Assembly (NCBI GenBank): GCA_036393515.1
Contig: DASWGV010000153.1
Span: 5,283 to 69,282 of the forward strand
Length of the DNA stretch: 64,000 bases
Origin: Gemmatimonadales bacterium
GTDB taxonomy: Bacteria; Gemmatimonadota; Gemmatimonadetes; Gemmatimonadales; GWC2-71-9
Direction of reading: 5' to 3'
Notes under the pieces: generated by a model
Seen by the model: only the letters and a program-made list of their open reading frames with translations
Told to the model about the DNA's origin: nothing
The model's database searches: none
Shown: piece by piece, positions 1 to 64,000 of the stretch
Numbering within the stretch: the first letter of the stretch is position 1
Layout of the letters: each line of letters opens with the position of its first letter
Made by a program: the position numbers and the translations under genes

Positions 1-1899
1 TCCATCGCCTTCTACCAGATGGTCAACCAGGCGAAGGCGGAGTACGCCGACATCAAGTACTCGACCTTCAGCCGGGAGCTGGACCGCGACAACATAGCCG
101 AAGTAGAGATTACCAGCGGTCAGTTTGTGCGGGGCGAGTTCAAGGAGCAGATCACCGTGGCCGGCCGGGCCGAGGCGGTCCGGCGATTCAGCGTCATGTT
201 GCCGGTGCAGCATTCCGAGTCGCTGGTCGGACGCCTCGAAAGCAAGAACATCCCGATCGAAGCCAAGGAGCCCAGGCCTTCGCTGGGCGCCGTGTTCCTC
301 CAGCTGCTGCCCTGGATGATCCTCATTGGGTTGTGGCTCTTCTTCTGGCGCCAGGTGCAGCAAGGAGGCAACCGGGCCTTCGCGTTTGGCAAGTCACGCG
401 CCAAGCAGCTCACCGCCGACACGCCCAAGCTCACCTTCGCGGACGTCGCCGGATGTGACGAGGCAAAGGTCGAGCTCCAGGAGATCATCGAGTTCCTCAA
501 GGATCCCCAGCGGTTCCAACGTCTGGGAGGGCGGCTGCCCAAAGGCGTGTTGCTGGTGGGGCCCCCCGGCACGGGCAAGACCCTGCTGGCCCGGGCCGTG
601 GCCGGGGAGGCGGGACGGCCGTTCTTCTCCATGTCGGGGTCGGACTTCGTGGAGATGTTCGTGGGAGTTGGGGCCTCGCGGGTGCGCGATCTGTTCGAGA
701 CCGGCAAGTCGCACGCGCCCTGCATCATCTTCATTGACGAGATTGACGCGGTGGGTCGCCATCGCGGCGCTGGCTTGGGGGGGGGGCATGACGAGCGGGA
801 GCAGACGCTGAACCAGCTACTGGTGGAAATGGACGGGTTCGAATCCAACGAAGGCGTCATCCTCATCGCCGCGACCAACCGGCCGGACGTGCTGGACCCC
901 GCGCTGCTGCGCCCGGGCCGGTTCGACCGGCAGGTCGTGGTGGACATGCCAGACGTGCGCGGGCGGGAGATGATCCTTCGGGTGCACGCGCGGAAGATCC
1001 CGCTGGCGGACTCCGTGCGGCTGGAGGTCATGGCGCGGGCCACGCCGGGGTTGGCCGGCGCCGATCTGGCCAATATCGTCAATGAGGCTGCGCTGCTGGC
1101 GGCGCGCCGCAACCGGTCCAACGTCACCATGGAGGATTTCGAGGACGCCAAGGACAAGGTGATGCTCGGCGTAGAGCGGAAGAGCCTGGTCCTGTCCGAA
1201 GAGGAGCGCCGGCTCACGGCCTACCACGAAGCGGGACATGCGCTGGTCAGCCTGCGCGTGCCGGGGCTCGACCCGGTGCACAAGGTCAGCATCGTGCCCC
1301 GCGGCCGGGCGCTGGGGCTCACGTTCTCGCTGCCGGAAGAAGACCGTCACAACTACACCAAGGCCTACATCCACGGTCGGTTGGCCATGGCCTACGGTGG
1401 TCGCGTGGCCGAGGAGCTGATCTTCGGCCGCGACAAGGTCACCACCGGCGCCGCGCAGGACATCGAGCAGGCGACGGAAATGGCCCGGCGGATGGTGACC
1501 CAGTTCGGCATGAGCGACGTGGTGGGGCCCATTGCGGTGGGGGACCGGGAGCAGCAGATCTTCCTGGGTCGGGAGCTCACCCAGCGGCGGGAGGTGTCGG
1601 AGCGTACGGCGGAACTCGTGGACGCCGAAATGAAGCGCATCCTTCAGGACGCCTTCGAACGGGCGCGGGGTATCCTCGAGGGAGACCTGGCCACGCTCCA
1701 CCGTATGGCCGCCACGTTGCTGGAGCGGGAGACCCTGGACCGCGAAGAGGTCGAGTTGCTGGCGGCTGGCAAGGAACTACCAGCCCGACCGGCCCCGACG
1801 GTAGCGCCTTCGGAGCCGCGCTCCCTGCCCAGCAAGGCCCGGGCCCCTGACGTGAAGCCGGTTCTGGGGACGCCGGGAGCCGAACCGGCCGGCGCGTGA
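1..1899 (+). CDS. ftsH: ATP-dependent zinc metalloprotease FtsH (5' end cut by window edge)
   Basis: ORF 19..1899. The frame stays open back to nt 1 and the first TM helix is missing. Walker A GPPGTGKT, Walker B IIFIDEID, zinc site HEAGHA, second [17 protein letters not shown]. Confidence 0.95.
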
Positions 1900-2816
1900 T
1901 CCCGGGTCCCGGCGAGTCGGCCGGGTCCCCCCCGGATCGTCCCGCAGTCCTCCCCCCCCGCCGCGCTGGGCGTCCGCGGGCCTGGGCGACGGCGCGCGGC
2001 TCCCTTCCGCTGGAGCGTCCAGTCATCGTTGGAATTCTGAATGTTACCCCGGACTCGTTCAGTGACGGGGGTCGGTTCCTTGTGCCGGAGGCAGCCCTGG
2101 ATCGGGCCGAGGAACTGGTGGCGGATGGCGCCGGCATGCTCGACGTAGGCGCGGAGTCCACGCGGCCCGGCGCCGCGCGGGTACCGGAGACCGAAGAGTG
2201 GCGCCGCCTGGCTCCGGTGCTGAGCGGCCTCACGCGACGGTTCCCGACAGTCCCCCTGAGCGTGGACACGACCAGGGCCGCAACCGCGACGCGCGCCCTG
2301 GAGGCGGGCGCCTGGGCGATCAACGACGTCTCCGCGCTGCGGCTCGACCCCGGGCTGGCGGAGGTGTGCTGCCGCCATGGCGCCGGTCTGGTGCTGATGC
2401 ATTCGCGCGGAACCACCTCGGACATGGCGAGCTATGCGTGGGCCACGTACGACGACGTCGCGATGACCGTGACGGCCGAACTGACGGAGGCGGTGGAGCG
2501 TGCGGTGGCCGGCGGCGTGGAACGGGACCGTTTGGTGCTGGATCCCGGGCTGGGCTTTGCCAAGACGCCGGAGCAGAGCTGGGCCGCGCTTCGTGGCCTG
2601 CCCCTGCTGGCCGACCTGGGCCTGCCGGTCATGATCGGTCCCTCTCGCAAGCGGTTCCTGGGGGCCGCCACGGGGCGGGACGTTGCCGACCGGGATGCCG
2701 CCACGGCGGCGGCCTGCGCGTTGGGCTCCTTGCTGGGCGCTTCGTTGTTCCGGGTGCACGCCGTTCCACCGGTCCGCGACGCCCTCGCCGTAGCGCACGC
2801 GCTGGCGAGCGCCTGA
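1896..2816 (+). CDS. folP: dihydropteroate synthase
   Basis: ORF 1896..2816 with [30 protein letters not shown] and PSRKRF motifs. The GTG start overlaps the ftsH stop (GTGA). The first ~40 aa are Pro/Arg-rich and encoded by C-runs, so the true start is uncertain. Confidence 0.9.
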
Positions 2817-3613
2817 TGCCTTTCGAGTACCTGCGTTTCTTGGTCCCCGGCTGGCGGGACGGGGTGGAGATTCTCATCGTGGCGCTGGTGGTGTACTACC
2901 TGCTGCGGTTTCTGGCCGGCACGCGCGCCCTCCCCGTCTTGCTCGGCCTGATCGTGCTCGGCGTGGTATACTTCGCCGCCCTGTTGCTGAAGTTCAACGT
3001 TATCACCACCCTGCTGGGTGTGGTGTTCACCTATGGCGTGTTCGCGGCCATCGTGGTGTTTCAGCCCGAGTTGCGGCACGCGCTGGCCCGGCTGGGACGC
3101 CTGCGGGCCTTGCGCCTCATCGGGGGCGGCGACGCGCGCGGCGTGAGTGAAGAGATCAGTGAGGCCGTGCAGCGCCTGGTGCGCGCGGGAACCGGGGGCA
3201 TCATTGCGGTGGAGGGCGATGCGGCGCTCAGCGACTACCTGGAAACAGGAACCGAAATGAACGCGGCGGTGTCCGCTGACTTGCTCACCACCATCTTTAC
3301 GCCGTATTCGCCCCTCCACGACGGCGCCGTGCTGATCCGCGGGGATCAGATCATCGGGGCGGGCTGCGTGTTGCCGCTGACCCAGTTTCCGGTGACGGAC
3401 CGAACCCTGGGCACGCGGCATCGTGCGGCGCTCGGCCTGTCGGAGGAGACCGATGCCGTCGTGATCGTGATTTCGGAGGAGACCGCCCAGGTGGCGGTGG
3501 CGCTGCGCGGGTTGCTGCACCGCGACCTGACGCCCGCGCAGGTGCGGGAGGTGCTGACCAGCCGGTCGTTTCCCGCTTCGGCCGCGGGTGTCCCGGTGAC
3601 CGAACGCTCCTGA
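2816..3613 (+). CDS. cdaA: diadenylate cyclase CdaA (membrane-anchored DisA_N/DAC domain)
   Basis: In-frame 3' part of ORF 2198..3613. ATG 2816 overlaps the folP stop (TGATG). Hydrophobic N-terminal helices (ILIVALVVYYLL, VLLGLIVLGVVYFAALLL, LLGVVFTYGVFAAIVVF), then a DAC domain with HDGAV and TRHRAALG motifs. Confidence 0.9.
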   Translation: MPFEYLRFLVPGWRDGVEILIVALVVYYLLRFLAGTRALPVLLGLIVLGVVYFAALLLKFNVITTLLGVVFTYGVFAAIVVFQPELRHALARLGRLRALRLIGGGDARGVSEEISEAVQRLVRAGTGGIIAVEGDAALSDYLETGTEMNAAVSADLLTTIFTPYSPLHDGAVLIRGDQIIGAGCVLPLTQFPVTDRTLGTRHRAALGLSEETDAVVIVISEETAQVAVALRGLLHRDLTPAQVREVLTSRSFPASAAGVPVTERS

Positions 3614-3639
3614 TCCACCAACCATAGGCCCCACGAACT

Positions 3640-6060
3640 ATGGCTGATCCACAGGCTTCTGCCGTTCCTGCCAATGTTGTGCGGCAAGGGCCGCGCCCCC
3701 CGTACCTGGCGGCGGCGGCGGTGTTCCTGGTGGTGCTGGCCGGGTACATCTGGTCGCTGGCGCCGACGGTCACGTTCTGGGACGCGGGCGAGTTCATCGC
3801 GACCACCAAGATTCTCGGTATCCCGCACCCTCCGGGCACGCCCCTCTTCGTGTTGATGGCGCACGTGTGGGCGGAGCTGGTTGGCGTGGGGGAGTTCGCC
3901 TACCGCACCAATCTGATGACCGCGATGTTCTCCGCCGGCGCCGCCGCGTGGTTTTTCCTGGTGGCGGCCCAGGCGCTGCGCGGGGACGGGAAGGGCGACG
4001 AGGCGCGCGATCCCGTGTTCCTGATGGGTGGCGCGGCCGCCGGCGCGGTTGCGTCGGCCTTCGTGTTCACGGTGTGGCAGAACTCGGTGGAGACCGAAGT
4101 CTACATGGTGGCCACGTTCAGCATCGCGGCGACCACTTGGTTGGCGTGGCTCTGGCGCAAACACCGCGGGACGCCCCGGGCCCCACACCTGCTGCTCCTC
4201 ATCGCGTACCTGGCGGCGGTGTCATTGGGGAATCACCTCCTCACGCTCCTGGTGGGGCCCAGCGTCATCGGCTTCATGTATTACACCATGCGCCAGCTTC
4301 CGCTGGCGGATGAGCAGGAGCGCCGGGTGGAGCGGGCCCAGCTGGCGGTGGTCACCGGCATCTGGGCGCTGCTCATCGGTACCGGGATGGGCAGCACGGC
4401 CCTGCTGGTGCTGGGCGGGCTGATCTTCGTGGCGGGCGCCGCGTACGCGGCGGCGACTGGGGCCCTGCTGTTCGCGGTGTCCATTTTCGTGCTGGCTGCG
4501 GTCGGAGCCTCGACCTACCTGTTCCTCTACGTCCGGGCCGGCCTCCAGCCGTTCATCAACGAAGCGGATCCTTCCACCTGGGATTCGTTGGTCGCCGTCA
4601 TTCGGCGGGAGCAGTATCCGCCACGGTCCCCTCTGGACAACCCGATCTATTCCTCCGGGCCGGAGAACCCGGGGCGCTCGCTCACCATCATGTGGCTCCA
4701 GGTCCTGAACTACCTCCAGTACTTCGACTGGCAGTGGGCCAACGGACTGGCCCCCACGCAGCCGGTGTTCGCCAAGGTGCGCCTCCCGTTCACCCTGTTG
4801 TTCACCTCGCTGGGCATCTACGGCATGCAGGTGCTCAAGCGGCGAGACAGCGGCATGTTCTGGCTGTTGTTTCTGGTGTGGCTGACCACCGGGTTCGGCC
4901 TGGTGGGTTACATCAACTTCAAGCCGGGGTTCTCCCTGGGGTACGATCAGTTTCCCGACCCCAATGCCCACGAGGTGCGGGAGCGGGACTACTTCTTCAC
5001 CGTGTCGTTCCAGGTGTGGGGCCTGTTCGCCGGGCTGGGGCTGGCGGGCCTGTACCGGGTGCTGCGGGAGCGGTTGGGCGGTGATCGCGATCTGTCGGCG
5101 TCGCCGCTTCGCTTTGCCCCTGCGGCCTTGCTCGCGGGCGCCCTGCTGCCCTTCGCCCTGAACGGGCGCGCCGCGAGCCGCGCGCACGGACCGGAGGCGC
5201 TGCTCGCCCGGGACTTCGCGTATTCGCTGCTGCAATCCGTGGAGCCCTACGGCATTGTGTTCACCAACGGAGACAACGATACGTTCCCCCTCTGGTATCT
5301 CCAGGAGGTGGAGGAAATCCGTCGGGACGTGTCGGTGGTCAATCTCTCCCTGGGCAACACCGACTGGTACGTGCGGCAGCTCCGCGATAACCCGGTGCGG
5401 CCGTTCGTGCCGGAGCAAGCGCCGTGGCTGACCCCACCCGATTCGGTACCGCCGCCGCTCCACTCGCTGAGCGACGAGCAGGTGGCGGGTATGGTGCCGC
5501 AGCTGATCCCCCGCGCCATCCGGATCACGGCGGGCCTGGTAAACCACACCTATCCGGAGGGCACGCCCCTCTACGTGAAGGACATCCTGATCCTGCGGCT
5601 CTTGCAGGAGAACTGGCAACGGCGGCCCATCTATTTCTCGCTCACGGCCGGCAGCAGCAGTTGGCTGGGCCTGAACCGATACCTGACGCAAGAGGGGCTG
5701 GTGCTGAAGGTGAACGCCCTCACGCCGCCCGATACCAACCGCCTTGCTCCCGGCCTGCTGGGTGTGCCGCTCGACGTGCCGCGAACGCAAGAGCTGACGT
5801 GGGAGGTGTATCGCTACGCCAAGCTGCTCGAGGCCGATACGCTCGACCTGGACCCAACGAGCCGGAACATCGCCACCAATCTCAGCATTCCACCACTCTC
5901 CCTGGGGCAGGCCTATCAGGCACTGGGACGTCGTGAGGACGCCATCAAGAACCTCGAAATGGCCTACAAGCTGGGCTACGATCCCAATCTGGCTCAGGTC
6001 ATTCAGTCGCTGAAGGGGCAGGACAGCGCGGTTTTCGGGGACACCGCGTTGGGACGATAA
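3640..6060 (+). CDS. DUF2723/TMEM260-like GT-C family membrane glycosyltransferase with C-terminal TPR-like tail
   Basis: ORF 3640..6060, 806 aa. N-terminal signature TFWDAGEFIATTKILGIPHPPGTPLF followed by many hydrophobic segments. Soluble C-terminal half ends in a TPR-like repeat (LGQAYQALGRREDAIKNLEMAYKLGYDP). Family assigned from memory of the motif. Confidence 0.75.
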   Translation: MADPQASAVPANVVRQGPRPPYLAAAAVFLVVLAGYIWSLAPTVTFWDAGEFIATTKILGIPHPPGTPLFVLMAHVWAELVGVGEFAYRTNLMTAMFSAGAAAWFFLVAAQALRGDGKGDEARDPVFLMGGAAAGAVASAFVFTVWQNSVETEVYMVATFSIAATTWLAWLWRKHRGTPRAPHLLLLIAYLAAVSLGNHLLTLLVGPSVIGFMYYTMRQLPLADEQERRVERAQLAVVTGIWALLIGTGMGSTALLVLGGLIFVAGAAYAAATGALLFAVSIFVLAAVGASTYLFLYVRAGLQPFINEADPSTWDSLVAVIRREQYPPRSPLDNPIYSSGPENPGRSLTIMWLQVLNYLQYFDWQWANGLAPTQPVFAKVRLPFTLLFTSLGIYGMQVLKRRDSGMFWLLFLVWLTTGFGLVGYINFKPGFSLGYDQFPDPNAHEVRERDYFFTVSFQVWGLFAGLGLAGLYRVLRERLGGDRDLSASPLRFAPAALLAGALLPFALNGRAASRAHGPEALLARDFAYSLLQSVEPYGIVFTNGDNDTFPLWYLQEVEEIRRDVSVVNLSLGNTDWYVRQLRDNPVRPFVPEQAPWLTPPDSVPPPLHSLSDEQVAGMVPQLIPRAIRITAGLVNHTYPEGTPLYVKDILILRLLQENWQRRPIYFSLTAGSSSWLGLNRYLTQEGLVLKVNALTPPDTNRLAPGLLGVPLDVPRTQELTWEVYRYAKLLEADTLDLDPTSRNIATNLSIPPLSLGQAYQALGRREDAIKNLEMAYKLGYDPNLAQVIQSLKGQDSAVFGDTALGR

Positions 6061-6105
6061 TCACTCTCTGTCCGCCTCCCTGGCGTCCCGCTACCTTGTA
6101 GCGCC

Positions 6106-6801
6106 ATGGTCGCCGCAGCGCTGGCGCAGAATCTTGCCAGAGTGCGTGAGGACATCGCCCGGGTGCAGGCTGTCGAGGGTGTGCGCCACGACGTTCGGAT
6201 CGTGGCGGTGACCAAGGGACATCCGCCGGACGCCGTCCGCGCGGCCTGGGTGGCCGGGATTACGGACATCGGCGAAAACCGGGTGCAGGAGGCCCTGGAG
6301 AAGCAAGCGTCCGCCGCGGACGTTCCCGTGGCGTGGCATTTGGTCGGGCATTTGCAAACCAACAAGGCAAAGCTCGTCGCCCAGCGGTTTGCCTGGGTGC
6401 ATTCGGTGGATTCGCCCAAGGTGGCGGAGGCCCTGGCGCGCGCCGTTCGATCTCATCCGGGGGCCCCTCCCCTCGCGGTGCTGCTCCAGGTGAACGTTGC
6501 CGGAGAGGCGCAGAAAAGCGGTTGCGATCCGGCGGAGGCCGCCGAGCTGGCGGCGGCAGTGCGGGGCACGCCGGAGTTGCTCCTCATGGGCTTGATGACC
6601 ATGGCGCCGTTCACCGATGACGAGGGCGTGCAGCGCCGGACGTTCGCCGGGCTCCGCCAGCTGCGGGACCGCTTGCGGACGGCCGAGCTCACGCTGCCCG
6701 AATTGTCCATGGGCATGTCCGGCGACTATCGGGCCGCGGTGGCGGAAGGAGCGACCATGCTGCGACTGGGAACCGTCTTGTTGGGGGAACGCGTCGGGTG
6801 A
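6106..6801 (+). CDS. yggS: YggS/YlmE family pyridoxal-phosphate homeostasis protein
   Basis: ORF 6106..6801 with VAVTKGHP (PLP lysine), GENRVQE, WHLVGHLQTNK and LSMGMSGDY. Confidence 0.9.
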   Translation: MVAAALAQNLARVREDIARVQAVEGVRHDVRIVAVTKGHPPDAVRAAWVAGITDIGENRVQEALEKQASAADVPVAWHLVGHLQTNKAKLVAQRFAWVHSVDSPKVAEALARAVRSHPGAPPLAVLLQVNVAGEAQKSGCDPAEAAELAAAVRGTPELLLMGLMTMAPFTDDEGVQRRTFAGLRQLRDRLRTAELTLPELSMGMSGDYRAAVAEGATMLRLGTVLLGERVG

Positions 6802-7289
6802 CCGAGCCTGGCTTCAACCTCACGCCCGTGGACGTGCGGACGCAGGAGTTCCGCAAGACCCTGCGGGGCTATGACCCGGATGCCGTGGATGAGTTCCGCG
6901 GCCGGGTCGCAGACGAGCTGGAGCGGCTGCTGCGGGAGAAGGCGGTCCTCGACGACCGGGTGCAGAGCCTGCGCGAACAGCTCAAGGCCTTTCGTGATCG
7001 CGAAAAAGCGTTGAACGACGCGCTGGTGGTAGCGCAACAACTGCGGCAGGATACGGAGCAGGCGGCGCGCCGGGAGGCGGAGCTGGTGATCCGCGAGGCC
7101 CGAACCCAGGCCGACGCGCTGGTCCAGGAGGCGCGCGTGGCCGAGCAGGCCGTCCGCCGCGACACGGAATCGGCGCAGCGTCACTTCACCGCCTACCTTG
7201 GCGCCTTCCGCACTCTGCTGGAGCGCTACCTCTCCGAAGTTGACGCGCTGGATGTCCACACCCGGGACGGGAGCACGCCCAAGCCGTGA
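6798..7289 (+). CDS. divIVA: DivIVA domain protein
   Basis: ORF 6798..7289. N-terminal [26 protein letters not shown] signature, then a heptad-rich coiled coil. The GTG start overlaps the yggS stop by 4 nt. Confidence 0.8.
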
Positions 7290-8113
7290 GCGCGTCGCTG
7301 GCGGCCGACATCGAGCGGTCAGTGTCGGTCATCCGCGCGCGAACCGACGCGACCGTTGGGGTCGCCGTCATCCTGGGCACGGGGCTGGGCAAGCTGGCCG
7401 ACGAGATGGCCGTTGCCACCGCCATTCCGTACGGAGAAATCCCCGGGTTCCCGCTCTCCACCGTCGAGAGCCACCAGGGGAGACTCCTGGTCGGCACGTT
7501 GGGAGGGAAACCGGCGGTCGCCATGCAGGGGCGCTTCCACCGGTATGAGGGGTACACCCTGCAACAGGTCACCTTTCCCGTGCGGGTGATGCGAGCCCTG
7601 GGCGCCGGGACGCTCATCGTGGCCAACGCCTGCGGCGGCATGCACCCGCTGTGGGCCCCGGGCGACCTGATGCTGATGGCCGACCACATCAACCTGCTGG
7701 GGGACAACCCGCTGGTGGGCCCGAATGACGACACCCTCGGCCCGCGTTTTCCCGATATGTCGGCGGCATATGACCCCGGGCTGCGGGCGCTTGCGCGGGA
7801 GGTCGCGCGTGAGCTGGGCCTGATCCTGCGCGAAGGCGTGTACGTGGCGGTCCCCGGGCCCAATCTCGAGACCCGAGCCGAGTATCGGATGCTCCGCGCC
7901 ATGGGGGCCGACGTCGTCGGCATGTCCACCGTCCCCGAGGTCATCGTCGCCGTCCACAGCGGCATGAAGGTGCTCGGCCTCTCGATCCTTACCGATCAAT
8001 GCCTCCCCGACGCCCTGGAGCCGGTTGATATCGAGCGCATCATCCGCACCGCGGCCACGGCGGAGCCGCAACTCACCCGCCTGGTGACCACGGTGCTGGA
8101 GCGATTGCCGTGA
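7286..8113 (+). CDS. punA: purine nucleoside phosphorylase (trimeric PunA type)
   Basis: ORF 7286..8113 with [22 protein letters not shown] and VGMSTVPEV motifs. The GTG start overlaps the divIVA stop. Confidence 0.9.
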
Positions 8114-11100
8114 CCCGCTATCTCCCGATCGAGGCGTCCTCCCAGGACGCCCTGGAGCGCGCCGTGCTGGAGGAGTGGCGAGCGGAAGACCTGTTTCGGC
8201 GCACCCTGGAGGTAACGCGAGACGCTCCGCCGTTCGTGTTTTACGAAGGCCCGCCCACCGCCAACGGCAAACCCGGTATCCACCATGTTTTTGCGCGGAC
8301 CATCAAGGATCTGGTGTGTCGGTACCAGGCTATGCTGGGGCACTCGGTCACGCGCATCGCGGGATGGGACACCCATGGGCTCCCGGTGGAAATCGAGGTG
8401 GAAAAGGCCCTCGGCATCAGCGGCAAGGCGGATATCGAGCGGCTCGGCGTGGCGGAGTTCAACCGGCGCTGCCGGGAGAGCGTCTTCCGCTACAAAGGCG
8501 AATGGGAAGCGTTGTCCCAGCGCATCGGGTATTGGCTGGACTACCAGCACCCCTATGTCACCTACAGCAACGACTACATCGAGAGTGTGTGGTGGTTGCT
8601 TCAGCGGCTGCACCAGAAGGGCCTGTTGTACGAAGGTCACAAGGTGCTGCCCTACTGCTGGCGTTGCGGAACCGCGCTCTCCAGCCACGAGCTGGCGCTG
8701 GGCTACGACACGCACAAGAGCCCGTCGATCTACGTGTTGTTCAGAGTGACGCGAACGGAGAGAGGCGAGCGCGAGACGCGTCAAGGCGTAGGCACGGCTG
8801 CGACGTATTTGCTCGTCTGGACCACCACTCCCTGGACGCTGCCGTCCAACGTGGCTGTTGCGGTCCACGCGGACCTCACCTACGTCGAGCTGGACGTGGA
8901 AGGCCGTCACCTGATTGTCGAGCGGGGCCTGGCGGATAAAGTGATTCCGGGCGCCACCCACGGAAGGCCGCTGTCCAGCTTTGTGCGGGTTGCCGAGTAC
9001 CGGGGGGTTGACCTGATTGGCTGGCGCTACGAGCAGCTGCTGGATGCCGTGCCCGTGGACCCGGCGGAGGCGTTCCGCGTGGTCGCCGGAGATTTCGTGA
9101 CGGCCGAGGAGGGGACGGGTCTGGTGCACCTGGCTCCGGCATTCGGTGCGGACGACTACGCCATGGTACAGCGCGAGGGCCTCCCCTTCTTCAACATCGT
9201 GGACGCGGATGGGAAGTTCGCGGGCACGCGCTGGGACGAGATCAACGGGAAAACCGTGTTCGAGGCGAACCCGATCATCGCGGCGCGGTTGGAGCATGAA
9301 GGCAAGGTGTTGGGCCGGTACCAGCCGGAGGGCTACGAGCACTCCTATCCGTTTTGCTGGCGGTGTGACTCTCCCCTCATCTACTACGCTCGCAAGTCAT
9401 GGTTCATCCGCACGACCGCGTTTCGCGATCGCATGATCGACATGAACCGCGCCGTGCACTGGCACCCCCCTGAGGTGGGAGCGGGCCGCTTCGGCGAGTG
9501 GTTGGAGAACAACGTGGATTGGGCGCTGTCGCGCGACCGGTACTGGGGGACCCCGCTCCCGGTGTGGCGTTGCGAGCGCGACCCCGGCCATTTGACGGTC
9601 ATTGGCTCGTTCGCGGAGCTCGCGCGGCTGGGGGGAACGCCGCTGCCGGCGGACTTCGATCCCCACAAGCCGTCGGTGGACGGGTACGCCCTGGCGTGCC
9701 CCCACTGTGGCGGCACCATGCGTCGCGTGCCGGAGGTCATTGACGCATGGTTCGATTCGGGGGCCATGCCCAGCGCCCAGTGGCATGCGCCGTTTGAGCA
9801 TGAGGCCGACTTCCGGTCGCATTTCCCGGCGGATTTCATTTGCGAAGGGCTGGATCAGACGCGGGGCTGGTTCTACTCCCTGCTCGCCATCGCCGCGGGC
9901 GTTTACGACGCGCCGGCCTACCGGCACGTGATCGTCAATGGGTTGGTGCTGGACGCCGAGGGCCGCAAGATGTCCAAGCGCCTCGGAAACGTGGTGGATC
10001 CGGTGGACGTAGTGGAGCGCTTCGGTGCGGACACGGTCCGGCTCTACCTCCTGGCATCCAGTCAGGTGCACATGCCGAAGCGGTTCGACCCCGTCATGAT
10101 CCCGGAAGTGGCCGCAGGTTTTCTGATCCGGTTGCGTAACACGTACGGGTTCTTTCAGCTCTATGCCCAGGACTGGGACGCCCGGGAGACGCCGCCTTGG
10201 GGGGAGCGGGCCGCGGTGGATCGCTGGCTGCTCGGCCGGCTGGACGGTGTGGTCGCCGCGGTCCGCCAGGCCTGGTCGGGGTACGACGTGACGGCCGGAA
10301 CCCGCGCCATCATGGACTTCTGCGATCACGATCTGTCGAACTGGTACGTCCGGGTGAACCGCGACCGCTTCTGGGCGCCGGACGCGCGCCCGGACCGGGC
10401 GGCGCTCGCCACGCTGTACGAAGCGCTGCGAACGGTTGCCCGCCTGCTGGCTCCGGCGGCGCCGTTCCTGTCGGATGCTGTGCACCGCCGGTTGACGGGG
10501 CGGTCCGTGCACCTGGAGCGCTTTCCGGAGGACCAGGGGCGTCGCGACCCGGGGCTGGACGGGGCCATGGACGCGGTCAGGGGGTTGGCCACGCTGGCGC
10601 GCGCCGCTCGCGAGCAAGCCGGCCTCCGCGTCCGCCAGCCCCTGGCCCGCATGCGGGTGGCCGTGCCCACCGGTGTGGCGGGATCGGCGCTGGCCGAACT
10701 GATCCCCTTGCTCGCCGCTGAAGTGAACGTCAAGTCGGTAGACGTGGTCGCGTCCGACGAAGAGCTGGTGCGGCTGCGCGGAAAACCCAACTTCGCTTCG
10801 CTCGGCAAGGTGTACGGACACCGGACCCCGGCTGCTGCCGCGGCCGCGGCGAACTTGGATCGGACCCAGCTCCGGGCGCTCGAAGCAGGCCAGGATGTGA
10901 CGCTGGTCGGAGCGGATGGCGGGCCCTTCGACTACCGCCCCGCGGACATCCGGATCGAGCGGGAAGTGACCACCGACTGGATCGTGCAGTCGCAAGGGGC
11001 GCTGGTAGCGGCCCTGGACCCGGCCTTGACAGATGCTCTCCGGCTCGAAGGGCTGGCGCGGGAACTGGTCAACCGGGTGCAGCGCCTGCGGAAGGAAGCG

Positions 11101-11319
11101 GGTTATGATTATACGGCTCGGATTGCCCTCAGCGTCTCAGGGGCCGGGGACGTAGTACGGGCTGCCCGGGAGCACCAAGGTTTCATCGCCGGCGAAACGC
11201 TGGCGCGGGAATTCGCCGCCGGCCGGGACCTGACCGGCGCTGACGTGACCGAAGTGGTCGAGATCGACGGGAGGCAGGTGCGCATCGCGGTCCGGCGACA
11301 CGAGGTCCCCGCCGGCTGA
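8110..11319 (+). CDS. ileS: isoleucine--tRNA ligase
   Basis: ORF 8110..11319, 1069 aa. HIGH-type [16 protein letters not shown]-type [10 protein letters not shown]1 editing insertion. The GTG start overlaps the punA stop. Confidence 0.97.
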
Positions 11320-11352
11320 CGAACTCCTCGCACGGGAACGCGGGAACGATCC

Positions 11353-11733
11353 ATGAACAAGAAGCAGATGTCTCACCTGGAAAAACGGTTGCTGGAAGAG
11401 CGGGCGCGCGTGCTGAAGGAGCTCGGGCATTACGACGAGTCGTTCAGCGCCACGCTCCAGGGCGCCGACGGTGACCTGTCCTCCTATTCCTTCCACATGG
11501 CCGATCAAGGCACCGACGCCATGGAACGAGAAAAGCAGTTTCTCTTCGCCTCGCAGGAGGGCCGCTACCTGTGGCACGTCAACGAAGCGCTGCGGCGCCT
11601 GTACATGACGCCGGAGAAATACGGCAAGTGTCAGGAATGTGGTGACGAAATAGGTTTTGAGCGGCTCGACGCGCTACCGCACGCGCGCCTGTGTATCAAG
11701 TGCAAGGCCAAAGAAGAAGATGAACGCCGCTAA
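11353..11733 (+). CDS. DksA/TraR family C4-type zinc-finger protein
   Basis: ORF 11353..11733, 126 aa. Coiled-coil N-terminus and CQECGDEIGFERLDALPHARLCIKC four-cysteine finger. Confidence 0.8.
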   Translation: MNKKQMSHLEKRLLEERARVLKELGHYDESFSATLQGADGDLSSYSFHMADQGTDAMEREKQFLFASQEGRYLWHVNEALRRLYMTPEKYGKCQECGDEIGFERLDALPHARLCIKCKAKEEDERR

Positions 11734-12241
11734 CGCTGCCGTGTTCTGGAGCGTTGCCACATCCGTGGTGGCGCTGGACTTTGTAACCAAACGGCTGGCG
11801 GTCGCCTTCTTGTCACACCGGTCGGTTCCCTTGTGGGGGGACTGGCTCAGCTTCCAACTGGTGTATAACCCGGGGGCCGCATTCGGCATTCACGTGGGGC
11901 AGTACTCCCGCTGGGTGTTCATGGTCCTGGCGATTCTCGCGCTGGTGGTGCTGGGCTCCATGGTGCGGCAGACCCCGCCCGACCAGCGGATTCGGCTGGT
12001 CGCGCTCGCGTTGGTATGCGGCGGGGCCGTGGGGAACCTGGTGGACCGGGTGCGCAGCGCCCGCGGTGTGGTGGATTTCGTTGACGTGTGGATTGGGCCG
12101 GTCCACTGGCCCACCTTCAACGTCGCGGACGCGGCGGTGTCGTGTGGTGCCGTGACGCTGGCCATTATCCTCTGGCTCGAGGGTCGGCGGGGAACCGCCG
12201 CCGCCCGGGAGCAGGCGGACGCCGCGGGCCTTTCCTCCTGA
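11720..12241 (+). CDS. lspA: lipoprotein signal peptidase II
   Basis: In-frame part of ORF 11657..12241. ATG 11720 (MNAANAAVFWSV) overlaps the dksA-like gene by 14 nt. Motifs VYNPGAAFG and WPTFNVADAAV plus four hydrophobic segments. Confidence 0.85.
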   Translation: MNAANAAVFWSVATSVVALDFVTKRLAVAFLSHRSVPLWGDWLSFQLVYNPGAAFGIHVGQYSRWVFMVLAILALVVLGSMVRQTPPDQRIRLVALALVCGGAVGNLVDRVRSARGVVDFVDVWIGPVHWPTFNVADAAVSCGAVTLAIILWLEGRRGTAAAREQADAAGLSS

Positions 12242-12278
12242 CGTTCACCGCCCCGGGGGCACGGTCCGCACGCTGCAC

Positions 12279-13262
12279 GTGAGCGTGCCGGTCACCGAGC
12301 GGCTCGATCGCTTCCTGGCGGACCAGTTGGACCTGTCGCGCACGGCGGTCGGTCGCCTGATCGCGCAGGGGATGGTCCTGGTCAACGGGACTTCCACCCG
12401 AGCCTCCCGACCACTCGCCCGTGGCGACCGCGTGGACGTAACGGTTCCGCCGGCCACGGCGGCGCGGACGCTGGCCCCCCACCCCATGGCCTTGAGCATC
12501 CGGTACGAAGACGAGTGGATGCTGGTCGTGGACAAGCCTGCCGGCTTGGTGGTGCATCCCGCACCCGGGCATTGGCACGACACCTTGGTGAATGCGCTGG
12601 TGGCGCGGGGCACGGGGCTGTCAGGCGGGGATGAGGGTCGGCCGGGGATCGTGCACCGCCTGGATAAAGACACCTCCGGCTTGCTGATCGTGGCCAAGAA
12701 CGATGCCGCCCACCGGATGCTGGCGCGCGCTCTGGCGGCGCGGCGGGTGGATCGGGTCTATGCGGCCCTGGTGTGGGGACACGTGTCCCGCCCCCTGGTG
12801 GTGGACGCGCCGCTGGCCCGCCACCCCGTGGATCGCCGGCGCATGGCCGTGCTCGCGGGCGGCCGGCCAGCCCGGTCCGCGGTGGAGCAGGTGGCGCGGT
12901 TCGACGCCTGTGACCTGGTGCGGGTCACGCTCGAGACCGGCCGCACTCATCAGGTCCGAGTGCACCTGGCCCACGTGGGGCACCCGGTGGTGGGCGACCC
13001 GGTGTACGGGGGAGGGGGGCATCGGGGGGTGAGCGGCGCGGGCCGGTCCGGCGCCGCTGCGCTGGAACGGTCGGTGCCCCGCCAGGCGCTCCACGCGGCC
13101 TGGCTGTCCCTGCCCCATCCGGCGTCGGGCGACCGGGTTGAGGTCCGCTCAGAGTGGCCCGCGGATCTTCGCCCGGCTCTGGCCGCCGCGAGCGGTGATC
13201 CGCGATTGGTTGATCGGTCCGAGGTGCTGGACTATCTTGGCTTCTTCGAAAGCCGTTCATGA
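12279..13262 (+). CDS. rluD: 23S rRNA pseudouridine synthase, RluD/RluA family
   Basis: ORF 12279..13262 with a GTG start. S4-like N-terminus (RLDRFLADQL), catalytic HRLDKDTSGLL, and TGRTHQVRVH. Confidence 0.9.
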   Translation: MSVPVTERLDRFLADQLDLSRTAVGRLIAQGMVLVNGTSTRASRPLARGDRVDVTVPPATAARTLAPHPMALSIRYEDEWMLVVDKPAGLVVHPAPGHWHDTLVNALVARGTGLSGGDEGRPGIVHRLDKDTSGLLIVAKNDAAHRMLARALAARRVDRVYAALVWGHVSRPLVVDAPLARHPVDRRRMAVLAGGRPARSAVEQVARFDACDLVRVTLETGRTHQVRVHLAHVGHPVVGDPVYGGGGHRGVSGAGRSGAAALERSVPRQALHAAWLSLPHPASGDRVEVRSEWPADLRPALAAASGDPRLVDRSEVLDYLGFFESRS

Positions 13263-13264
13263 CG

Positions 13265-13293
13265 GGCGGCTGGCGCGCGCGGCGCGCCCCGCC
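13265..13293 (+). terminator. GC-rich hairpin directly after rluD, with no U-tract
   Basis: GGCGCGC (13272-78) pairs with GCGCGCC (13282-88). Five more outer G:C pairs (13265-69 with 13289-93) follow across a 2-nt bulge. The hairpin starts 3 nt after the rluD stop. No T-run follows, so terminator function is uncertain. Confidence 0.25.
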
Positions 13294-13368
13294 GGTTGAC
13301 ATCCCTCCGGCGCCCCTGGGCTTCGCGTCGCTTGGGGCGCCTCACCGTGGCTAATCCGGCGCGCAACC

Positions 13369-16053
13369 GTGGCTGACGGACCCCTGGCGGTGCTGTCTGA
13401 GCGTGACCTGACTGCTCTGCGGTCGTTCGCGCGCCGGATCGACCCGGCGGACGCCGGGGCGCATAACAACCTCGGTGTTCTGTTTTTCCGCAAAGGTCTG
13501 CTGGAGGACGCCGTCGCGGCGTTCGAGCAAGCGCTTGCTTTGGATCCGCGGCTGGACGTGGCGCGGCGCAATCTGGACCTGGCGCAGCGGCAGAATGGGC
13601 GGCTGGACCGCCGGGTGGCGGATCTGCGCGAACGCCTCCGGGTTGCCCCCGACGAGGTCGAAACCCGGCGTGAGCTCGCGCGAGCTTATCTGGCGCTGGA
13701 CCAATACGACGCGACCATCGCGGAGTTGGAAGCCGTCCTGGCCCGAGCACCGGGCGACGCGGGAGCACCGGTTCAACTGGGCCTGGCCGAGAAAGGGCGC
13801 GGCAACCTGGCCGCGGCCACGGACTGGTTCCTGCGGGCGCGTGAGCGCGATCCCTCGAGCAGCGTGGTGCACGCCTGCCTGGGCGGCGTGTTGCACCAGC
13901 GAGGTCTGCTGCACGACGCGCTTGCGGCCCTCCAGCGCGCCGTGGAGCTCAACCCGGATCATGCGGATGCCCATCGGACGCTGGCCTTCGTCTTGGGCGA
14001 CCTGGGGCGCCATGAAGAGGCGCGGGGGGCGACACGGCGCGCCCTCCAGTTGAATCCCGCGTTCGCCCGAGAGGACTCGACCTTGTCGCTGGAGGGCGGC
14101 CCGGCGCTCCGGCGGCGTACGTCGCGCGTGAGCGGAATTCAGATTGCGCCAGGGGCCGCGCTGGCCCATTACAGCCTAGGCCTGACGTTCCGCCAACGGG
14201 GGCATCACGCCGAGGCCCTCAAAGAGTACCGACTCGCTCTGGATGAAGGCGAAGATCGGCACCTTGTGCTGCCGGCGATGGCGGAGGTGCACCTGTTGCG
14301 GCGCGACTTCGCGGCCGCGTTGGAGCTGTATGAACGGCTCGTGGCCGAGACCGTCGATTCCCCCAAACTCTGGAACGAGCGCGGCGTGGTACTGCACCAG
14401 TTGGGGCGGCTGGAGGATGCGGTGGTCTCCTACCGTCGCGCCACGGAAATCGCCCCGGCGTACGCGCTGGCGCGCAACAACCTCGCGGTGGCGCTCTCGG
14501 TGGGTGGTCAGTACGAGGAGGCCGTGGACCAGCTGCGCCGCGTCTTGGAGGACCAGCCGCGGTGGGTAACCGCGGCGGTGAATCTGGGGTTGCTCTTGTC
14601 CCGGGCCGGGCGCCCCCAGCTTGCCCTGCAGGTCTACCGCCAGGCGTCCGAGGCGGAGCCGCCGTCGGCCGCCGCGTGGAACGGCGTCGGATTGGTGTTG
14701 AATGAACTGGGGCGGACGCAGGACGCGCGCAACGCGTTTGCCCGCGCGGTTGAAGCCGATCCCGATTCCGCCGAGGCGCATTACAATCTGAGCTTCGCCC
14801 TCTCGACGCTGGGCGATTTCGACTCGGCGCTGCGGGAGGTGACGCGGGCGCAGCAACTGGACCCCTACTACGTGCCGCAGAAGTTCCAGCTCGCCATCGA
14901 CCTGCAGTTCGAGAACACCACCATCGCCGTCGCTCCGCAGATTTCGGGGGACGTGACGGCGGACTTGGCCCCCGGGCAGCTCACGCTGGACACCAGCGCC
15001 CTGGACGGCCTGTTCCGCGAGTTGGAGCGGCCCCGGGCACGGGCCAGCGGCGTCCGCCGGGAGGATACCTATGCGCTGGCGCGGGACTATCTCGCCAAGG
15101 GGATGCTTGAGCTGGCCAGCGCGGAAACGGCCCGGGCGGCGGCGGCGGGAGCGGATCCCGTGCCCGGGCACCTCTTGGCCGCGGAGATCTTCGTGCGGCG
15201 CGGCTTGCCGGGCGAGGCGCTGGAGCGGTTCCGCGCGGCGCTCGCCGCGGCGCCGACGCAGCGGGATGCCCGGCTCGGCGAAGTGCGGGCGCTCGCCGCG
15301 CTGGGGCGCGCGGCCGAAGGGCTGGAGAACGCGGAGGCCCTGGTCGGCGAGCAGCCGGAGGACGTGGATGCCATGCTGCTCCTGGGGACCTGCCGGTGGG
15401 CCGCTGGCAACCCGGCCGGGGCCCTCGATGCCCTCCGGCGGGCCCGCCAGCGCGCGCCCACGCGCGCCGACGTGCTGAAGCTGGAAGGCGAGATCGCGCT
15501 CGGCACCGGGAACCTCACCACGGCGCAGGAGGCGTTTGAGAACGCGCTGTCGCTGGATCCACGGTTTCTCCAGGTGCACGTGGCGCTGGGCCTGGTGCAC
15601 GAGGCGCGGGAGGATTGGCCGGCCGCGGAACGGTGCTATCGCAACGCCCTGGATGTCCACCCTTCCTACGCGCAGGCCGCCATTGCGCTGGCGGACCTCT
15701 TCCGGCGCACCGGGGCGCCCCGAGCCGCCGTCAACCTGCTGGTGGACGTGTTGACCGCCAATCCTGCCGACGTGGGGGCCCTCTTGGCGCTGGGCCGGTC
15801 CCTGCTGGACGACAATCGCACCGAGGCCGCGCTGGAATCCCTGCGACGGCTGGTCGCGTTCGATGACCGGAACGCCGCGGGCCATTTCTTCCTGGGAATG
15901 GGGCTGGCGCGGCTGCGACAGTACCGCGAAGCGGTCCGGGCGTGGGAACGCGTGGTGAGCATTGACCCCTCCGGGCACCTGGCCCACCAGGCCCGCCGAC
16001 ACGCTCGCACCGCGCTGGACCTGCAGCATATCTTCCGGGCCGACGCGGCATAG
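13369..16053 (+). CDS. large tetratricopeptide-repeat protein (894 aa)
   Basis: ORF 13369..16053 with a GTG start. Repeated 34-aa TPR pattern throughout, e.g. AHNNLGVLFFRKGLLEDAVAAFEQALALDPR and AEAHYNLSFALSTLGDFDSALREVTRAQQLDP. Confidence 0.8.
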   Translation: MADGPLAVLSERDLTALRSFARRIDPADAGAHNNLGVLFFRKGLLEDAVAAFEQALALDPRLDVARRNLDLAQRQNGRLDRRVADLRERLRVAPDEVETRRELARAYLALDQYDATIAELEAVLARAPGDAGAPVQLGLAEKGRGNLAAATDWFLRARERDPSSSVVHACLGGVLHQRGLLHDALAALQRAVELNPDHADAHRTLAFVLGDLGRHEEARGATRRALQLNPAFAREDSTLSLEGGPALRRRTSRVSGIQIAPGAALAHYSLGLTFRQRGHHAEALKEYRLALDEGEDRHLVLPAMAEVHLLRRDFAAALELYERLVAETVDSPKLWNERGVVLHQLGRLEDAVVSYRRATEIAPAYALARNNLAVALSVGGQYEEAVDQLRRVLEDQPRWVTAAVNLGLLLSRAGRPQLALQVYRQASEAEPPSAAAWNGVGLVLNELGRTQDARNAFARAVEADPDSAEAHYNLSFALSTLGDFDSALREVTRAQQLDPYYVPQKFQLAIDLQFENTTIAVAPQISGDVTADLAPGQLTLDTSALDGLFRELERPRARASGVRREDTYALARDYLAKGMLELASAETARAAAAGADPVPGHLLAAEIFVRRGLPGEALERFRAALAAAPTQRDARLGEVRALAALGRAAEGLENAEALVGEQPEDVDAMLLLGTCRWAAGNPAGALDALRRARQRAPTRADVLKLEGEIALGTGNLTTAQEAFENALSLDPRFLQVHVALGLVHEAREDWPAAERCYRNALDVHPSYAQAAIALADLFRRTGAPRAAVNLLVDVLTANPADVGALLALGRSLLDDNRTEAALESLRRLVAFDDRNAAGHFFLGMGLARLRQYREAVRAWERVVSIDPSGHLAHQARRHARTALDLQHIFRADAA

Positions 16054-16057
16054 CGCC

Positions 16058-17212
16058 ATGGCGATCGAGGGCCCGCTCAAGGAACTCGGCATTCACGACG
16101 TCTTTCAGCTCCTCGACGTGAGTCGGAAGACCGGCGTGCTACGCATCGCGTCCCGGCTGCGCCAGAATCAGGGAACGGTCTACTTCGAGCAGGGCGCGGT
16201 CATCTACGCGGAGATCCAGAGCAATCCCCACCGGCTCGGCGAGCTGCTGGTCCGCGCGGGCACCATCACGCCCGCCGACCTGAGCCGCGCCGTGGATGTG
16301 CAACGCCAGGGAGATGGCCGGCGCATGGGCGAGATCCTGGTGGACATCGGCGCGGTCAGCGCGGCTGACCTGGAGCATCACGTCGGGGCCCAGGTGGAGG
16401 AGGTCGTCTTCGAGCTGATGAGCTGGCAGGAGGGGTACTTCTCGTTTCAGGAGGGTCTGCCGCCGGACATCGTCACCACCGGCGTGGTCCGCATCCCCAC
16501 CGAGGCGTTGCTCATGGAGGCCGCGCGCCGGATTGACGAGTGGTCTCGTATCGAGGCCCGGATTCCCCACCTCGGACTGGTGCCGCGCTTCGCCGCGCCG
16601 GACGAAGCCGGGCACGGACAACTGGAGCTGCTGGCGGAGGAGTGGGAGGTTCTGGCGGCGATTGACGGGCAGGCGTCGGTGCGGGATATCGCGTCGGTCT
16701 TGGAGCGACCTGAGTTCGACGTGGCCAAGACGGTCTTTGGACTGGCCAGCGCCGGCGTCATCGCCCTGGAGGACGAGCTGGCGCACACCTTGGCGGCTTC
16801 CGGGGCTTCGGCGGATCTGCAGGAGCTCCTGGAGCGGGCGGAGCAGGCGTTGGCCACCCGGGACTTCGCGGCGGCGCGCGCGGCCGCCGAGGCGGCGGTG
16901 GCGTCCGATCCCCACGAAGCGGCGGCGCATCTCATGCTGGGCCGGGCGTGCGTGGCGCAGCGGCGCGACAGCGAGGCGGAGGAGCACCTGCGGCGCGCGC
17001 TCCGGTTCGATCCGCTCCTCGCCGACGCGCAGCGGTTGCTGGGGGACGCGCTGGCCCGGCAGGGGCGCTTCGGCGAGGCTGTGGAATGGTGGCAGCGATG
17101 GCTCGGGCTCGGTGCCGCCGTGCCCGAGCTGGCCGCCGAGGTGGACCACGTGCAGGAGGCGGTGCACGCGGCTCAGACGCTGGACCTGCTCCTCAAAGTC
17201 CCCCATGGCTGA
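16058..17212 (+). CDS. PATAN/DUF4388-domain protein with C-terminal TPR region
   Basis: In-frame part of ORF 15962..17212. ATG 16058 lies 4 nt after the preceding stop. N-terminus GPLKELGIHDVFQLLDVSRKTGVLRI...TVYFEQGAVIYAE...WQEGYFSF, with a helical insert of two LGE-LLV-G-I-DL type repeats. TPR-like C-terminus. Confidence 0.75.
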   Translation: MAIEGPLKELGIHDVFQLLDVSRKTGVLRIASRLRQNQGTVYFEQGAVIYAEIQSNPHRLGELLVRAGTITPADLSRAVDVQRQGDGRRMGEILVDIGAVSAADLEHHVGAQVEEVVFELMSWQEGYFSFQEGLPPDIVTTGVVRIPTEALLMEAARRIDEWSRIEARIPHLGLVPRFAAPDEAGHGQLELLAEEWEVLAAIDGQASVRDIASVLERPEFDVAKTVFGLASAGVIALEDELAHTLAASGASADLQELLERAEQALATRDFAAARAAAEAAVASDPHEAAAHLMLGRACVAQRRDSEAEEHLRRALRFDPLLADAQRLLGDALARQGRFGEAVEWWQRWLGLGAAVPELAAEVDHVQEAVHAAQTLDLLLKVPHG

Positions 17213-18077
17213 GACCCTGCAGGCGCTCCAGGCGGAACTCCAGCGGGATGCGGCCAGTCTGGCATTCCTGCAGTTGGCGGAGGGGCTCCGCTTGCGCGGC
17301 GACTTGGACGGCGCGGCCCGGGTGGCCCTGGCCGGCCTCGAGCATCACCCCAATCTGGCGGATGCCCACGACGTCTTCGGCCGCATTCTCACGGACGCCG
17401 GGGACTTCGAGCGCGCCGCCGACGAGTGGAGCGTCGCTCTGGCGGTGGACCCGCGGCATGGTGGGGCGCACAAGGGTCTGGGGTTCCTGGGGTATCGGCG
17501 CGGCGACCTCGACGGCGCGCTGGATCACCTGGAGCTGGCGTTGGCTGCGGATCCCACGGATCGCAGCGTGGTCCAGGCCCTGCACGTGGTGCGGTCGGCC
17601 GCACAAGCGGCGGCCGCGGAGCCGCCGCCCGCCGAGCCGGAGACGCGAGTGCCCGGGGCCGCGGCCGGTCCCGCGCCGGCGGGCCCTCCTGCCGTCGAGC
17701 CGCGGGACCAGTTGCCGGGAACCGTGTTCGCCGGGTTCGAGGGCGGCGAACGGGGAATGCTGCTGCTCGACCCGCGCGGGCGAACGCTGGCCGGCGGTCT
17801 GCGGGATGGGAACGGCAGGGACGTGGCCGACGAGGTGGCCGCCTACCTCGCCGGCGTGTCCCAGGAGGCCGAGCGGACGGCCCGGCTTCTGGAGCTCGGT
17901 TCCTGGCGTTGGATCGCGGCGGAAGCGGAGGGTGGGACGCTCCATCTGTCCCGCCCCGCGGACGACGCCTTGTTGCTCCTGGCGCGGGACCGCAGTGTGC
18001 CCGCCGGCCGCATCGGGATCCTGGCGGCGCGGGCGGCAGACGTGGCGCGGCGCTGGTTGGAGGCGCAGCGGATATGA
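17205..18077 (+). CDS. TPR N-terminus fused to a Roadblock/LC7-like C-terminal domain
   Basis: In-frame part of ORF 16533..18077. ATG 17205 overlaps the upstream stop by 8 nt. TPR repeats (ADAHDVFGRILTDAGDFERAADEWSVALAVDPRH), an Ala/Pro linker, then ERGMLLLDPRGRTLAGG...ADEVAAYLAGV...GGTLHLSRPADDALLLLARD, which follows the Roadblock pattern by eye. Confidence 0.65.
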   Translation: MAETLQALQAELQRDAASLAFLQLAEGLRLRGDLDGAARVALAGLEHHPNLADAHDVFGRILTDAGDFERAADEWSVALAVDPRHGGAHKGLGFLGYRRGDLDGALDHLELALAADPTDRSVVQALHVVRSAAQAAAAEPPPAEPETRVPGAAAGPAPAGPPAVEPRDQLPGTVFAGFEGGERGMLLLDPRGRTLAGGLRDGNGRDVADEVAAYLAGVSQEAERTARLLELGSWRWIAAEAEGGTLHLSRPADDALLLLARDRSVPAGRIGILAARAADVARRWLEAQRI

Positions 18078-18424
18078 AGCCGGGATTCCGCTATGTGCTG
18101 GATGCCATCACGCGGATCCGCGGCGTGAACGGCGCCATCCTCGTGGCCGGGGAGGACGGTCTCATTGTGGCGGAGTCGCTCATGGAAGGCGTGCGCGGCA
18201 ACGCGGTCGCCGCGCTGGCCGCCAGTCTGTATCAGCGGTTCCGTCGCGCCACGGAATTCGCGGGTGTTCGGCGGCCGGAATTCCTGCACCTCCAGGCGGC
18301 GGAGGGTTCGCTGCTGGTTGTTCCCGCGCCGAACGATGTTCTGGTCGTGGCGGTCGCCGCGGGCGATATCAATGTGGGGCTGGCGCGGTTGGAGATGATT
18401 CGGGCGTCTGAGGCGATTGCGTGA
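18074..18424 (+). CDS. Roadblock/LC7 domain protein (116 aa)
   Basis: In-frame part of ORF 17426..18424. ATG 18074 overlaps the upstream stop (ATGA). VNGAILVAGEDGLIVAES...AVAALAASLYQ...GSLLVVPAPNDVLVVAVAAGDINVGLARLEM matches the Roadblock/MglB fold pattern. Confidence 0.7.
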   Translation: MKPGFRYVLDAITRIRGVNGAILVAGEDGLIVAESLMEGVRGNAVAALAASLYQRFRRATEFAGVRRPEFLHLQAAEGSLLVVPAPNDVLVVAVAAGDINVGLARLEMIRASEAIA

Positions 18425-18894
18425 CGACCACCCGAGCGGTCGATCCCTGGACGCTAGAGCCGCTCCGCCGGTTTGTGGCCGAGGCGGGCGCCCGGCTGGC
18501 GTTGCTGACCACGCCGGCCGGGCAGGTGATCGCGCAGCACGGTTTCACGCGGGCCGTGGATGTCATGGCGGCGGCCGCGTTGGGCGCGGCCATCGCGGCG
18601 TCCACGGCCGAGATCAATCGGATGCTCGCCGAGCCCACCTTCCGGGCGTTGGCCCACCAGGGAGTGCGCCACGGCATCTATCTCGCGAGCTTCGCCACGC
18701 CACGCGGACCCATGCTGGCCCTCGTGGTCTATGGGTTGGATTCGTCGATCGGGTTGGTGCAGTTGTTCTTCGAAGACCTCGTGCGGGACCTTGCGGCGGC
18801 CGCCCCCCTTCCGGAGGAGCGGCCCAAGACGGTGCTGGCCGCGGACTTCGAACGGGATCTCAACCAGAGCCTCGCCGCGCTCTTCGGACGGTAA
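18421..18894 (+). CDS. mglB: MglB-like Roadblock/LC7 protein (putative GAP partner of MglA)
   Basis: ORF 18421..18894. The GTG start overlaps the upstream stop by 4 nt. ARLALLTTPAGQVIAQHG...AAAALGAAIAAST...IYLASFATPRGPMLALVVYGLDSSIGLVQLFFEDL resembles the MglB core. It sits directly upstream of mglA, as in the mglBA operon. Confidence 0.65.
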   Translation: MTTTRAVDPWTLEPLRRFVAEAGARLALLTTPAGQVIAQHGFTRAVDVMAAAALGAAIAASTAEINRMLAEPTFRALAHQGVRHGIYLASFATPRGPMLALVVYGLDSSIGLVQLFFEDLVRDLAAAAPLPEERPKTVLAADFERDLNQSLAALFGR

Positions 18895-18897
18895 CGG

Positions 18898-19497
18898 ATG
18901 TCCCTGGTCAACTTTACCACCCGCGAGATCACGTGCAAGCTCGTCTACTACGGGCCGGGCCGATCCGGCAAGACCACGAATCTGCAGTACATCTACGGTC
19001 GCGTTCCTGAGGACCGGCGGGGGCGAATGGTCTCGCTGGCGACGCAGACCGACCGGACGCTGTTCTTCGATTTCCTGCCCATTGAGCTGGGCGCCATTTC
19101 CGGATTCAAGACCCGTTTTCAGCTCTACACCGTACCCGGCCAGGTGTACTACAACGCCACCCGTAAGCTCGTGCTCCAGGGTGCCGACGGGTTGGTGTTC
19201 GTCGCCGACAGCCAGGCGCGCCAGCTGGACGAGAACATCGAGAGCATGCAGAACCTGCACGCCAACCTGCTCGAGCAGGGCATGGATATTCGGACGCTGC
19301 CCGCCGTGGTGCAATACAACAAGCAGGATCTTCCGGCGGATCTCGTCCTCACGCCGGCGGAGTTGGACGACGCGATCAACTTCCGGAACTGGCCCAGTTT
19401 TCCCGCGGACGCCTTGAAGGGCCAGGGGGTGTTCGAGACCTTGCGCGCGCTCTCGGAGCGGGTGCTGCGGCGACTGTCCGAGGCGGAGCCGAGCTGA
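18898..19497 (+). CDS. mglA: MglA-type Ras-like small GTPase
   Basis: ORF 18898..19497, 199 aa. Collinear with my memory of Myxococcus MglA: KLVYYGPGRSGKTTNLQYIY (P-loop), TDRTLFFDFLP (intrinsic Arg), LYTVPGQ (Thr in place of Asp in DxxGQ), QYNKQDL (NKxD). Confidence 0.9.
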   Translation: MSLVNFTTREITCKLVYYGPGRSGKTTNLQYIYGRVPEDRRGRMVSLATQTDRTLFFDFLPIELGAISGFKTRFQLYTVPGQVYYNATRKLVLQGADGLVFVADSQARQLDENIESMQNLHANLLEQGMDIRTLPAVVQYNKQDLPADLVLTPAELDDAINFRNWPSFPADALKGQGVFETLRALSERVLRRLSEAEPS

Positions 19498-19500
19498 CGC

Positions 19501-21456
19501 GTGGATCTGAATCGGCAATGCCGCTTCGATACGTTCGTGGTCGGGCCGAGCAACCAGATGGCGGCCCAGGCGGCGCGCACCGTGGCGCAAAGTCCGGGCA
19601 CGGCGTATAACCCGCTGTTTCTCTACGGTCCGACGGGTCTGGGCAAGACCCACCTCTTGATGGCCATCGGGCATCACGCCCGCGAGGTCGCCGGCTCCAT
19701 CGCCGTTGAGTACCTGACGCTCGAGGAGCTCGTGGAAGCGCTCCACGCCGCGGTCGCCGCCGGGCAAAGTGACGCGTTCCGCCGGCGCTTCGCGGCGGTG
19801 GACGTGCTGCTGGTGGACGACGTGCAGTTCCTCACCCATCGGCGCGAGGTCCAGGCCGAGTTGCTACGGCTGGTGGGTGAGCTCCAGGGGGCGGGGAAAC
19901 AGATCGTCCTGAGCAGCGATCGCCCCCCGGCGGAGATCGAGAACCTGGATGAACGGTTGATCCACGGGTTCCAGGGGGGCCTGATCGTGGATATCGGGCG
20001 TCCGGAGATCGCCACGCGGCTGGCGATTCTGGAGCGGCGCGCCCGGGACCGGGGCGTCCAGTTCGCGGCGGGTGTGCTAGAAGCCGCGGCGGGTCCCGAC
20101 GTGGCCAATGTGCGCGAGCTGCTCGGCCTCCTCAATCGCCTGGTGGCATTCCAGGCCGTGAGTGACGAGCCGCTGAAAGCCGAGTCGGTGGCGGCGCTGC
20201 TGGGCGTGTCCGCCGTGGCGCCCGCGGCAGCCGTGGCGTCAACGCCCGCCCCAGGGGCGGCCGCCGCCGCCCCGCCGGATGAGTTTTCGTCCTTCTTGTC
20301 CGACATCACCAGCACGGTGACGCAGCAGGTTGAGGCGTGGCGCCGCCGTCTTGGTGAAACCATCCTGCGATGGGAGGGGGAGGGATATCGCACGACGCGC
20401 CTGGAGGAATTCCTCAAACGCGACACGCCCGTCGGGGCCGAAGCGGCTATCCGGAAGTTCGAGGCGGACGTCGAGCGCCTCCGTGTTCTTGAGGCCGAGA
20501 TTATTCGACTCGATCCCCGGGCGGTCGGGGACGCCGTGTTCCGCAATCCGGACCGGCTCGGTGACGCGGAGTCGCTGGTGCAGCGCGCGCGCGACGGGCT
20601 CGCGCCGTTGCCGGGACCGTCACCGGTCTGGACCTTCGATGAGTATCTCCCCGGCGAAGTCAACAAGGTGGCGCTGCGGGCGGCACGCGCCGTTGCAGAG
20701 TCGCCAGGCACGCGGTTCAACCCGCTGGTGCTGGTGGGCCCAGCCGGCGTGGGGAAGACGCATCTCCTCCATGCGATCGGCAACGCGCTCGCCGCCTCTG
20801 GCGCGGTGATCGCCTGCTTGTCGGCCAGCGACTTCGCCGATGACTTGCTGGAAGCGCACGCCGCGGACCGCACCGAGGCCTGGCGCACCCGCCAGCGCCG
20901 CGCTGTGGCGTTGCTGCTGGACGACGTGCACCTCGTCGCCCGGCGCCCAGAGGTCGAGGAGGAGCTGTATCACTTGCTCAATCACATCCAGGCGCAGAAG
21001 GGACAGTTGGTGTTCACCATCAACGCGCTTCCCGGAGAAGTGGCGGGACTGGACCCACGGGTAGTGGCGCGTCTGGACGAGGGATTGCCGGTCACCGTGG
21101 CGCCCCCCGACCGTGAGCTCAGGCTGGCCATTGTGCGCCGGCAGATCGAGATCCGGGTCGGGACACCGGACCTGGATCTGGTGGAATACCTCGGCGCGCG
21201 CCCCGCCGAGTCCGTCCGCGTGGTCCTTGCCCTGGTGCAGCGGGTGCTGAGCGCCGCCGAGAGCCAGGGCGCAGTCCCCAGCGCGTCCCTGGCGCGCGAA
21301 CTGCTGGAGGGGTCCATGCCCCGCCAGCGACGGCCCTCGGTGGGGATGCGTACCAGCGGCATCATCGTCTCTCCGACGGCCTCGGTGCGGAGCCGGGAGA
21401 AGTTCGTCTGGTTCTGGCCCGACGCCGCGGACCGCATTGTGGAGGAGTTGGACTGA
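19501..21456 (+). CDS. tandem DnaA-like AAA+ ATPase (two DnaA domain-III modules, no DnaA DNA-binding domain)
   Basis: ORF 19501..21456, 651 aa, GTG start 3 nt after the mglA stop. Module 1: FDTFVVGPSN, NPLFLYGPTGLGKTHLL, LLVDDVQF, IVLSSDR, NVRELLG. Ala/Pro-rich and helical linker. Module 2: FDEYLPGEVN, NPLVLVGPAGVGKTHLL, LLLDDVHL, PRVVARLDEGL. I see no helix-turn-helix domain IV at the C-terminus. Confidence 0.85.
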   Translation: MDLNRQCRFDTFVVGPSNQMAAQAARTVAQSPGTAYNPLFLYGPTGLGKTHLLMAIGHHAREVAGSIAVEYLTLEELVEALHAAVAAGQSDAFRRRFAAVDVLLVDDVQFLTHRREVQAELLRLVGELQGAGKQIVLSSDRPPAEIENLDERLIHGFQGGLIVDIGRPEIATRLAILERRARDRGVQFAAGVLEAAAGPDVANVRELLGLLNRLVAFQAVSDEPLKAESVAALLGVSAVAPAAAVASTPAPGAAAAAPPDEFSSFLSDITSTVTQQVEAWRRRLGETILRWEGEGYRTTRLEEFLKRDTPVGAEAAIRKFEADVERLRVLEAEIIRLDPRAVGDAVFRNPDRLGDAESLVQRARDGLAPLPGPSPVWTFDEYLPGEVNKVALRAARAVAESPGTRFNPLVLVGPAGVGKTHLLHAIGNALAASGAVIACLSASDFADDLLEAHAADRTEAWRTRQRRAVALLLDDVHLVARRPEVEEELYHLLNHIQAQKGQLVFTINALPGEVAGLDPRVVARLDEGLPVTVAPPDRELRLAIVRRQIEIRVGTPDLDLVEYLGARPAESVRVVLALVQRVLSAAESQGAVPSASLARELLEGSMPRQRRPSVGMRTSGIIVSPTASVRSREKFVWFWPDAADRIVEELD

Positions 21457-23069
21457 TGGCGATCCGGGGAAGCTTGAAGGAGGCGTCGCTCGCCGACGTG
21501 CTCCAGCTCCTGGCCCTGGGCCAGAAAACCGGCTGCCTCTCCGTGATCGATCGCAACAACATCGCCCACCTGTACTTCGAACGCGGCCGGATCTGCTACG
21601 CCTCCATTGTGAACCGCCGGGACCGCCTGGGTGATATCCTGGTGAAGAACGGACGTATCTCGCAGAACCAGCTGGAGCGAGCCATCGCCCGGCAGGAGCA
21701 GGAGCGGGAGAAACGGCTGGGAGAGCTGCTGATTGACGAAGGCGCTATCTCGCGCAGTGACCTGGAGCATTACATGCGCGTGCAGATTCAGGAGGCGGTG
21801 TATTTCCTGTTCACCTGGACCCGGGGCACGTTCAATTTCGAGACGGACCTGCGGCCCGAGGGCCAGGACGTCCTGGTCTCGATCAATCCCGAGTCATTGC
21901 TGCTGGAAGGCGCCCGCCGGGTTGACGAGTGGAGCCTGATCGAGAAGAAGATCCCCAGTTTCGATCTGGTGTTCAGCGTGGACGCGGACCGTCTGGCCGG
22001 TTCGGACGTGGAGCTCACCGAAACGCAGCGACGCATTGTGCCCCTCATCGACGGCCAGCGGGACGTCCAGCACGTGATCGAGGAATCCGGACTCGGCGAG
22101 TTCGAGGTGGGCAAGGCATTGTTCGGGCTGATCACGGCCGGATTCGCCCACCGCATCGGACGCAGCCACGCGGTGGCGGCCGACGGGACCGATGCCCGGG
22201 TGGAGGAGCATCGCAACCTGGGTCTGGCGTTCTACCGGACCGGGATGTTGGACGAAGCCAGCCGGGAATTCCGGCGGGTGGCCGAGCTCCGACCCACGGA
22301 CGGCAGCGCCTACTTCTACCTGGGGTTGGTGGCGCTGAAACAGGCGCGCTGGGAGGAGGCCGCGGAGCTGCTATCCCAGGCCGCGGAACGCGGCGGTGAG
22401 CGGCCCGCCGTGCTGCATAATCTGGCGTATGCGCTCGAGCGCACCGGACGCCTGGATGAAGCGGAGGCCATGTTCGGTGATGCCGCCGCGCGGGCTCGGC
22501 ACGACGCGCGGCACCTGCTGGGGTGGGGCATCGCCGCGCTCCAGCGGGGGGACCCGCAAGTCGCGGCCGGCCGCCTGGACCGCGCCCGCGAAGTCTGGGG
22601 CAACGAGTTGCCGGCCATCTGGTATTGGGCGCGCGGCCTGGCCGCCGCGGCGGATGGGGAATTCCCCGAGGCGGAGCGCCTCACGGGTGAGGGCCTGGAG
22701 CGCTTCCCCCACCACGCCATCCTCCAGAACAACCTCGCCGCGCTGGTGGAGATCGGGGGCGATCTGGAGCGAGCCCAGGAGTTGATTGACGCGGCGCTGG
22801 CGGATGATCCATCGGTCCCGCAGCTGTCCAAGAACTTCGGAGACTTGCTCTACCGGTCGGGCCGGTATGATGATGCGTGGGAGGCCTACAAGCGGGCCGT
22901 AAAGCTGCAGCCGGACTTGGGAGACGACGTGTACTTCAAACTGGGTAACATCGCGTACAAGCGGATGGACCGGGACATGGCGGGAATGTTGTGGCGCCAG
23001 GCGCTGGAGCTGAACCCCGGACACGAGCTGGCCCGCACCAACCTGGAGACGCTGAATGCGGTGGCCTGA
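21456..23069 (+). CDS. PATAN/DUF4388-domain protein with long TPR C-terminus (paralog of 16058..17212)
   Basis: ORF 21456..23069. The ATG shares one nt with the upstream TGA. N-terminus GSLKEASLADVLQLLALGQKTGCLSV...HLYFERGRICYAS...LGDILVKNGRISQNQLERAI...LGELLIDEGAISRSDLEHY...WTRGTFNFE, followed by TPR repeats. Confidence 0.75.
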   Translation: MAIRGSLKEASLADVLQLLALGQKTGCLSVIDRNNIAHLYFERGRICYASIVNRRDRLGDILVKNGRISQNQLERAIARQEQEREKRLGELLIDEGAISRSDLEHYMRVQIQEAVYFLFTWTRGTFNFETDLRPEGQDVLVSINPESLLLEGARRVDEWSLIEKKIPSFDLVFSVDADRLAGSDVELTETQRRIVPLIDGQRDVQHVIEESGLGEFEVGKALFGLITAGFAHRIGRSHAVAADGTDARVEEHRNLGLAFYRTGMLDEASREFRRVAELRPTDGSAYFYLGLVALKQARWEEAAELLSQAAERGGERPAVLHNLAYALERTGRLDEAEAMFGDAAARARHDARHLLGWGIAALQRGDPQVAAGRLDRAREVWGNELPAIWYWARGLAAAADGEFPEAERLTGEGLERFPHHAILQNNLAALVEIGGDLERAQELIDAALADDPSVPQLSKNFGDLLYRSGRYDDAWEAYKRAVKLQPDLGDDVYFKLGNIAYKRMDRDMAGMLWRQALELNPGHELARTNLETLNAVA

Positions 23070-23105
23070 GCGCGCGACGCGCGGCGGGGGCCGGAGCCCG
23101 GGGGC

Positions 23106-23969
23106 ATGAGCGATTCCATCGCCGCGGCCTTGCGCGCCTCGTATGCCGAGATCACCAAGAAGCTGGACCTGCCGCACACGCCGGAGAGCCGGGAAGCCGT
23201 CAAGCGGGACATCATCGCGTTGTTCAAGACGGTGGACCAGGCCATCATGGATCTCGGAGCGTTGAAAGAAGACATTCGCACCCTGGTGGACCGGTACAAG
23301 CAGCTCTCGCAAGGCGAGACCGGGACGCAGGCGCCGCAGTTCACCGGAGCGGTCCCCGTCCTCCACGCCGATCACATTGGCGCTTCCACGTTCATTCAGA
23401 AGGGCTGGAGCCTGATCTCGCTGGGTGACTATCCGGGCGCCATCCAGGCCCTGTCCAAGGCCCTTACCCTCTCCCCGGGAGATTCCCAGGCGGAATCGCT
23501 CCTGGGGTGGGCCCAGATGTTGGCCGAGGATTATGACAGCGCGCTGGCCACCCTCCAGAAGGTGCTCACCAAGGAGCCGGCCAACTCGCTGGCCCGGATC
23601 AATCTGGGGTACGTGTGTCTCAAGAAGCGGCTGTTTGGTGAAGCCATTGAGCACCTTTCCAAGGCGATCCGTCTGGACAACGACAAGAAAGCGACGCTGT
23701 ACGCCCATTACTACCTGGGCCTGGTGTACTTCGAGCGTGAGATGTTCGAGGATGCCGAGACGTTCTTCCGCAAGACCCTGCAATTGGGCCCGAACCTGAT
23801 CGAAGCGTACTACGAGCTGGGTCGCTCCTTCTGGTTCGCCGGAGATCCGGAGGCGGCCAAGCAGGCGTGGGAGGACGGCTTCAAGGCCAACAAATTCAAT
23901 CCGTGGGGCAAACGCTGCAAGGAAACGCTCGATCTCGTCGCCCAGGGCCACGAGCCGCCCCGCTCCTGA
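23106..23969 (+). CDS. TPR-repeat protein (287 aa) with helical N-terminal region
   Basis: ORF 23106..23969 with TPR units such as GDYPGAIQALSKALTLSPGD, EDYDSALATLQKVLTKEPAN and ATLYAHYYLGLVYFEREMFEDAETFFRKTLQLGPN. Confidence 0.75.
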   Translation: MSDSIAAALRASYAEITKKLDLPHTPESREAVKRDIIALFKTVDQAIMDLGALKEDIRTLVDRYKQLSQGETGTQAPQFTGAVPVLHADHIGASTFIQKGWSLISLGDYPGAIQALSKALTLSPGDSQAESLLGWAQMLAEDYDSALATLQKVLTKEPANSLARINLGYVCLKKRLFGEAIEHLSKAIRLDNDKKATLYAHYYLGLVYFEREMFEDAETFFRKTLQLGPNLIEAYYELGRSFWFAGDPEAAKQAWEDGFKANKFNPWGKRCKETLDLVAQGHEPPRS

Positions 23970-24823
23970 CGCTGGTCCTGGTTGGCTCCGTGCCCCAGGG
24001 GCCAGCGGTGGTGCAGGTGGGCGGCGCCGCGGCCGTGTACTGGCGGGGCCACGAGGGGCTCGCGACCGCGCTGGCCGAGGCCGCCGACCGCGCGGGGCCG
24101 TGGCCCGGGCTTCCCGACTCGATCCGTCCCGCCGTCCGCATCCTGATCGCCGGGTCCCAGACTCAGTTCGATTCGCTGGTGGCGGGACGCCTGCCGTCGT
24201 GGGGAGCCGGGGCCGCCTTTCCGGGTATGAGAACGGTAGTGGTGCTGGCGGGGCGGGATCCCTTTCGAGTCCTCCAGCATGAGTTGGCGCACGTCGCGCT
24301 GCACGCCGTGGTGCGTGGCCCGCCGCTCTGGCTAGACGAGGGGTACGCGGCCCGGGCCGCCGGCGAGTGGGATCGCCTCGCGGCGCTGCGAGTGAACTGG
24401 ATCGTGGCCCTCGGTCGGGTACCGCCGCTGCGGGGCCTGGCCGTCGAGCTGCGGGGTGGGGCGGCGCAGGCGGAGGTGGGCTACGCATTGGCCACCAGCG
24501 CCGTGCTCTTGCTGGAACGGATGGGTGGGGAACGCGGCTTGGCCCCGTTGCTGGCGGCGTTGGCGGCCACGGGCGATCTGGATCAGGCGCTCCGACAAAC
24601 TCACGGCGTGAGCCTTGATCAGTTCGAGCGGCGGTGGCGGGAAGATCTGCGCCGGCGCTTTGGATGGCTTGCGCTGGCGGGCTCGTTCACGGCCTTGTGG
24701 ACGGCAGTCCTGGCGGTGGTCGGGAGCGTATGGTTGCGCCGCCGGCGGCGTGACGCCGTCAGGCGGGCGGCGCTCGAGATTGGGTGGCCCGTTCCCGCGG
24801 ATGAACCCGGGGCAAGTGCTTGA
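23867..24823 (+). CDS. peptidase MA-like (HExxH ... EGxA) protein with C-terminal TM anchor; start uncertain
   Basis: ORF 23867..24823 with HELAHVALHAVVRGPPLWLDEGYA (gluzincin-type) and a C-terminal helix WLALAGSFTALWTAVLAVVGSVWL. ATG 23867 overlaps the upstream gene by 103 nt. In-frame GTG 23903 or GTG 23990 are alternative starts. RSRRPGPRAAPLLTLVLVGSV looks signal-peptide-like, which favours a start at 23867 or 23903. Confidence 0.6.
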   Translation: MGGRLQGQQIQSVGQTLQGNARSRRPGPRAAPLLTLVLVGSVPQGPAVVQVGGAAAVYWRGHEGLATALAEAADRAGPWPGLPDSIRPAVRILIAGSQTQFDSLVAGRLPSWGAGAAFPGMRTVVVLAGRDPFRVLQHELAHVALHAVVRGPPLWLDEGYAARAAGEWDRLAALRVNWIVALGRVPPLRGLAVELRGGAAQAEVGYALATSAVLLLERMGGERGLAPLLAALAATGDLDQALRQTHGVSLDQFERRWREDLRRRFGWLALAGSFTALWTAVLAVVGSVWLRRRRRDAVRRAALEIGWPVPADEPGASA

Positions 24824-24848
24824 CGGACATGGACCTGGCAGTTAGCCT
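24820..24848 (+). promoter_or_regulatory. sigma70-like promoter candidate TTGACG-N17-TAGCCT
   Basis: TTGACG at 24820-25, an exact 17-nt spacer, then TAGCCT at 24843-48. ATG 24857 lies 8 nt after the -10 and has no Shine-Dalgarno. It could equally drive tRNA-Val. Confidence 0.25.
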
Positions 24849-24856
24849 GAAACCTT

Positions 24857-25042
24857 ATGCCGGAAAAAGAGATGTTGTCCGGGCGCTTGCGATTTGGACG
24901 AGTCAATGCTGGGTTGCTAGGCGCGGCGGTCATCTCGCTTGGTGTGGGGTATTACCTGTTGGCTCAAGGGTCAACCGGGCTTGCCCCCATACTCCTGGTG
25001 CTCGGGTACTGCGTGCTGTTTCCGCTGGGGTTGGCACTGTAG
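24857..25042 (+). CDS. small hydrophobic protein, two predicted TM helices (61 aa), hypothetical
   Basis: ORF 24857..25042: AGLLGAAVISLGVGYYLLA and LAPILLVLGYCVLFPLGLAL. Codon third positions are visibly less GC-biased than in neighbouring genes, so coding status is uncertain. Confidence 0.4.
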   Translation: MPEKEMLSGRLRFGRVNAGLLGAAVISLGVGYYLLAQGSTGLAPILLVLGYCVLFPLGLAL

Positions 25043-25048
25043 CGTTCC

Positions 25049-25123
25049 GGGCGAATAGCTCAGTTGGCCTAGAGCGCCTGCCTTACACGCAGGAAGTCGG
25101 GGGTTCGAATCCCTCTTCGCCCA
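25049..25123 (+). tRNA. tRNA-Val (anticodon TAC)
   Basis: Hand-folded 75-nt cloverleaf. Acceptor GGGCGAA/TTCGCCC, D stem GCTC/GAGC, anticodon stem CCTGC/GCAGG with loop CTTACAC, T arm GGGGG-TTCGAAT-CCCTC, discriminator A. CCA is not encoded. Confidence 0.95.
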
Positions 25124-25194
25124 TGCGGTGGCCGGATCGCGAAGGGGGCGGCTCCGGTGCAGGACGTGACGGTCACAAACTGGAGGGACGGACG

Positions 25195-26964
25195 GTGCAG
25201 CAGATTTGCCGCAAGCTGATCGCGCTCGGGTGGATTGTCGGGTTCGCCGGGACGTTCATCATCCCTGCCTCCGCGGGGGCGCAGACGCGGCCGCAAGCCC
25301 AGCAGCTGGACCGCCTCCTGGTGCTCACTCCGGTGCCGGTGGACCCCGGGGATTCCATCCTGGCGGTGGCGGTCGGCGACGAGTTCCGGTCCCGCCTTGA
25401 AGGCAAGACCAGGCGCCAGATGAGCGTGGTACCCAAGGACCGGATCGGCGAGGCGCTGGAGGCGTCCGGCTTCAGCCGTGAGGCCATGCTGGATCCTTCG
25501 GCCTCCGAACAGCTCGCCCGTTTCCTCCAGGCAGACGCCTACATCGTCGGCCGGCTGGAACAGAACTCGGCACCGCAAGCACACCTGCGCATGGTGGATA
25601 TCCGGCGCACCGGTCTCTCGGGATGGGTCCACTTCACCGCGCCGACGGGTGCTACGCCGAAGGATATCGCCGAGGGCCTGGCGAGCCAGATGGACGCGCA
25701 GTTGCGGGCCGCGAGCGCCGCGCGCGACTGCGTGGATCGGCGGGACCGCCGGGACTACAGCTCCGCCAAGGATCGCGCCCGCCGCGCGTTCGAAGCCGTG
25801 CCCAATCATCCGTCCGCCGCCATGTGCCTGGCTATCGTCTTTGAGGCGGCGCGGGAGCCGGTGGACAGCCAGATCATGGCGCTCGAGATGGCCCTGAAAG
25901 GCGACTCGATCCATACCCGCACCTACGAAATGCTGGGGCGCCAGTACCAGGTAAAGGGCGACACGCTGAAGGCCGCCGAGATCTACCAGCAGCAGCTGGC
26001 GGCGGATCCTACGGACAGCCGGCTCCGCACGGGTGTGGTGGCCCTGCTGATCACCCAGAAGCAATACGAGCAGGCGCGGGCCCTGGTGGACGAGGGTCTC
26101 AAGGCCAATCCGACGGATGTGCAGGCTCTCCAACTGAAGGTGCGTGCCTGCAAGGACGGGTCGCTCTGGCCCTGTCTGTTGGAGGCCAACGCGGCGCTCT
26201 ATGAGCTGGACTCGAGCCTGACGGGCAATGCCCAGTTCTATCTGGAGACCTTTGGGGCGGCCCAGGCGGCCAACGACACCGCCGCCATGCTCCGCTGGTC
26301 CGGCGAGGCGGTGCGCCGGGTTCCCGATAACGTCATTTTCTGGCGCGCGCGGGCCAACGCGCTGAAGACCGCCGGCCAGGACGACTCGGCGCTGGTGGCA
26401 TACGAGCGGATCGCGGCGCTCGATCCCAGCGATATCGCCAGTCCGTTGCAGATCGCCGAGATCATGATGGCCAGTGTGGTCATTGACACCACGGTACCGC
26501 TGGACACGGCGCGGCTGGCGCAGGTAGACGCGCTTCTGTCGCGCATCGCCGCCTTGCGAACCACCCCCGCGGGTGGGTCCAGCGACACCGCCGTGTGGAC
26601 CAACGTGGCGGCGCGTTACCTCCAGCCGGGTGCGCAGCTGGTGCAGAAGCGGGTGAGTTTCCCGTTAGGGGTCTACTGGCTGGAGCGCGCCGTGAAATAC
26701 GACGTGAGCCGCCAGCTCTCTACCCAGGCGAACTTCTTCCTGGGCCTGGGGTATTTCTTCCAGTTGGGAGAGGTAGATGCCCGGTTGCGTGAGACCAAGT
26801 CCTGCGCCATGGTGACGCAAGAAGCGGATATGGTCGCCAAGGCCAAGGCGGCGATGACCGCCGGTGCGAGTCTGCAGCAGGCCACCGCCAATCAGATCCT
26901 CCAATACTTGGGGCAGTATGAGGGCCTGATCCCCAGCTACAAGCAGAGCTTCAAATGTCCCTGA
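25195..26964 (+). CDS. secreted TPR-repeat protein
   Basis: In-frame 3' part of ORF 24820..26964; the upstream part runs through tRNA-Val. GTG 25195 is preceded by GGAGGG. Signal peptide ICRKLIALGWIVGFAGTFIIPASAGAQ. TPR-like repeats such as YEMLGRQYQVKGDTLKAAEIYQQQLAADP. Confidence 0.75.
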   Translation: MQQICRKLIALGWIVGFAGTFIIPASAGAQTRPQAQQLDRLLVLTPVPVDPGDSILAVAVGDEFRSRLEGKTRRQMSVVPKDRIGEALEASGFSREAMLDPSASEQLARFLQADAYIVGRLEQNSAPQAHLRMVDIRRTGLSGWVHFTAPTGATPKDIAEGLASQMDAQLRAASAARDCVDRRDRRDYSSAKDRARRAFEAVPNHPSAAMCLAIVFEAAREPVDSQIMALEMALKGDSIHTRTYEMLGRQYQVKGDTLKAAEIYQQQLAADPTDSRLRTGVVALLITQKQYEQARALVDEGLKANPTDVQALQLKVRACKDGSLWPCLLEANAALYELDSSLTGNAQFYLETFGAAQAANDTAAMLRWSGEAVRRVPDNVIFWRARANALKTAGQDDSALVAYERIAALDPSDIASPLQIAEIMMASVVIDTTVPLDTARLAQVDALLSRIAALRTTPAGGSSDTAVWTNVAARYLQPGAQLVQKRVSFPLGVYWLERAVKYDVSRQLSTQANFFLGLGYFFQLGEVDARLRETKSCAMVTQEADMVAKAKAAMTAGASLQQATANQILQYLGQYEGLIPSYKQSFKCP

Positions 26965-26984
26965 GACGAGACGGCGCTTGAACC

Positions 26985-27023
26985 GACGCGGCGGGGGGCA
27001 TAGCTTTCCGCCGCGTCTTCATT
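26985..27023 (+). terminator. stem-loop terminator candidate
   Basis: Perfect 10-bp stem, GACGCGGCGG (26985-94) with CCGCCGCGTC (27008-17), and a 13-nt loop, followed by TTCATTC. It starts 21 nt after the stop at 26964. Confidence 0.5.
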
Positions 27024-27025
27024 CA

Positions 27026-27099
27026 GGGGCTGTAGCTCAGCTGGTTAGAGTGCCGGTCTGTCACACCGGAGGCCGCGGGTTCGAGTCCCGTCAGCCCCG
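27026..27099 (+). tRNA. tRNA-Asp (anticodon GTC)
   Basis: Hand-folded 74-nt cloverleaf. Acceptor GGGGCTG/CAGCCCC, D stem GCTC/GAGT, anticodon stem CCGGT/ACCGG with loop CTGTCAC, T arm GCGGG-TTCGAGT-CCCGT, discriminator G. Confidence 0.95.
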
Positions 27100-27125
27100 T
27101 CTTGGTCCGAACGCGACACTGCAGC

Positions 27126-27161
27126 GGCTCCACGGCGTGCTCCGTGGGGCCGTTTCTCATT
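27126..27161 (+). terminator. Rho-independent terminator candidate after tRNA-Asp
   Basis: 10-bp stem, GGCTCCACGG (27126-35) with CCGTGGGGCC (27142-51), containing one G:U pair. 6-nt loop, then GTTTCTCATT. Confidence 0.55.
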
Positions 27162-27174
27162 GCTCTCCACGCCG

Positions 27175-28089
27175 ATGACGGTGCAGTCGGGCTTCCACGC
27201 GCCCGTCCTGGCTGAGGCGGTCGGGGAACTCGCGGTGGGAAGCCGGCGGGCGGTAGACGGCACCGCCGGTGGCGGGGGGCACACGGAAATGCTGCGGGAT
27301 GCCGGAGCGCTGGTGCTGGCGGTGGATCGCGATCCCGAGGCGGTGGCCGCGACGCGCGCCCGGCTGGGTGCGGCCGCGTCGGTGCGTCAGGGTACGTTCG
27401 CGGATCCGGCCATGCTCGCTGAGATCCGGGCGTTTCAACCGGACCTGGTCCTGCTGGACCTGGGCGTGTCGTCACGGCAGCTCGATACCGATGCCCGGGG
27501 GTTCTCCTTCCGCCGGGGCGTACCGCTCGATATGCGAATGGACCCCACGGGCAGCCCTACCGCGGCGGGACTCTTGAACCGGTTGCCGGAGAGCGACCTG
27601 GCGCGCGTGTTCCGGGAGTTCGCCGACGAGCCTCGCGCCCGGCGACTGGCACGGGCGATTGTGGCGCGGCGCGCCCGCCACGCCTTCACGGTGAGCGACG
27701 ACCTGGTGGCCGCCATCCGAGGCGCTCTGGGTCCCCGCACCGGCCCGGCCGATTTCGCCCGATTGTTCCAGGCGTTGCGCATGGAGGTGAACCAGGAGCC
27801 CACGCAGCTCGAACGGGCCCTGCCGGCCCTGCGGGACGCGCTGGTCCCGGCGGGGCGCCTCCTGGTGATCGCGTACCATTCCGGCGAAGACCGGCTGGTC
27901 AAGCACGCCTTTCGGGAATGGGCGCGGACCTGTATTTGCCCACCGCGACAGCCGGTGTGCATCTGCCGCGGCCGCCCTCTCGGGACCGTTGATCCCCATC
28001 GTCCCGTCCGTCCGGCTCCGGCCGAGACGGCGGCCAACCCGCGCGCGCGCAGCGCCACCTTGCGCGGCTTTCGGATGGCCGATGCCTAA
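27175..28089 (+). CDS. rsmH: 16S rRNA (cytosine1402-N4)-methyltransferase RsmH
   Basis: ORF 27160..28089. TTG 27160 lies inside the upstream terminator T-tract, so I prefer ATG 27175 (MTVQSGFHAPVL). Motifs HAPVL, DGTAGGGGH, DLGVSSRQLD and FHSGEDR-like YHSGEDR. Confidence 0.9.
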   Translation: MTVQSGFHAPVLAEAVGELAVGSRRAVDGTAGGGGHTEMLRDAGALVLAVDRDPEAVAATRARLGAAASVRQGTFADPAMLAEIRAFQPDLVLLDLGVSSRQLDTDARGFSFRRGVPLDMRMDPTGSPTAAGLLNRLPESDLARVFREFADEPRARRLARAIVARRARHAFTVSDDLVAAIRGALGPRTGPADFARLFQALRMEVNQEPTQLERALPALRDALVPAGRLLVIAYHSGEDRLVKHAFREWARTCICPPRQPVCICRGRPLGTVDPHRPVRPAPAETAANPRARSATLRGFRMADA

Positions 28090-28369
28090 AGGGCGAGTTT
28101 GGGTGGCGGGGTGGTTAGTGTTCGTGCTGGCCATCCTGGCCTGGGTCGTCGCACGGCAGACCTCCGGGGTCGTGACGGCCACGGCGCTGGGCTCGTTGCG
28201 CGACGAACGCGCCACGCTGGAAGCGCGCGCTGCCGATCTGGTCGCGCGCATTCGGGACGCCCGGAGCCGCCGCGTCCTCATTCCGCGCGCCGAAGCACTC
28301 GGGCTGCGGCTGCCATCGGACTCGGAGATTGTCATCCTGCAGACCCCGGCACGACTCCCGCCCCGGTAG
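28082..28369 (+). CDS. ftsL: cell division protein FtsL (bitopic, by position and topology)
   Basis: In-frame part of ORF 27989..28369. ATG 28082 overlaps the rsmH stop. Single TM WVAGWLVFVLAILAWVV followed by a short helical segment. Located between rsmH and ftsI. Confidence 0.6.
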   Translation: MPKGRVWVAGWLVFVLAILAWVVARQTSGVVTATALGSLRDERATLEARAADLVARIRDARSRRVLIPRAEALGLRLPSDSEIVILQTPARLPPR

Positions 28370-28375
28370 GAACGC

Positions 28376-30298
28376 ATGGCGAAGCCGCTCACCCGGTTGC
28401 GTGTCGTTCAGGTGGCCTTTGCCGCGGGCCTGGTGGCGGTGCTGGCCCGGGCCGTCCAGGTGCAGCTGGTGGAGGGGGCGGCGCACCGCGCCACTGCGCG
28501 GGCGCAGCGCACCGAGGGCGTCGTTCTCCCGGCTCGGCGGGGCGCCATCTTCGACCGGCAGGGCACGCCCCTGGCCGTGTCGCGCGACGTGTATCACGTG
28601 GGCGTGGCCCCCAACGAGTTGGTGGACCGCCGGCGGGATGCCGCGATGATCGCGCGGGCCTTGCGGGTGCCGCTCGGGACGGTGCAGCGAGGGTTGCGCC
28701 GCCCGTACGCGTACCTCCATGGTCCCTTTACCGCGGCCCAGGTGGCGTCTCTGCGGCGGGTGCGTGGTGTGCACCTGACGTCGGAGCTGGAGCGATTTTA
28801 TCCTCGGCCCGATCTGGCCCGCGTGGTGATCGGACGACCTGCGGGCGACGGCCGGCCCGCCAGTGGCGTGGAGCGCGTGTTTGATTCGTTGCTGGTGGGG
28901 ACGCCAGGGAGTGCCGTCGTGCTGCGGGACCGGCAGGGGCGGCGCTACGAATCCCCGGCCCGGCTCGGGGCCTTTCCGAGGGCAGGATCCGACATCTACC
29001 TGACGGTGGATGCCGAGCTGCAGGACATTGCCGAAGGCGCGCTGATTGATGCCATCGAACACTACGAAGCGGACGGCGGCGACGTGGTCATCCTGGAGCC
29101 GGCCACCGGGCATGTCCTGGCCCTGGCCTCGCGCCGCGCCGGCGGGGCAACTCCTCCGTCGGCTCTTACTTCCGTGTTCGAGCCCGGCTCGACGGCCAAG
29201 CTCTTTGCGGCGGCGGCCTTGCTCGAGGCCGAGCTGGTCAGCGAGGACGAGTCGGTCTGGGGCGAGCGTGGCACCTACGCCATGCGATACCGGGTGGTGC
29301 ATGACGATCATCCCGAAGAGTGGATGACGCTCCGCCGGGCGATCGAGGTTTCCAGCAACGTGGGGGTCGTGAAATTTGGCGAGCGCCTCTCTCGCGAGCA
29401 ACAATTCCTGATGCTGCGCGCGTTCGGCTTGGGCACGGTGACGGGGGTCGAGTTCCCGGCGGAGGCCCGGGGCGCGCTTCCCCGGCCTGACACCTGGAGT
29501 GGCACCACCGCGGCGAGCCTGGCGATGGGGTACGAGGTGTCCGTGACGCCGCTGCAATTGGCGCAGGCGTACGCCGCCGTGGCGAACGACGGCGTGCTGA
29601 TGAGGCCGACGCTGCTTCTAGAGGTGCGCTCGCAGGACGGGAAGCCGATCTATCGGCCGGTGCCGGAACCGGTGCGGCGCGTCGTGCGCCAACCGGTCGC
29701 CGCCGCGCTGCGTTCCATGTTGCGGGGCGTGGTGTACCAAGGCGGCGGCACCGGTACCACGGCGGCCCTCACCAGCGTGGACCTGGCGGGCAAGACCGGT
29801 ACGTCGCGTCGCGCGGGTCCCCGCGGGTACGTGAGTGGGGAATACACGGCAACGTTCGCGGCCCTGTTTCCGGCCGAGCACCCCCAGATGGTGCTGGTGG
29901 TGAAGCTCGACGATCCGCGCGGCGCCTATGCCCGGCTCAGCGCGGCGCCCGTCACTCGGCGCGTGATCGAGCAGGCACTCGCGGCCCGGACGCCGGCCAT
30001 AGACCGCGGGCGCCTGGCTGCGGCGGCAACAGCCGCGCCCCCATCGGTGGGCGCGGGAAGCGCGCCTTATCTGGTGTCTTGGCCCGCCGAGCCGGGCGCC
30101 GCGACCCCCGCGACGCGCACCGTGCCCGATGCCGCAGGGCTGGCCCTGCGCGCCGCTGCCCGCGTGGTGCATCGCGCGGGCTTTCAGGTGCGGTTGCAGG
30201 GCTGGGGTCAAGTGGTGCGCACGATCCCCGCGGCGGGAAGCCAGGCGCCCACGGGCAGCGTCGTCAGGCTGATCGCTCAGCCCGAGCGCGGGTCGTGA
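28376..30298 (+). CDS. ftsI: peptidoglycan D,D-transpeptidase FtsI/PBP with C-terminal PASTA domain
   Basis: ORF 28376..30298. N-terminal TM, dimerisation domain, transpeptidase motifs STAK, SSN and KTGT. The last ~60 aa, TVPDAAGLALRAAARVVHRAGFQVRLQGWGQVVRTIPAAGSQAPTGSVVRLIA, fit the PASTA pattern. Confidence 0.92.
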   Translation: MAKPLTRLRVVQVAFAAGLVAVLARAVQVQLVEGAAHRATARAQRTEGVVLPARRGAIFDRQGTPLAVSRDVYHVGVAPNELVDRRRDAAMIARALRVPLGTVQRGLRRPYAYLHGPFTAAQVASLRRVRGVHLTSELERFYPRPDLARVVIGRPAGDGRPASGVERVFDSLLVGTPGSAVVLRDRQGRRYESPARLGAFPRAGSDIYLTVDAELQDIAEGALIDAIEHYEADGGDVVILEPATGHVLALASRRAGGATPPSALTSVFEPGSTAKLFAAAALLEAELVSEDESVWGERGTYAMRYRVVHDDHPEEWMTLRRAIEVSSNVGVVKFGERLSREQQFLMLRAFGLGTVTGVEFPAEARGALPRPDTWSGTTAASLAMGYEVSVTPLQLAQAYAAVANDGVLMRPTLLLEVRSQDGKPIYRPVPEPVRRVVRQPVAAALRSMLRGVVYQGGGTGTTAALTSVDLAGKTGTSRRAGPRGYVSGEYTATFAALFPAEHPQMVLVVKLDDPRGAYARLSAAPVTRRVIEQALAARTPAIDRGRLAAAATAAPPSVGAGSAPYLVSWPAEPGAATPATRTVPDAAGLALRAAARVVHRAGFQVRLQGWGQVVRTIPAAGSQAPTGSVVRLIAQPERGS

Positions 30299-31758
30299 CG
30301 ACACTCCAGGACATCACCGGGGCGCTGCACCGGGCCGGACTCCTGACCGCAAGCGCCGAGGCGGCCCCCGTGCTGGGCGGCGTCACGGAGGATTCGCGCC
30401 GGGTACGTCCCGGCGATTTGTTTTGCGCCGTCCGGGGCAGTGCGGCCGACGGGCACACCTTCCTGGGTGACGCGGTGCGTCGGGGCGCGGTGGCCGCGCT
30501 CGTGGCGGAACGCAGGTCCCACGCATTGCCGCAAGTCGTAGTGACCGATACGCGGCAGGCCGTCGCCGTCGCGGCCGCACGCTGGTATGGGAACCCGGCC
30601 GCCGAGCTCCGCCTGATCGCGGTGACGGGCACCAACGGGAAGTCCACCACCGTGGCGCTGATTCGCCACTTGCTCAACCATCGGGGCGACGTCGGGTCGG
30701 TAGGAACATTGGGAGCGTTCGACGGCGCGGGGGCCAGTGTCGCCCCGGATCAAGTGCTCACCACGCCGGGGGCCGTGGAGCTGCACCGCATCTTCCGCGC
30801 GCTCCGAGAGCGTGCCGTGACGACGTGTGTCATGGAGGCGTCATCCCACGCGTTGGACCAGCAGCGGTTGGCCGGCCTGCGGTTCGGCACGGCCGTCTTC
30901 ACCAACCTGACGCACGATCATCTCGACTACCACGCCGATCTGGCGGCCTACTGCGCCTCCAAGCTCTCCCTGGTGGAGCTGGTGGAAGCCGGAGGGACGG
31001 TCGTGGTGAACGCCGACGACCGGGCGTGGGCGGCGATGCCGGTGCGCCCGGGACAGCGCCTGCTACGGTTTGGGCGGAAAGCCAACGCCGACATCCATCC
31101 GCGGCGTGCGGTGCCTGACGCCACGGGCACGGATCTCGAGCTCCAATTTCCCGACGGCGTGGCGCAGGTCCGCCTGCCGTTGCTAGGCGATTTCAACGTG
31201 GCCAACGCGCTGGGCGCGGCGGCGGCCGCGTGGTCCGCCGGCGTGGTCCCGGATCAGATCGCGACCCGGCTTGCCACGGTGCCGCAGGTAGCGGGCCGCA
31301 TGGAGCGAATCGGAGGGAACGGTTTCATGGTGCTCCGGGACTATGCCCACACTCCGGACGCACTGGAACGGGTGATCGCGAGCTTGCGGCCAGTGACGCC
31401 GGGCCGCTTGGTCGTCGTCTTCGGCTGCGGGGGAGACCGGGATCGCCGCAAGCGTCCCCTCATGGGCCAGATCGCCGCCCGGGGAGCGGATATCGCCGTG
31501 GTGACCTCAGACAACCCGCGTACTGAGGACCCCGACCGCATTATGGACGAGATCGAGGAGGGCATGGACGGGGTCGCGCACCTGCGGGTGACCGATCGCC
31601 GCGAGGCTATCCGGCGGGCCGTGGCGCTGCTGGCCCCCGGTGACTGCCTCCTGCTCGCCGGGAAGGGCCACGAGACCTATCAGGTGGTGGGCACCACACG
31701 TTACCCCATGGATGAGCGCGACCTGGTACGGGATGCGCTGGCGGCGAGGGCGGGGTGA
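30295..31758 (+). CDS. murE: UDP-N-acetylmuramoyl-L-alanyl-D-glutamate--2,6-diaminopimelate ligase
   Basis: In-frame part of ORF 30079..31758. GTG 30295 overlaps the ftsI stop. Motifs VTGTNGKSTT, EASSHAL, DNPR (SDNPRTEDP) and AGKGHE. Confidence 0.92.
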   Translation: MTTLQDITGALHRAGLLTASAEAAPVLGGVTEDSRRVRPGDLFCAVRGSAADGHTFLGDAVRRGAVAALVAERRSHALPQVVVTDTRQAVAVAAARWYGNPAAELRLIAVTGTNGKSTTVALIRHLLNHRGDVGSVGTLGAFDGAGASVAPDQVLTTPGAVELHRIFRALRERAVTTCVMEASSHALDQQRLAGLRFGTAVFTNLTHDHLDYHADLAAYCASKLSLVELVEAGGTVVVNADDRAWAAMPVRPGQRLLRFGRKANADIHPRRAVPDATGTDLELQFPDGVAQVRLPLLGDFNVANALGAAAAAWSAGVVPDQIATRLATVPQVAGRMERIGGNGFMVLRDYAHTPDALERVIASLRPVTPGRLVVVFGCGGDRDRRKRPLMGQIAARGADIAVVTSDNPRTEDPDRIMDEIEEGMDGVAHLRVTDRREAIRRAVALLAPGDCLLLAGKGHETYQVVGTTRYPMDERDLVRDALAARAG

Positions 31759-33101
31759 GTCGGTGGACCAGTGCCCGCGTGGGAGAGATCTTGGGCGCGC
31801 GCCCCGCCCGCTCGGTGATGTTCTCGGGGATCGGGACCGACACGCGAGAACTGAAGCCGGGCGCCTTGTTCGTGGCGCTGTCGGGTCCGCGGTACGATGG
31901 CCACACCTTTCTGGGGGCGGCGCTCCAGGCCGGTGCCGCCGGTGCCGTTGTGCGGCGGGGCACGCCCGCCGTGGAAGGGCTGGTGCTTTTCGAGGTGGAC
32001 GACCCGTTGGTCGGACTCGGGCGCCTGGCGCGCGCTCGGCGACGGGACATCGCCGGTCCGGTCGTGGCCGTGACCGGCAGCAACGGCAAGACAGCCACCC
32101 GGACCATGCTCGTCGCCGCGCTCAGCACGCGCTTCCGCACCCACGCCACGCGCGACAACCTCAATAATCTGATCGGTGTGCCGCTCACGGTCCTGGGCGC
32201 GCCGGAGGCGTGTGAGGCGCTGGTGGTGGAGTGTGGGGCCAGCGTGCTGGGCGAAGTGTCGCGGCTCCGGGAGATCGTGGAGCCGTCCATGGGCGTGATC
32301 ACCAACGTCGCGGAGGCGCACCTGGAAGGGTTCGGCGACTTGGACAGCGCGGTGCGAGAGAAAGTGGCCTTGCTGGAAGGGGTGGCCAGCGCGCTCGTCG
32401 GATTGGTGCCGCCGGGCCTCGCCGCGGCCGCACGCGGCCGCGCGCCGCGGGTGATCACGGCGGGGCTCGCCCCCGAGGCTAACGTCCATCCTGAGCGCTG
32501 GAAGCTGGATGCCACGGGCCGCCCGGAGCTGACGTTCCGCGGTCACACCATGCGGCTGCCGCTCCTGGGGCGGCACCAAGCCGAGAACGCGATGTTGGCG
32601 GTCGCGGCCGCCGTCGAGCTGGAACTCGAGCTCCGCAGCGTCGCGCAAGCACTGGCGGACGTCCGGCTGCCCCATGGACGCGGTGAGCTCATCGAAGCCG
32701 GCTCGTTGCTGGTGCTTCATGACGCCTACAACGCCAACCCCGCGTCGCTGCTGGCGGCCCTGGAGACGGCGCGGGCGGCCGCGGGTGCGCGGCCGCTGGT
32801 GATTCTGGTGGGCTCCATGCTGGAGCTGGGCCCCGCCAGCCGCAAGCTCCACGAGCAGGCCGCGGACACCATCGTGGCGGCCGGTCCGGCGCTGGTCGGC
32901 GCGGTTGGTGAGTTCGTGCCGGCGTTCAAGCGGCACGCAAAAGCGCTCGGCGCGCGGCTGGTGACGGCCGAGGACGCGGACGCCCTCGGCCGCGCGGTAG
33001 CCCCTCGACTGGAGGGACGAGAGTTTATCTTGCTCAAAGCATCCCGGGGCATGCAGCTTGAGCGCGCGCTCGCCCACCTGCTCCACGGCCGGGAGACTTA
33101 G
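31755..33101 (+). CDS. murF: UDP-N-acetylmuramoyl-tripeptide--D-alanyl-D-alanine ligase
   Basis: ORF 31755..33101. The GTG start overlaps the murE stop. Motifs VTGSNGKTAT, DAYNANP and LLKASRGMQLE. Confidence 0.92.
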   Translation: MSRWTSARVGEILGARPARSVMFSGIGTDTRELKPGALFVALSGPRYDGHTFLGAALQAGAAGAVVRRGTPAVEGLVLFEVDDPLVGLGRLARARRRDIAGPVVAVTGSNGKTATRTMLVAALSTRFRTHATRDNLNNLIGVPLTVLGAPEACEALVVECGASVLGEVSRLREIVEPSMGVITNVAEAHLEGFGDLDSAVREKVALLEGVASALVGLVPPGLAAAARGRAPRVITAGLAPEANVHPERWKLDATGRPELTFRGHTMRLPLLGRHQAENAMLAVAAAVELELELRSVAQALADVRLPHGRGELIEAGSLLVLHDAYNANPASLLAALETARAAAGARPLVILVGSMLELGPASRKLHEQAADTIVAAGPALVGAVGEFVPAFKRHAKALGARLVTAEDADALGRAVAPRLEGREFILLKASRGMQLERALAHLLHGRET

Positions 33102-33104
33102 AGA

Positions 33105-34226
33105 GTGCTGTACCACCTGCTGGCTCCGCTTGCCCGCGACGGCGGCTTCTTCAACCTCTTCACCTACATCACCTTCCGGGCAGCCGGGGCGGCGGTCACC
33201 GCGATCCTGATGGCGCTGTTCGTGGGCCCGCTGGTGATTCGGCACCTGCGCGCCCATAAGGTCGGCCAGGTGGTGCGCGCCGAGGGCCCGGCGACCCATG
33301 AAGGCAAGCGTGGCACCCCGACCATGGGGGGCCTCATCATCCTCTTGGCGACGGTGGTCCCCACGCTGCTTTGGGCGCAGCTCACCAATCGCTACGTCTG
33401 GGTGTGCGTCATCGCCACCGCCTGGATGGGGACCATCGGCTTGGTGGACGACTACCTCAAGGTGGTCTCCGGCAAGTCGCGTGGCCTGGTGGCCCGTTAC
33501 AAGCTGGTAGGGCAGGTCACGTTCGGCGTGGCCCTGGGCAGCTACTTGATCCTCGCCCCCCTCGCGGCCAATCTCCCGCCCACCAGCACCACGCTGCCAT
33601 TTTTCAAGTACGTCTTGGTGGTGCTTCCGACGGTGGCCTACGTGGCGTTCGTGACGTTTGTCATTACGGGGGTCACCAACGCTGTCAACCTCACGGATGG
33701 CCTTGATGGCCTGGCCACCGGCCTCACGGTAATCGCGGCGGGCGCCTTCGCGATCTTCGCGTATCTCTTCGGCCGGGTGGACGCGTCGGAGTACTTGCGG
33801 GTCTACTATCTGCGTGGGGCCGGGGAGCTTTCCATTTTCTGCACGGCGTTGGTGGGTGCGGCGCTGGGGTTTTTGTGGTTCAATGCCCATCCGGCCGAGG
33901 TCTTCATGGGAGATACGGGCAGCCTGGCCATCGGTGGGGCGTTGGGTACGGTAGCCATCCTGTTGAAATCGGAGTTGTTGTTGTTGCTGGTGGGGGGCGT
34001 GTTCGCCGCTGAGACGCTGTCGGTCATCATCCAGGCCAGCGTGTTCCGCTGGCACCGCGGCCGGCGGGGGCGGGAGTATGCCGAGCAGCACCGGGTGTTT
34101 CGGATGGCGCCGTTGCACCATCACTTTGAAAAGCTGGGCTGGGCCGAGCCCAAAGTAGTGGTGCGGTTCTACATCGTCGGTATCCTGTGCGCGCTGCTGG
34201 CGCTGTCCACGCTCAAGATCCGGTAA
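33105..34226 (+). CDS. mraY: phospho-N-acetylmuramoyl-pentapeptide transferase
   Basis: ORF 33105..34226. Motifs NAVNLTDGLDGLA, MGDTGSLAIGG and PLHHHFE, with multiple TM helices. Confidence 0.95.
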   Translation: MLYHLLAPLARDGGFFNLFTYITFRAAGAAVTAILMALFVGPLVIRHLRAHKVGQVVRAEGPATHEGKRGTPTMGGLIILLATVVPTLLWAQLTNRYVWVCVIATAWMGTIGLVDDYLKVVSGKSRGLVARYKLVGQVTFGVALGSYLILAPLAANLPPTSTTLPFFKYVLVVLPTVAYVAFVTFVITGVTNAVNLTDGLDGLATGLTVIAAGAFAIFAYLFGRVDASEYLRVYYLRGAGELSIFCTALVGAALGFLWFNAHPAEVFMGDTGSLAIGGALGTVAILLKSELLLLLVGGVFAAETLSVIIQASVFRWHRGRRGREYAEQHRVFRMAPLHHHFEKLGWAEPKVVVRFYIVGILCALLALSTLKIR

Positions 34227-35563
34227 TCCCGGCCGAGTGGCGGGCAGGGGAAGTGGCCGTGATCGGGCTCGCCCGGACTGGCGTGGCCGTCACCCGGTGG
34301 CTGGCCGGGCAAGGCGTCGCGGTGTACGCCTCCGACGCGGCGGATACGCCGGCGATCCGCGCAGCGGCGCAGGGGCTGGCGAGCCCGCAGGTGCACGCGC
34401 AGTGCGGCGCGCACGACCTGGATCGCATTCGTCGCGCGGCGGCCGTGATCGTCTCACCGGGCGTTTCACCGTCGGCCCCGCCGGTCGCCGCTGCGCGAGC
34501 CGCCGGGCTCCAGGTCGTAGCGGAGCTCGACCTGGCCGCGCGTGCCCTGGCCCCCGCCAGGCTCATCGTGGTCACCGGGACCAACGGGAAGAGCACCACC
34601 ACCGCCCTGATCGGGCACCTCCTGGCTGCCGCGGGGCGCTCGGCCGTGGTGGGCGGCAACATCGGGCGGCCTCTGATCGAGTTCGCCGGGTCGTCGCCCG
34701 AGTGGGCCGTGGTTGAAGCATCGTCCTTTCAGCTCCATGACGCGCCTCACTTGGCTCCCACCGTCGGTGTGCTCACCAACCTGGCGCCCGACCATCAGGA
34801 TCGGTATGCCGGCGTGGCGGACTATTACGCGGACAAACGGCTCCTGTTCCGCAACGCCGCACCGGATTCCACCTGGGTACTCAACGCGGACGATCCGGCA
34901 GTGGTGGAGCTGGCTCGGGGCGTGCCGGGGACGCGGCGGACGTGGAGTCTCCGAGGCCGGGCAGATGCGTGGTGGGACCGCTCCACTGGCGTCCTCATGC
35001 TGGGCCGTGATCCCCTGCTGCCGCGCGACCGGCTTCCGCTCCTAGGCGATCACAACGTGGGAAACGCCTTAGCGGCTGCGTTGGCGGCGGTCGCGGCCAG
35101 CCTCGGCGCGCTGGCCGTTGGTGGCGGGCTGGCCTCCTTCCAAGGGTTGGCGCACCGGTTGGAATCGGTGGGTGAGGTCAACGGCGTCCTCTGGATCAAC
35201 GACTCCAAGGCGACCAACATCGCCTCTACCAGTGTCGCCCTGCGTGCCATGACGCGTCCGTATGTGCTGATCCTGGGTGGCCGCCACAAAGGCGATCCCT
35301 ACACACCGCTGGCGCCCTTGCTGGCAAACGGCTGCCGGGGGATTGTGGCCTACGGCGAAGCCGCACCGCTGGTAGTTCGCGACCTGGGGACAGTGGCCGA
35401 GACGCACGCGCGGGGGCCCTTCGCGGAGGCCGTCCACCAGGCGGGCCGGTTGGCACGGGCCGGGGACGCGGTGTTGCTGTCGCCCGCTTGTTCCAGCTTC
35501 GACCAGTTCACCAGCTACGAGGAGCGCGGCGCGACCTTCCGGCGCTGGGTTGAATCGCTGTGA
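34187..35563 (+). CDS. murD: UDP-N-acetylmuramoylalanine--D-glutamate ligase
   Basis: ORF 34187..35563. Motifs VIGLARTG, VTGTNGKSTTTAL and NDSKATN. ATG 34187 overlaps mraY by 40 nt, so the start is somewhat uncertain. Confidence 0.9.
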   Translation: MRAAGAVHAQDPVIPAEWRAGEVAVIGLARTGVAVTRWLAGQGVAVYASDAADTPAIRAAAQGLASPQVHAQCGAHDLDRIRRAAAVIVSPGVSPSAPPVAAARAAGLQVVAELDLAARALAPARLIVVTGTNGKSTTTALIGHLLAAAGRSAVVGGNIGRPLIEFAGSSPEWAVVEASSFQLHDAPHLAPTVGVLTNLAPDHQDRYAGVADYYADKRLLFRNAAPDSTWVLNADDPAVVELARGVPGTRRTWSLRGRADAWWDRSTGVLMLGRDPLLPRDRLPLLGDHNVGNALAAALAAVAASLGALAVGGGLASFQGLAHRLESVGEVNGVLWINDSKATNIASTSVALRAMTRPYVLILGGRHKGDPYTPLAPLLANGCRGIVAYGEAAPLVVRDLGTVAETHARGPFAEAVHQAGRLARAGDAVLLSPACSSFDQFTSYEERGATFRRWVESL

Positions 35564-36711
35564 CCGGAGCGGGGCAGCCGACGCTTGGCGGGTGGGAGTC
35601 CCGCCTGCTCGCGGTGGTCACGGCCACGCTCATCGTGTTCGGCATCGCGGCCGTGTACGGCGCGTCGAGCCTGGTGGCCGTTCAGCAGGGCGAGGCGGGA
35701 GCGGCTTTTGCGCTGCGCCAACTCGCCGGCGCGGCCGCGGGTGGCATTGTTTTCCTTATCGCCGCCCGGGTGGACTACCACGTGTGGCAACGGGTGGCGT
35801 GGCTGTTGGTGGCGGTGGCGGCCGGGGCGCTGGCCATGCCGTACCTGCCCGGGGTCCGCGCCCTGGCGCCGGAAATCAACGGGGCACGCCGTTGGATTGA
35901 TCTGGGCTGGGTGATGGTGCAGCCGTCGGAGTTCACCAAGTACGCGGTCGTGGTGTGGACCGCCATGCTGGCCACCAAAAAAGGTGACGGCGTGCGCCAG
36001 TTTCGCCATGGCCTCCTGCCGTTCCTGGTGATCATTGGCCCCATCAGTGCGCTGGTGCTGTTCCAGCCCGACCTGTCGACGGCCCTCGACATCGGACTGT
36101 TGGCGGGCATCGTTCTGTTCACAGCAGGCGCCCGCATAGGCCATTTCCTGCTCCTCGGAGTGGTGGCCGTGCCGTTGCTGTGGCGCGAGATTGTCACCGT
36201 GCAGTATCGCCTCTCGCGGGTGCTCACGTTTCTCAGTCCCGGCGGTGACGCCCAGGAGTCGAGCTGGCAGATCACCCAGTCGCTGATCGGGATGGGCGCG
36301 GGACAGGTGTTCGGCGTGGGCTTCGGTGAGGGACAGCAGAAGCTCGGGTACCTGCCGTACGCTTACTCGGATTTCATCTTCAGCACCATTGGCGAGGAGT
36401 GGGGCTTCGTCGGCGTCTGCCTGATCACGCTCCTGTTCGCGGTGTTCATCGGCCTGGGGTTCCGCATCGCCCGCGCAGCGCAGGACTCGTTCGGGATGCT
36501 CTTGGCGGTTGGTCTGACGGTGCTGGTGGGCGCGGCGGCCATCTTGCACATGGCGGTCACGTTGGCGATCGTCCCTACCACGGGTTTGCCGCTTCCTTTC
36601 ATTTCGTACGGCCGGTCCAGCCTCATGATCTCGTTGTTAGCCACGGGCGTGCTGGTGAGCATCGCATCGCCGCGTCGCGTCACGCCCTTCCGGGGCCGTC
36701 CCGGTCCGTGA
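35560..36711 (+). CDS. ftsW: SEDS-family peptidoglycan glycosyltransferase FtsW
   Basis: ORF 35560..36711. The GTG start overlaps the murD stop. Polytopic, with motifs QPSEFTK, PDLSTA, SDFIFSTIGEEWG and TGLPLPFISYG. Confidence 0.9.
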   Translation: MTGAGQPTLGGWESRLLAVVTATLIVFGIAAVYGASSLVAVQQGEAGAAFALRQLAGAAAGGIVFLIAARVDYHVWQRVAWLLVAVAAGALAMPYLPGVRALAPEINGARRWIDLGWVMVQPSEFTKYAVVVWTAMLATKKGDGVRQFRHGLLPFLVIIGPISALVLFQPDLSTALDIGLLAGIVLFTAGARIGHFLLLGVVAVPLLWREIVTVQYRLSRVLTFLSPGGDAQESSWQITQSLIGMGAGQVFGVGFGEGQQKLGYLPYAYSDFIFSTIGEEWGFVGVCLITLLFAVFIGLGFRIARAAQDSFGMLLAVGLTVLVGAAAILHMAVTLAIVPTTGLPLPFISYGRSSLMISLLATGVLVSIASPRRVTPFRGRPGP

Positions 36712-37796
36712 GGATCGTCATCGCCGGCGGCGGAACGGGAGGGCACCTGATGCCCGCGCTCGCCATCGCCGAGGCGCTGTGTCTCATCCAGTCCGACGTT
36801 GAGCCCGTGTTGATCGGCGCGCGCCGTGGTATCGAGGCGACGATCCTGCCCGCCCGGCCTTACCGGTTCCATCTGCTGCCGGCGGAACCGCTGTATCGCC
36901 GGCAGTGGTGGAAGAACGCTCGCTGGATGGTACTGGCGCCGCGCTTGTACGCGGCCGGCCGCTCCGTGGTGGAGCAGGAAAAGCCGGCCGTGGTGGTGGG
37001 GACGGGTGGGTACGCCGCCGCGCCGGTCCTGCTGGCGGCGTGGCGGCGAGGGTTGCCGCTGGTGTTGCAGGAACAGAACGCCATGCCGGGACTCGCCACG
37101 CGCTGGTTCGCCCGGTCTGCCCGTCAAATCCATCTCGGGTTTCCGGAAGCGAAACGGCGCCTCCGTCCAGGAAGGCGCACGGAAGTGCTGGCGTTCGGTA
37201 ACCCGGTGCCCCCGCCGCCGCCCGGGCTGGATCGGCGCGTCGCCCGGGACCGGCTGGAGCTTCCTCCGGACGGTCCGGTGGTGTTCGTCTTCGGTGGGAG
37301 TCAGGGATCACGTGCGCTCAACCACGCCACCGCGGGCATGCTGGAGGCGCGGCTGCTGGAGGGGGTCGCGGTGTGCTGGGGCACGGGAGCTGCCCAATGG
37401 GACGAATATCGGCGATACGATCGGCCGCCGCGCGTTCGTGTCCGGTCCTTCTGGGACCCGATCGCGGAGGCGTATCGAGCGAGCAATGTCGTGGTCGCGC
37501 GTGCCGGTGCCATGACTGCGGCGGAGCTGTGCGTGTACGGCGTTCCGGCCATTCTGGTACCGCTCCCCTCCGCGGCGGCGGACCACCAGACCCGGAATGC
37601 ACAGGCCCTGGTCGCGGCCGGCGCAGCGCGCCAACTTCGCGAGGCGGATCTGACGCCGGCGGTCTTGGCGGGCCACATTCAGTCCGTTGTCGGCGACCCC
37701 CAAGTCGCCGGCCAAATGGGCCGGGCGGCGCTGGCGCGCGGCGCTCCGGACGCATCCCGAAGAATAGCCGAAGCCATCCTGCGCCTCGGATTGTAA
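36708..37796 (+). CDS. murG: UDP-N-acetylglucosamine--N-acetylmuramyl-(pentapeptide) pyrophosphoryl-undecaprenol GlcNAc transferase
   Basis: In-frame part of ORF 36399..37796. GTG 36708 overlaps the ftsW stop. Motifs IAGGGTGGHLMPALA, GGYAA and HQTRNA. Confidence 0.92.
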   Translation: MRIVIAGGGTGGHLMPALAIAEALCLIQSDVEPVLIGARRGIEATILPARPYRFHLLPAEPLYRRQWWKNARWMVLAPRLYAAGRSVVEQEKPAVVVGTGGYAAAPVLLAAWRRGLPLVLQEQNAMPGLATRWFARSARQIHLGFPEAKRRLRPGRRTEVLAFGNPVPPPPPGLDRRVARDRLELPPDGPVVFVFGGSQGSRALNHATAGMLEARLLEGVAVCWGTGAAQWDEYRRYDRPPRVRVRSFWDPIAEAYRASNVVVARAGAMTAAELCVYGVPAILVPLPSAAADHQTRNAQALVAAGAARQLREADLTPAVLAGHIQSVVGDPQVAGQMGRAALARGAPDASRRIAEAILRLGL

Positions 37797-37807
37797 GTCC
37801 TGTGTCT

Positions 37808-37835
37808 TTCGCAAGTTCTGAACTGGCTTTATATT
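37808..37835 (+). promoter_or_regulatory. internal dcw promoter candidate in an AT-rich island (TTCGCA-N16-TATATT)
   Basis: The 51-nt murG-murC spacer is the most AT-rich stretch I noticed in the dcw cluster. TTCGCA at 37808-13, a 16-nt spacer, then TATATT at 37830-35. ATG 37848 follows 12 nt later with no clear Shine-Dalgarno. Confidence 0.3.
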
Positions 37836-37847
37836 AGCTGCCCACCA

Positions 37848-39227
37848 ATGCACCTGTTCACCCCCAGCGATCCCCGGCCAATTCACTTCATGGGGGTGGC
37901 TGGAGCGGGGATGAGCGCCCTCGCGCTGATCGCTCGGCGGCGGGGCGTGGCGGTGACCGGGTGCGATACCGAGCCGGGGGGGGCGGCGGATGTAGTCGCC
38001 GCGGGTGCCCAGGTGCTTCAGGGGCACGATCCGGCCCACGTGAGCAAGGCGCGGGGAGTCGTCTACACGGCTGCGGTGCCGGCTGAACACGCGGAGTTGC
38101 GTGCCGCGCGGGCCGCGGGCATCCCGGTGATCCGACGCGCGGACGCGTTGCAGTTGGTGGTGCAGGGTGGCACGTTGGTCGCCGTCGCGGGCACGCACGG
38201 CAAGACGACGACGACAGTGATGACCACCGAGGCACTCGCGGCCGCCGGGCGACACCCAACGGGCATCGCCGGCGGCCGTGTCGCAAGCTGGGGCGGCAAC
38301 GCCCGGTTGGGTGGGCCCGACCTGTTCGTGGCCGAGGCCGACGAATACGACCGCGCGTTTCTGTCGCTGGACCCGGACGTCGCGGTGGTGAACAATGTCG
38401 AAGCCGATCACCTGGAGTGCTACGGAACGGTGGCCGCGCTGGAGGCGGCGTTCGTCGAGTTTGCGGGCAAGGGCCAGCGCGCCTTGTTCGGCGCGGATGA
38501 TGGTGGGGCCCGGCGGGTCGCGGAGGCGGTGGGAGGCGAGCGCTGGTTGGTCGGGCTGGCGGCGGATGCCGATGTGCGCGTGGAGGATGTCCGGCAGACC
38601 AGTCGGGTGACTCGGGCGGTGGTGAAGTTCCCGGACCGAGGGGAAGTCGCCCTTGAGCTCGTGGTCCCGGGGGTGCACAACGTGCGCAACGGGGCCATGG
38701 CGCTTGCGGTGGTGGCGGCGTTGGGGGAGGATCTGGATCTGGCCGCCACTGCGCTCGCCCGGTTTACCGGGGTTGGGCGCCGGTTCGAGGTGGTGGGTCG
38801 CGCCGGGGACGTGCTGGTGGTGGATGACTACGCTCACCATCCGTCGGAGGTCGCCGCCACCATCGCCGCGGCGCGGCAGCGTTTTCCGGGCGCTCGTCTG
38901 GTCGCGGTGTTTCAGCCGCATCTGTATACGCGCACCCGGCTGCACGGCGAGGCCTTGGGCATCGTGTTGGCGGCAGCCGACCACGTTGTGGTGACGGAGA
39001 TATATGCGGCCCGAGAGGACCCCATCGCCGGCGTCAGCGGGTCAGCCGTCGCGCGGGCGGCGCGCCGCGCGGGGGCCCCGGTGGCGTGGGTGCCGGATCG
39101 CGACGCGGTGGCAGATGCGCTGGTCGAGCTGGTGCGGCCCGGGGACGTCGTGCTCACCATGGGCGCCGGCGACATCACGCAATTGGGGCGCGAGTTGCTG
39201 GGGCGGTTGGGCGGTCGGGCGGCGTGA
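37848..39227 (+). CDS. murC: UDP-N-acetylmuramate--L-alanine ligase
   Basis: ORF 37848..39227. Motifs HFMGVAGAGMSALA, VAGTHGKTTTT and DDYAHHP. Confidence 0.93.
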   Translation: MHLFTPSDPRPIHFMGVAGAGMSALALIARRRGVAVTGCDTEPGGAADVVAAGAQVLQGHDPAHVSKARGVVYTAAVPAEHAELRAARAAGIPVIRRADALQLVVQGGTLVAVAGTHGKTTTTVMTTEALAAAGRHPTGIAGGRVASWGGNARLGGPDLFVAEADEYDRAFLSLDPDVAVVNNVEADHLECYGTVAALEAAFVEFAGKGQRALFGADDGGARRVAEAVGGERWLVGLAADADVRVEDVRQTSRVTRAVVKFPDRGEVALELVVPGVHNVRNGAMALAVVAALGEDLDLAATALARFTGVGRRFEVVGRAGDVLVVDDYAHHPSEVAATIAAARQRFPGARLVAVFQPHLYTRTRLHGEALGIVLAAADHVVVTEIYAAREDPIAGVSGSAVARAARRAGAPVAWVPDRDAVADALVELVRPGDVVLTMGAGDITQLGRELLGRLGGRAA

Positions 39228-39901
39228 CCCGGATGCGGCGCACGGCCACCGCCGGGGCCGCGGTGCTGGGAGCGGTCCTCGGAGCCATCTGGCTGCTTCC
39301 CCGGCTGCCGTTTTTCCGGGTGCGGCAGGTCGAGATCGAGGGCGTACGGTACCTGGCCCCGGAGCAGGTGGTGCGCGCGTTGGGCCTGGCCGACCGGCAG
39401 AGCCTGTTTGCCTCGCTCGGGCCGTTAGAGCGGCGCGTCGAACGCATGGCCGGTGTAGTGGAGGCGCGGGTCTCGCGCCGGCCGCCGGGCACGCTGCGCG
39501 TGCGGATCGCGGAGCAGGTACCGGTGGCGTTCGCACCGGGACCGGACGGGCTGGTGGCCCTGGACGGCGAGGGGCGCCCTCTCCCCTACGACCCCGCCGC
39601 CAGCGGGATCGACCTGCCCGTGATTCCCGGGAGCGACCGCGCGGTGCTGACGGTGCTGGCGCGCGCCCAGACGGCGGATTCGGCCCTGTACCGGGACATC
39701 GAAACGGCCCGGCCCGGCCCTCGGCAAACGGTGATCCTGGAACTGGGTGAACGGCGTGTCATGGTACGCACGGAGGCCACGGGCGAGGACTTTGAGGCGG
39801 TGGGCGCCGTGCGCCGGCATCTGGCGGCGGCCGGCCGGCCCTATGCCGAGCTGGACGCCCGCTTTGCGGGCTGGGTGGTGGTGCGAAGGAATCGCTCGTG
39901 A
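39224..39901 (+). CDS. ftsQ: cell division protein FtsQ (POTRA domain)
   Basis: In-frame part of ORF 39086..39901. GTG 39224 overlaps the murC stop; ATG 39233 is an alternative start. TM AAVLGAVLGAIWLL, then POTRA-like FRVRQVEIEGVRYLAPEQV. Confidence 0.75.
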   Translation: MTRMRRTATAGAAVLGAVLGAIWLLPRLPFFRVRQVEIEGVRYLAPEQVVRALGLADRQSLFASLGPLERRVERMAGVVEARVSRRPPGTLRVRIAEQVPVAFAPGPDGLVALDGEGRPLPYDPAASGIDLPVIPGSDRAVLTVLARAQTADSALYRDIETARPGPRQTVILELGERRVMVRTEATGEDFEAVGAVRRHLAAAGRPYAELDARFAGWVVVRRNRS

Positions 39902-41127
39902 GACGGGATCGACTGGTGGCGGGACTCGACCTGGGGAGCACCAAGACCTGCGCGGTGATCGCGGAGGCAACCGGCGACGCCCGCGTCCTCGGGGCCAAGA
40001 TGCTCGGGGTGGGTGTCGCGCGCGCGACGGGAGTCCGGCGGGGCGTGGTGCGGGACATCGAGGAAACCACCCGGTCCATTGTGCAGGCCATGCGGGATGC
40101 CGAACGGATGGCCGGCGTCCAGGTTCCGGCCGTATTTTGCGGGATCGCGGGCGAGCACGTGGCGGCGCGCACCTCGACTGGCTTGGCGTCGGTGACGGGC
40201 GACGAGATCAGCCGAGCCGACGTGGATCGGGTGGACGACGTGGCGCGGGCGGTGACACTGGGCCGCGATCACGAGCTCCTGCATCACATCCCGCAGGAGT
40301 ACAAGGTGGACAACCAGGGCGGCATCAGCGATCCCGTCGGGATGACCGGCCTCCGCTTGGAAGTCGAGATGTACCTGGTGTCGGTGCAGAGCACCGCCGC
40401 GCAGAACCTTCGCAAGTCGGTGGAGCGCGCCGGGTATCGTGTGGCGGAGCTGGTGCTGGAGCCCCTGGCGGCGGCGCTGGCGGTGCTGACCGAGGAAGAG
40501 AAGGAGCTGGGGTGTGCGTTGGTGGAGCTCGGCGGCGGGTCGACCAACGTGGCCATCTTCCGCGACGGGAAGATCCGGCACATCGCCTCGCTGCGGTTTG
40601 CCGGAGCGCACGTGACCAGCGATCTGGTGCAGGGGCTGGGCATTACGCAGGCGGATGCGGAGCGGCTGAAGGAACGCCACGGCGTGGCGTACATGCCGCT
40701 GGTGGATCCGGACGAGACCATCGACCTGCCCAGCACGCCGGGACAAGGTCCGCGGCAGGCCAAGCGGGAGTTGATTGCGCATATCATTCACCAGCGCCTG
40801 GACGAGGTCTTCGGCCTGGTGATGCGGGAGCTGGTGGAGACGCACGTGGCGGATCGGCTCCCCGCCGGTATCGTGCTAACGGGCGGGGGGGCGCAGCTTC
40901 CCGGGGTGGTCGAGCTGGCGCGCGACGTGTTCGCGTCGCCCGCCCGGCTGGGGATTCCCGGACGATGGATCTCCGGGCTGGTGGATAGCGTGCAGGCGCC
41001 GCGCTATGCTGTTCCGGTCGGGTTGGCGCTGTTCGGTGCCCGGGGACGGGTAGGTGGCATCGGGGGCGAGGGTCGGGTGGATCGGTTCCTTGCCCCCGTG
41101 AGGCGTTGGTTCCAGGATTTCTTCTGA
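39898..41127 (+). CDS. ftsA: cell division protein FtsA
   Basis: ORF 39898..41127. The GTG start overlaps the ftsQ stop. Actin-fold motifs GLDLGSTKTCAV, VELGGGSTNVAIF and IVLTGGGAQLPG. Confidence 0.92.
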   Translation: MRRDRLVAGLDLGSTKTCAVIAEATGDARVLGAKMLGVGVARATGVRRGVVRDIEETTRSIVQAMRDAERMAGVQVPAVFCGIAGEHVAARTSTGLASVTGDEISRADVDRVDDVARAVTLGRDHELLHHIPQEYKVDNQGGISDPVGMTGLRLEVEMYLVSVQSTAAQNLRKSVERAGYRVAELVLEPLAAALAVLTEEEKELGCALVELGGGSTNVAIFRDGKIRHIASLRFAGAHVTSDLVQGLGITQADAERLKERHGVAYMPLVDPDETIDLPSTPGQGPRQAKRELIAHIIHQRLDEVFGLVMRELVETHVADRLPAGIVLTGGGAQLPGVVELARDVFASPARLGIPGRWISGLVDSVQAPRYAVPVGLALFGARGRVGGIGGEGRVDRFLAPVRRWFQDFF

Positions 41128-41155
41128 TCACCACCGCGGCTTGACGAGGGATCCG

Positions 41156-42310
41156 ATGGTCTTCGAACTCGAGCAGACGGTCTCGCAGAACGCCCGCATG
41201 AAGGTCGTAGGCGTCGGGGGCGGCGGTGGGAACGCCGTCAACCGCATGGTGGCCGAACACCTGATGGGCGTTGAGTTTATCTCTGTCAACACCGATGCGC
41301 AGGCGCTCTTGGGCAACAAGGCCGACGTGAAGGTCCAAATCGGCAAGAAGCTCACGCGAGGCCTCGGCGCGGGGGCGCGGCCTGAGATCGGGCGCCAGGC
41401 GATCGAGGAAAACCGCGACGAGGTGTTGAACGTGCTTACCGGAGCGGACCTGGTGTTCGTCACCTGCGGCATGGGTGGCGGCACCGGCACGGGGGCGGCG
41501 CCCATCATCGCCCAGTTGGCGCGCGACGTGGGTGCACTCACCGTCGGCATCATCACCAAGCCGTTCCTGTTCGAGGGGCGGAAACGCATGAAACAGGCGG
41601 AGTTGGGCATCGCCGAGATGCGCAAGCACGTGGACACCATGATTGTGGTGCCCAACGAGCGCCTGCTCGCCGTGGTGGGCAAGAACGTGCCGTTTCAGGA
41701 TGCCCTCAAGAAGGCCGACGAGGTGCTGTTGCACGCCACGCAGGGTATCTCGACGCTGATCAGTGTGACCGGCTTGGTAAACGTGGACTTCGCGGATGTG
41801 CGGACGGTCATGCAAAACGGGGGTTCGGCGCTCATGGGAACCGGCGTCGGCCGGGGTGAGGATCGGGCGGTCGAGGCCGCGCAGCAGGCCATCTCGAGCC
41901 CGCTGCTGGACAATGTCTCGATCACCGGGTCGACGGGCGTGCTGGTGAACATCACCGGCGGGCAGGACCTCACGTTGGGCGAAGTCAATCAGATTTCCGA
42001 AATCATCCACGAGGCCGCCGGCGATCAGGCCGAGATCATCTTCGGGGCGGTGCACGATCCGGCCATGGAAGGCGAAGCGCGGGTCACCGTGATCGCGACC
42101 GGGTTTGATCAGCCGTTGGGTCACGAGGCCGTGGGACGCGGGCAGCCGGGTGTGCTGCAGTTCCCTCAGCGAGCTTCACGGCCGTCCATGCCGGCGGTCG
42201 CGCCTCCGGTGTCCAAGCGCCCCACCGCGGCCCCCCCAAGCGGGCCGGCCGAGGGCGGCGACGTTTCGGAGATGGAGATCCCGACGTTCATCCGGCGTCA
42301 AATGGACTGA
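41156..42310 (+). CDS. ftsZ: cell division GTPase FtsZ
   Basis: ORF 41141..42310. I prefer ATG 41156, which has GAGGG 5 nt upstream. Motifs GVGGGGGNAVN, GMGGGTGTGAAP and NVDFADV, plus the conserved C-terminal peptide EIPTFIRRQ. Confidence 0.95.
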   Translation: MVFELEQTVSQNARMKVVGVGGGGGNAVNRMVAEHLMGVEFISVNTDAQALLGNKADVKVQIGKKLTRGLGAGARPEIGRQAIEENRDEVLNVLTGADLVFVTCGMGGGTGTGAAPIIAQLARDVGALTVGIITKPFLFEGRKRMKQAELGIAEMRKHVDTMIVVPNERLLAVVGKNVPFQDALKKADEVLLHATQGISTLISVTGLVNVDFADVRTVMQNGGSALMGTGVGRGEDRAVEAAQQAISSPLLDNVSITGSTGVLVNITGGQDLTLGEVNQISEIIHEAAGDQAEIIFGAVHDPAMEGEARVTVIATGFDQPLGHEAVGRGQPGVLQFPQRASRPSMPAVAPPVSKRPTAAPPSGPAEGGDVSEMEIPTFIRRQMD

Positions 42311-43563
42311 TGCTGCGCGGCGCGCGGGCAGGTCTGATGGCCGCGGTGGCGGCGGCGGGGTGGCTGGCTGGAGCGGCCACCTGGTCCCGCGGGCGACTGC
42401 CGGTGGCCCAGCCGCTCACGGTGACCTCGCCTCATTACGAGCGGGCGGACACGCTGCATCGCCGCGAGACGCTGTCCCACGTCTTTGGACGGCGAGGGAT
42501 CGAGGGTGGCGAGCTGGTGGCCGCGCTGCGCGCCGCCGCCGGCCTGGATCCGCGGCGCTTGCGCGCAGGCCAGGTCTTTGAGTTCAAGTATGCCGCGGTG
42601 ACGCCGGTCCCGGAGCGCGTGCGGGCACGCCTGGGGGATGACCGCGTCCTGTGGCTCCGGCGCGCCGGCCCGGGGGACTGGCGCGCAGAATGGGAGACCA
42701 TTCTGTGGACCCCGGAGGCGATCCGAGTGCGTGGCGCCATAGCCTCCTCGCTCTACGACGCGCTCCGCGCCGCCGTCGCGGACACCATCATGCCGGCGGC
42801 GGAAACGGATCGCCTCACCTACGACCTGGCGGACAACGTCTTTGCCTGGGAGATCGATTTTCAGACGGAGGTCGTGGCCGGAGACGCGTTCCATCTGTTG
42901 TTCGAGCGGCTGGTGTCGTCGGAGGGAGAGGTGCGATATGGACGGCTGGTTGCCGCGACGCTCCAGACGCGCCGCACGCCGAGAACCGCGTATGTGATGT
43001 CGGACGCGGAGGGTCGCAACACCTACTATGACGCTGAGGGTCGCTCGCTGCGCCGGGCCTTCAAGCGCGCTCCCGTGCCGTATCGGGTCACGTCACGATT
43101 TTCGTACAGCCGCTTCCATCCGGTCCTGAAGGCGTATCGGGCCCATCTGGGGACCGATTATCGGGCTCCGATTGGCACCCGGGTGGAAGCCACTGGCGAC
43201 GGCGCCGTAACGCGCGCCGGTCGCTGGGGAGGGTACGGCATCATGGTCTCGCTCCGGCACCCCAAGGCGATCGAGACCCGCTACGCCCATCTGAGCCGGC
43301 TGGCGCCGGGTGTTCGGCCGGGTGTGCGGGTGCGGCAGGGTGAGACCATCGGCTATTCGGGCCTGACGGGCCTCGCGACCGCGCCCCACGTTCATTACGA
43401 ATTCCTGCAGAATGGGCGTCAGAAGAACCCCCGCAGCGTAGATGTCGGGAATGGAGATCCCGTTCCGGCGGTTCGCCGAGCCGAATTCGAGGCGCTGCGG
43501 TACCGGTACGATCGGTTGCTGCGGGGTGACGCGCCATTCATCTACGCGGCATCAGCCCACTGA
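42310..43563 (+). CDS. M23/LytM-family peptidoglycan endopeptidase
   Basis: ORF 42310..43563. The ATG shares one nt with the ftsZ stop. N-terminal hydrophobic anchor. Catalytic HLGTDYRAP and APHVHYEF motifs are intact. Confidence 0.85.
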   Translation: MLRGARAGLMAAVAAAGWLAGAATWSRGRLPVAQPLTVTSPHYERADTLHRRETLSHVFGRRGIEGGELVAALRAAAGLDPRRLRAGQVFEFKYAAVTPVPERVRARLGDDRVLWLRRAGPGDWRAEWETILWTPEAIRVRGAIASSLYDALRAAVADTIMPAAETDRLTYDLADNVFAWEIDFQTEVVAGDAFHLLFERLVSSEGEVRYGRLVAATLQTRRTPRTAYVMSDAEGRNTYYDAEGRSLRRAFKRAPVPYRVTSRFSYSRFHPVLKAYRAHLGTDYRAPIGTRVEATGDGAVTRAGRWGGYGIMVSLRHPKAIETRYAHLSRLAPGVRPGVRVRQGETIGYSGLTGLATAPHVHYEFLQNGRQKNPRSVDVGNGDPVPAVRRAEFEALRYRYDRLLRGDAPFIYAASAH

Positions 43564-43588
43564 GGAGCCGCAGGGAACCCGCCTTTTC

Positions 43589-44251
43589 GTGCTGATTTAT
43601 CCCGCGGTCGACATTCAGCAGGGCCGTGTCGCGCGCGGGCCTGCCGCCTCCCCTTTGGCCGATCCTCTCGCGACGGTGCAACGGTTCCTTGCCGAGGGCG
43701 CCGGGTGGATCCACGTGGTGGATCTGGACCGAGCACGCCAGACGGGCCGGGAGAATGACGAGGTGGTGCGGGCGATCGCCCATGAGGCCGCCGGGCAGGT
43801 TCAGGTGGGTGGACTCTTGGGCAGGGCGGCCCAGGTGCGGGCGGCGCTGGCCCTCGGCGCAGCGCGAGCGGTGGCCACCGCCGCGATCGATCCTGCCGAG
43901 CTCGCCGAGGTGGTGGGCGAATTCGGCTCGGAGCGGTTGGCGTTGGGCATCGACGCCCGCGACGGCCACCTGACGTCGGAGGCCCCAGGCATGCTGCAAC
44001 GGGCCGCGACGCTGGGGATTGACACCGTGATCTATCGTGACGTTGGGCGCGATGGAGCGCTCAACGGTCCCGACGTCGAGGGCGCGCGGCGATTGGTGGG
44101 TCGCTGTGCCAAGGTCGTGCTGGCCGGCGGCGTCGGGGGTCTGCGTGACATCGCCGACGCCCGCGCGGCCGGGCTGGACGGGCTGATCATCGGACGGGCC
44201 TTGCTTGAGGGCCGGTTCACGCTGGTGGAGGCACTGTCATGGGCGCGGTGA
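43589..44251 (+). CDS. HisA/PriA-like (beta/alpha)8 ProFAR isomerase family protein
   Basis: In-frame part of ORF 43442..44251, with a GTG 43589 start (VLIYPAVDIQQGRV). Motifs HVVDLD, LGIDARDG and GGVGGLRDI...GLIIGRALLEG. No other his genes are in the window. Confidence 0.7.
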   Translation: MLIYPAVDIQQGRVARGPAASPLADPLATVQRFLAEGAGWIHVVDLDRARQTGRENDEVVRAIAHEAAGQVQVGGLLGRAAQVRAALALGAARAVATAAIDPAELAEVVGEFGSERLALGIDARDGHLTSEAPGMLQRAATLGIDTVIYRDVGRDGALNGPDVEGARRLVGRCAKVVLAGGVGGLRDIADARAAGLDGLIIGRALLEGRFTLVEALSWAR

Positions 44252-46068
44252 GTTTCCTCGCCGTGGCGATGGCCGCCGTGCTGGCGCTGGTGGTGTATCT
44301 GCGTCACGAGCGGCTGGGCGCCGCGGGCGTCGGCCTGGCGGCGCTTCGCACCACCGGGATGGCGGCGCTGATCGTGCTGCTGTGGGATCCGGTGCGGGCG
44401 GTGCGGGTGCAACGGGAATCACCCACCGTGCTGCTCGACGCCTCACTGAGCATGGGGGGGGCCGGCGGACGATGGGCCGAGGCCCTGGACACCGCCGCGG
44501 CTCTTGCGGGACGCGGGGGCACCGTGCTGCGGTTTGGCCGGGGGGTGGTCCCTTCCGATACCACCCCTCCCCTGGACGGCGCGACGCACCTGTCGGAAGC
44601 GTTGGCGGTGGCCCACGGCCGTGGTGGTCCCGTGGTGATCATCACCGACGGCGAAGTGGAAGATCGCTCCGCGGTTGACCGGAGCCTCATGGAGCGGGTC
44701 CGGGTCGTGGTGTTGCCTCGCGTTTCGGTACCGAACGCCTCGTTGGTCGAGGCGAACCTACCGGACCGGGCGACTGCCCAGGACACGGTGTCCGTCGCGG
44801 TCGGCGCGGAGTTTACCCACGACTTGCGGCCCGACTCGGCCCGAGTGGAAGTCTGGGAAGGCGCGCGGCGCCTGGCGCAGCGAACGCTTCCGGTGTCGCC
44901 GGGGGGCCTGGTGCGGCGGATCATCGTGCTGCCGCCCGGACTCCTTGCCGCCGGTGAGCACGTGCTCCGTGTGCGACTGACTTTGGCCGGCGACGCGGAG
45001 CCTCGGGACAACGAGCGGACCCGGCTGATCATGGTGGCGGCGGAACCGGCCATCACCGTGATCGCCGTGCCGGGCGACTGGGAGGCGAGGTTCCTCACGG
45101 CGACGCTCGGCGAGATCGTGCGCGTCCCCATTCAGGCGTATGCGCTGGTACGCCCCGGGCACTGGCTGAACCTGCGTACCCTCCTGCCCGCGCCCGAGGC
45201 CGACGTAGTGCGGCGATCCCAAGCCGCCAATCTGGTGGTCACCCTGGGCTCGACAGGTATGGCGGATGGTCACCCGGTGGTTTGGCGCTGGCGGGGCGCT
45301 GATTCCGCGGCCAGCGTGCTCACTGGGGACTGGTACCTTGTGCGCGATCCACCGTCGTCGCCGCTGGCCGGGCGATTATCCGGCGTCGCGTGGGACTCGC
45401 TCCCGCCGCTGACCGGTATCGTGCCAACCGTGCCCGCCGTCGGGGAGTGGACCGGCCTGGCCGCCCGTCTGGGACGTCGTGGAGCGGACCGACCGGTGCT
45501 GGTGGGCCGAGATTCCGCCGGCACCAGGCATCTCACGGTGACTGGCGACGGGCTCTGGCGCTGGGCTCTCCGTGGAGGCGCGCCACGGGAGGCCTACCGG
45601 GCGGTGGTCGCTGCCGGAACGGATTGGTTGCTCGGAGCGGACGTGGCGGGGCCAGGCGGTCCCCTGGCGGTCGTCTCCGAGGTGCCGCGGGGCGTTCCCG
45701 CGGTCTTTCGGTGGCGGGCGGGCGAACCTCCGGACTCGGTGGTAGTACGATTCACCGGCGCAGCCTCGCGCACGGCCGCGCTCAGGTTCGACGGCGAGGG
45801 ACGCGCGCCGGTATTGCTCGAGCCGGGTGTCTACCAGTGGGCGCTGGCGGACCAGCGGGCCGGCGTTCGGACTGCGGGCGGTACCCTGGTGGTGGAGGAG
45901 TATTCGGACGAATTCCGGTCGCGCGCCGCGAGCCTGGCGCCGGCGCCGGGCTCGGGCGGATTCATGAACACGTTCCAACGCGCGCGCCACCGGTGGTGGC
46001 TCTTCGGGTTGGTTCTGGTCGCGCTGGTGGCGGAGTGGACCTGGCGACTTCGGCGGGGCCTACCGTGA
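44239..46068 (+). CDS. hypothetical membrane protein with N-terminal double TM, vWA-like MIDAS motif and C-terminal TM anchor
   Basis: ORF 44239..46068, overlapping the hisA-like gene by 13 nt. TM FLAVAMAAVLALVVYL and MAALIVLLW, then LLDASLSM (DxSxS) and VVIITDGE. C-terminal WWLFGLVLVALVAEW. Confidence 0.6.
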   Translation: MGAVSFLAVAMAAVLALVVYLRHERLGAAGVGLAALRTTGMAALIVLLWDPVRAVRVQRESPTVLLDASLSMGGAGGRWAEALDTAAALAGRGGTVLRFGRGVVPSDTTPPLDGATHLSEALAVAHGRGGPVVIITDGEVEDRSAVDRSLMERVRVVVLPRVSVPNASLVEANLPDRATAQDTVSVAVGAEFTHDLRPDSARVEVWEGARRLAQRTLPVSPGGLVRRIIVLPPGLLAAGEHVLRVRLTLAGDAEPRDNERTRLIMVAAEPAITVIAVPGDWEARFLTATLGEIVRVPIQAYALVRPGHWLNLRTLLPAPEADVVRRSQAANLVVTLGSTGMADGHPVVWRWRGADSAASVLTGDWYLVRDPPSSPLAGRLSGVAWDSLPPLTGIVPTVPAVGEWTGLAARLGRRGADRPVLVGRDSAGTRHLTVTGDGLWRWALRGGAPREAYRAVVAAGTDWLLGADVAGPGGPLAVVSEVPRGVPAVFRWRAGEPPDSVVVRFTGAASRTAALRFDGEGRAPVLLEPGVYQWALADQRAGVRTAGGTLVVEEYSDEFRSRAASLAPAPGSGGFMNTFQRARHRWWLFGLVLVALVAEWTWRLRRGLP

Positions 46069-46958
46069 CGGGCGGACTATGGCGTCGCATCAAGGCAGTG
46101 GCGTTCACCGACGTTGCCGTGCTGGTCTCGGGGAAAACCGGCGAGGTGATCGCGGGCATGGAGCGCGCACTCATCGAGGCGGACTTTGGTCCGGCGGCTT
46201 TTCCCCTGCTCAACGCGCTGGAGAGCGCGCTGCGCGAAGGCGCGCTTCGCACCGACGATCACGTGCGCGCGTGGTTGGCGGACCGGATCGCCGTCGGGCT
46301 GCGTGACGGCGGGGACCCCGGCGCGCTGCGGCTGGATGAGCCGGGGCCCTCGGTTTTTCTTTTCCTGGGCGTCAACGGTGTGGGCAAGACCACGCAGGTG
46401 GCCAAGGTGGCGCACCGGCTGCTCGCGCAGGGGCGGAGCGTGTTGCTCGCGGCCGCGGACACCTACCGGGCAGGCGCGAGTGAGCAGCTGGAAATCTGGG
46501 CGGAGCGCCTCGGGGTACCGTGCATCTGCGGCGCGCCGCGCGCGGATCCCGCGGCGGTCGCCTTTGATGCCGTCGAGGCGGCACAGGCGCGCGGCACGCA
46601 CGTTGTGCTGGTGGACACTGCCGGCCGGCTGCACACGCAACGCGATCTGATGGGGGAGTTGGCGAAGGTGCATCGGGTCATTGCTCGCCGCCGGCCGGGA
46701 GCGCCCCAGGAGGTTTTTCTGGTGTTGGATGCGACCACTGGCCAGAACATGCTGGCGCAGGGACGCACGTTCGCCCAGGCCGTGCCGCTCACCGGTCTCA
46801 TTCTCACCAAACTGGACGGCACGGCCAAAGGCGGGGTGGTCGTGGGATTGCGGGCAGAGCTCCCGGTGCCGATTCGATTCCTCGGGACGGGGGAGGCTCT
46901 GGGCGATCTCGAGCCGTTCGATGCCGACCGGTTCGCGGAGCGCCTCCTGGCCGACTGA
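46065..46958 (+). CDS. ftsY: signal recognition particle receptor FtsY (NG domain only)
   Basis: In-frame part of ORF 45390..46958. GTG 46065 overlaps the upstream stop. Motifs GVNGVGKTT, DTAGRLH, TKLDGTAKGG and GTGE. Confidence 0.9.
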   Translation: MTGGLWRRIKAVAFTDVAVLVSGKTGEVIAGMERALIEADFGPAAFPLLNALESALREGALRTDDHVRAWLADRIAVGLRDGGDPGALRLDEPGPSVFLFLGVNGVGKTTQVAKVAHRLLAQGRSVLLAAADTYRAGASEQLEIWAERLGVPCICGAPRADPAAVAFDAVEAAQARGTHVVLVDTAGRLHTQRDLMGELAKVHRVIARRRPGAPQEVFLVLDATTGQNMLAQGRTFAQAVPLTGLILTKLDGTAKGGVVVGLRAELPVPIRFLGTGEALGDLEPFDADRFAERLLAD

Positions 46959-49060
46959 TGGGCCTCCGGCTGGACAGTCCGGTGCAGTTTCTCCGTGGCG
47001 TCGGGCCCCGGCGGGCCGAAGCGTTCGCCGGGCTCGGCATCATCACCGTCGAAGACCTGCTTTATCACACGCCCCACCGCTACATCGACGCGACCATGGT
47101 GACGCCGATTAGCCGCGTCCGCGAGGGAGCGGACGTGACCATTATCGGCCGCGTGGTCTCCACGGGAGTGTTGCCGACCCGTCGCGGCCTGCGAATTTTC
47201 CACGCGGTCCTGCGAGACGACTCCGGGTTGATCGAGTGCGCCTGGCCCGGGCAGGCTTTTCTGGATCGCTCCATCCTGCCGGACCAGGTGCTGCTGGTGA
47301 CGGGCCCGGTCAAGCACTACCACGGCCGGCAGGTGGTGCCGCGGGAGTACGTCATCCTGGAAGATGCCAAGGAGGCTGAAGGCCAGGGAGGGCGAGCGGG
47401 GGGGATGGTGTTGCCGGTATACCCGGCGACCGAGGGACTCAGTCACCGGCAGATCCGTCGGATAGTTCTGCACCATCTGGACGGGATGCTGGCAACCGTG
47501 GAAGATCCGCTTCCGCCGCCGGTGCGGGAGGCCGCAGGCCTGGTGTCGTTGCGAGACGCGTTGAGTGCCCTCCATCGTCCCTCCTCGTCCCTCCGGGGCG
47601 CTCCTCGTCTGGGGGACGGGGGGGTGGAGGAGGGACGGCGTCGCCTCGCGTTCGACGAGTTGTTCGATCTGCAGCTGGTGGTGGCCAGAGCGCGCCAGCT
47701 TTCCAAGGCGGCCGCCAAGGGTGTCCGGTTTGAGAACCGTCGAGAGCTCACCACCGCCTTGAAGGCGGCGCTGCCGTTCGAGCTCACCCGTGGCCAAAAG
47801 CGCGCGGTGCGGGACATCGCCGCGGACATGGTGTCGGCGGAACGAATGCATCGGCTCCTCATGGGGGATGTAGGAACGGGCAAGACGGTGGTGGCGCTGT
47901 TCGCCATGCTGCTCGCGGTGGAAAACGGGTACCAGGCCGCGTTCATGGCGCCGACCGAGTTGTTGGCGGAGCAGCACGCGCGGACCCTGGCGACCCTGTT
48001 ACGGCCTCTGGGGATTGAACCGGAACTCCTGTTGGGCCGGCTGGCGGCGGCCGGTAAATCCGCCGCTCGCCGGCGGATTCAAAGCGGCGGGGCCCGCGTG
48101 GTTGTCGGCACGCATGCGCTGATCGAGGATCCGACGGCGTTCCACCGCCTGGGGCTGGTGGTCATTGACGAACAGCACCGTTTCGGGGTGGAGCAGCGGG
48201 CGGCCCTGATCGCTAAGGGAACCGGCCCGGATGTCCTGTTGTTATCGGCCACGCCGATCCCGCGGACGTTGGCGCTCACGATCTATGGCGATCTGGATAT
48301 CTCCGTGCTCCGCGAGCGGCCGGCCGGTCGTCCCGTGGTTCATACTACGGTGCGCGCGGGCACGGACCGCGCCCGGGTTATCCGGTTCCTCAAAGATCAA
48401 TGTGCAGGCGGCCGGCAGGCCTACGTGGTCTATCCCATCATCGAGGAGTCGGAGCGGGTGGATCTCCGGGCCGCGACCACGGGCGCGGTGGACCTGGCTC
48501 ACCGGCTCGCGCCCGCGCGCGTCGGATTGGTGCATGGGCGGATCAAGTCGGACGAGCGGAGCGCGACCATGCGGCGGTTTCGGGATGGCGAGCTGGACGT
48601 GCTGGTGGCGACCACCGTGATCGAGGTCGGCATTGACGTGCCCAACGCGACGGTCATGGTGGTGGAGCACGCGGAGCGGTTTGGGCTGGCCCAGCTGCAT
48701 CAGCTGCGGGGGCGCGTGGGGCGGGGGACCGAGGAGAGCCATTGCGTCCTGCTGACCGACGATGGCGGGGCCGCCGCCCGCCTCGGCCGGTTCGCGCGCG
48801 TGGCGGACGGTTTTCGGATTGCCGATCTCGATCTGCGGGAACGGGGCATGGGCGAGCTCGCTGGCGCCCGGCAGTCGGGTGGTCTGGTGCTGCGGCACGC
48901 CAGTCTGGTGACCGACGCGGATCTGCTGGTGGCCGCCCGCCGGGCCGCCTTTGAGCTACTGGCGCACGACCCCGGCCTGCGTCGGCCCGAGCACGTGGGA
49001 CTCTGCCGGCGGGTAGAGCGGCGGTATGAACGGGGGCTCGAGTTGTTCCGGGTCGGATAG
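46958..49060 (+). CDS. recG: ATP-dependent DNA helicase RecG
   Basis: ORF 46958..49060. The ATG shares one nt with the ftsY stop. Wedge domain, GDVGTGKT, DEQHRFG, LSATPIPRT and QLHQLRGRVGRG. Confidence 0.93.
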   Translation: MGLRLDSPVQFLRGVGPRRAEAFAGLGIITVEDLLYHTPHRYIDATMVTPISRVREGADVTIIGRVVSTGVLPTRRGLRIFHAVLRDDSGLIECAWPGQAFLDRSILPDQVLLVTGPVKHYHGRQVVPREYVILEDAKEAEGQGGRAGGMVLPVYPATEGLSHRQIRRIVLHHLDGMLATVEDPLPPPVREAAGLVSLRDALSALHRPSSSLRGAPRLGDGGVEEGRRRLAFDELFDLQLVVARARQLSKAAAKGVRFENRRELTTALKAALPFELTRGQKRAVRDIAADMVSAERMHRLLMGDVGTGKTVVALFAMLLAVENGYQAAFMAPTELLAEQHARTLATLLRPLGIEPELLLGRLAAAGKSAARRRIQSGGARVVVGTHALIEDPTAFHRLGLVVIDEQHRFGVEQRAALIAKGTGPDVLLLSATPIPRTLALTIYGDLDISVLRERPAGRPVVHTTVRAGTDRARVIRFLKDQCAGGRQAYVVYPIIEESERVDLRAATTGAVDLAHRLAPARVGLVHGRIKSDERSATMRRFRDGELDVLVATTVIEVGIDVPNATVMVVEHAERFGLAQLHQLRGRVGRGTEESHCVLLTDDGGAAARLGRFARVADGFRIADLDLRERGMGELAGARQSGGLVLRHASLVTDADLLVAARRAAFELLAHDPGLRRPEHVGLCRRVERRYERGLELFRVG

Positions 49061-49142
49061 CCGCTGGCGCGCAGAACCAGCAGAAGCTCGCAGGTAAGCG
49101 GACGCATACAACTTGTGAGCCCGCGCCCCTAGATTGCGAGTG

Positions 49143-50867
49143 ATGCCTAAAGTCGGGTTCCTGGCCGGGCTGTGCGTCGCCATGGCCGTTACGGGATCCC
49201 TTCATGCCCAGGCCGTGCGCGGCGTACTGGTCGAACGCGGCAGCGGCCGTCCCGTACGGGGTGGGTTCGTCGTGTTGCTCGACGACAGCAACGCGGAAGT
49301 CGTGCGCGCCCTCACGGACGATGCCGGCCGCTTCCTGATCCGTGCGCCCCAGGCCGGCCAGTATCGGCTACAGTCCAAGCGGATTGGGTTCCGGCTGTTC
49401 GTTTCCGAACCGCTTACCCTCGAGGCCGACCAGACAGTCGCCTACCGTGCCCAGGTGGAGGCGGTGCCCGCCATGCTTCCGCCGGTAATCGTCGAGGGGC
49501 GTCCCCAATGCGGGTCGCGGGGCGAGGCCGGTTCGATCACCGCTCGGCTCTGGGAAGAAGCGCGTGAAGCGCTGGCGGCTGTCTCGTGGACGTCGGGTGA
49601 GGGGCGGCATCGGTACCAGCTGCTGAACTTCTTCCGTCAGTATGGGCCCGTCGGCCGCATGGTGCTGAAGGACAGCAGCTGGACGGTGTCGGGGTACAGC
49701 GAATCCCCCTTCACTAGCCTGCCGGCGGAACACCTGGCGGAGGCGGGGTACGTCGTCGCCGGGTGGGGCGGGGACACGGTGGACTACTACGCGCCGGACG
49801 CCAACGTCCTGCTCAGCGACGCATTCCTGAACACCCATTGCTTCACCGCCCGAGATGGCGCAGGCGCGAACGCGGGGCTGGTCGGGCTCGCCTTCCAGCC
49901 GGCGCCCGGGCGCGTGCGGGCGGACGTGGACGGGGTTCTCTGGTTTGACCGGACCAACGCCGAGCTTCGCTATCTGGCGTTCGAGTACACCAACCTTCCT
50001 CCATGGCTTCCCCAAGGCCCGCTCGGCGGACGGGTCGAGTTCATGCGGCTCAGCGCCGGCGCATGGATCGTGCGGCACTGGTGGATTCGCATGGCCGTGA
50101 TGGGGCGCGTGGTGTACCGCGACACCGGGCGCGAGCCCGAACCCAGGGTGGTCGGGTTCCGCGAGCGGGGTGGCCAAGTCACCACCATCACGACCTCACG
50201 CGGCGCGCTAGCGTATTCCGCCCGGGAAGCGATCCTGGAGGGCACGGTGTTCGACTCTACGCGGGGAGCTTTTCTGACCCGCGCCACCGTGTTTCTGGAA
50301 GGCCGGGCGGATTCCGCTCGCACCGACGATCGGGGTGCGTATGCCCTGCCGGTTCCCGTCGAGGGGATGTACGGCGTGTCGTTCCGCCACCCGCGACTCG
50401 ATTCGCTGGGGTTCCGTCCGGAAGCAACGCCCGTGATGTTGGAGCTCGGAGCCCGGACGGTCCTCCCGCTGGCCATTCCCGGCGAAGCGCGCCTGCTGGC
50501 GAACCTCTGCCGGGCCAAGCCCCTGGGACCGGAGGAGCGCGTCTTGATTGGTGTGGTGCGGGACCAGAGCGATGTCCCGATACCCGGAGCGACGGTGGGT
50601 GCGGCGTGGCAGCTCTTTGGAGGTGGGCGGGGAGCCTCCATCACCATCCGCCACGAGCGGCTTGAAGCGGTGGCGGATGGCACCGGCCGCTACGTGCTGT
50701 GTGGCGTCCCGCTCGGTCTGGTGACCGTCAGGGCGTCCGTGGCCGGCACCGCCGCCGGCGCCACCGTGACGCTGCGTTTCGTCGAGGAAGGCGTCTGGGT
50801 CGATGACCAGCGATATCGGAACTGGCCGGGGAGAATCTGGACGCAGGACTTCTCCCTCCGACCCTAG
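49143..50867 (+). CDS. secreted protein with carboxypeptidase-regulatory-like (CarboxypepD_reg) beta-sandwich domains
   Basis: ORF 49134..50867. I prefer ATG 49143, giving signal peptide MPKVGFLAGLCVAMAVTGSLHAQA. Three segments fit the pattern, e.g. VRGVLVERGSGRPVRGGFVVLLDD...DDAGRFLIRAPQAGQYRL. Confidence 0.7.
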   Translation: MPKVGFLAGLCVAMAVTGSLHAQAVRGVLVERGSGRPVRGGFVVLLDDSNAEVVRALTDDAGRFLIRAPQAGQYRLQSKRIGFRLFVSEPLTLEADQTVAYRAQVEAVPAMLPPVIVEGRPQCGSRGEAGSITARLWEEAREALAAVSWTSGEGRHRYQLLNFFRQYGPVGRMVLKDSSWTVSGYSESPFTSLPAEHLAEAGYVVAGWGGDTVDYYAPDANVLLSDAFLNTHCFTARDGAGANAGLVGLAFQPAPGRVRADVDGVLWFDRTNAELRYLAFEYTNLPPWLPQGPLGGRVEFMRLSAGAWIVRHWWIRMAVMGRVVYRDTGREPEPRVVGFRERGGQVTTITTSRGALAYSAREAILEGTVFDSTRGAFLTRATVFLEGRADSARTDDRGAYALPVPVEGMYGVSFRHPRLDSLGFRPEATPVMLELGARTVLPLAIPGEARLLANLCRAKPLGPEERVLIGVVRDQSDVPIPGATVGAAWQLFGGGRGASITIRHERLEAVADGTGRYVLCGVPLGLVTVRASVAGTAAGATVTLRFVEEGVWVDDQRYRNWPGRIWTQDFSLRP

Positions 50868-51211
50868 GCGGTGGGTTGCTCCAGAGCCTGGTCCGCCTTG
50901 GCCGCCAGGACGAAATCGCTCTCGGTGAGTCCGTTGATCTTGTGGGTCCAGATCTTCAGTCCCACCGTGCCCCACGCGAGATAGATGTCTGGGTGATGGC
51001 CCTGTTCCTCCGCGATCGCTCCAACGCGGTTGGTGAACGCCAGCGCCTCCGCGAAATCTTTGAAACGATAGTCCTTTTCCAGGTGGTGGCTGCCAACCGC
51101 ACGCCACCCGCCACCCAGCTGCTGCAGTAGAAACGCGATCACGTCGTCCTGAAGCGGCGGGACACCTCCGCGGCAGGGGACGCAGGATTTGGCGGCAAGT
51201 TCGCTGGCCAT
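50864..51211 (-). CDS. phhB: pterin-4-alpha-carbinolamine dehydratase
   Basis: ORF 50864..51211 (-). Motifs CVPCRGG, FAEALAFTNRVGAIAEEQGHHPD and WTHK. GGGAGG lies 4 nt upstream of the ATG. Confidence 0.85.
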   Translation of the reverse strand: MASELAAKSCVPCRGGVPPLQDDVIAFLLQQLGGGWRAVGSHHLEKDYRFKDFAEALAFTNRVGAIAEEQGHHPDIYLAWGTVGLKIWTHKINGLTESDFVLAAKADQALEQPTA

Positions 51212-51301
51212 AGGGCCTCCCGATCAGAACAAGATAACGCTGGAGGATGGTGGAGGTTGGTGAACGTACGACTTCTCCTGTTCTTCCCTCGGCCCCTCTC
51301 G

Positions 51302-51330
51302 TTGACGCGTTTCCCAGCCCGGACTAGCAT
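51302..51330 (+). promoter_or_regulatory. sigma70-like promoter candidate TTGACG-N17-TAGCAT positioned for a near-leaderless asnS mRNA
   Basis: TTGACG at 51302-07, an exact 17-nt spacer, then TAGCAT at 51325-30. The asnS ATG at 51340 lies 9 nt after the -10 and has no Shine-Dalgarno. Confidence 0.3.
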
Positions 51331-51339
51331 ACCGTCGCC

Positions 51340-52638
51340 ATGAAGGACCATCTGCGCATCAGCGACCTGTCGAAACTTGCCGGGCAGACCGTGACGATCT
51401 GCGCCTGGGTGATGACCACCCGGTCCAGCGGCAAGGTGGCGTTCGCGGTGGTGCGTGACGGGACGGGGTACCTCCAGGTCGTCCTGGCCAAGGCCGAGGT
51501 CAGCGACGATGTGTGGGAGCGTCTCAAGGCCCTCACCCAGGAGACCTCAGTACGGGTGATCGGCGTGGTGCGCGCCGATTCGCGGGCGCCGGGCGGGGTC
51601 GAGCTGGGCGCCACCGCGCTCGAGATCCTCGGTCCCTCGACGGACTTCCCCATCAGTCCCAAGGAACATGGCACCGCGTTCCTGTTCGAGCACCGTCACC
51701 TGTGGCTGCGGAGCCGGCGACAAGTGGCGATCATGCGCGTGCGGCACGAGGTCATCCAGGCCGTTCGCGACTTCTTTTACCAGCGGGGGTTCTACCTGGT
51801 GGACACGCCGATTCTGACGGGCGCCATTGGGGAATCCGCCGGCAGCCTGTTCGAGACCGATTACTTCGATCTGGGGAAAGCCTATCTGGCCCAAACCGGC
51901 CAGCTCTATCTCGAGGCCGCCGCCGCGGCGCTCGGCAAGGTGTACTGTTTCGGCCCCACGTTCCGCGCGGAGAAATCCAAGACCCGGCGACATCTGGCGG
52001 AGTTCTGGATGGTCGAGCCGGAGGTCGCCTGGTATGACTCCCACGACAACATGGCGCTCCAGGAGGATTTCGTCGCGTACGTCGTGGAACGTTGCCTGGA
52101 GCGCCGACGAGAAGACCTGAAGGAGCTGGAGCGCGACACAGCGCCCCTGGAGCGGGTGACGCCGCCCTTCCCGCGCATATCCTACACCGATGCCCTTAAG
52201 AAGCTCGAGGAGCTCGGCGCGAGCGTCCCGTGGGGGAAGGACCTTGGCGGCGATGAGGAGACCGTGTTGGCCAATGCCTTTGACCGCCCGGTGCTGGTGT
52301 TCAACTATCCCAAGGCGGCGAAGGCCTTCTACATGAAGGAAAACCCGTCAGATCCGAGCACCGTGCTCAACAACGATTGCCTCGCCCCGGAAGGCTATGG
52401 CGAGATCATCGGGGGCAGCCAGCGCGAGGACGACCACGATCGCCTCCTGGCGCGGATCCACCAGGAAGGGCTGCCGCCGGAGGCCTACGGGTGGTATCTC
52501 GACCTGCGAAAATATGGGACCTTCGTGCACTCGGGTTTTGGGTTGGGTATCGAGCGCACCGTTGCGTGGATCTGCGGCATCCCCCACATCAGGGAGGCCA
52601 TCGCGTTTCCTCGGCAGATGCACCGACTCCGTCCCTAG
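51340..52638 (+). CDS. asnS: asparagine--tRNA ligase
   Basis: ORF 51340..52638, 432 aa. OB-fold N-terminus, class II motifs FRAEKSKTRRHLAEFWMVEPE and GEIIGGSQRE, C-terminal GFGLGIER. Confidence 0.92.
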   Translation: MKDHLRISDLSKLAGQTVTICAWVMTTRSSGKVAFAVVRDGTGYLQVVLAKAEVSDDVWERLKALTQETSVRVIGVVRADSRAPGGVELGATALEILGPSTDFPISPKEHGTAFLFEHRHLWLRSRRQVAIMRVRHEVIQAVRDFFYQRGFYLVDTPILTGAIGESAGSLFETDYFDLGKAYLAQTGQLYLEAAAAALGKVYCFGPTFRAEKSKTRRHLAEFWMVEPEVAWYDSHDNMALQEDFVAYVVERCLERRREDLKELERDTAPLERVTPPFPRISYTDALKKLEELGASVPWGKDLGGDEETVLANAFDRPVLVFNYPKAAKAFYMKENPSDPSTVLNNDCLAPEGYGEIIGGSQREDDHDRLLARIHQEGLPPEAYGWYLDLRKYGTFVHSGFGLGIERTVAWICGIPHIREAIAFPRQMHRLRP

Positions 52639-53462
52639 CCTTCCCGCTTGGTTTCCTCCCACAATCCGTCGAGCGTGTGGAGGTCGGTCCGGCCGAAGTC
52701 GATCCCACGTTCCGCGGCGAACGTCTCCATGCGGCGAAAGCGGGTAACGAACCGCCGGTTGGCCTGCTCCAGCGCGGCGCGTGGATCGTGGCCCAGTTTG
52801 CGGGCGAGGTTGACCACAGAGAAGAGTAGGTCGCCGATCTCATGCTCGATCTCGTGCCTCCTCGTTTCCCCTCGTCGGTCCTCGTCTCGATCCGAATCAG
52901 CGTGGGCTTCCCTGCGCAGCTCCTCCAACTCTTCTGCCACCTTCGCAAACGGCCCTGACTCATCGGGCCAGTCAAATCCTACGCCGGCCGCACGTTCCTG
53001 GAGCCGCATCGCCATGATCAGCTCAGGTAGATTCGGTGGCAAACCGTCCAGCATCCCCGGCCCGCCGGGCACCCGCTCGGCGAGCTTCTGGTGCTCCCAA
53101 CTCGCGGGTGCTCCTGCCGCCTTGCCGCTCTGTCGCTCTGCCGCTGCTGCCGGACCGGCGGGGAACAGGTGCGGATGCCGCCGCCACATCTTGGATTCGA
53201 CCGAACGCGCCAGCTCCTCGCTGCCGAACTCGCCCCGCTCCTCCGCGAGCACGATCTGGAACGCCAGATGGAGCAGCAGGTCCCCTAGCTCGTCGCGAAT
53301 CCTCGCGGAGTCACCGGCGCCAAGGGCGTGGTCCAACTCCAGGACCTCTTCGACCAGGTAGGGACGCAGGGTTTGTAGGGTCTGGGCCGCGTCCCAGGGA
53401 CAACGTTTTCGGAGGTCTCGAACGAGGGTGAGAATGCGCGCAAGCGCTGATGTGTCTTGCAT
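52635..53462 (-). CDS. mazG: nucleoside triphosphate pyrophosphohydrolase MazG (tandem MazG domains)
   Basis: ORF 52635..53462 (-). Two EExxE-type modules: LVEEVLELDHAL...ELGDLLLHLAF and VAEELEELRRE...EIGDLLFSVVNLAR. Confidence 0.88.
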   Translation of the reverse strand: MQDTSALARILTLVRDLRKRCPWDAAQTLQTLRPYLVEEVLELDHALGAGDSARIRDELGDLLLHLAFQIVLAEERGEFGSEELARSVESKMWRRHPHLFPAGPAAAAERQSGKAAGAPASWEHQKLAERVPGGPGMLDGLPPNLPELIMAMRLQERAAGVGFDWPDESGPFAKVAEELEELRREAHADSDRDEDRRGETRRHEIEHEIGDLLFSVVNLARKLGHDPRAALEQANRRFVTRFRRMETFAAERGIDFGRTDLHTLDGLWEETKREG

Positions 53463-53497
53463 TTGGCTATCCGCGCCGATACGTTACCCCGCCGGCC

Positions 53498-54580
53498 GTG
53501 GACGTGTCAACGCAAACGCCAAAGTCCAGGTCCTGGGTCGAGGTGGACCTGGGCCATCTCGTGGCGAACGCGCGGGTCGTCTTGGCGGCGGCGGGGGGCG
53601 CGCGGTTGCTGCCGATGGTCAAAGCCGACGCCTACGGCGTGGGTGTCCTGCCGGTGGTGCGAGCGCTGGAAGCGGTCGATCCCTGGGGTTATGGTGTCGC
53701 CACGCCCGTCGAGGGCGCGGAATTGCGGCAGGCCGGCGTGCGTCGGCCCGTTGTCGTCTTTACCCCCGGGCGCGTTGAGCTCCTCGAGCCCTACCAGACG
53801 TACGATCTGCGCGCCGTCCTGGATGACCCGGCGGCCACCGCGGCCTGGCCCCTTCCGTTCCATTTGGAAGTGGACACCGGAATGGGGCGCGCGGGTATCA
53901 GGTGGGATGACCGGGATCGACTGGCGGCGGCCCGGTCGGCGCAGATGGAAGGTGCCTTCACCCATTTTCACTCGGCCGACCAATCGCCCGGAACGGTCGA
54001 GGTGCAGCGGATTCGGTTCCTGGAGGCGCTGGGGCATCTGGGGGTTCGGCCGCCGATGGCGCATGCCGCGAACAGCGCCGGCGTTTGGCGGTTGCGGACC
54101 GGCTGGGAGCTGGTCCGGCCCGGCATCTTCCTCTATGGCGGGCGGATGGCGGGCGATCTTCCGGTGCCGGCTCCGGTGGTGGCGCTGCGGGCGCGGGTGG
54201 TGAGCGTGCGGATCGTGCCCCCGGGGGAGTCGGTGAGTTATGGGGCCGAGTGGACCGCGGAGCGGGAAACTCGGGTGGCGACGCTGGGCATCGGGTACGC
54301 CGATGGGGTGTCGCGCGCGGTTGCCGGGCGCGGCTCCGTGATCCTGGGTGGGGCCCGCTGCCCGATGATCGGTCGCGTGACCATGGACATGATCATGGTG
54401 GACTCTGGTCCGGTGCGGCCCCCGGTCGCGGTCGGCGACACCGCAACGTTGATTGGCTCAGACAGTCGAGAGGAGATTACCCTGGACGAGTTCGCGGCCT
54501 GGTCGGGAACGATTTCCTACGAGGTGCTCACCCGGCTGGGTCGCCGCCTGCCGCGGATGTATCGTCGTGGTCCGGAATAG
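53498..54580 (+). CDS. alr: alanine racemase
   Basis: ORF 53450..54580. ATG 53450 would overlap the divergent mazG start, so I prefer GTG 53498. Motifs VKADAYGVG (PLP lysine), [10 protein letters not shown] and SYG. Confidence 0.9.
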
Positions 54581-54977
54581 AGAAACCGGTGGCGAGGACG
54601 CCCTCGTGGCCGCGGCGCGCGCGGTACGGGAGCGGGCGTACGCCCCTTACAGCGGGTTCGCCGTCGGTGCGGCCCTGGAAGCGGAGGACGGACGGGTGTT
54701 CGTAGGAGTCAACCTGGAAAACGCGTCCTATGGGCTTACCAACTGCGCCGAGCGTGCCGCGGTGGCCGCCGCGGTCACGGCCGGGGCGCGACGCTTTCGC
54801 CGGATGGTGATTGCCACCAACGCGGTGCCACCGGCCGCGCCGTGTGGTGCGTGCCGGCAGGTGCTGGCCGAGTTCGGCGACGAGCTGGTGGTGGAGTCCG
54901 TGGGCCCGTCCGAGCGGCGTACGTGGCGGCTCCGAGACCTGCTGCCTGACCGATTCGGTCCGGAGTCACTGGCGTGA
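54567..54977 (+). CDS. cdd: cytidine deaminase
   Basis: In-frame part of ORF 54453..54977. GTG 54567 overlaps alr by 14 nt. Motifs [16 protein letters not shown] and PCGACRQ (zinc ligands). Confidence 0.85.
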
Positions 54978-56188
54978 GCGACCGTGCCGCCCTTCCGCTC
55001 GGCCGCTCGACCCTGAGATGCTTGCTGCTCCTGGCCCTCGCCGGCTGCCGAGAGTCTGTGACGGCCCCGGGCTTGTGTCCGGAGTTCTGCCTCGCTGGCG
55101 AATTCGCCATGCGGGACACGATCCTGTCGAACGTCATCGCCGCAGATTCGTCTTTCGTGGGGTATCGGTTCGCTACGCATGCCTACCGGATGCAGGTTGC
55201 CGGGTCCGGCGGGCCGGTGGAATCGCGGGGGTTGGTCACGTTCACCAGGTTCTTCGACACCTATGGGGGTTCGGACAGCAGCGCTTCCCGCACCATCCTC
55301 ACCACGGACTCCTTCCGGCTCTCGTTCAACCTGGTTCGGCGCAGTCCGGCCCCTGGGCTCGCGTTGCTGGTGTACCGGGTGGGGATACGGCCGGATACCG
55401 CGACGACGTGGGATGACGTCGCGCCGTTCTTCGACGACACCGCCTTGGTCGGGTCCATCCCGATTGACGATACCTTACAGACCGGGACCGTCGCGGCGGC
55501 TTTCCCGGCCGGCGCCTTTCCCGCCTTCGAGCCGGATAGCTTCATGATGTCGGTCGGGTTGCGGGTAGCCGGACCGGCCTTCGCGGACATCTCGACGGTT
55601 GATTCCATCACCGCCACCGTCCTTGTCCGGTACACCAGCCACGACTCGGTGGGGACCACGGTCACGCGATCGGAGGCGCGGGCCGCGTTCTTCGACACGT
55701 TCCTGGGGGATCCGGCCAGTCTGGGGACGCTGGGACTACGGGTCGGCGGGCTCCCGGCCGCGCGGGTGCTGCTCCGGGCTTCGGTGCCGGCGAACGTGGT
55801 GGATTCCACCCAGGTGGTGCGGGCTACCCTGCTGCTGGTGCCCGCGCAGCCCGCCCTCGGGGCCGCCGGTGACACCTTCCGCCTGCGGGTGCACGCGCTG
55901 GGCGCGGACTTCGGTGCCAAGTCACCCCTGATCATTGAGGGAGCCGACACGCTGGAGATGGGGAGCACCAAGGTGGCGGTGGGAACTGGCGACACCATTC
56001 GGATCGACATTACGCATGTGCTTCAGGCCTGGCGCGCCAGCGCGACGCTCCCGCGCTCCATGATGCTGCGGCTGGTGCCGGAAGCGGCGTCCGTGGCGGC
56101 GCTGGATCTGCTCCCCAGCTCGTCGCCGGCGGGCCGGCCGTCGCTCCACCTCACGTACATACCGCTCTACCGGTTCCCGGGCCGATGA
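54974..56188 (+). CDS. hypothetical lipoprotein
   Basis: ORF 54974..56188. The GTG start overlaps the cdd stop. Lipobox [10 protein letters not shown] recognise no family for the mature part. Confidence 0.6.
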
Positions 56189-57330
56189 CGCCGCGGGGAT
56201 ATGTCGGCTGGATTTCGTTGGCGCTGGCGGGAACGGCCTCCAGCTTGACGGCGCAGAACTCGGTGTATGGTGTGCAGGGAGTCGGGTTCCCGGTCAGGCC
56301 GCTCAGCGTCCACGCGCGCGGCCTCTCCGGTGGGAATGCGGTGTTCGACCCGGGGTCCGCGGTGAATCCGGCCACCGCCACCGCTTTTGGCGGGATTACG
56401 GCGCACCTCAGCGCTGCCACCGCGTTCCGTCGCTACTCGGCCTACGACTCGACCGTGTCGGGCCTAAAAGAGACCCGCTTTCCCTTGTCCATGGTGGGAG
56501 CGCGGATAGGCGAAACCGACCTGTCCTTTGCCGTGAGTTACGGTCCGTACCTCGAGCGGTCGTTCGATTTCCGCACCACCAGCGTCGTCGTCGTGCGGGC
56601 CGAGTCCCTGATCGTGTCGGACCGGGTGTCTTCGGATGGCGGGCTGGCCGACTTCCGTGCCGCCATCGGCTTCCAAGTGACCTCCCGCCTGCACGTGGGC
56701 GTGGCTGGGCACCTGCTGACCGGCTCCAGCAAGCTCCGGGTCCGGCGAGAGTTTTCCAGCGGCGACTACCGGCCCTTTGCGCAACGGAGCGATCTCACGT
56801 TCACCGGAGCGGGCGTGTCCGTGGGCGTCAGCGCGCTGGTGGCGCCGGGCCTACAACTCGGCGCCGCGCTGCGCAGCGATACCCGCCTCCGGACCACCCA
56901 GGAGGGCTTCCCCACAACCAGCGTGGACCTTCCGGTGACGTTCACGGCCGGCGTGCGACTCGAGCCGGTGCGCCGGGTCGCGTGGGCCACCACCGTAGAG
57001 CGGCGATCGTGGTCGTCCGGGGCCGCCGACCTCGGGCCCGGCGTCACGGCGTTCGACACGTGGGACGTGGCTTCGGGTCTGGAGATCGGGGGGTATAATC
57101 CTGTGACGCGGACCAATCGGCTACCGCTTCGGTTCGGCGTTCGCTACGCCACGCTCCCCTTCAGCGGCCGCTCCACGCAGGCGCACGAGCTCACGCTTGG
57201 GGCGGGCTCGGGCCTGGCGTTTGGGACTCGGGTTGCCATGGACCTCGCGGTGGAGCGCGCAACGCGCTCCGGCGCGGGCGCGGAGGAACGCGTGTGGCAG
57301 GCCTCGGTCGGCGTCACCATCGTTCCCTGA
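56185..57330 (+). CDS. putative outer-membrane beta-barrel protein (FadL/PorV-like N-terminal pattern)
   Basis: ORF 56185..57330. The ATG overlaps the upstream stop (ATGA). Signal peptide ISLALAGTASSLTAQ. ARGLSGGNAVFDPGSAVNPA resembles the FadL-family N-terminal motif. The rest shows alternating hydrophobic beta-strand periodicity. Confidence 0.55.
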   Translation: MTPRGYVGWISLALAGTASSLTAQNSVYGVQGVGFPVRPLSVHARGLSGGNAVFDPGSAVNPATATAFGGITAHLSAATAFRRYSAYDSTVSGLKETRFPLSMVGARIGETDLSFAVSYGPYLERSFDFRTTSVVVVRAESLIVSDRVSSDGGLADFRAAIGFQVTSRLHVGVAGHLLTGSSKLRVRREFSSGDYRPFAQRSDLTFTGAGVSVGVSALVAPGLQLGAALRSDTRLRTTQEGFPTTSVDLPVTFTAGVRLEPVRRVAWATTVERRSWSSGAADLGPGVTAFDTWDVASGLEIGGYNPVTRTNRLPLRFGVRYATLPFSGRSTQAHELTLGAGSGLAFGTRVAMDLAVERATRSGAGAEERVWQASVGVTIVP

Positions 57331-58570
57331 TGCGCGTCTACCTCCACACCTTCGGCTGTAAGGCCAACCAGTACGACACGGAAGCCGTGCGCCAGGCCGT
57401 CACAGCGGCCGGCGGACAGGTGGTCACGGATCCCGGTGTGGCGGACGCGGCGGTGGTGAACTCGTGCACCGTGACGCATGTGGCCGAAGCGAAGCTGCGC
57501 GCACTGGTGCGCCGGCTGGCGCGCACGGGCGGTCCCGGCCGCACGGTGGTCATGGGCTGCGCGGCGGCGCGGGATAACGGCCGAATAGCGAACCTGCCCG
57601 GCGTGACAGCGGTGGTGGCGGGCCCCGATGTGCCCGGGGTGGTGACCGCCCTGGGGTTTCCCCGACCGCCCGAGCAGAACGGATTGTGGGCATTCGGGCA
57701 AGGGGCCCGTGCCTGGCTCAAGGTCCAGGATGGCTGCGACGAGCACTGCACCTTCTGCGCGACCACCCTGGCCCGCGGTGCGAGCCGCTCGCGCCCCGTG
57801 GATGCTCTCGTCGAGGAGGCCGAGCGACTGGCGGAACGCCACCAGGAAATCGTCCTCACCGGGGTGCATATCGGCACCTACGGGGCGGACCTCCCTGGCG
57901 GGGCCTGCTTGGGTCTGCTGGTCGAGACCCTGGTGGCCCGCGTCGAGCGCGTGCGGTTTCGGCTCTCGTCGGTAGAAGCCACCGAGGTGGATCAGCGGAT
58001 CGAGGAGCTGATGGCCGGCGCGCCCGACCGGCTGGCCCCGCACCTGCACGCGCCGCTCCAGTCCGGGAGCGACCGGGTCCTGCGACGGATGGGCCGCCAC
58101 TGGTACACCGCGGCGACGTATCGTGACCGCATTGAACGCCTGGCCTCCCGCCTTCCGCGCTTCGGGCTCGGGGCCGACGTCATGGTGGGGTTCCCGGGCG
58201 AGACCGAAGCGGATCACGCGCTCTCGGTCTCGCTGGTGCGGGATCTGCCGTTCACCTATTTGCATGTGTTCCCCTACTCGGCCCGGCCCGGCGTCGCGGC
58301 CACTCGGCTGGGTCCGCCGGTCCCCTCGCCGGTCAGCGCGGGCCGCTCCGAGGAATTGCGAGCCCTCGCCGCCCAGCGGGGCCGCGCGTATGCCGCCGCG
58401 CGAGCGGGTGGCTTGGCCGACGTCGTTGTGCTCCACCGGGGGGGAGGGGGCTTCGAGGGTCTCACCGAGGACTACCTCACGGCCTACGTCCCGGTGGGCG
58501 ACGGCCCGGTCGACGGCCGTCTCCGGGCCCGCCTCTCGGCGGAGAACGATCGGCTCGTGGCGCGAGCCGC

Positions 58571-58574
<4 letters not shown>
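57330..58574 (+). CDS. mtaB: radical-SAM methylthiotransferase, MtaB-like
   Basis: In-frame part of ORF 57294..58574. ATG 57330 shares one nt with the upstream stop. N-terminal FGCKANQYD and radical-SAM CDEHCTFC. The subfamily call is tentative. Confidence 0.75.
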
Positions 58575-59905
<1,331 letters not shown>

Positions 59906-59923
59906 GCCCGGCCCATTGGGGCG

Positions 59924-62263
59924 GTGCGGCCGCCCGTAACACGATTCGTTCAGGCGTACGGGGCCGGCCTGTGGGCCGGCCTCGTCTTGTCGGTGCCCCT
60001 ACCGGTGGCCCTGCCGGTGGGTGCATTGGGGCTGGTCCTGGCGACTGGGCGGGCCGCGGCTCTGCTCCTCTCCGGGACCGCGGGCGTGGGGTTTCTCACT
60101 GGAGGGTTGGCGAGCGCTCGGGATCAAGGGTCCTGCGCCCGCCGGTGGGCAGCGGGTCCACACGTGGCCACGGCGGTTGTCGGTGATGCCCCGGGGCATT
60201 CCGGCTTGACCCGAGCACGGATTGAATGGGCGCCCGAGGGATGTGTGGGCCAACTCCTCATCCGGTCGTCGGAACCCCTTCCGGCTGGCGCGGCGGTCGT
60301 GCTGGTCGGGAGCTTTGCGGGGCCGCCGGCGGCGTTCCGGGTGACGCACGCGCGGGTGATCGGATCGCACCGAGCCTGGCGGTTTGCCGTGCGCGAACGA
60401 GTGGCGCGGCGTTTTGCGGATCTTTACGGCCGGCGCGGCCCACTGGTCCACGCCCTCACGCTGGGCAAACGTGAGGACCTCGATCCCGGGCTGCGGCGCA
60501 CGTTCGCGGACGCCGGTCTGGCCCATCTCCTGGCGATCTCCGGCCTGCACGTTGGGTTCCTGGCGGGCTGGATGGTGCTCGTGGCCGGATGGTTGGGCGG
60601 GCGGCGCCAGGCGTGGGCCGTGGCGGCGGCGGGCTGCTGGCTGTACGTGGCGCTCCTGGGGTTCCCCTCTCCGGCCACACGCGCCTGCCTGTTCGTCACC
60701 ATCCGGGCCGTGACCTTGTGGCGCCAGCGGAATCCGTCAAACGACACCGTGCTCCACGTGGCCGCGCTCGGCGTGCTGCTGGCGGAACCGCGTGCGGCCA
60801 CCGATGCCGGCGCCTGGCTGTCCTTCGCGGCGGTGTGGGGGACCGCCCAGGCCGGCCGCCGACTGCCGGACGCGTGGCGCCGCCGGAAGCTGGCGGGTCT
60901 GGTGGCAGCTTCCCTGGGCGCGACCATCGCGACCGCCCCGATCACCGCCTACCTGTTCGGGTCGGTACCGCTGGTGGGTATCGTCGCAAACATCATCGCG
61001 GTTCCGCTGTCGGCCGTGGCGGTCCCCGCGGTGTTCGCCAGCCTTGCCAGCCACACCGTCGCGGGCGGAGCGGGCCTGGCGCTGGCCGGACTCGAGCATG
61101 TGGCGGACATCGCGGCGTCTCTCCCTGGGGGCCGTATCACGGGGACACCCGGTGTGGCGTTTGCCGTCCCGTGGGTGCTGGCGCTTGGCGCGGCCGGCTG
61201 GGTGATCTCCGGAGGCCGTCCGGCCCGCGGCCGCGTGTTGCGGGTGGCCTGGGTCGGGGCAGGCGTGTGGTGCGCGTGGGCCGTTCCCTGGACCCACCTG
61301 TTTCCCCGGGCCGCATGGGCGGGGGATGCCGGCCGGCTGGCCATTCATGTGCTGGACGTGGGTCAGGGCGACGCCATCGCCATCCGCACGCCACGGGGAC
61401 GCTGGATGGTGGTGGACGCCGGACCACGCACCCCCACGGCGGACGCCGGCCGCCGCGTGGTGCTCCCGTTCCTGCGCCGCCACGGTGTGCGACAGCTCGA
61501 CGTCCTGGTCGTGACGCACGGCGATGCCGACCACCTGGGCGGTGTGCCGGCCCTGGAACGCGCGCTGGAACCAACCCTGGTCCTGGAGCCGGGACAACCG
61601 CTGGGTACCGGCCTGTACCTCGAACACCTGGTGGCGGTAGATGCCGTTGGGATCCGCTGGGCTCCCACCCGTCAGGGCGACAGCCTGCTGCTCGACTCGG
61701 TGCTGGTGACCGTGCTCCATCCGTCGGATGAATGGATGGCGACGCAGCTTGAGCCCAATGAGAACTCCGTGGTCCTGCGGGTGCGGTATCGCGGGTTCGT
61801 CGCGCTGCTTACCGGCGACGCGGGCCATGTGACGGAGGACCGGTTGTTGCGGGACGTGGGCCGGGCCGATCTGCTCAAAGTGGGGCACCACGGGTCGGCC
61901 GGCAGCACGGGCGAAGCCTGGGTGGGTACACTCCGGCCCGCGGCGGCCGTCATCAGCGTGGGTGACAACCGCTATGGGCATCCTGACCCGGGCGTGCTGG
62001 ACCGGCTCGCCCGTCATGGTATCGCCGTGTTCCGCACCGACCGGGGCGGTACCGTGACGGTGCGCTCAGATGGACGCTATCTTGAGGTCGTTCAAGGCGA
62101 ACCCCCGACCTTGCTGGAGGCGCTACGGTGCCGCGTGTCGATATTGTCACCATCGAGCGGTTCATCATCGAACAAGAGCGCCTGCACCCCTCGGCGACGG
62201 GCGAGCTTTCCAACCTCCTCTACGACATTGCCCTCGCCGCCAAGATCATCTCCGGATATGTGA
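59924..62263 (+). CDS. comEC: DNA internalization-related competence protein ComEC/Rec2
   Basis: ORF 59924..62263. OB/DUF4131-like N-terminus, polytopic competence domain ([13 protein letters not shown]), and a metallo-beta-lactamase domain (VGQGDA, THGDADH, HHGS). The last ~45 aa are Ser/Pro-rich and overlap fbp. Confidence 0.85.
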
Positions 62264-63144
62264 GACGGGCCGGCCTGCTGGACGTGTTGGGCCGGGTGGG
62301 GCGCGTCAACGTCCAAGGCGAGGAGCAACAGAAGTTGGACGTCCTGGCCAACGAAACCATCAAGGCGGCGGCGGCGCACACCGGGCGCCTGTGCGTGATG
62401 GCCTCGGAGGAAGACGAAGGTCCCATCCCCACGCCCCCGCAGTACCGGGCGGGTAAGTATGCCCTGCTGTACGATCCGCTGGACGGATCGTCCAACATCG
62501 ATGTCAACGTTTCCATCGGAACCATCTTCTCCATCCACAAGCGTCGCACCCTCTCCGGTCCCGGTGGCCTCCCGGACCTGGTTCAGCGTGGCCGCGACCA
62601 GGTGGCAGCGGGGTACGTGATCTACGGATCCAGCACCCAGCTGGTGTATACCTCGGGTCACGGCGTCCACGGATTCACGCTGGATCCCTCCATCGGCGAG
62701 TTCTTGCTTTGGAGCGCGGACATCCGGACGCCGGCCGCCGGGAAGTACTACAGTGTGAACGAGAGCAACTATCCCCGCTGGTCGGCCGGCTATAAGAAAG
62801 CGGTGAACGCCTTGAAAGGTGCGGACGGGAAGGGCCCCGCGAAGAACGCGCGGTACATCGGCTCCCTGGTGGCCGATTTTCACCGCAACCTGATCGCCGG
62901 AGGTGTCTTCTTGTATCCCGGCGACAGCAAGTCCCCGCGGGGAAAACTGCGGCTCCTGTACGAAGGCGCGCCGCTCGCCTTTGTCGCCGAGCAGGCCGGC
63001 GGTTCCGCGTCCGACGGGGTGATTCCCATCATGGATATCGAGCCCACCGAACTGCACCAGCGAACGCCCCTGGTGATCGGGAGCAAGGACGACGTGGCGT
63101 TCGTGGAGCGCACGCTTCGGGAAACGGACGGCATCGGGACGTGA
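62128..63144 (+). CDS. fbp: fructose-1,6-bisphosphatase class 1
   Basis: ORF 62128..63144 with a GTG start. N-terminus collinear with E. coli Fbp as I remember it (TIERFIIEQ...ATGELSNLL). Motifs [18 protein letters not shown] and YEGAPLAF. Confidence 0.92.
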
Positions 63145-64000
63145 CCGAGGAGCGCTTCACACCGTCGGGATTGCCGCTCAAGCCGGTCTATGGCCCTGAC
63201 GACCTCCCCGCCGCCATCCCTGAAGCGCCCGGTGAGTTTCCGTTCACCCGCGGTATTCATGAAACGATGTACCGTGGGCGGCTGTGGACCATGCGCCAGT
63301 ACGCCGGTTTCGGCACGGCCGAGGAAACCAATGTGAGGTTTCGTGACCTCCTGACGGCCGGGCAGTCGGGTCTATCGGTGGCGTTCGACCTGCCGACGCA
63401 GATGGGCTATGACTCCGATGCCCAGGTGGCCGAGGGAGAGGTGGGCCGGGTGGGCGTCGCCATTGACACGGTGGAGGACCTGGCGCGGCTCTTTGAAGGA
63501 ATTCCGCTGGATCGCGTGTCCACGTCCATGACGATCAATGCCACGGCAGCCATCCTGTTGGCCATGTACGTGGTAGTGGGCGAGGAACGCGGCGTGCCCC
63601 GACGGTCCTTGCGTGGAACCGTGCAGAACGACGTGCTGAAGGAGTATGTGGCGCGCGGAACCTACATCTTCCCGCTGGAGCCATCGCTGCGATTGGTGAC
63701 GGACACGTTCCGGTTCGTCACGGATCAGGAGATGCCTTTCAACCCCATTTCGATCAGCGGCTACCACATGCGCGAAGCGGGATGCACGGGCGTTCAGGAG
63801 ATTGCCTTCACGTTCGCCAACGCCCTGGAGTATCTCGACCGGGCGGTCGCGGCGGGCCTCGCGGTGAACGCCATCGCCCCGCGCATCTCGTTTTTCTTTG
63901 CCTCCCACAATGATCTGTTCGAGGAGGCCGCCAAGTTTCGCGCGGCGCGGCGGCTCTGGGCCCGGTTGGTGCGAGAGCGCTACGCCGGCAACGACCAGAG
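63141..64000 (+). CDS. methylmalonyl-CoA mutase family protein, substrate-binding barrel (3' end beyond window)
   Basis: Not in the ORF track because no stop occurs before the window end. My translation from GTG 63141, which overlaps the fbp stop, gives [40 protein letters not shown] and [10 protein letters not shown] with no stop up to nt 64000. Confidence 0.85.

Follow-up and report, generated by a model that had tools for sequence, protein, structure and literature searches.

Gene content of the mglA locus

The window analyzed here, a 64-kb stretch of DNA from a Gemmatimonadales bacterium, carries ten co-directional and tightly packed + strand ORFs at positions 13369-24823, which we refer to as g1 to g10. 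An ORF check found all ten in place, as well as the junctions listed in a previous sequence-only reading of this DNA, i.e., +4 nt for g1/g2, -8 for g2/g3, -4 for both g3/g4 and g4/g5, +3 for both g5/g6 and g6/g7, and -1 for g7/g8; two junctions absent from that reading are a 36-nt gap between g8 and g9 and an overlap of 67-103 nt between g9 and g10, if g10 starts at GTG 23903 or 23867. As the + strand carries nearly all genes of the window and tight junctions also occur elsewhere in it, e.g., in the dcw cluster, co-directionality and packing do not by themselves set these ten genes apart; the case for one unit rests on gene content and order, which are conserved in approximately 30 loci across the phylum. 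The cluster does lie, as had been proposed, between divIVA (6621-7289) and the dcw cluster, which begins with mraW at 27160, and a scan of approximately 40 ORFs in the window likewise found no pil, glt, or agl genes; che, pilus, flagellar, and gliding genes in general were absent from the window.

Domains were called with Pfam and NCBIfam profiles (cut-offs of 25 bits for DUF4388, 23 for Robl_LC7, 32.4 for Peptidase_MA_2, and 38 for NF053729), and these calls bore out the initial inventory of two TPR proteins, two PATAN/DUF4388-TPR proteins, three Roadblock modules (one divergent), an MglA GTPase, a tandem DnaA-domain-III ATPase, and a membrane-anchored MA metallopeptidase. The small Ras-like GTPase g6 (18898..19497; 199 aa) is a bona fide MglA; residues 1-195 match Myxococcus xanthus MglA (5ymx, E 9.4e-74), with the P-loop GPGRSGKTT, TDRTLFFDF, and YTVPGQ (Thr where Asp is usual) aligning residue for residue, and identity across 29 loci is 60-91%. 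Directly upstream, g5 (18421..18894; 157 aa; Robl_LC7, 26.7 bits) is an MglB-like Roadblock protein whose C-terminal extension is conserved, and it matches the MglB proteins of M. xanthus (6h5b, E 3e-6) and T. thermophilus (3t1r, E 2e-5) as well as, under the family cut-off, the MglB family NF052242 (E 4.6e-10). The stand-alone Roadblock/LC7 protein g4 (18074..18424; 116 aa; Robl_LC7, 36.2 bits) has an archaeal Robl_LC7 protein as its best solved relative (7f8m, E 3e-5), and no MglC or MglB chain was matched among solved structures. An N-terminal TPR, a Pro/Ala-rich linker, and a divergent C-terminal Roadblock domain make up g3 (17205..18077; 290 aa), which at 21.7 bits falls just under the Robl_LC7 cut-off; the presence of this third Roadblock module is supported by the profile-profile match of the g3 orthologues to g4 (87% probability, E 3.7e-6, 93 columns). 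The g3 Roadblock domain is the probable partner of g4.

Both g2 (16058..17212; 384 aa) and g8 (21456..23069; 537 aa; present in 27 loci) consist of a PATAN/DUF4388 domain (119.4 and 126.4 bits, respectively) with an MshEN-type insertion (residues 59-112 and 57-110), followed by a C-terminal TPR in g2 and a long TPR region in g8; the start of the g8 gene overlaps the g7 stop by 1 nt. The c-di-GMP motif NF053729 scores 49.9 bits in g2, where both 24-residue MshEN motifs were found (RLGELLVRAGTITPADLSRAVDVQ and RMGEILVDIGAVSAADLEHHVGAQ), and 54.4 bits in g8, residues 54-114 of which align with residues 6-65 of V. cholerae MshE, where it binds c-di-GMP (5htl, E 5e-6), and with PilF/PilB N-termini. 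Both PATAN proteins thus bear an inserted tandem motif of the MshEN type (defined in PMC5013675), which is predicted to bind c-di-GMP. The MshEN receptors V. cholerae MshE and T. thermophilus PilF likewise have two tandem 24-residue RLGxx(L/V/I)(L/V/I)xxG...Q motifs, but there the motifs lie N-terminally in a secretion or pilus ATPase, whereas those of g2 and g8 are embedded in the PATAN domain; in addition, the spacer in g2 and g8 has 6 residues instead of 5, and the first motif of g2 orthologues usually starts with PLG.

The ATPase g7 (19501..21456; 651 aa), a tandem DnaA-domain-III AAA+ protein, matches Bac_DnaA twice (301.8 bits in total). It comprises D1 (3-234), a disordered linker (237-258), a family-specific helical domain (approximately 261-366) for which no fold match was found in the PDB, D2 (approximately 375-605), and a disordered tail ending in the conserved peptide [ST]xEKvvWxWP..DRivEEl; this WxWP-acidic peptide is conserved phylum-wide, including in Longimicrobiales and deep lineages. 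Across approximately 30 loci, g7 identity is 28-78%. In the structural model (pLDDT 82), D1 matches domain III of B. subtilis DnaA (8bv3) with a TM score of 0.91 and 42% identity. The protein resembles the initiator-clade AAA+ proteins DnaA, Hda, and DnaC in that both of its halves are DnaA domain III by sequence and fold, with Walker A and B, sensor motifs, and, in D2, the box VII arginine. It differs from this initiator clade in having two AAA+ modules per chain with the helical domain between them, in its C-terminal peptide, in a change of the D1 arginine finger to Gly in the window's clade, and in the location of its gene between mglA and a PATAN gene; in addition, a profile search found no DnaA domain I or IV, and inspection found no Hda-type N-terminal clamp-binding motif. 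In the orthologue alignment, Walker A and B do not vary in either half; g7 keeps intact nucleotide-binding motifs in both, without a DNA-binding domain.

The remaining genes encode TPR proteins and putative envelope components. The all-TPR cytoplasmic protein g1 (13369..16053; 894 aa; TPR families up to 240 bits), with orthologues (36-78% identity) occupying the equivalent position in 23 loci, is a candidate scaffold or MglA effector by analogy with the long TPR proteins SgmX (PMC11580455) and Bd2492 (PMC3983030), which are MglA partners. In g9 (23106..23969; 287 aa), a non-TPR helical N-terminus of approximately 90 aa precedes the TPR (TPR_1, 93 bits). The last gene, g10 (23867..24823; start uncertain between GTG 23867 and 23903 by start-codon analysis), encodes an MA-clan HExxH metallopeptidase (Peptidase_MA_2, 38.8 bits) with a HELAH motif, a hydrophobic, signal-like segment at the N-terminus, a C-terminal transmembrane helix, and a cytoplasmic tail rich in Arg; RHELAHLAL...EGYA, the C-terminal transmembrane helix, and RRRRD..ALDEGW are conserved among orthologues. 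Directly after g10, a 61-aa + strand ORF (24857..25039) with two predicted transmembrane segments was found by tblastn at the same position in 21 loci (38-72% identity) and is called as a gene in loci L001, L002, and L087; this ORF, outside the previously delimited cluster, is possibly its eleventh member.

Conservation in the Gemmatimonadota and association with chemotaxis genes

Approximately 30 loci spanning the Gemmatimonadota, including Longimicrobiales, share these genes, their order, and their chromosomal slot (rluD...mraW), and the g1-g8 order is common to Gemmatimonadales, Gemmatimonadaceae, Longimicrobiales, and deeper lineages. The proposal that they form one conserved, operon-like unit centered on MglB/MglA is supported. 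The reduced locus L087 keeps orthologues of MglB (g5; hhalign 96.5%), g7, g8, and g10, while mglA is absent from the locus, which questions MglA as the obligatory center. The weak, generic matches that PADLOC AAA/TPR models and nSTAND Pfam families gave for g7 and for the TPR proteins could suggest an anti-phage defence or other mobile island of AAA+/STAND-like, TPR, and protease parts; however, these matches concern P-loop or TPR only and no specific PADLOC system was matched, neither an integrase nor repeats were noted, the composition matches that of the host (GC 0.66-0.72), and a fixed slot with vertical inheritance across the phylum effectively refutes this extremely improbable reading.

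In 17-22 related loci, the cluster is interleaved, through overlapping junctions, with a complete chemotaxis gene set, typically with cheW-cheY-cheA-cheC before g1 and cheR-cheD-cheB-cheW-cheW between g8 and g9. Locus L002, for example, has 20 consecutive genes with gaps of 50 nt or less and ten overlapping junctions (cheC/g1, +4; g8/cheR, -1; cheW/g9, -16). Because of this interleaving in relatives, the che-less form in the window is a derived version stripped of che genes. Che-less versions have been kept intact in at least three lineages (the window and L084, L088, and L087), indicating that the module needs no che genes in cis.

CheY of the relatives matches the flagellar-type CheY of Thermotoga maritima (1tmy, E 4e-51) and keeps 82-93% identity between lineages in which the remaining cluster proteins are approximately 50% identical; the best matches of CheC and CheD are Thermotogales/Thermotoga models (under curated cut-offs). 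One reading makes the cluster a dedicated accessory of flagellar chemotaxis, in which case it would place or control chemoreceptor arrays, or the number and placement of flagella, with its GTPase and ATPase acting like FlhF/FlhG or like the array-positioning ATPases ParC/PpfA. Consistent with such a role, most lineages carry the genes between cheC and cheR in an F1-like che operon, CheY is T. maritima-like and extremely conserved, and che-containing loci encode three CheW paralogues and no MCP. The genes are nevertheless intact where che has left the locus (the window, L084, L087, and L088), no flagellar gene was found within 10 kb in any locus examined, and we know of no MglA, PATAN, or MshEN protein that acts on flagella; we thus regard an accessory role in flagellar chemotaxis as quite improbable.

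Another reading divides the locus into two units, i.e., a cytoplasmic MglA module (g1-g8) and a separate envelope-protease unit of g9, g10, the 61-aa protein, and perhaps a downstream periplasmic TPR protein. Five che genes can separate g8 and g9, neither the L086 locus (Longimicrobiales) nor the deep lineages L087 and L088 have g9, the g10 catalytic domain is predicted to be extracytoplasmic, and the only sizeable gaps are those between g8 and g9 (36 nt) and, in relatives, between g9 and g10 (approximately 50 nt). On the other hand, g10 directly follows g8 in L086 and L088 and keeps its place beside g8 or g9 in 23 loci, among them the reduced L087; in Gemmatimonadales and Gemmatimonadaceae loci, where it shows 54-87% identity, g9 overlaps the preceding last cheW; and in the window the two genes g9 and g10 appear to overlap. 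A division into two units is possible, if doubtful.

Comparison with known polarity and signaling systems

Our searches of the literature found no published account of this cluster, in line with the initial view that the composite is undescribed, nor any link between MglA and a DnaA-like ATPase; g7 is best read as a new component of the MglA module. The cluster resembles the M. xanthus polarity module (MglA, MglB, MglC, RomR/RomX, RomY), which is controlled by the Frz chemosensory system and has SgmX as TPR effector, in its MglA with the same hallmark residues, the adjacent MglB-like protein, the additional Roadblock paralogues, the large TPR proteins, and, in Gemmatimonadota relatives, a chemosensory pathway as input. 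By contrast, the relatives' che genes are physically interspersed with those of the module and belong to the Thermotoga/Bacillus type, which includes CheC and CheD, rather than being Frz-like; the ten genes encode no RomR/RomX-type partner, sequence comparison detects no MglC likeness in the extra Roadblock proteins, pilus and gliding genes are absent from the vicinity, and two PATAN-MshEN-TPR proteins, the tandem AAA+ protein, and the membrane peptidase are additions. The Bdellovibrio bacteriovorus MglA-Bd2492(TPR)-RomR-CdgA hub (PMC3983030) similarly brings MglA together at one pole with a TPR partner and a receptor for c-di-GMP, although Bdellovibrio lacks MglB, its receptor is a degenerate GGDEF protein rather than a PATAN-MshEN protein, and its genes are dispersed and include no AAA+ partner.

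PATAN genes near mglA/mglB have already been recorded (PMC4316618), and chemosensory systems can act on the pilus motor through downstream PATAN regulators (bioRxiv 10.1101/2021.06.11.447907). As in the cyanobacterial PatA-type regulators (PATAN-REC; Tax/Pix), which are tied to spatial control of a motility motor, PATAN occurs here with a chemosensory gene cluster and a separate CheY; unlike those regulators, g2 and g8 are fused to TPR rather than to a receiver domain, carry MshEN motifs in an insertion, and are encoded together with MglA/MglB. Actinobacterial conservons (CvnA-D/Mfp) are also conserved operons of an MglA-family GTPase, Roadblock, and accessory signaling proteins; however, Pfam/NCBIfam profiles found no histidine-kinase-like CvnA or DUF742 CvnC in the cluster, and its MglA belongs with the M. 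xanthus-type group, with Gemmatimonadetes having been placed under Group 1 and conservons representing Group 2 (PMC4316618).

Proposed role in polarity or motility

The sequence-only reading favored cell polarity, division, or the cell cycle over motility, based on missing motility genes and nearness to divIVA and dcw. This view is only partly supported: a polarity role is plausible, but the exclusion of motility is not supported, given the che genes interleaved in related loci. Under a cell-cycle, division, or budding polarity reading, MglA and g7 would mark a pole or division site, or tune replication initiation in an Hda-like manner, independently of motility. The 42-46% identity of g7 D1 to true DnaA domain III, the constant position downstream of yggS-divIVA...ileS-lspA-rluD and usually upstream of mraW/ftsI, and the intact che-less versions are consistent with it, as is the partly budding reproduction described for Gemmatimonas, which requires polarity cues. 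However, g7 has neither DnaA domains I and IV nor a clamp-binding motif, a canonical four-domain DnaA is present in the phylum, most lineages interleave the cluster with chemotaxis genes, and dcw adjacency, which is shared synteny in a region syntenic throughout and hence weak functional evidence, is broken in at least one lineage (L087). We consider a cell-cycle module independent of motility unlikely; a replication or division role is possible, and no result here favors it.

We lean, if only slightly, toward the ten genes, probably with the small membrane-protein gene, being one conserved signaling unit with a polar output, i.e., a version without che genes of an ancestral supercluster of the Gemmatimonadota, best explained as an MglA/MglB switch and its accessories placed amid a Thermotoga/Bacillus-type chemotaxis operon. 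MglA would alternate between GTP and GDP states, with g5 as its GAP and the g3/g4 Roadblock pair as co-regulator; the TPR scaffolds g1 and g9 would read MglA-GTP, as would the PATAN-MshEN-TPR adaptors g2 and g8, which would bring c-di-GMP input. There is precedent for MglA working with TPR effectors and in a hub that includes a c-di-GMP receptor (PMC11580455, PMC3983030). For g7, its tail, and g10 we purely infer roles: g7 may be an ATP-dependent assembly or scaffold component, not a replication initiator, tethered to one of the TPR proteins via its WxWP-acidic peptide, and g10 may connect the complex to the envelope. Counting against this explanation, the relatives' che set is flagellar-type, unlike in characterized MglA systems, all of which, to our knowledge, work on type IV pili or gliding. 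The ancestral input would have been CheY-P from the che genes of the same operon, which the window's lineage lost from the locus, and the output would be spatial (polar) control of a motility-related or envelope machine. As most relatives hold these genes inside a chemotaxis operon, the cluster probably controls cell polarity or motility rather than DNA replication.

The ten-gene run and its surroundings

The ten + strand ORFs at 13369-24823 (g1 to g10) that a sequence-only reading had described were recovered in an ORF check, with core junctions of +4, -8, -4, -4, +3, +3, and -1 nt as in that reading, and profile searches against Pfam and NCBIfam, a check that it had proposed, backed each of the domains named, with the g3 Roadblock domain falling below threshold. 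Overall GC content of the window is 0.64-0.73 and almost all genes lie on the + strand; with the entire region running in one direction at high density, a shared strand and short gaps say little by themselves about a unit, and conservation is the real test. An Rfam search (E-value mode) over 11000-28500 found two tRNAs only, with no riboswitch upstream of g1, and a promoter and terminator scan gave counts not above those in shuffled sequence, the genome being GC-rich and not of sigma-70 consensus type. A defence island is hardly credible; PADLOC gave only generic P-loop and TPR matches, and inheritance is vertical.

The g6 protein aligns with Myxococcus xanthus MglA (5ymx) over residues 1-195 (E 9.4e-74), including the P-loop GPGRSGKTT. 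Its YTVPGQ and TDRTLFFDF segments align identically with M. xanthus MglA; Thr stands in place of the Asp of DxxGQ, the catalytic Gln is kept, and so is the Arg of switch I, both residues being said to have roles in MglA. By this full-length match and these residues, g6 is a bona fide MglA, i.e., a small Ras-like GTPase of the M. xanthus type; Thr78 has been described as an MglA hallmark (PMC3000849). With regard to the three Roadblock modules that had been proposed, g5 and g4 pass the Robl_LC7 cut-off of 23 bits (26.7 and 36.2 bits, respectively), and g3 remains below it (21.7 bits), with hhalign support against the g4 orthologue profile (87% probability, E 3.7e-6) as compared to only 4% against the g5 profile. 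The g5 gene lies directly upstream of mglA and its product has its best MglB structure match at E 3e-6; no likeness of g4 to MglC was detectable. MglB is the GAP of MglA, and additional Roadblock proteins modulate MglB. The g3 and g4 genes overlap, and the putative Roadblock domain of g3 has its nearest relative in that of g4 and vice versa, which suggests a g3/g4 heterodimer.

Profile searches identified g1 (894 aa) and g9 (287 aa) as TPR proteins, found TPR in g3 next to its sub-threshold Roadblock match, and gave TPR in g2 (384 aa) and g8 (537 aa) too, the latter two being also matches to DUF4388/PATAN (PF14332; 119.4 and 126.4 bits, respectively, cut-off 25) that are split by an insertion at approximately residues 55-112. 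In both g2 and g8, this "alpha-helical insertion" of PATAN is predicted to be an MshEN-type c-di-GMP motif pair, a pair defined as two tandem copies of RLGxx(L/V/I)(L/V/I)xxG(L/V/I)(L/V/I)xxxxLxxxLxxQ (PMC5013675). Strict regular expressions proved too rigid, and the motifs were judged from aligned segments; both 24-residue motifs are present in each protein, with a spacer of 6 residues versus 5 in the defined motif, and NF053729 scores 49.9 bits for g2 and 54.4 bits for g8 (cut-off 38). In alignments of g8, the two motifs fall on the segment of V. cholerae MshE that binds the ligand (5htl residues 6-65, E 5e-6) and on the N-termini of PilF/PilB. Orthologues retain the motifs, the first one of g2 mostly beginning with PLG, a start permitted by the relaxed published motif (PMC5013675). 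Both proteins are predicted to be c-di-GMP-binding PATAN-TPR proteins. Finally, Peptidase_MA_2 scores 38.8 bits in g10 (cut-off 32.4), with HExxH (HELAH) and EGYA conserved in 12 orthologues; because the orthologue alignment gives a signal-like N-terminus, a C-terminal transmembrane segment, and an Arg-rich cytoplasmic tail around the conserved HExxH...E core, the catalytic domain is probably periplasmic. The start of g10 is uncertain, being GTG 23867 or 23903 (an overlap of 67-103 nt with g9), since the signal-like hydrophobic N-terminus of relatives requires either.

The divIVA and dcw context is as had been described, with divIVA at 6621-7289 and an mraW-led dcw cluster downstream; ileS, dksA/traR, lspA, and rluD lie directly upstream of the ten genes. 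The 2.4 kb that had been given as the distance to dcw contain, in order, tRNA-Val(TAC) (25049-25123), a TPR protein gene, and tRNA-Asp(GTC) (27026-27099), followed by mraW-ftsI-murE-murF-mraY-murD-ftsW...ftsA-ftsZ. A mechanically called 714-aa ORF (24820-26964) runs through tRNA-Val, its translation containing GGSNPSSP; the real gene in this interval starts after tRNA-Val, and its shorter product is a TPR protein whose N-terminus is signal-like. Immediately downstream of the peptidase gene, a 61-aa ORF (24857-25039, + strand; MPEKEMLSGRLRFGRVNAGLLGAAVISLGVGYYLLAQGSTGLAPILLVLGYCVLFPLGLAL) encodes two hydrophobic segments; it is conserved at this position in 21 related loci, and its copy in the related locus L002 has no NCBIfam family match. 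As mraW (27100-28089) directly follows tRNA-Asp, there is no space for an mraZ heading dcw, and none was called in the related loci L001, L002, L084, and L085. The FtsI/PBP3-type transpeptidase (28370-30298) carries a C-terminal PASTA domain (31.8 bits), likewise found in its L001 and L084 orthologues; such a domain on FtsI/PBP3 is unusual for a diderm lineage. An 810-aa homologue of TMEM260-like protein O-mannosyltransferases (3628-6060; 142 bits) is encoded between folP and yggS-divIVA. Cumulative GC skew climbs steadily over 1-64000, with nearly all genes on the + strand, which fits a single long run of core genes on the leading strand (ftsH, folP, ileS, dcw, recG, aspS, alr, and comEC).

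Conservation and interleaved chemotaxis genes

Neighborhood look-ups and a genome scan yielded at least about 30 loci, which were mapped by tblastn. The order g1-g8 does not vary among Gemmatimonadales, Gemmatimonadaceae, Longimicrobiales (L086), and the deeper lineage L088, and it always lies downstream of rluD; the conserved linkage claimed for the ten-gene unit is borne out in the g1-g8 order kept across related loci of the phylum. This comparison shows a conserved, operon-like unit with genes for MglA, an MglB-like protein, two more Roadblock modules (that of g3 putative), two PATAN-TPR proteins, TPR scaffolds, and a tandem AAA+ protein predicted to bind nucleotide. At L087:9470-15096, in a very divergent genome (3.6 Mb contig), a reduced cluster comprises an MglB orthologue (hhalign 96.5%), the tandem ATPase (729 aa), the PATAN-TPR protein g8, g10, and the small ORF; this locus has no mglA, g1-g4, or che genes, and dcw does not follow. 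The g9 gene is restricted to Gemmatimonadales and Gemmatimonadaceae; with regard to the boundary of the run, it is possible, albeit rather doubtful, that g9, g10, and the small ORF form a separate envelope unit, i.e., that there are two units and not one.

Chemotaxis genes are interleaved with g1-g10 in at least 17-22 related loci, in the order rluD-cheW-cheY-cheA-cheC/X-[g1...g8]-cheR-cheD-cheB-cheW-cheW-[g9-g10-61-aa ORF]...mraW. In L002, this makes a 20-gene run with gaps of 50 nt or less and ten overlapping junctions (cheC/g1 +4, g8/cheR -1, cheW/g9 -16); no MCP gene is in the locus. CheY of the relatives matches Thermotoga maritima CheY at E 4e-51, and CheC and CheD have their best matches, under curated cut-offs, among Thermotogales/Thermotoga models; by these matches, the che set is flagellar-type, with CheC and CheD. 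Among the supercluster proteins, CheY stands out as much the most conserved, being 82-93% identical between lineages with MglA at 67-88% and other cluster proteins at approximately 50% (L002, L004-L009, L013-L023, L085, and L086). One complete Gemmatimonadota-type che-MglA supercluster (42-76% identity) was found in L014 (CAXMUQ010000073.1), which is labelled "uncultured Acidimicrobiia bacterium"; this label is probably a binning error in a metagenome-assembled genome.

The window has no che genes. It and its nearest relative, L084 (g7 77% identical), are che-less at both positions, L001 retains only the upstream half of the set, L085 (g7 66% identical) has the full set, and L088 is che-less; presence in most relatives and absence from the window, L084, and L088 argue that the ten-gene cluster is the conserved non-che core and the window a derived, stripped state. 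A dedicated flagellar or array-positioning accessory, while fitting the operon, does not fit these che-less lineages and appears quite improbable.

A tandem DnaA-type ATPase

The g7 protein (651 aa, 19501-21456) contains two copies of AAA+ domain III (Bac_DnaA 301.8 bits), and an AlphaFold model (pLDDT 82) likewise gives two DnaA domain III modules, D1 and D2. The region between them comprises a disordered linker and, over approximately 105 residues, a helical domain; modelled alone (pLDDT 83), this domain had no fold match in the PDB. D1 matches B. subtilis DnaA domain III (8bv3) with a TM score of 0.91 and 42% identity; D1 and D2 share 36% identity, and the identity to true DnaA is 42-46% for D1 and 32-39% for D2. 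Both modules carry invariant Walker A and B. The box VII arginine, which we take to be Arg285 in E. coli numbering, is invariant in D2 among aligned family members; at the D1 position (g7 residues 156-158), Gly is found in the window and in family members P0003, P0006, P0010, and P0051, and Arg in the other aligned members. The D1 Gly does not correlate with che loss, as L085 combines it with a full che set.

Despite a summed TIGR00362 score (422.8) above the cut-off (343.9), g7 was rejected as a DnaA replication initiator because domains I and IV have no Pfam match in g7 and TIGR00362 matches span only model positions 103-335; a canonical Gemmatimonadetes DnaA (L062) is a four-domain protein with domains I and IV. 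Hda/HdaA was rejected as well, g7 having a tandem rather than a single AAA+ module and Hda models reaching 159.5 versus a cut-off of 194.8; inspection found no N-terminal beta-clamp-binding motif of the Hda type, and the N-terminus begins with the domain III consensus LNxxxxFDxFVxG. The C-terminus consists of a disordered segment and a [ST]xEKvvWxWP..DRivEEl peptide that is kept even in L086, L087, and L088. This peptide looks like a short linear docking motif, for which a TPR domain would be the obvious candidate receptor; the cluster has five TPR-containing proteins.

Full-length g7 homologues are abundant (55-99% identity, 100% coverage), all those with an organism name being Gemmatimonadota, and the tandem architecture forms approximately 50 clusters at 50% identity (1.8 billion cluster representatives searched), of which the named ones include Longimicrobiales. 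A genome-collection scan with the g7 alignment was informative in L004-L024; L025-L083 are mostly true dnaA of other phyla. The cluster defines a new protein family, a tandem DnaA-domain-III ATPase without a DNA-binding domain. JGI/IMG labels g7 homologues "chromosomal replication initiator protein DnaA"; together with the TIGR00362 score above cut-off, this label is a misannotation trap that can yield false second dnaA genes in Gemmatimonadota annotations.

The sequence-only reading had placed the cluster in cell polarity, division, or the cell cycle rather than in motility. In support of a cell-cycle or division module, g7 is of DnaA descent, the cluster keeps its place near divIVA and dcw, and versions without che genes persist; however, none of the DnaA parts that contact DNA or the replisome is present in g7, and interleaving with che genes in relatives argues for behavior-linked signaling, a combination that makes such a module unlikely and sits poorly with the exclusion of motility.

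Known polarity systems and a proposed role

The bacteria in which MglA/MglB polarity control has been characterized are, to our knowledge, myxobacteria, Bdellovibrio, and Thermus, and in each case type IV pili or gliding are involved. MglA-GTP recruits the TPR effector SgmX, which has 14 TPRs (PMC11580455), and in Bdellovibrio, MglA has the TPR partner Bd2492 and a c-di-GMP receptor joins the hub (PMC3983030). PATAN-REC regulators act on the pilus motor, downstream of chemosensory systems (bioRxiv 10.1101/2021.06.11.447907). PATAN genes have been found near mglA/mglB, and Gemmatimonadota are among the phyla with Group 1 MglA, with the PATAN neighborhood only "occasional" (PMC4316618); in the literature searched, this study alone joins Gemmatimonad* with MglA, and no report links MglA or MglB to a DnaA-like ATPase. 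The actinobacterial conservon has a histidine-kinase-like CvnA and CvnC (DUF742) next to its Roadblock and GTPase genes, whereas the ten proteins here have no HATPase or DUF742 match. As compared to a Frz-MglA-type polarity module, in which a chemosensory pathway feeds the GTPase, the window is without che genes, which its relatives, by contrast, interleave (at least 17-22 loci). MglA/MglB modules that combine PATAN and TPR partners with chemosensory input are a known kind of system, to which the cluster belongs; new in its composition are the tandem DnaA-type AAA+ protein, the MshEN insertion in PATAN, the membrane peptidase, and the fact that the module is physically fused with a che operon of flagellar type.

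We somewhat favor a general reading in which the MglA module would act as a GTPase polarity switch that integrates c-di-GMP via g2 and g8 and, ancestrally, CheY-P as well; taken with a separate CheY, the PATAN-TPR proteins resemble PatA-type PATAN-REC regulators split in two. In this general reading, g7 would serve as an ATP-dependent assembly or scaffold element docked through its C-terminal peptide, and the module would control, in space, a polar machine of motility or of the envelope, with a flagellum, a pilus, or a growth/division-tied machine as candidates for this output. We put forward only tentatively, as a proposal that may well fail, that g7 is a dedicated nucleotide-switch partner of MglB/MglA in a coupled GTPase-ATPase polarity system, a system that would be ancestral to the whole phylum and fixed within a chemotaxis operon of flagellar type. 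If this proposal were true, an initiator-clade AAA+ module would have been recruited off DNA to put together, or to reset, a protein assembly at the pole, and MglA-type polarity control would reach flagellated, budding bacteria; Gemmatimonas has been described as reproducing partly by budding.

The phylum carries a fixed operon with a much larger MglA module, which in most lineages also encodes the only visible input, the CheA-CheY pathway, and which, being genetically compact, lends itself to studying how signals from chemosensory proteins and from c-di-GMP become GTPase state. The che-less lineages and the one mglA-less locus are natural experiments that could dissect the dependence between its parts.

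Follow-up and report, generated by a model that had tools for sequence, protein, structure and literature searches.

A tandem DnaA-type AAA+ protein encoded beside PATAN-TPR genes in Gemmatimonadota

In a 64,000-nucleotide stretch of a Gemmatimonadales genome (assembly GCA_036393515.1, contig DASWGV010000153.1, positions 5,283 to 69,282; hereafter the window), the gene directly following mglA encodes two DnaA domain III modules in a single chain (tandem DnaA-domain-III ATPase, tDnaA, Table 1). By sequence comparison, tDnaA is a large and undescribed family that has so far been found only in Gemmatimonadota, one MAG labelled Myxococcales aside. The explanation I favour, to which I would give about an even chance, is that tDnaA could be a switch or a scaffold for assembly, driven by ATP, in a Gemmatimonadota-specific PATAN-TPR/large-TPR signalling module with a pilus or polarity output. 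I infer the ATP-dependent assembly, the docking of partners and this output from the architecture, motif states, conservation and synteny of the gene.

The initial annotation described a 651-aa reading frame that starts 3 nt past the mglA stop, and these coordinates are borne out. The stop codon of mglA (TGA, 19495-19497) and the GTG of tDnaA at 19501 are separated by the trinucleotide cgc, a GGAG is located about 12 nt 5' of this GTG, and the tDnaA stop codon (TGA, 21454-21456) shares 1 nt with the ATG of the next gene, which encodes a PATAN-TPR protein. Long false open reading frames are common in high-GC DNA and annotation pipelines call the gene DnaA, which could suggest something ordinary: two dnaA or hda genes fused by an error of assembly or gene calling, or a functionless, decaying paralogue. 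However, the codon-position GC of tDnaA follows the pattern of real genes, with a GC3 of 0.85, the residues K49, D106, K419 and D474 are invariant across 26 diverse sequences, and full-length orthologues are found by the hundred in independent assemblies, including multi-megabase contigs. Conservation and codon bias thus rule out the assembly artefact that the initial annotation had allowed for, as well as a spurious frame, and the probability of an ordinary origin is close to nil.

Table 1. Features of tDnaA and of the genes around it in the window (all on the + strand; positions count from the first letter of the window).
Feature	Position	Details
Large TPR protein	13369..16053	894 aa; found in synteny at almost every locus
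Upstream PATAN(DUF4388)-TPR protein	16058..17212	DUF4388 E 1.2e-34; ATG 16058 inferred from ORF translation
TPR-Roadblock fusion protein	17205..18077	290 aa; TPR_2/TPR_16; weak Robl_LC7 match, 21.7 bits (cut-off 23)
Second Roadblock/LC7 protein	18074..18424	116 aa; Pfam E 5.1e-09; ATG overlaps preceding stop
mglB-like Roadblock/LC7 protein	18421..18894	157 aa; Robl_LC7 26.7 bits (cut-off 23)
mglA	18898..19497	199 aa; stop 3 nt before tDnaA start
tDnaA, whole gene	19501..21456	651 aa; GTG start
N module (AAA+ core and lid), aa 1-235	19501..20205	Pfam; alignment to 8bv3/2z4r; Foldseek
N module Walker A, GPTGLGKTH	19627-19653	
N module Walker B, LLVDD	19807-19821	
N module box VII	19951-19983	Gly156 (GGG 19966-19968) at Arg-finger position
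N module sensor-2 Arg205	20113-20115	
Ala/Pro-rich disordered linker, aa 237-260	20209..20280	pLDDT below 50; variable length in alignments
Helical middle domain, family-specific, aa ~259-375	20275..20625	Conserved in family alignments
C module, aa 376-604	20626..21312	Pfam E 1.4e-35
C module Walker A, GPAGVGKTH	20737-20763	
C module Walker B, LLLDD	20911-20925	
C module box VII	21055-21087	Arg524 (CGT 21070-21072)
C module sensor-2 Arg573	21217-21219	
C-terminal short motif, SREKFVWFWPDAADRIVEE	21391..21447	At end of disordered tail aa 605-651, pLDDT below 50
Downstream PATAN-TPR protein	21456..23069	537 aa; DUF4388 E 8.4e-37; ATG overlaps tDnaA stop
TPR protein	23106..23969	287 aa; conserved downstream member
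Peptidase_MA_2 (HExxH) protein	23970..24823 (start approximate)	Pfam 38.8 bits; conserved downstream member

The Pfam profile Bac_DnaA (PF00308) matches tDnaA twice, at aa 3-164 (E 5.6e-54) and at about aa 377-531 (E 1.4e-35), and Bac_DnaA_C (PF08299) gives no match even at E<=10 in the linker, the C-terminal 79 aa or the whole C half. This is the outcome expected when the protein was first described as two domain III modules devoid of domains I and IV. The DnaA_N profile (domain I, PF11638) has no match in tDnaA either, and the N module begins 2 residues after the protein start. None of the tandem homologues contains PF08299, whereas the genuine DnaAs retrieved by the same search do. A DNA-binding domain hidden in the linker, the middle domain or the tail was sought with Pfam (E<=10), PDB sequence profiles and Foldseek against the PDB, and none was found. 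The positions originally given for both Walker A sites and for the codons of Gly156 and Arg524 are all correct; the N module, placed at aa 1-215, is as proposed except for its end, which with the lid reaches about aa 235.

In gapless HMMER alignments, the window box VII LDERLIHGFQGGL is paired with LEDRLRSRFEWGL of B. subtilis DnaA (8bv3/8btg) and with FQDRLVSRFQMGL of T. maritima (2z4r). Gly156 is therefore located on the second box VII arginine (residue 264 of the 8btg chain), which I take to be the DnaA arginine finger, and the box VII alignment of the initial annotation stands. Foldseek superimposes the N module on domain III of B. subtilis DnaA (8bv3) with a TMt of 0.94, an rmsd of 1.6 A and 42% identity. 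In the full-length AlphaFold model the domains are well predicted, with a pTM of 0.46 and an uncertain inter-domain geometry. In both modules, strands 2 and 3 are predicted to be separated by a pair of helices, which matches the initiator-specific insertion.

Two features come in addition to those annotated earlier, a helical middle domain and a C-terminal motif. The former has predicted helices at aa 261-365 and the motifs DEFxxFLS, W-E-x-x-G-Y-R-T and VFRxPDR, and has no match in Pfam, PDB sequences or Foldseek-PDB; an alignment of distant clades was too divergent to derive search patterns from it, and a closer alignment was used for the genome scan. The latter, EK-x-VW-x-WP...R-x-x-EE, is nearly universal in the family, as a W-x-W-type tail motif is present in 279 of 306 members from all clades, and most of the others deviate only at the Pro position. 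Both elements are probably used for docking to partners, for which the grooves of TPR proteins are obvious candidates.

I define the tDnaA family by an N-terminal DnaA-III module with an intact pocket, a W-E-x-x-G-[YF] middle domain, a C-terminal DnaA-III module with an arginine finger and the C-terminal motif VW-x-WP...R-x-x-EE, and further by an adjoining gene for a PATAN-domain and/or large TPR protein. The window protein contains all four elements, which are conserved in family alignments, and its gene has such a neighbour. More than 120 full-length homologues are 55-99% identical, the lowest identity of a full-length relative is 33%, and apart from the MAG mentioned above all relatives with a taxon name belong to Gemmatimonadota. 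With a family profile the tandem proteins score at least 596 bits and genuine DnaA at most 176 bits, which marks a discrete family. Pipelines widely label its members 'chromosomal replication initiator protein DnaA', because two partial matches to the DnaA equivalog TIGR00362 are added up (422.8 for the window protein, cut-off 343.9), of which the best stretch spans model positions 103-335 of 437 and not the full length. In agreement with the initial remark that such a protein had not been seen described, I found no account of it in the searchable literature, and nothing relevant on MglA with DnaA, PATAN/DUF4388 with DnaA or Gemmatimonas with MglA.

Several other affiliations were considered. 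One tDnaA variant has a C-terminal receiver domain, and fusions of MshEN with DnaA-III adjoin pilD/pilB/pilT/pilC/pilSR. The modules of the latter are 35-41% identical to tDnaA and 41% to genuine DnaA, and these fusions are therefore a contextual parallel only, not special kin. The models for IstB/DnaC helper ATPases remain below their cut-offs (NF038214, 114 vs. 200; DnaC, 47.9 vs. 357), and no transposase or helicase gene is present in any of more than 80 tDnaA loci. Membership in anti-phage defence was rejected, as PADLOC returns only short, generic P-loop matches, the best being DrmD with 42.5 bits over ~100 aa.

Among the 306 retrieved members, which are phylogenetically non-independent, the N-module ATP pocket is intact in 301 (98%) and the C-module arginine finger is kept in 287 (94%). 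These two are found together in 283 members, the C pocket and the N finger in only 152; the second site is broken by loss of the N finger in 83 and by loss of the C-module Walker A/B in 54. The column of Arg524 is R in all 72 close relatives (72/72). At the N finger, 43 of these relatives have R and 25 have G; for the GTDB species representatives the corresponding numbers are 69 and 5. The complementary degeneration of the two active sites that was proposed initially is thus true for the window protein, but it is lineage-specific and not a family trait, as N modules lacking the finger are a minority, found in one sub-clade. No clear correlation is observed between the Gly-finger state and the loss of Che genes, as Gly-finger genomes occur with and without them. 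In Longimicrobiales-type proteins, the C-module Walker A/B and lid are lost while the N finger is kept despite the dead C pocket, which, judged from the motifs, is contrary to a simple model in which the parts of one site decay together. Since the N pocket is almost always kept along with the C finger and the other pair is lost in a clade-variable manner, the comparison suggests that a single composite ATP site is essential, presumably built from N pocket and C finger, which may meet within one chain or between chains. This lends support to the single composite site suggested earlier.

The gene upstream of tDnaA is, by its matches to the MglA proteins of M. xanthus (5ymx, E 9.4e-74 over the full length) and T. 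thermophilus (E 3.4e-67), a true MglA, a group-1 GTPase. The mglB-like product scores 39.8 bits against the NCBIfam MglB equivalog (cut-off 200). A c-di-GMP-binding, MshE-related motif is present in the upstream as well as the downstream PATAN-TPR protein (NF053729, 49.9 and 54.4 bits, respectively, cut-off 38), and the Peptidase_MA_2 gene is found at the same position in loci L001, L002, L084, L085 and L088. No pilus genes are present in the window.

All Gemmatimonadales loci that include upstream DNA (76/76) have the order mglB-mglA-tDnaA-PATAN/TPR, usually within a Che operon; a PATAN-TPR gene lies 3' of tDnaA in all those with sufficient downstream DNA (75/75), and Che genes are present on both sides in 41 of the 44 with long flanks. 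The start and stop codons of tDnaA abut or overlap the neighbouring genes. In Longimicrobiales-type and basal loci mglA is absent and a PATAN and/or large TPR protein is encoded beside tDnaA, and some of these loci also contain Che genes or a gene for a Roadblock protein; a PATAN gene adjoins tDnaA in L085, L086 and L088, and L090 has only the large TPR gene. The initially noted linkage to mglA consequently holds for the window and the Gemmatimonadales, but not family-wide. As mglA is missing where PATAN/TPR is kept, PATAN/TPR is the constant partner, and of the two roles suggested initially this favours an assembly scaffold for TPR/PATAN proteins over a link to replication. That MglA and PATAN genes are linked was noted before, including at GAU_1409 of G. 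aurantiaca ('PATAN>MglA>-PATAN>'), where a gene that is not named intervenes (PMC4316618).

According to the explanation favoured here, tDnaA would be a cytoplasmic, DnaA-derived AAA+ protein that has lost the role of a DNA-box-binding initiator. Its single indispensable catalytic site would combine the N-module nucleotide pocket with the C-module arginine finger. The possible second site, made of C pocket and N finger, would be dispensable and have been disabled independently in different clades, here by the change of Arg to Gly at 156 and in Longimicrobiales-type proteins by losing the C-module motifs and lid; this shares the even chance of the explanation as a whole. In Gemmatimonadales, the window included, MglA and its Roadblock partners would also belong to the module, in most cases with a Che phosphorelay, within one co-translated operon. 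The output is likely to be the placement or activity of a polar apparatus, for which type IV pili would be the leading candidate, because PATAN is an output domain that binds PilB1/PilC in cyanobacteria (bioRxiv 10.1101/2021.06.11.447907) and because the MshEN-DnaA-III fusions are encoded within a cluster of type IV pilus genes. A more far-reaching reading, which I consider rather doubtful, makes the DnaA-derived ATPase the overlooked core nucleotide switch of the polarity system. It would assemble head-to-tail in an ATP-dependent manner through N pocket and C finger, perhaps on single-stranded DNA or the nucleoid via pore residues of the C module, and the assembly would recruit PATAN-TPR proteins and MglA-GTP into one pole-setting complex that integrates ATP, GTP, c-di-GMP and Che phosphorylation.

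Alternatively, tDnaA may be an anchor whose C-module pore residues bind DNA and thereby fix the PATAN/TPR/MglA/Che complex to the chromosome, or it may sense single-stranded DNA. In E. coli DnaA, V211 and R245 are single-strand-DNA-binding residues, and the C-module columns that correspond to V211, K243 and R245 are I/V in 237, K/R in 193 and R in 239 of the 306 members, respectively; in the N module, V211 is replaced by H and R245 by E. The predicted initiator-type insertion in both modules would agree with such an anchor, as would the Che cluster without an MCP gene; the Frz arrays of Myxococcus, which are scaffolded by the nucleoid, would be an analogue. However, the C module of the window protein has Leu450, Arg482 and Glu484, and with this glutamate it lacks an equivalent of R245. 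Domain IV is missing, no DNA-metabolism genes are found in the neighbourhood, and as the pore segment is a slow-evolving signature of DnaA in general, its conservation may be structural. I regard an anchoring function as unlikely. It is quite unlikely, too, that the module positions the division or envelope-growth machinery rather than a motility apparatus, although divIVA-PNP-ileS-lspA-rluD and mraW-ftsI-...-ftsA-ftsZ directly flank the locus in genomes of Gemmatimonadales and of the Longimicrobiales type (in the window, divIVA-ileS-lspA-rluD on one side and the mraW...ftsZ cluster on the other), two bactofilin genes are located upstream of tDnaA in one basal-clade locus, and budding has been reported for Gemmatimonas aurantiaca. 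That the locus adjoins the dcw cluster may simply reflect synteny at the level of the phylum, and this is not the case at the basal loci L086 and L090, and Che, PATAN and MglA indicate motility-type polarity in characterised systems.

The replication link of the initial annotation would make tDnaA an Hda-like regulator, in which the C finger triggers hydrolysis in ATP-bound genuine DnaA or caps its filaments, thereby coupling polarity to replication. The second-best curated matches of the C module are indeed HdaA/Hda (NF051883, E 1.5e-16; PDB 3bos/3sc3, E ~1e-10), and its finger is strongly kept even in members with a C module unable to bind ATP. On the other hand, all Hda models remain below their cut-offs on tDnaA (TIGR03420, 159.5 vs. 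194.8), HdaA and others far below (NF051883, 60.7 vs. 300; NF005982, 54.6 vs. 268). Hda carries a beta-clamp-binding motif at its N terminus, for which tDnaA has no room, as throughout the family only 2-5 residues precede the AAA+ module. Furthermore, more than 80 loci contain signalling, polarity and TPR genes as neighbours and never dnaN, dnaA or other replication genes, and the fusion partners are receiver and MshEN domains. These observations speak against the proposed link, which I consider very improbable.

If the favoured explanation is correct, an initiator-type AAA+ ATPase joins the known parts of MglA/Roadblock/PATAN polarity systems; none is known in those of Myxococcus, Thermus, Bdellovibrio or cyanobacteria. 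Under the more far-reaching reading, the DnaA fold would have had a second, non-replicative career, and the state of the chromosome might be physically coupled to polarity. In either case the family provides a natural series of tandem AAA+ proteins with one live and one dead site, and an interface disabled in two ways could be useful for studying the evolution of composite ATP sites. For Gemmatimonadota, which are abundant in soil but whose cell biology has hardly been explored, tDnaA is a phylum-wide signature gene, and its label as DnaA can mislead origin prediction and genome-start conventions. The cultured G. aurantiaca appears to carry the locus, which makes the hypothesis testable.

Compared to known systems, tDnaA resembles DnaA in that both modules are Bac_DnaA AAA+ domains with recognisable Walker A/B, box VII and sensor 2. 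However, it lacks domains I, II and IV, has two modules per chain, an additional helical domain and a C-terminal peptide motif, is encoded among signalling instead of replication genes, and in the window protein the N finger is Gly. Hda/HdaA is likewise a domain III paralogue without domain IV, whose arginine finger acts on another ATP site, but it is a single module of ~230 aa with a clamp-binding N terminus, whereas tDnaA is a tandem. In clamp-loader delta-prime and ORC-type assemblies an ATP-less AAA+ module lends its arginine finger to the pocket of a neighbour, a state also seen in the C module of Longimicrobiales-type tDnaA; those are separate subunits of DNA-replication machines, in contrast to a single-chain tandem from a signalling operon. 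The type II tandem AAA+ proteins p97/Cdc48 and NSF, stacked hexameric unfoldases, also have two AAA+ modules per chain of which one is often less active. They belong to a different AAA+ clade (Foldseek ~15% identity), and their relative module arrangement is not reproduced (rmsd >23 A), so a p97-type arrangement was rejected. The window resembles the MglA-MglB and Frz systems of Myxococcus in having a true MglA alongside proteins of the Roadblock/MglB type, TPR proteins and a Che pathway, which would all act on one process and are here even in one operon. A RomR/RomX equivalent was not identified, and the DnaA-like ATPase and the PATAN-TPR proteins are integral here; no ATPase of the tDnaA type is reported in the literature on polarity in Myxococcus, Thermus or Bdellovibrio. 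In cyanobacterial PatA-type phototaxis, finally, PATAN is the output of a Che-like pathway, and PATAN proteins are the constant neighbours of tDnaA, but the PATAN domains of the window are fused to TPR rather than to a receiver and are paired with an AAA+ protein.

The gene for the tandem DnaA-type ATPase tDnaA (651 aa) starts with a GTG at 19501, three bases past the TGA of the upstream gene (19495-19497), as the initial annotation had it. A GGAG lies about 12 nt before the GTG, and the final base of the tDnaA TGA (21454-21456) is also the first base of the following gene's ATG. The upstream gene encodes a genuine MglA (E 9.4e-74 versus the M. xanthus protein). In Pfam, PF00308 (Bac_DnaA) matches tDnaA twice, at aa 3-164 (E 5.6e-54) and aa ~377-531 (E 1.4e-35), and neither Bac_DnaA_C nor DnaA_N matches it, even in separate searches of the linker and the 79 C-terminal residues (E<=10), which bears out the claim of two domain III copies without domain I or IV. 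A gapless HMMER alignment of the N module with solved DnaA structures (window, LDERLIHGFQGGL; B. subtilis, LEDRLRSRFEWGL; T. maritima, FQDRLVSRFQMGL) places Gly156 (GGG, 19966-19968) in the second box VII arginine column, chain residue 264 of 8btg, the arginine finger of DnaA. Its C-module counterpart is Arg524 (CGT, 21070-21072), so the predicted Gly/Arg pair holds as well. In the AlphaFold model the domains are confident (mean pLDDT 82; pTM 0.46), and the N module superimposes on B. subtilis DnaA domain III with a TM-score of 0.94 and an rmsd of 1.6 A.

Alignments of diverse members (A1, A2, A6) and the raw sequences reveal a five-part anatomy. The N module, in which the Walker A Lys/Thr, the Walker B Asp-Asp and the sensor-2 Arg are essentially invariant, is followed by a disordered, variable, Ala/Pro- or charge-rich linker and by a conserved helical domain (window aa ~259-375; motifs DEFxxFLS, W-E-x-x-G-[YF]-R-T and VFRDPDR) without a match by Pfam, PDB sequence search or Foldseek-PDB. 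The C module is followed by a disordered tail, which differs widely in length between members (up to ~600 aa) and ends in a short motif, [ST]-x-E-K-x-V-W-x-W-P-x(3)-[DE]-R-[LIM]-x-E-E. This motif is found in all clades and was scored in 279 of 306 members by pattern count, most of the other 27 deviating only at the Pro. In one metagenomic protein (P0228, ENA, 738 aa), a receiver domain at aa 613-728 replaces it (Response_reg, 44.9 bits). The helical domain and the tail motif set tDnaA apart from a mere DnaA duplication.

Among 5.8 billion proteins searched there are more than 120 full-length relatives (640-662 aa, 55-99% identity), none of them with domain IV, and HMMER, run exhaustively over 1.84 billion cluster representatives, extended these down to ~33% identity. 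Tandem proteins score at least 596 bits with the family profile; next in rank, at no more than 176 bits, come genuine DnaAs, which have domains I and IV. When each GTDB species was represented by a single genome, a pattern scan found the family-specific middle domain in 195 genomes. Such conservation practically excludes an artefact or a decaying gene. All taxon-named members belong to the Gemmatimonadota (Gemmatimonadales, Longimicrobiales, unclassified) except one MAG labelled Myxococcales, which has identical synteny; as far as names go, the family is thus restricted to this phylum. Its annotations are either generic ('DnaA/Hda family protein', 'ATP-binding protein') or wrong ('chromosomal replication initiator protein DnaA'), the latter because two partial matches add up past the TIGR00362 cut-off (422.8 versus 343.9 for the window protein). 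With its observed architecture, residue states, conservation and synteny, tDnaA is a real, conserved and apparently undescribed family.

In order to compare the catalytic sites, both modules of 306 two-module proteins, a sample that is not independent, were aligned to one module profile, a pocket (K, S/T, D, D/E) or finger (R) being scored as intact. The N pocket is intact in 301/306 and the C finger in 287/306, as against 244/306 for the C pocket and 210/306 for the N finger. All four elements are retained in 144 proteins, the N finger alone is lost in 83 (the group of the window protein), the C pocket alone in 54, and both in 2. The 'complementary degeneration' described earlier is true of the window protein and fails as a family trait: it is a sub-clade state, since R is commoner than G in the N-finger column, both in 72 close relatives (R 43, G 25) and in GTDB species representatives (R 69, G 5). 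As N pocket and C finger are intact together in 283/306 (92%) versus 152/306 (50%) for C pocket and N finger, the most economical view is that the former pair makes up one essential composite ATP site and that the other interface is dispensable, although Longimicrobiales-type proteins retain the N finger despite a dead C pocket. The essential site could form within one chain or between chains (model pTM 0.46). Walker A (now, for example, 'SKDGHGARG'), Walker B ('LLLHG') and the lid are gone from the Longimicrobiales-type C module, which still has 'DRLxSRFExGLVV'; in this it resembles the clamp-loader delta-prime subunit, which is ATP-free and donates a finger.

Genes of the tDnaA cluster, with window coordinates
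Feature	Position	Strand
TPR protein, 894 aa	13369-16053	
PATAN-TPR (upstream)	16058-17212	
TPR-Roadblock fusion	17205-18077	
Roadblock protein, 116 aa	18074-18424	
MglB-like, 157 aa	18421-18894	
MglA	18898-19497	
tDnaA	19501-21456	+
PATAN-TPR (downstream)	21456-23069	
TPR protein	23106-23969	
Peptidase_MA_2 (HExxH)	23970 to 24823	
Weakly TPR-like protein, ~600 aa	to 26964	

The cluster is tightly packed, with starts and stops overlapping or almost abutting. Three Roadblock/LC7-type genes in a row (17205-18894) precede mglA, a run resembling the multi-Roadblock regulators of the Myxococcus MglB/MglC/RomY type. Long antisense and out-of-frame ORFs overlap the real genes on both strands (13351-24488; up to 705 aa, 22371-24488, minus); they are attributable to the 69% G+C and do not show the GC3 bias that the real frames have. 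The window proteins were run by tblastn against 83 related loci. MglA is encoded directly upstream of tDnaA in all 76 loci with at least 900 nt of upstream sequence, and a PATAN-TPR protein directly downstream in all 75 with enough downstream sequence, three seeming exceptions per side being split alignments. Gene order is unchanged in a divergent Gemmatimonadales clade (35-49% identity). In most Gemmatimonadales the block lies within a complete Che operon (L002 1-17700; L008-L083; cheW, cheY, cheA, cheC, then cheR, cheD, cheB, cheW), with cheY-cheA-cheC upstream and cheR-cheD-cheB-cheW downstream in 41 of 44 long-flank loci and no MCP gene within the Che cluster. The window's lineage has lost all of these Che genes; here the 894-aa TPR gene comes immediately after rluD (12279-13369). 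The cluster is flanked by divIVA-purine nucleoside phosphorylase-ileS-lspA-rluD (6798-13262) and a complete dcw cluster (27160-42310; mraW, ftsI, mur ligases, mraY, ftsW, ftsA, ftsZ), a position kept in Gemmatimonadales and Longimicrobiales-type genomes.

The linkage to mglA, complete among the evaluable Gemmatimonadales loci, does not extend to the whole family. MglA is absent from the Longimicrobiales-type L085 (4.46-Mb contig; rluD-tDnaA-PATAN/TPR-peptidase), L088 (rluD-weak Roadblock-tDnaA-PATAN/TPR), the basal, low-GC L086 (cheW-cheY-cheA-AAA-cheW-cheC-TPR(823)-PATAN(248)-tDnaA) and from L090 (TPR(867)-tDnaA). The constant companions of tDnaA are a PATAN (DUF4388) and/or a large TPR protein. 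A Peptidase_MA_2 gene, a ~61-aa ORF known from related loci and the ~600-aa weakly TPR-like gene trail the cluster in every lineage examined (window 23970-26964; L001 14499-17579) and may belong to the module, because they are present even where mglA is missing. In L085 a gas-vesicle cluster (gvpA-like, gvpK, gvpL/F, gvpG, ArsA-like ATPase; 16727-21974) lies just downstream of the tDnaA-PATAN-peptidase block, and in L090, a basal 'Gemmatimonadetes bacterium' MAG, two bactofilin genes (3765-4667) lie ~5 kb upstream of the TPR-tDnaA pair.

Both window PATAN-TPR proteins carry, in a helical insert of the PATAN domain (aa ~57-109), the MshE-type c-di-GMP-binding motif NF053729 (54.4 and 49.9 bits, cut-off 38), which suggests that c-di-GMP may feed into the PATAN/tDnaA module. 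An unrelated contig (L089, GCA_030620115.1, 2623-25923) has four consecutive MshEN genes within a type IV pilus cluster (pilD, pilB, pilT, pilC, pilS/pilR), and in three of the proteins (398, 983 and 1990 aa) MshEN is joined with one or two DnaA domain III modules, with neither domain IV nor the tDnaA tail motif. As they are no nearer to tDnaA than to genuine DnaA, they serve only as another case of DnaA modules that lack domain IV and occur in a pilus/c-di-GMP setting. PATAN is the domain through which Che-like pathways deliver their output, and in Synechocystis it binds PilB1 and PilC, the motor proteins of the pilus (bioRxiv 10.1101/2021.06.11.447907). Wuichet and Sogaard-Andersen already noted the MglA-PATAN linkage and tabulated G. 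aurantiaca GAU_1409 as 'PATAN>MglA>-PATAN>' (PMC4316618); the unnamed gene in between is presumably tDnaA, its position fitting exactly. I found no paper in the open-access literature and bioRxiv that ties a DnaA-like ATPase to MglA, PATAN or Che systems, in line with the earlier remark that no description of a duplicated DnaA module beside a polarity GTPase had been seen.

As to activity, partners and output, I infer, at roughly even confidence, that tDnaA is an ATP-driven switch or scaffold within a PATAN/TPR polarity assembly. ATP in the N pocket, sensed or hydrolysed with the C-module finger, would set a conformational or oligomeric state, while the PATAN-TPR and TPR partners would be held by the middle domain and the C-terminal peptide. 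Further inputs to the same assembly in Gemmatimonadales may be MglA/MglB (GTP), c-di-GMP (through the PATAN insert) and the Che phosphorelay, and its output would be to position a polar apparatus or to control its activity, type IV pili being the leading candidate.

Alternatively, tDnaA could be a DNA or nucleoid anchor, as the C-module columns equivalent to V211 and R245, the single-strand-binding residues of E. coli DnaA, are occupied by I/V in 237/306 proteins and by R in 239/306. At these positions the N module carries H and E; however, the window protein has Leu450 and Glu484 in the C-module columns themselves, and I regard this role as unlikely. A function in division or polar growth, to which the location between divIVA-ileS-lspA-rluD and mraW...ftsA-ftsZ could point, seems similarly unlikely; that position is not kept in basal clades. 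The Hda-like control of replication proposed earlier is very improbable: none of the curated Hda cut-offs is reached, a clamp-binding motif would not fit, and the neighbourhood contains no replication genes.

The switch or scaffold hypothesis is coherent and testable, in a phylum that is little studied. Membership tests exclude the protein from Hda and IstB/DnaC and also, as it lacks domains I and IV, from DnaA, whose ATPase fold it shares. Its tandem design differs from that of p97/NSF-type proteins. It is best classed as a variant of the initiator-clade AAA+ ATPases that is new in architecture and function.
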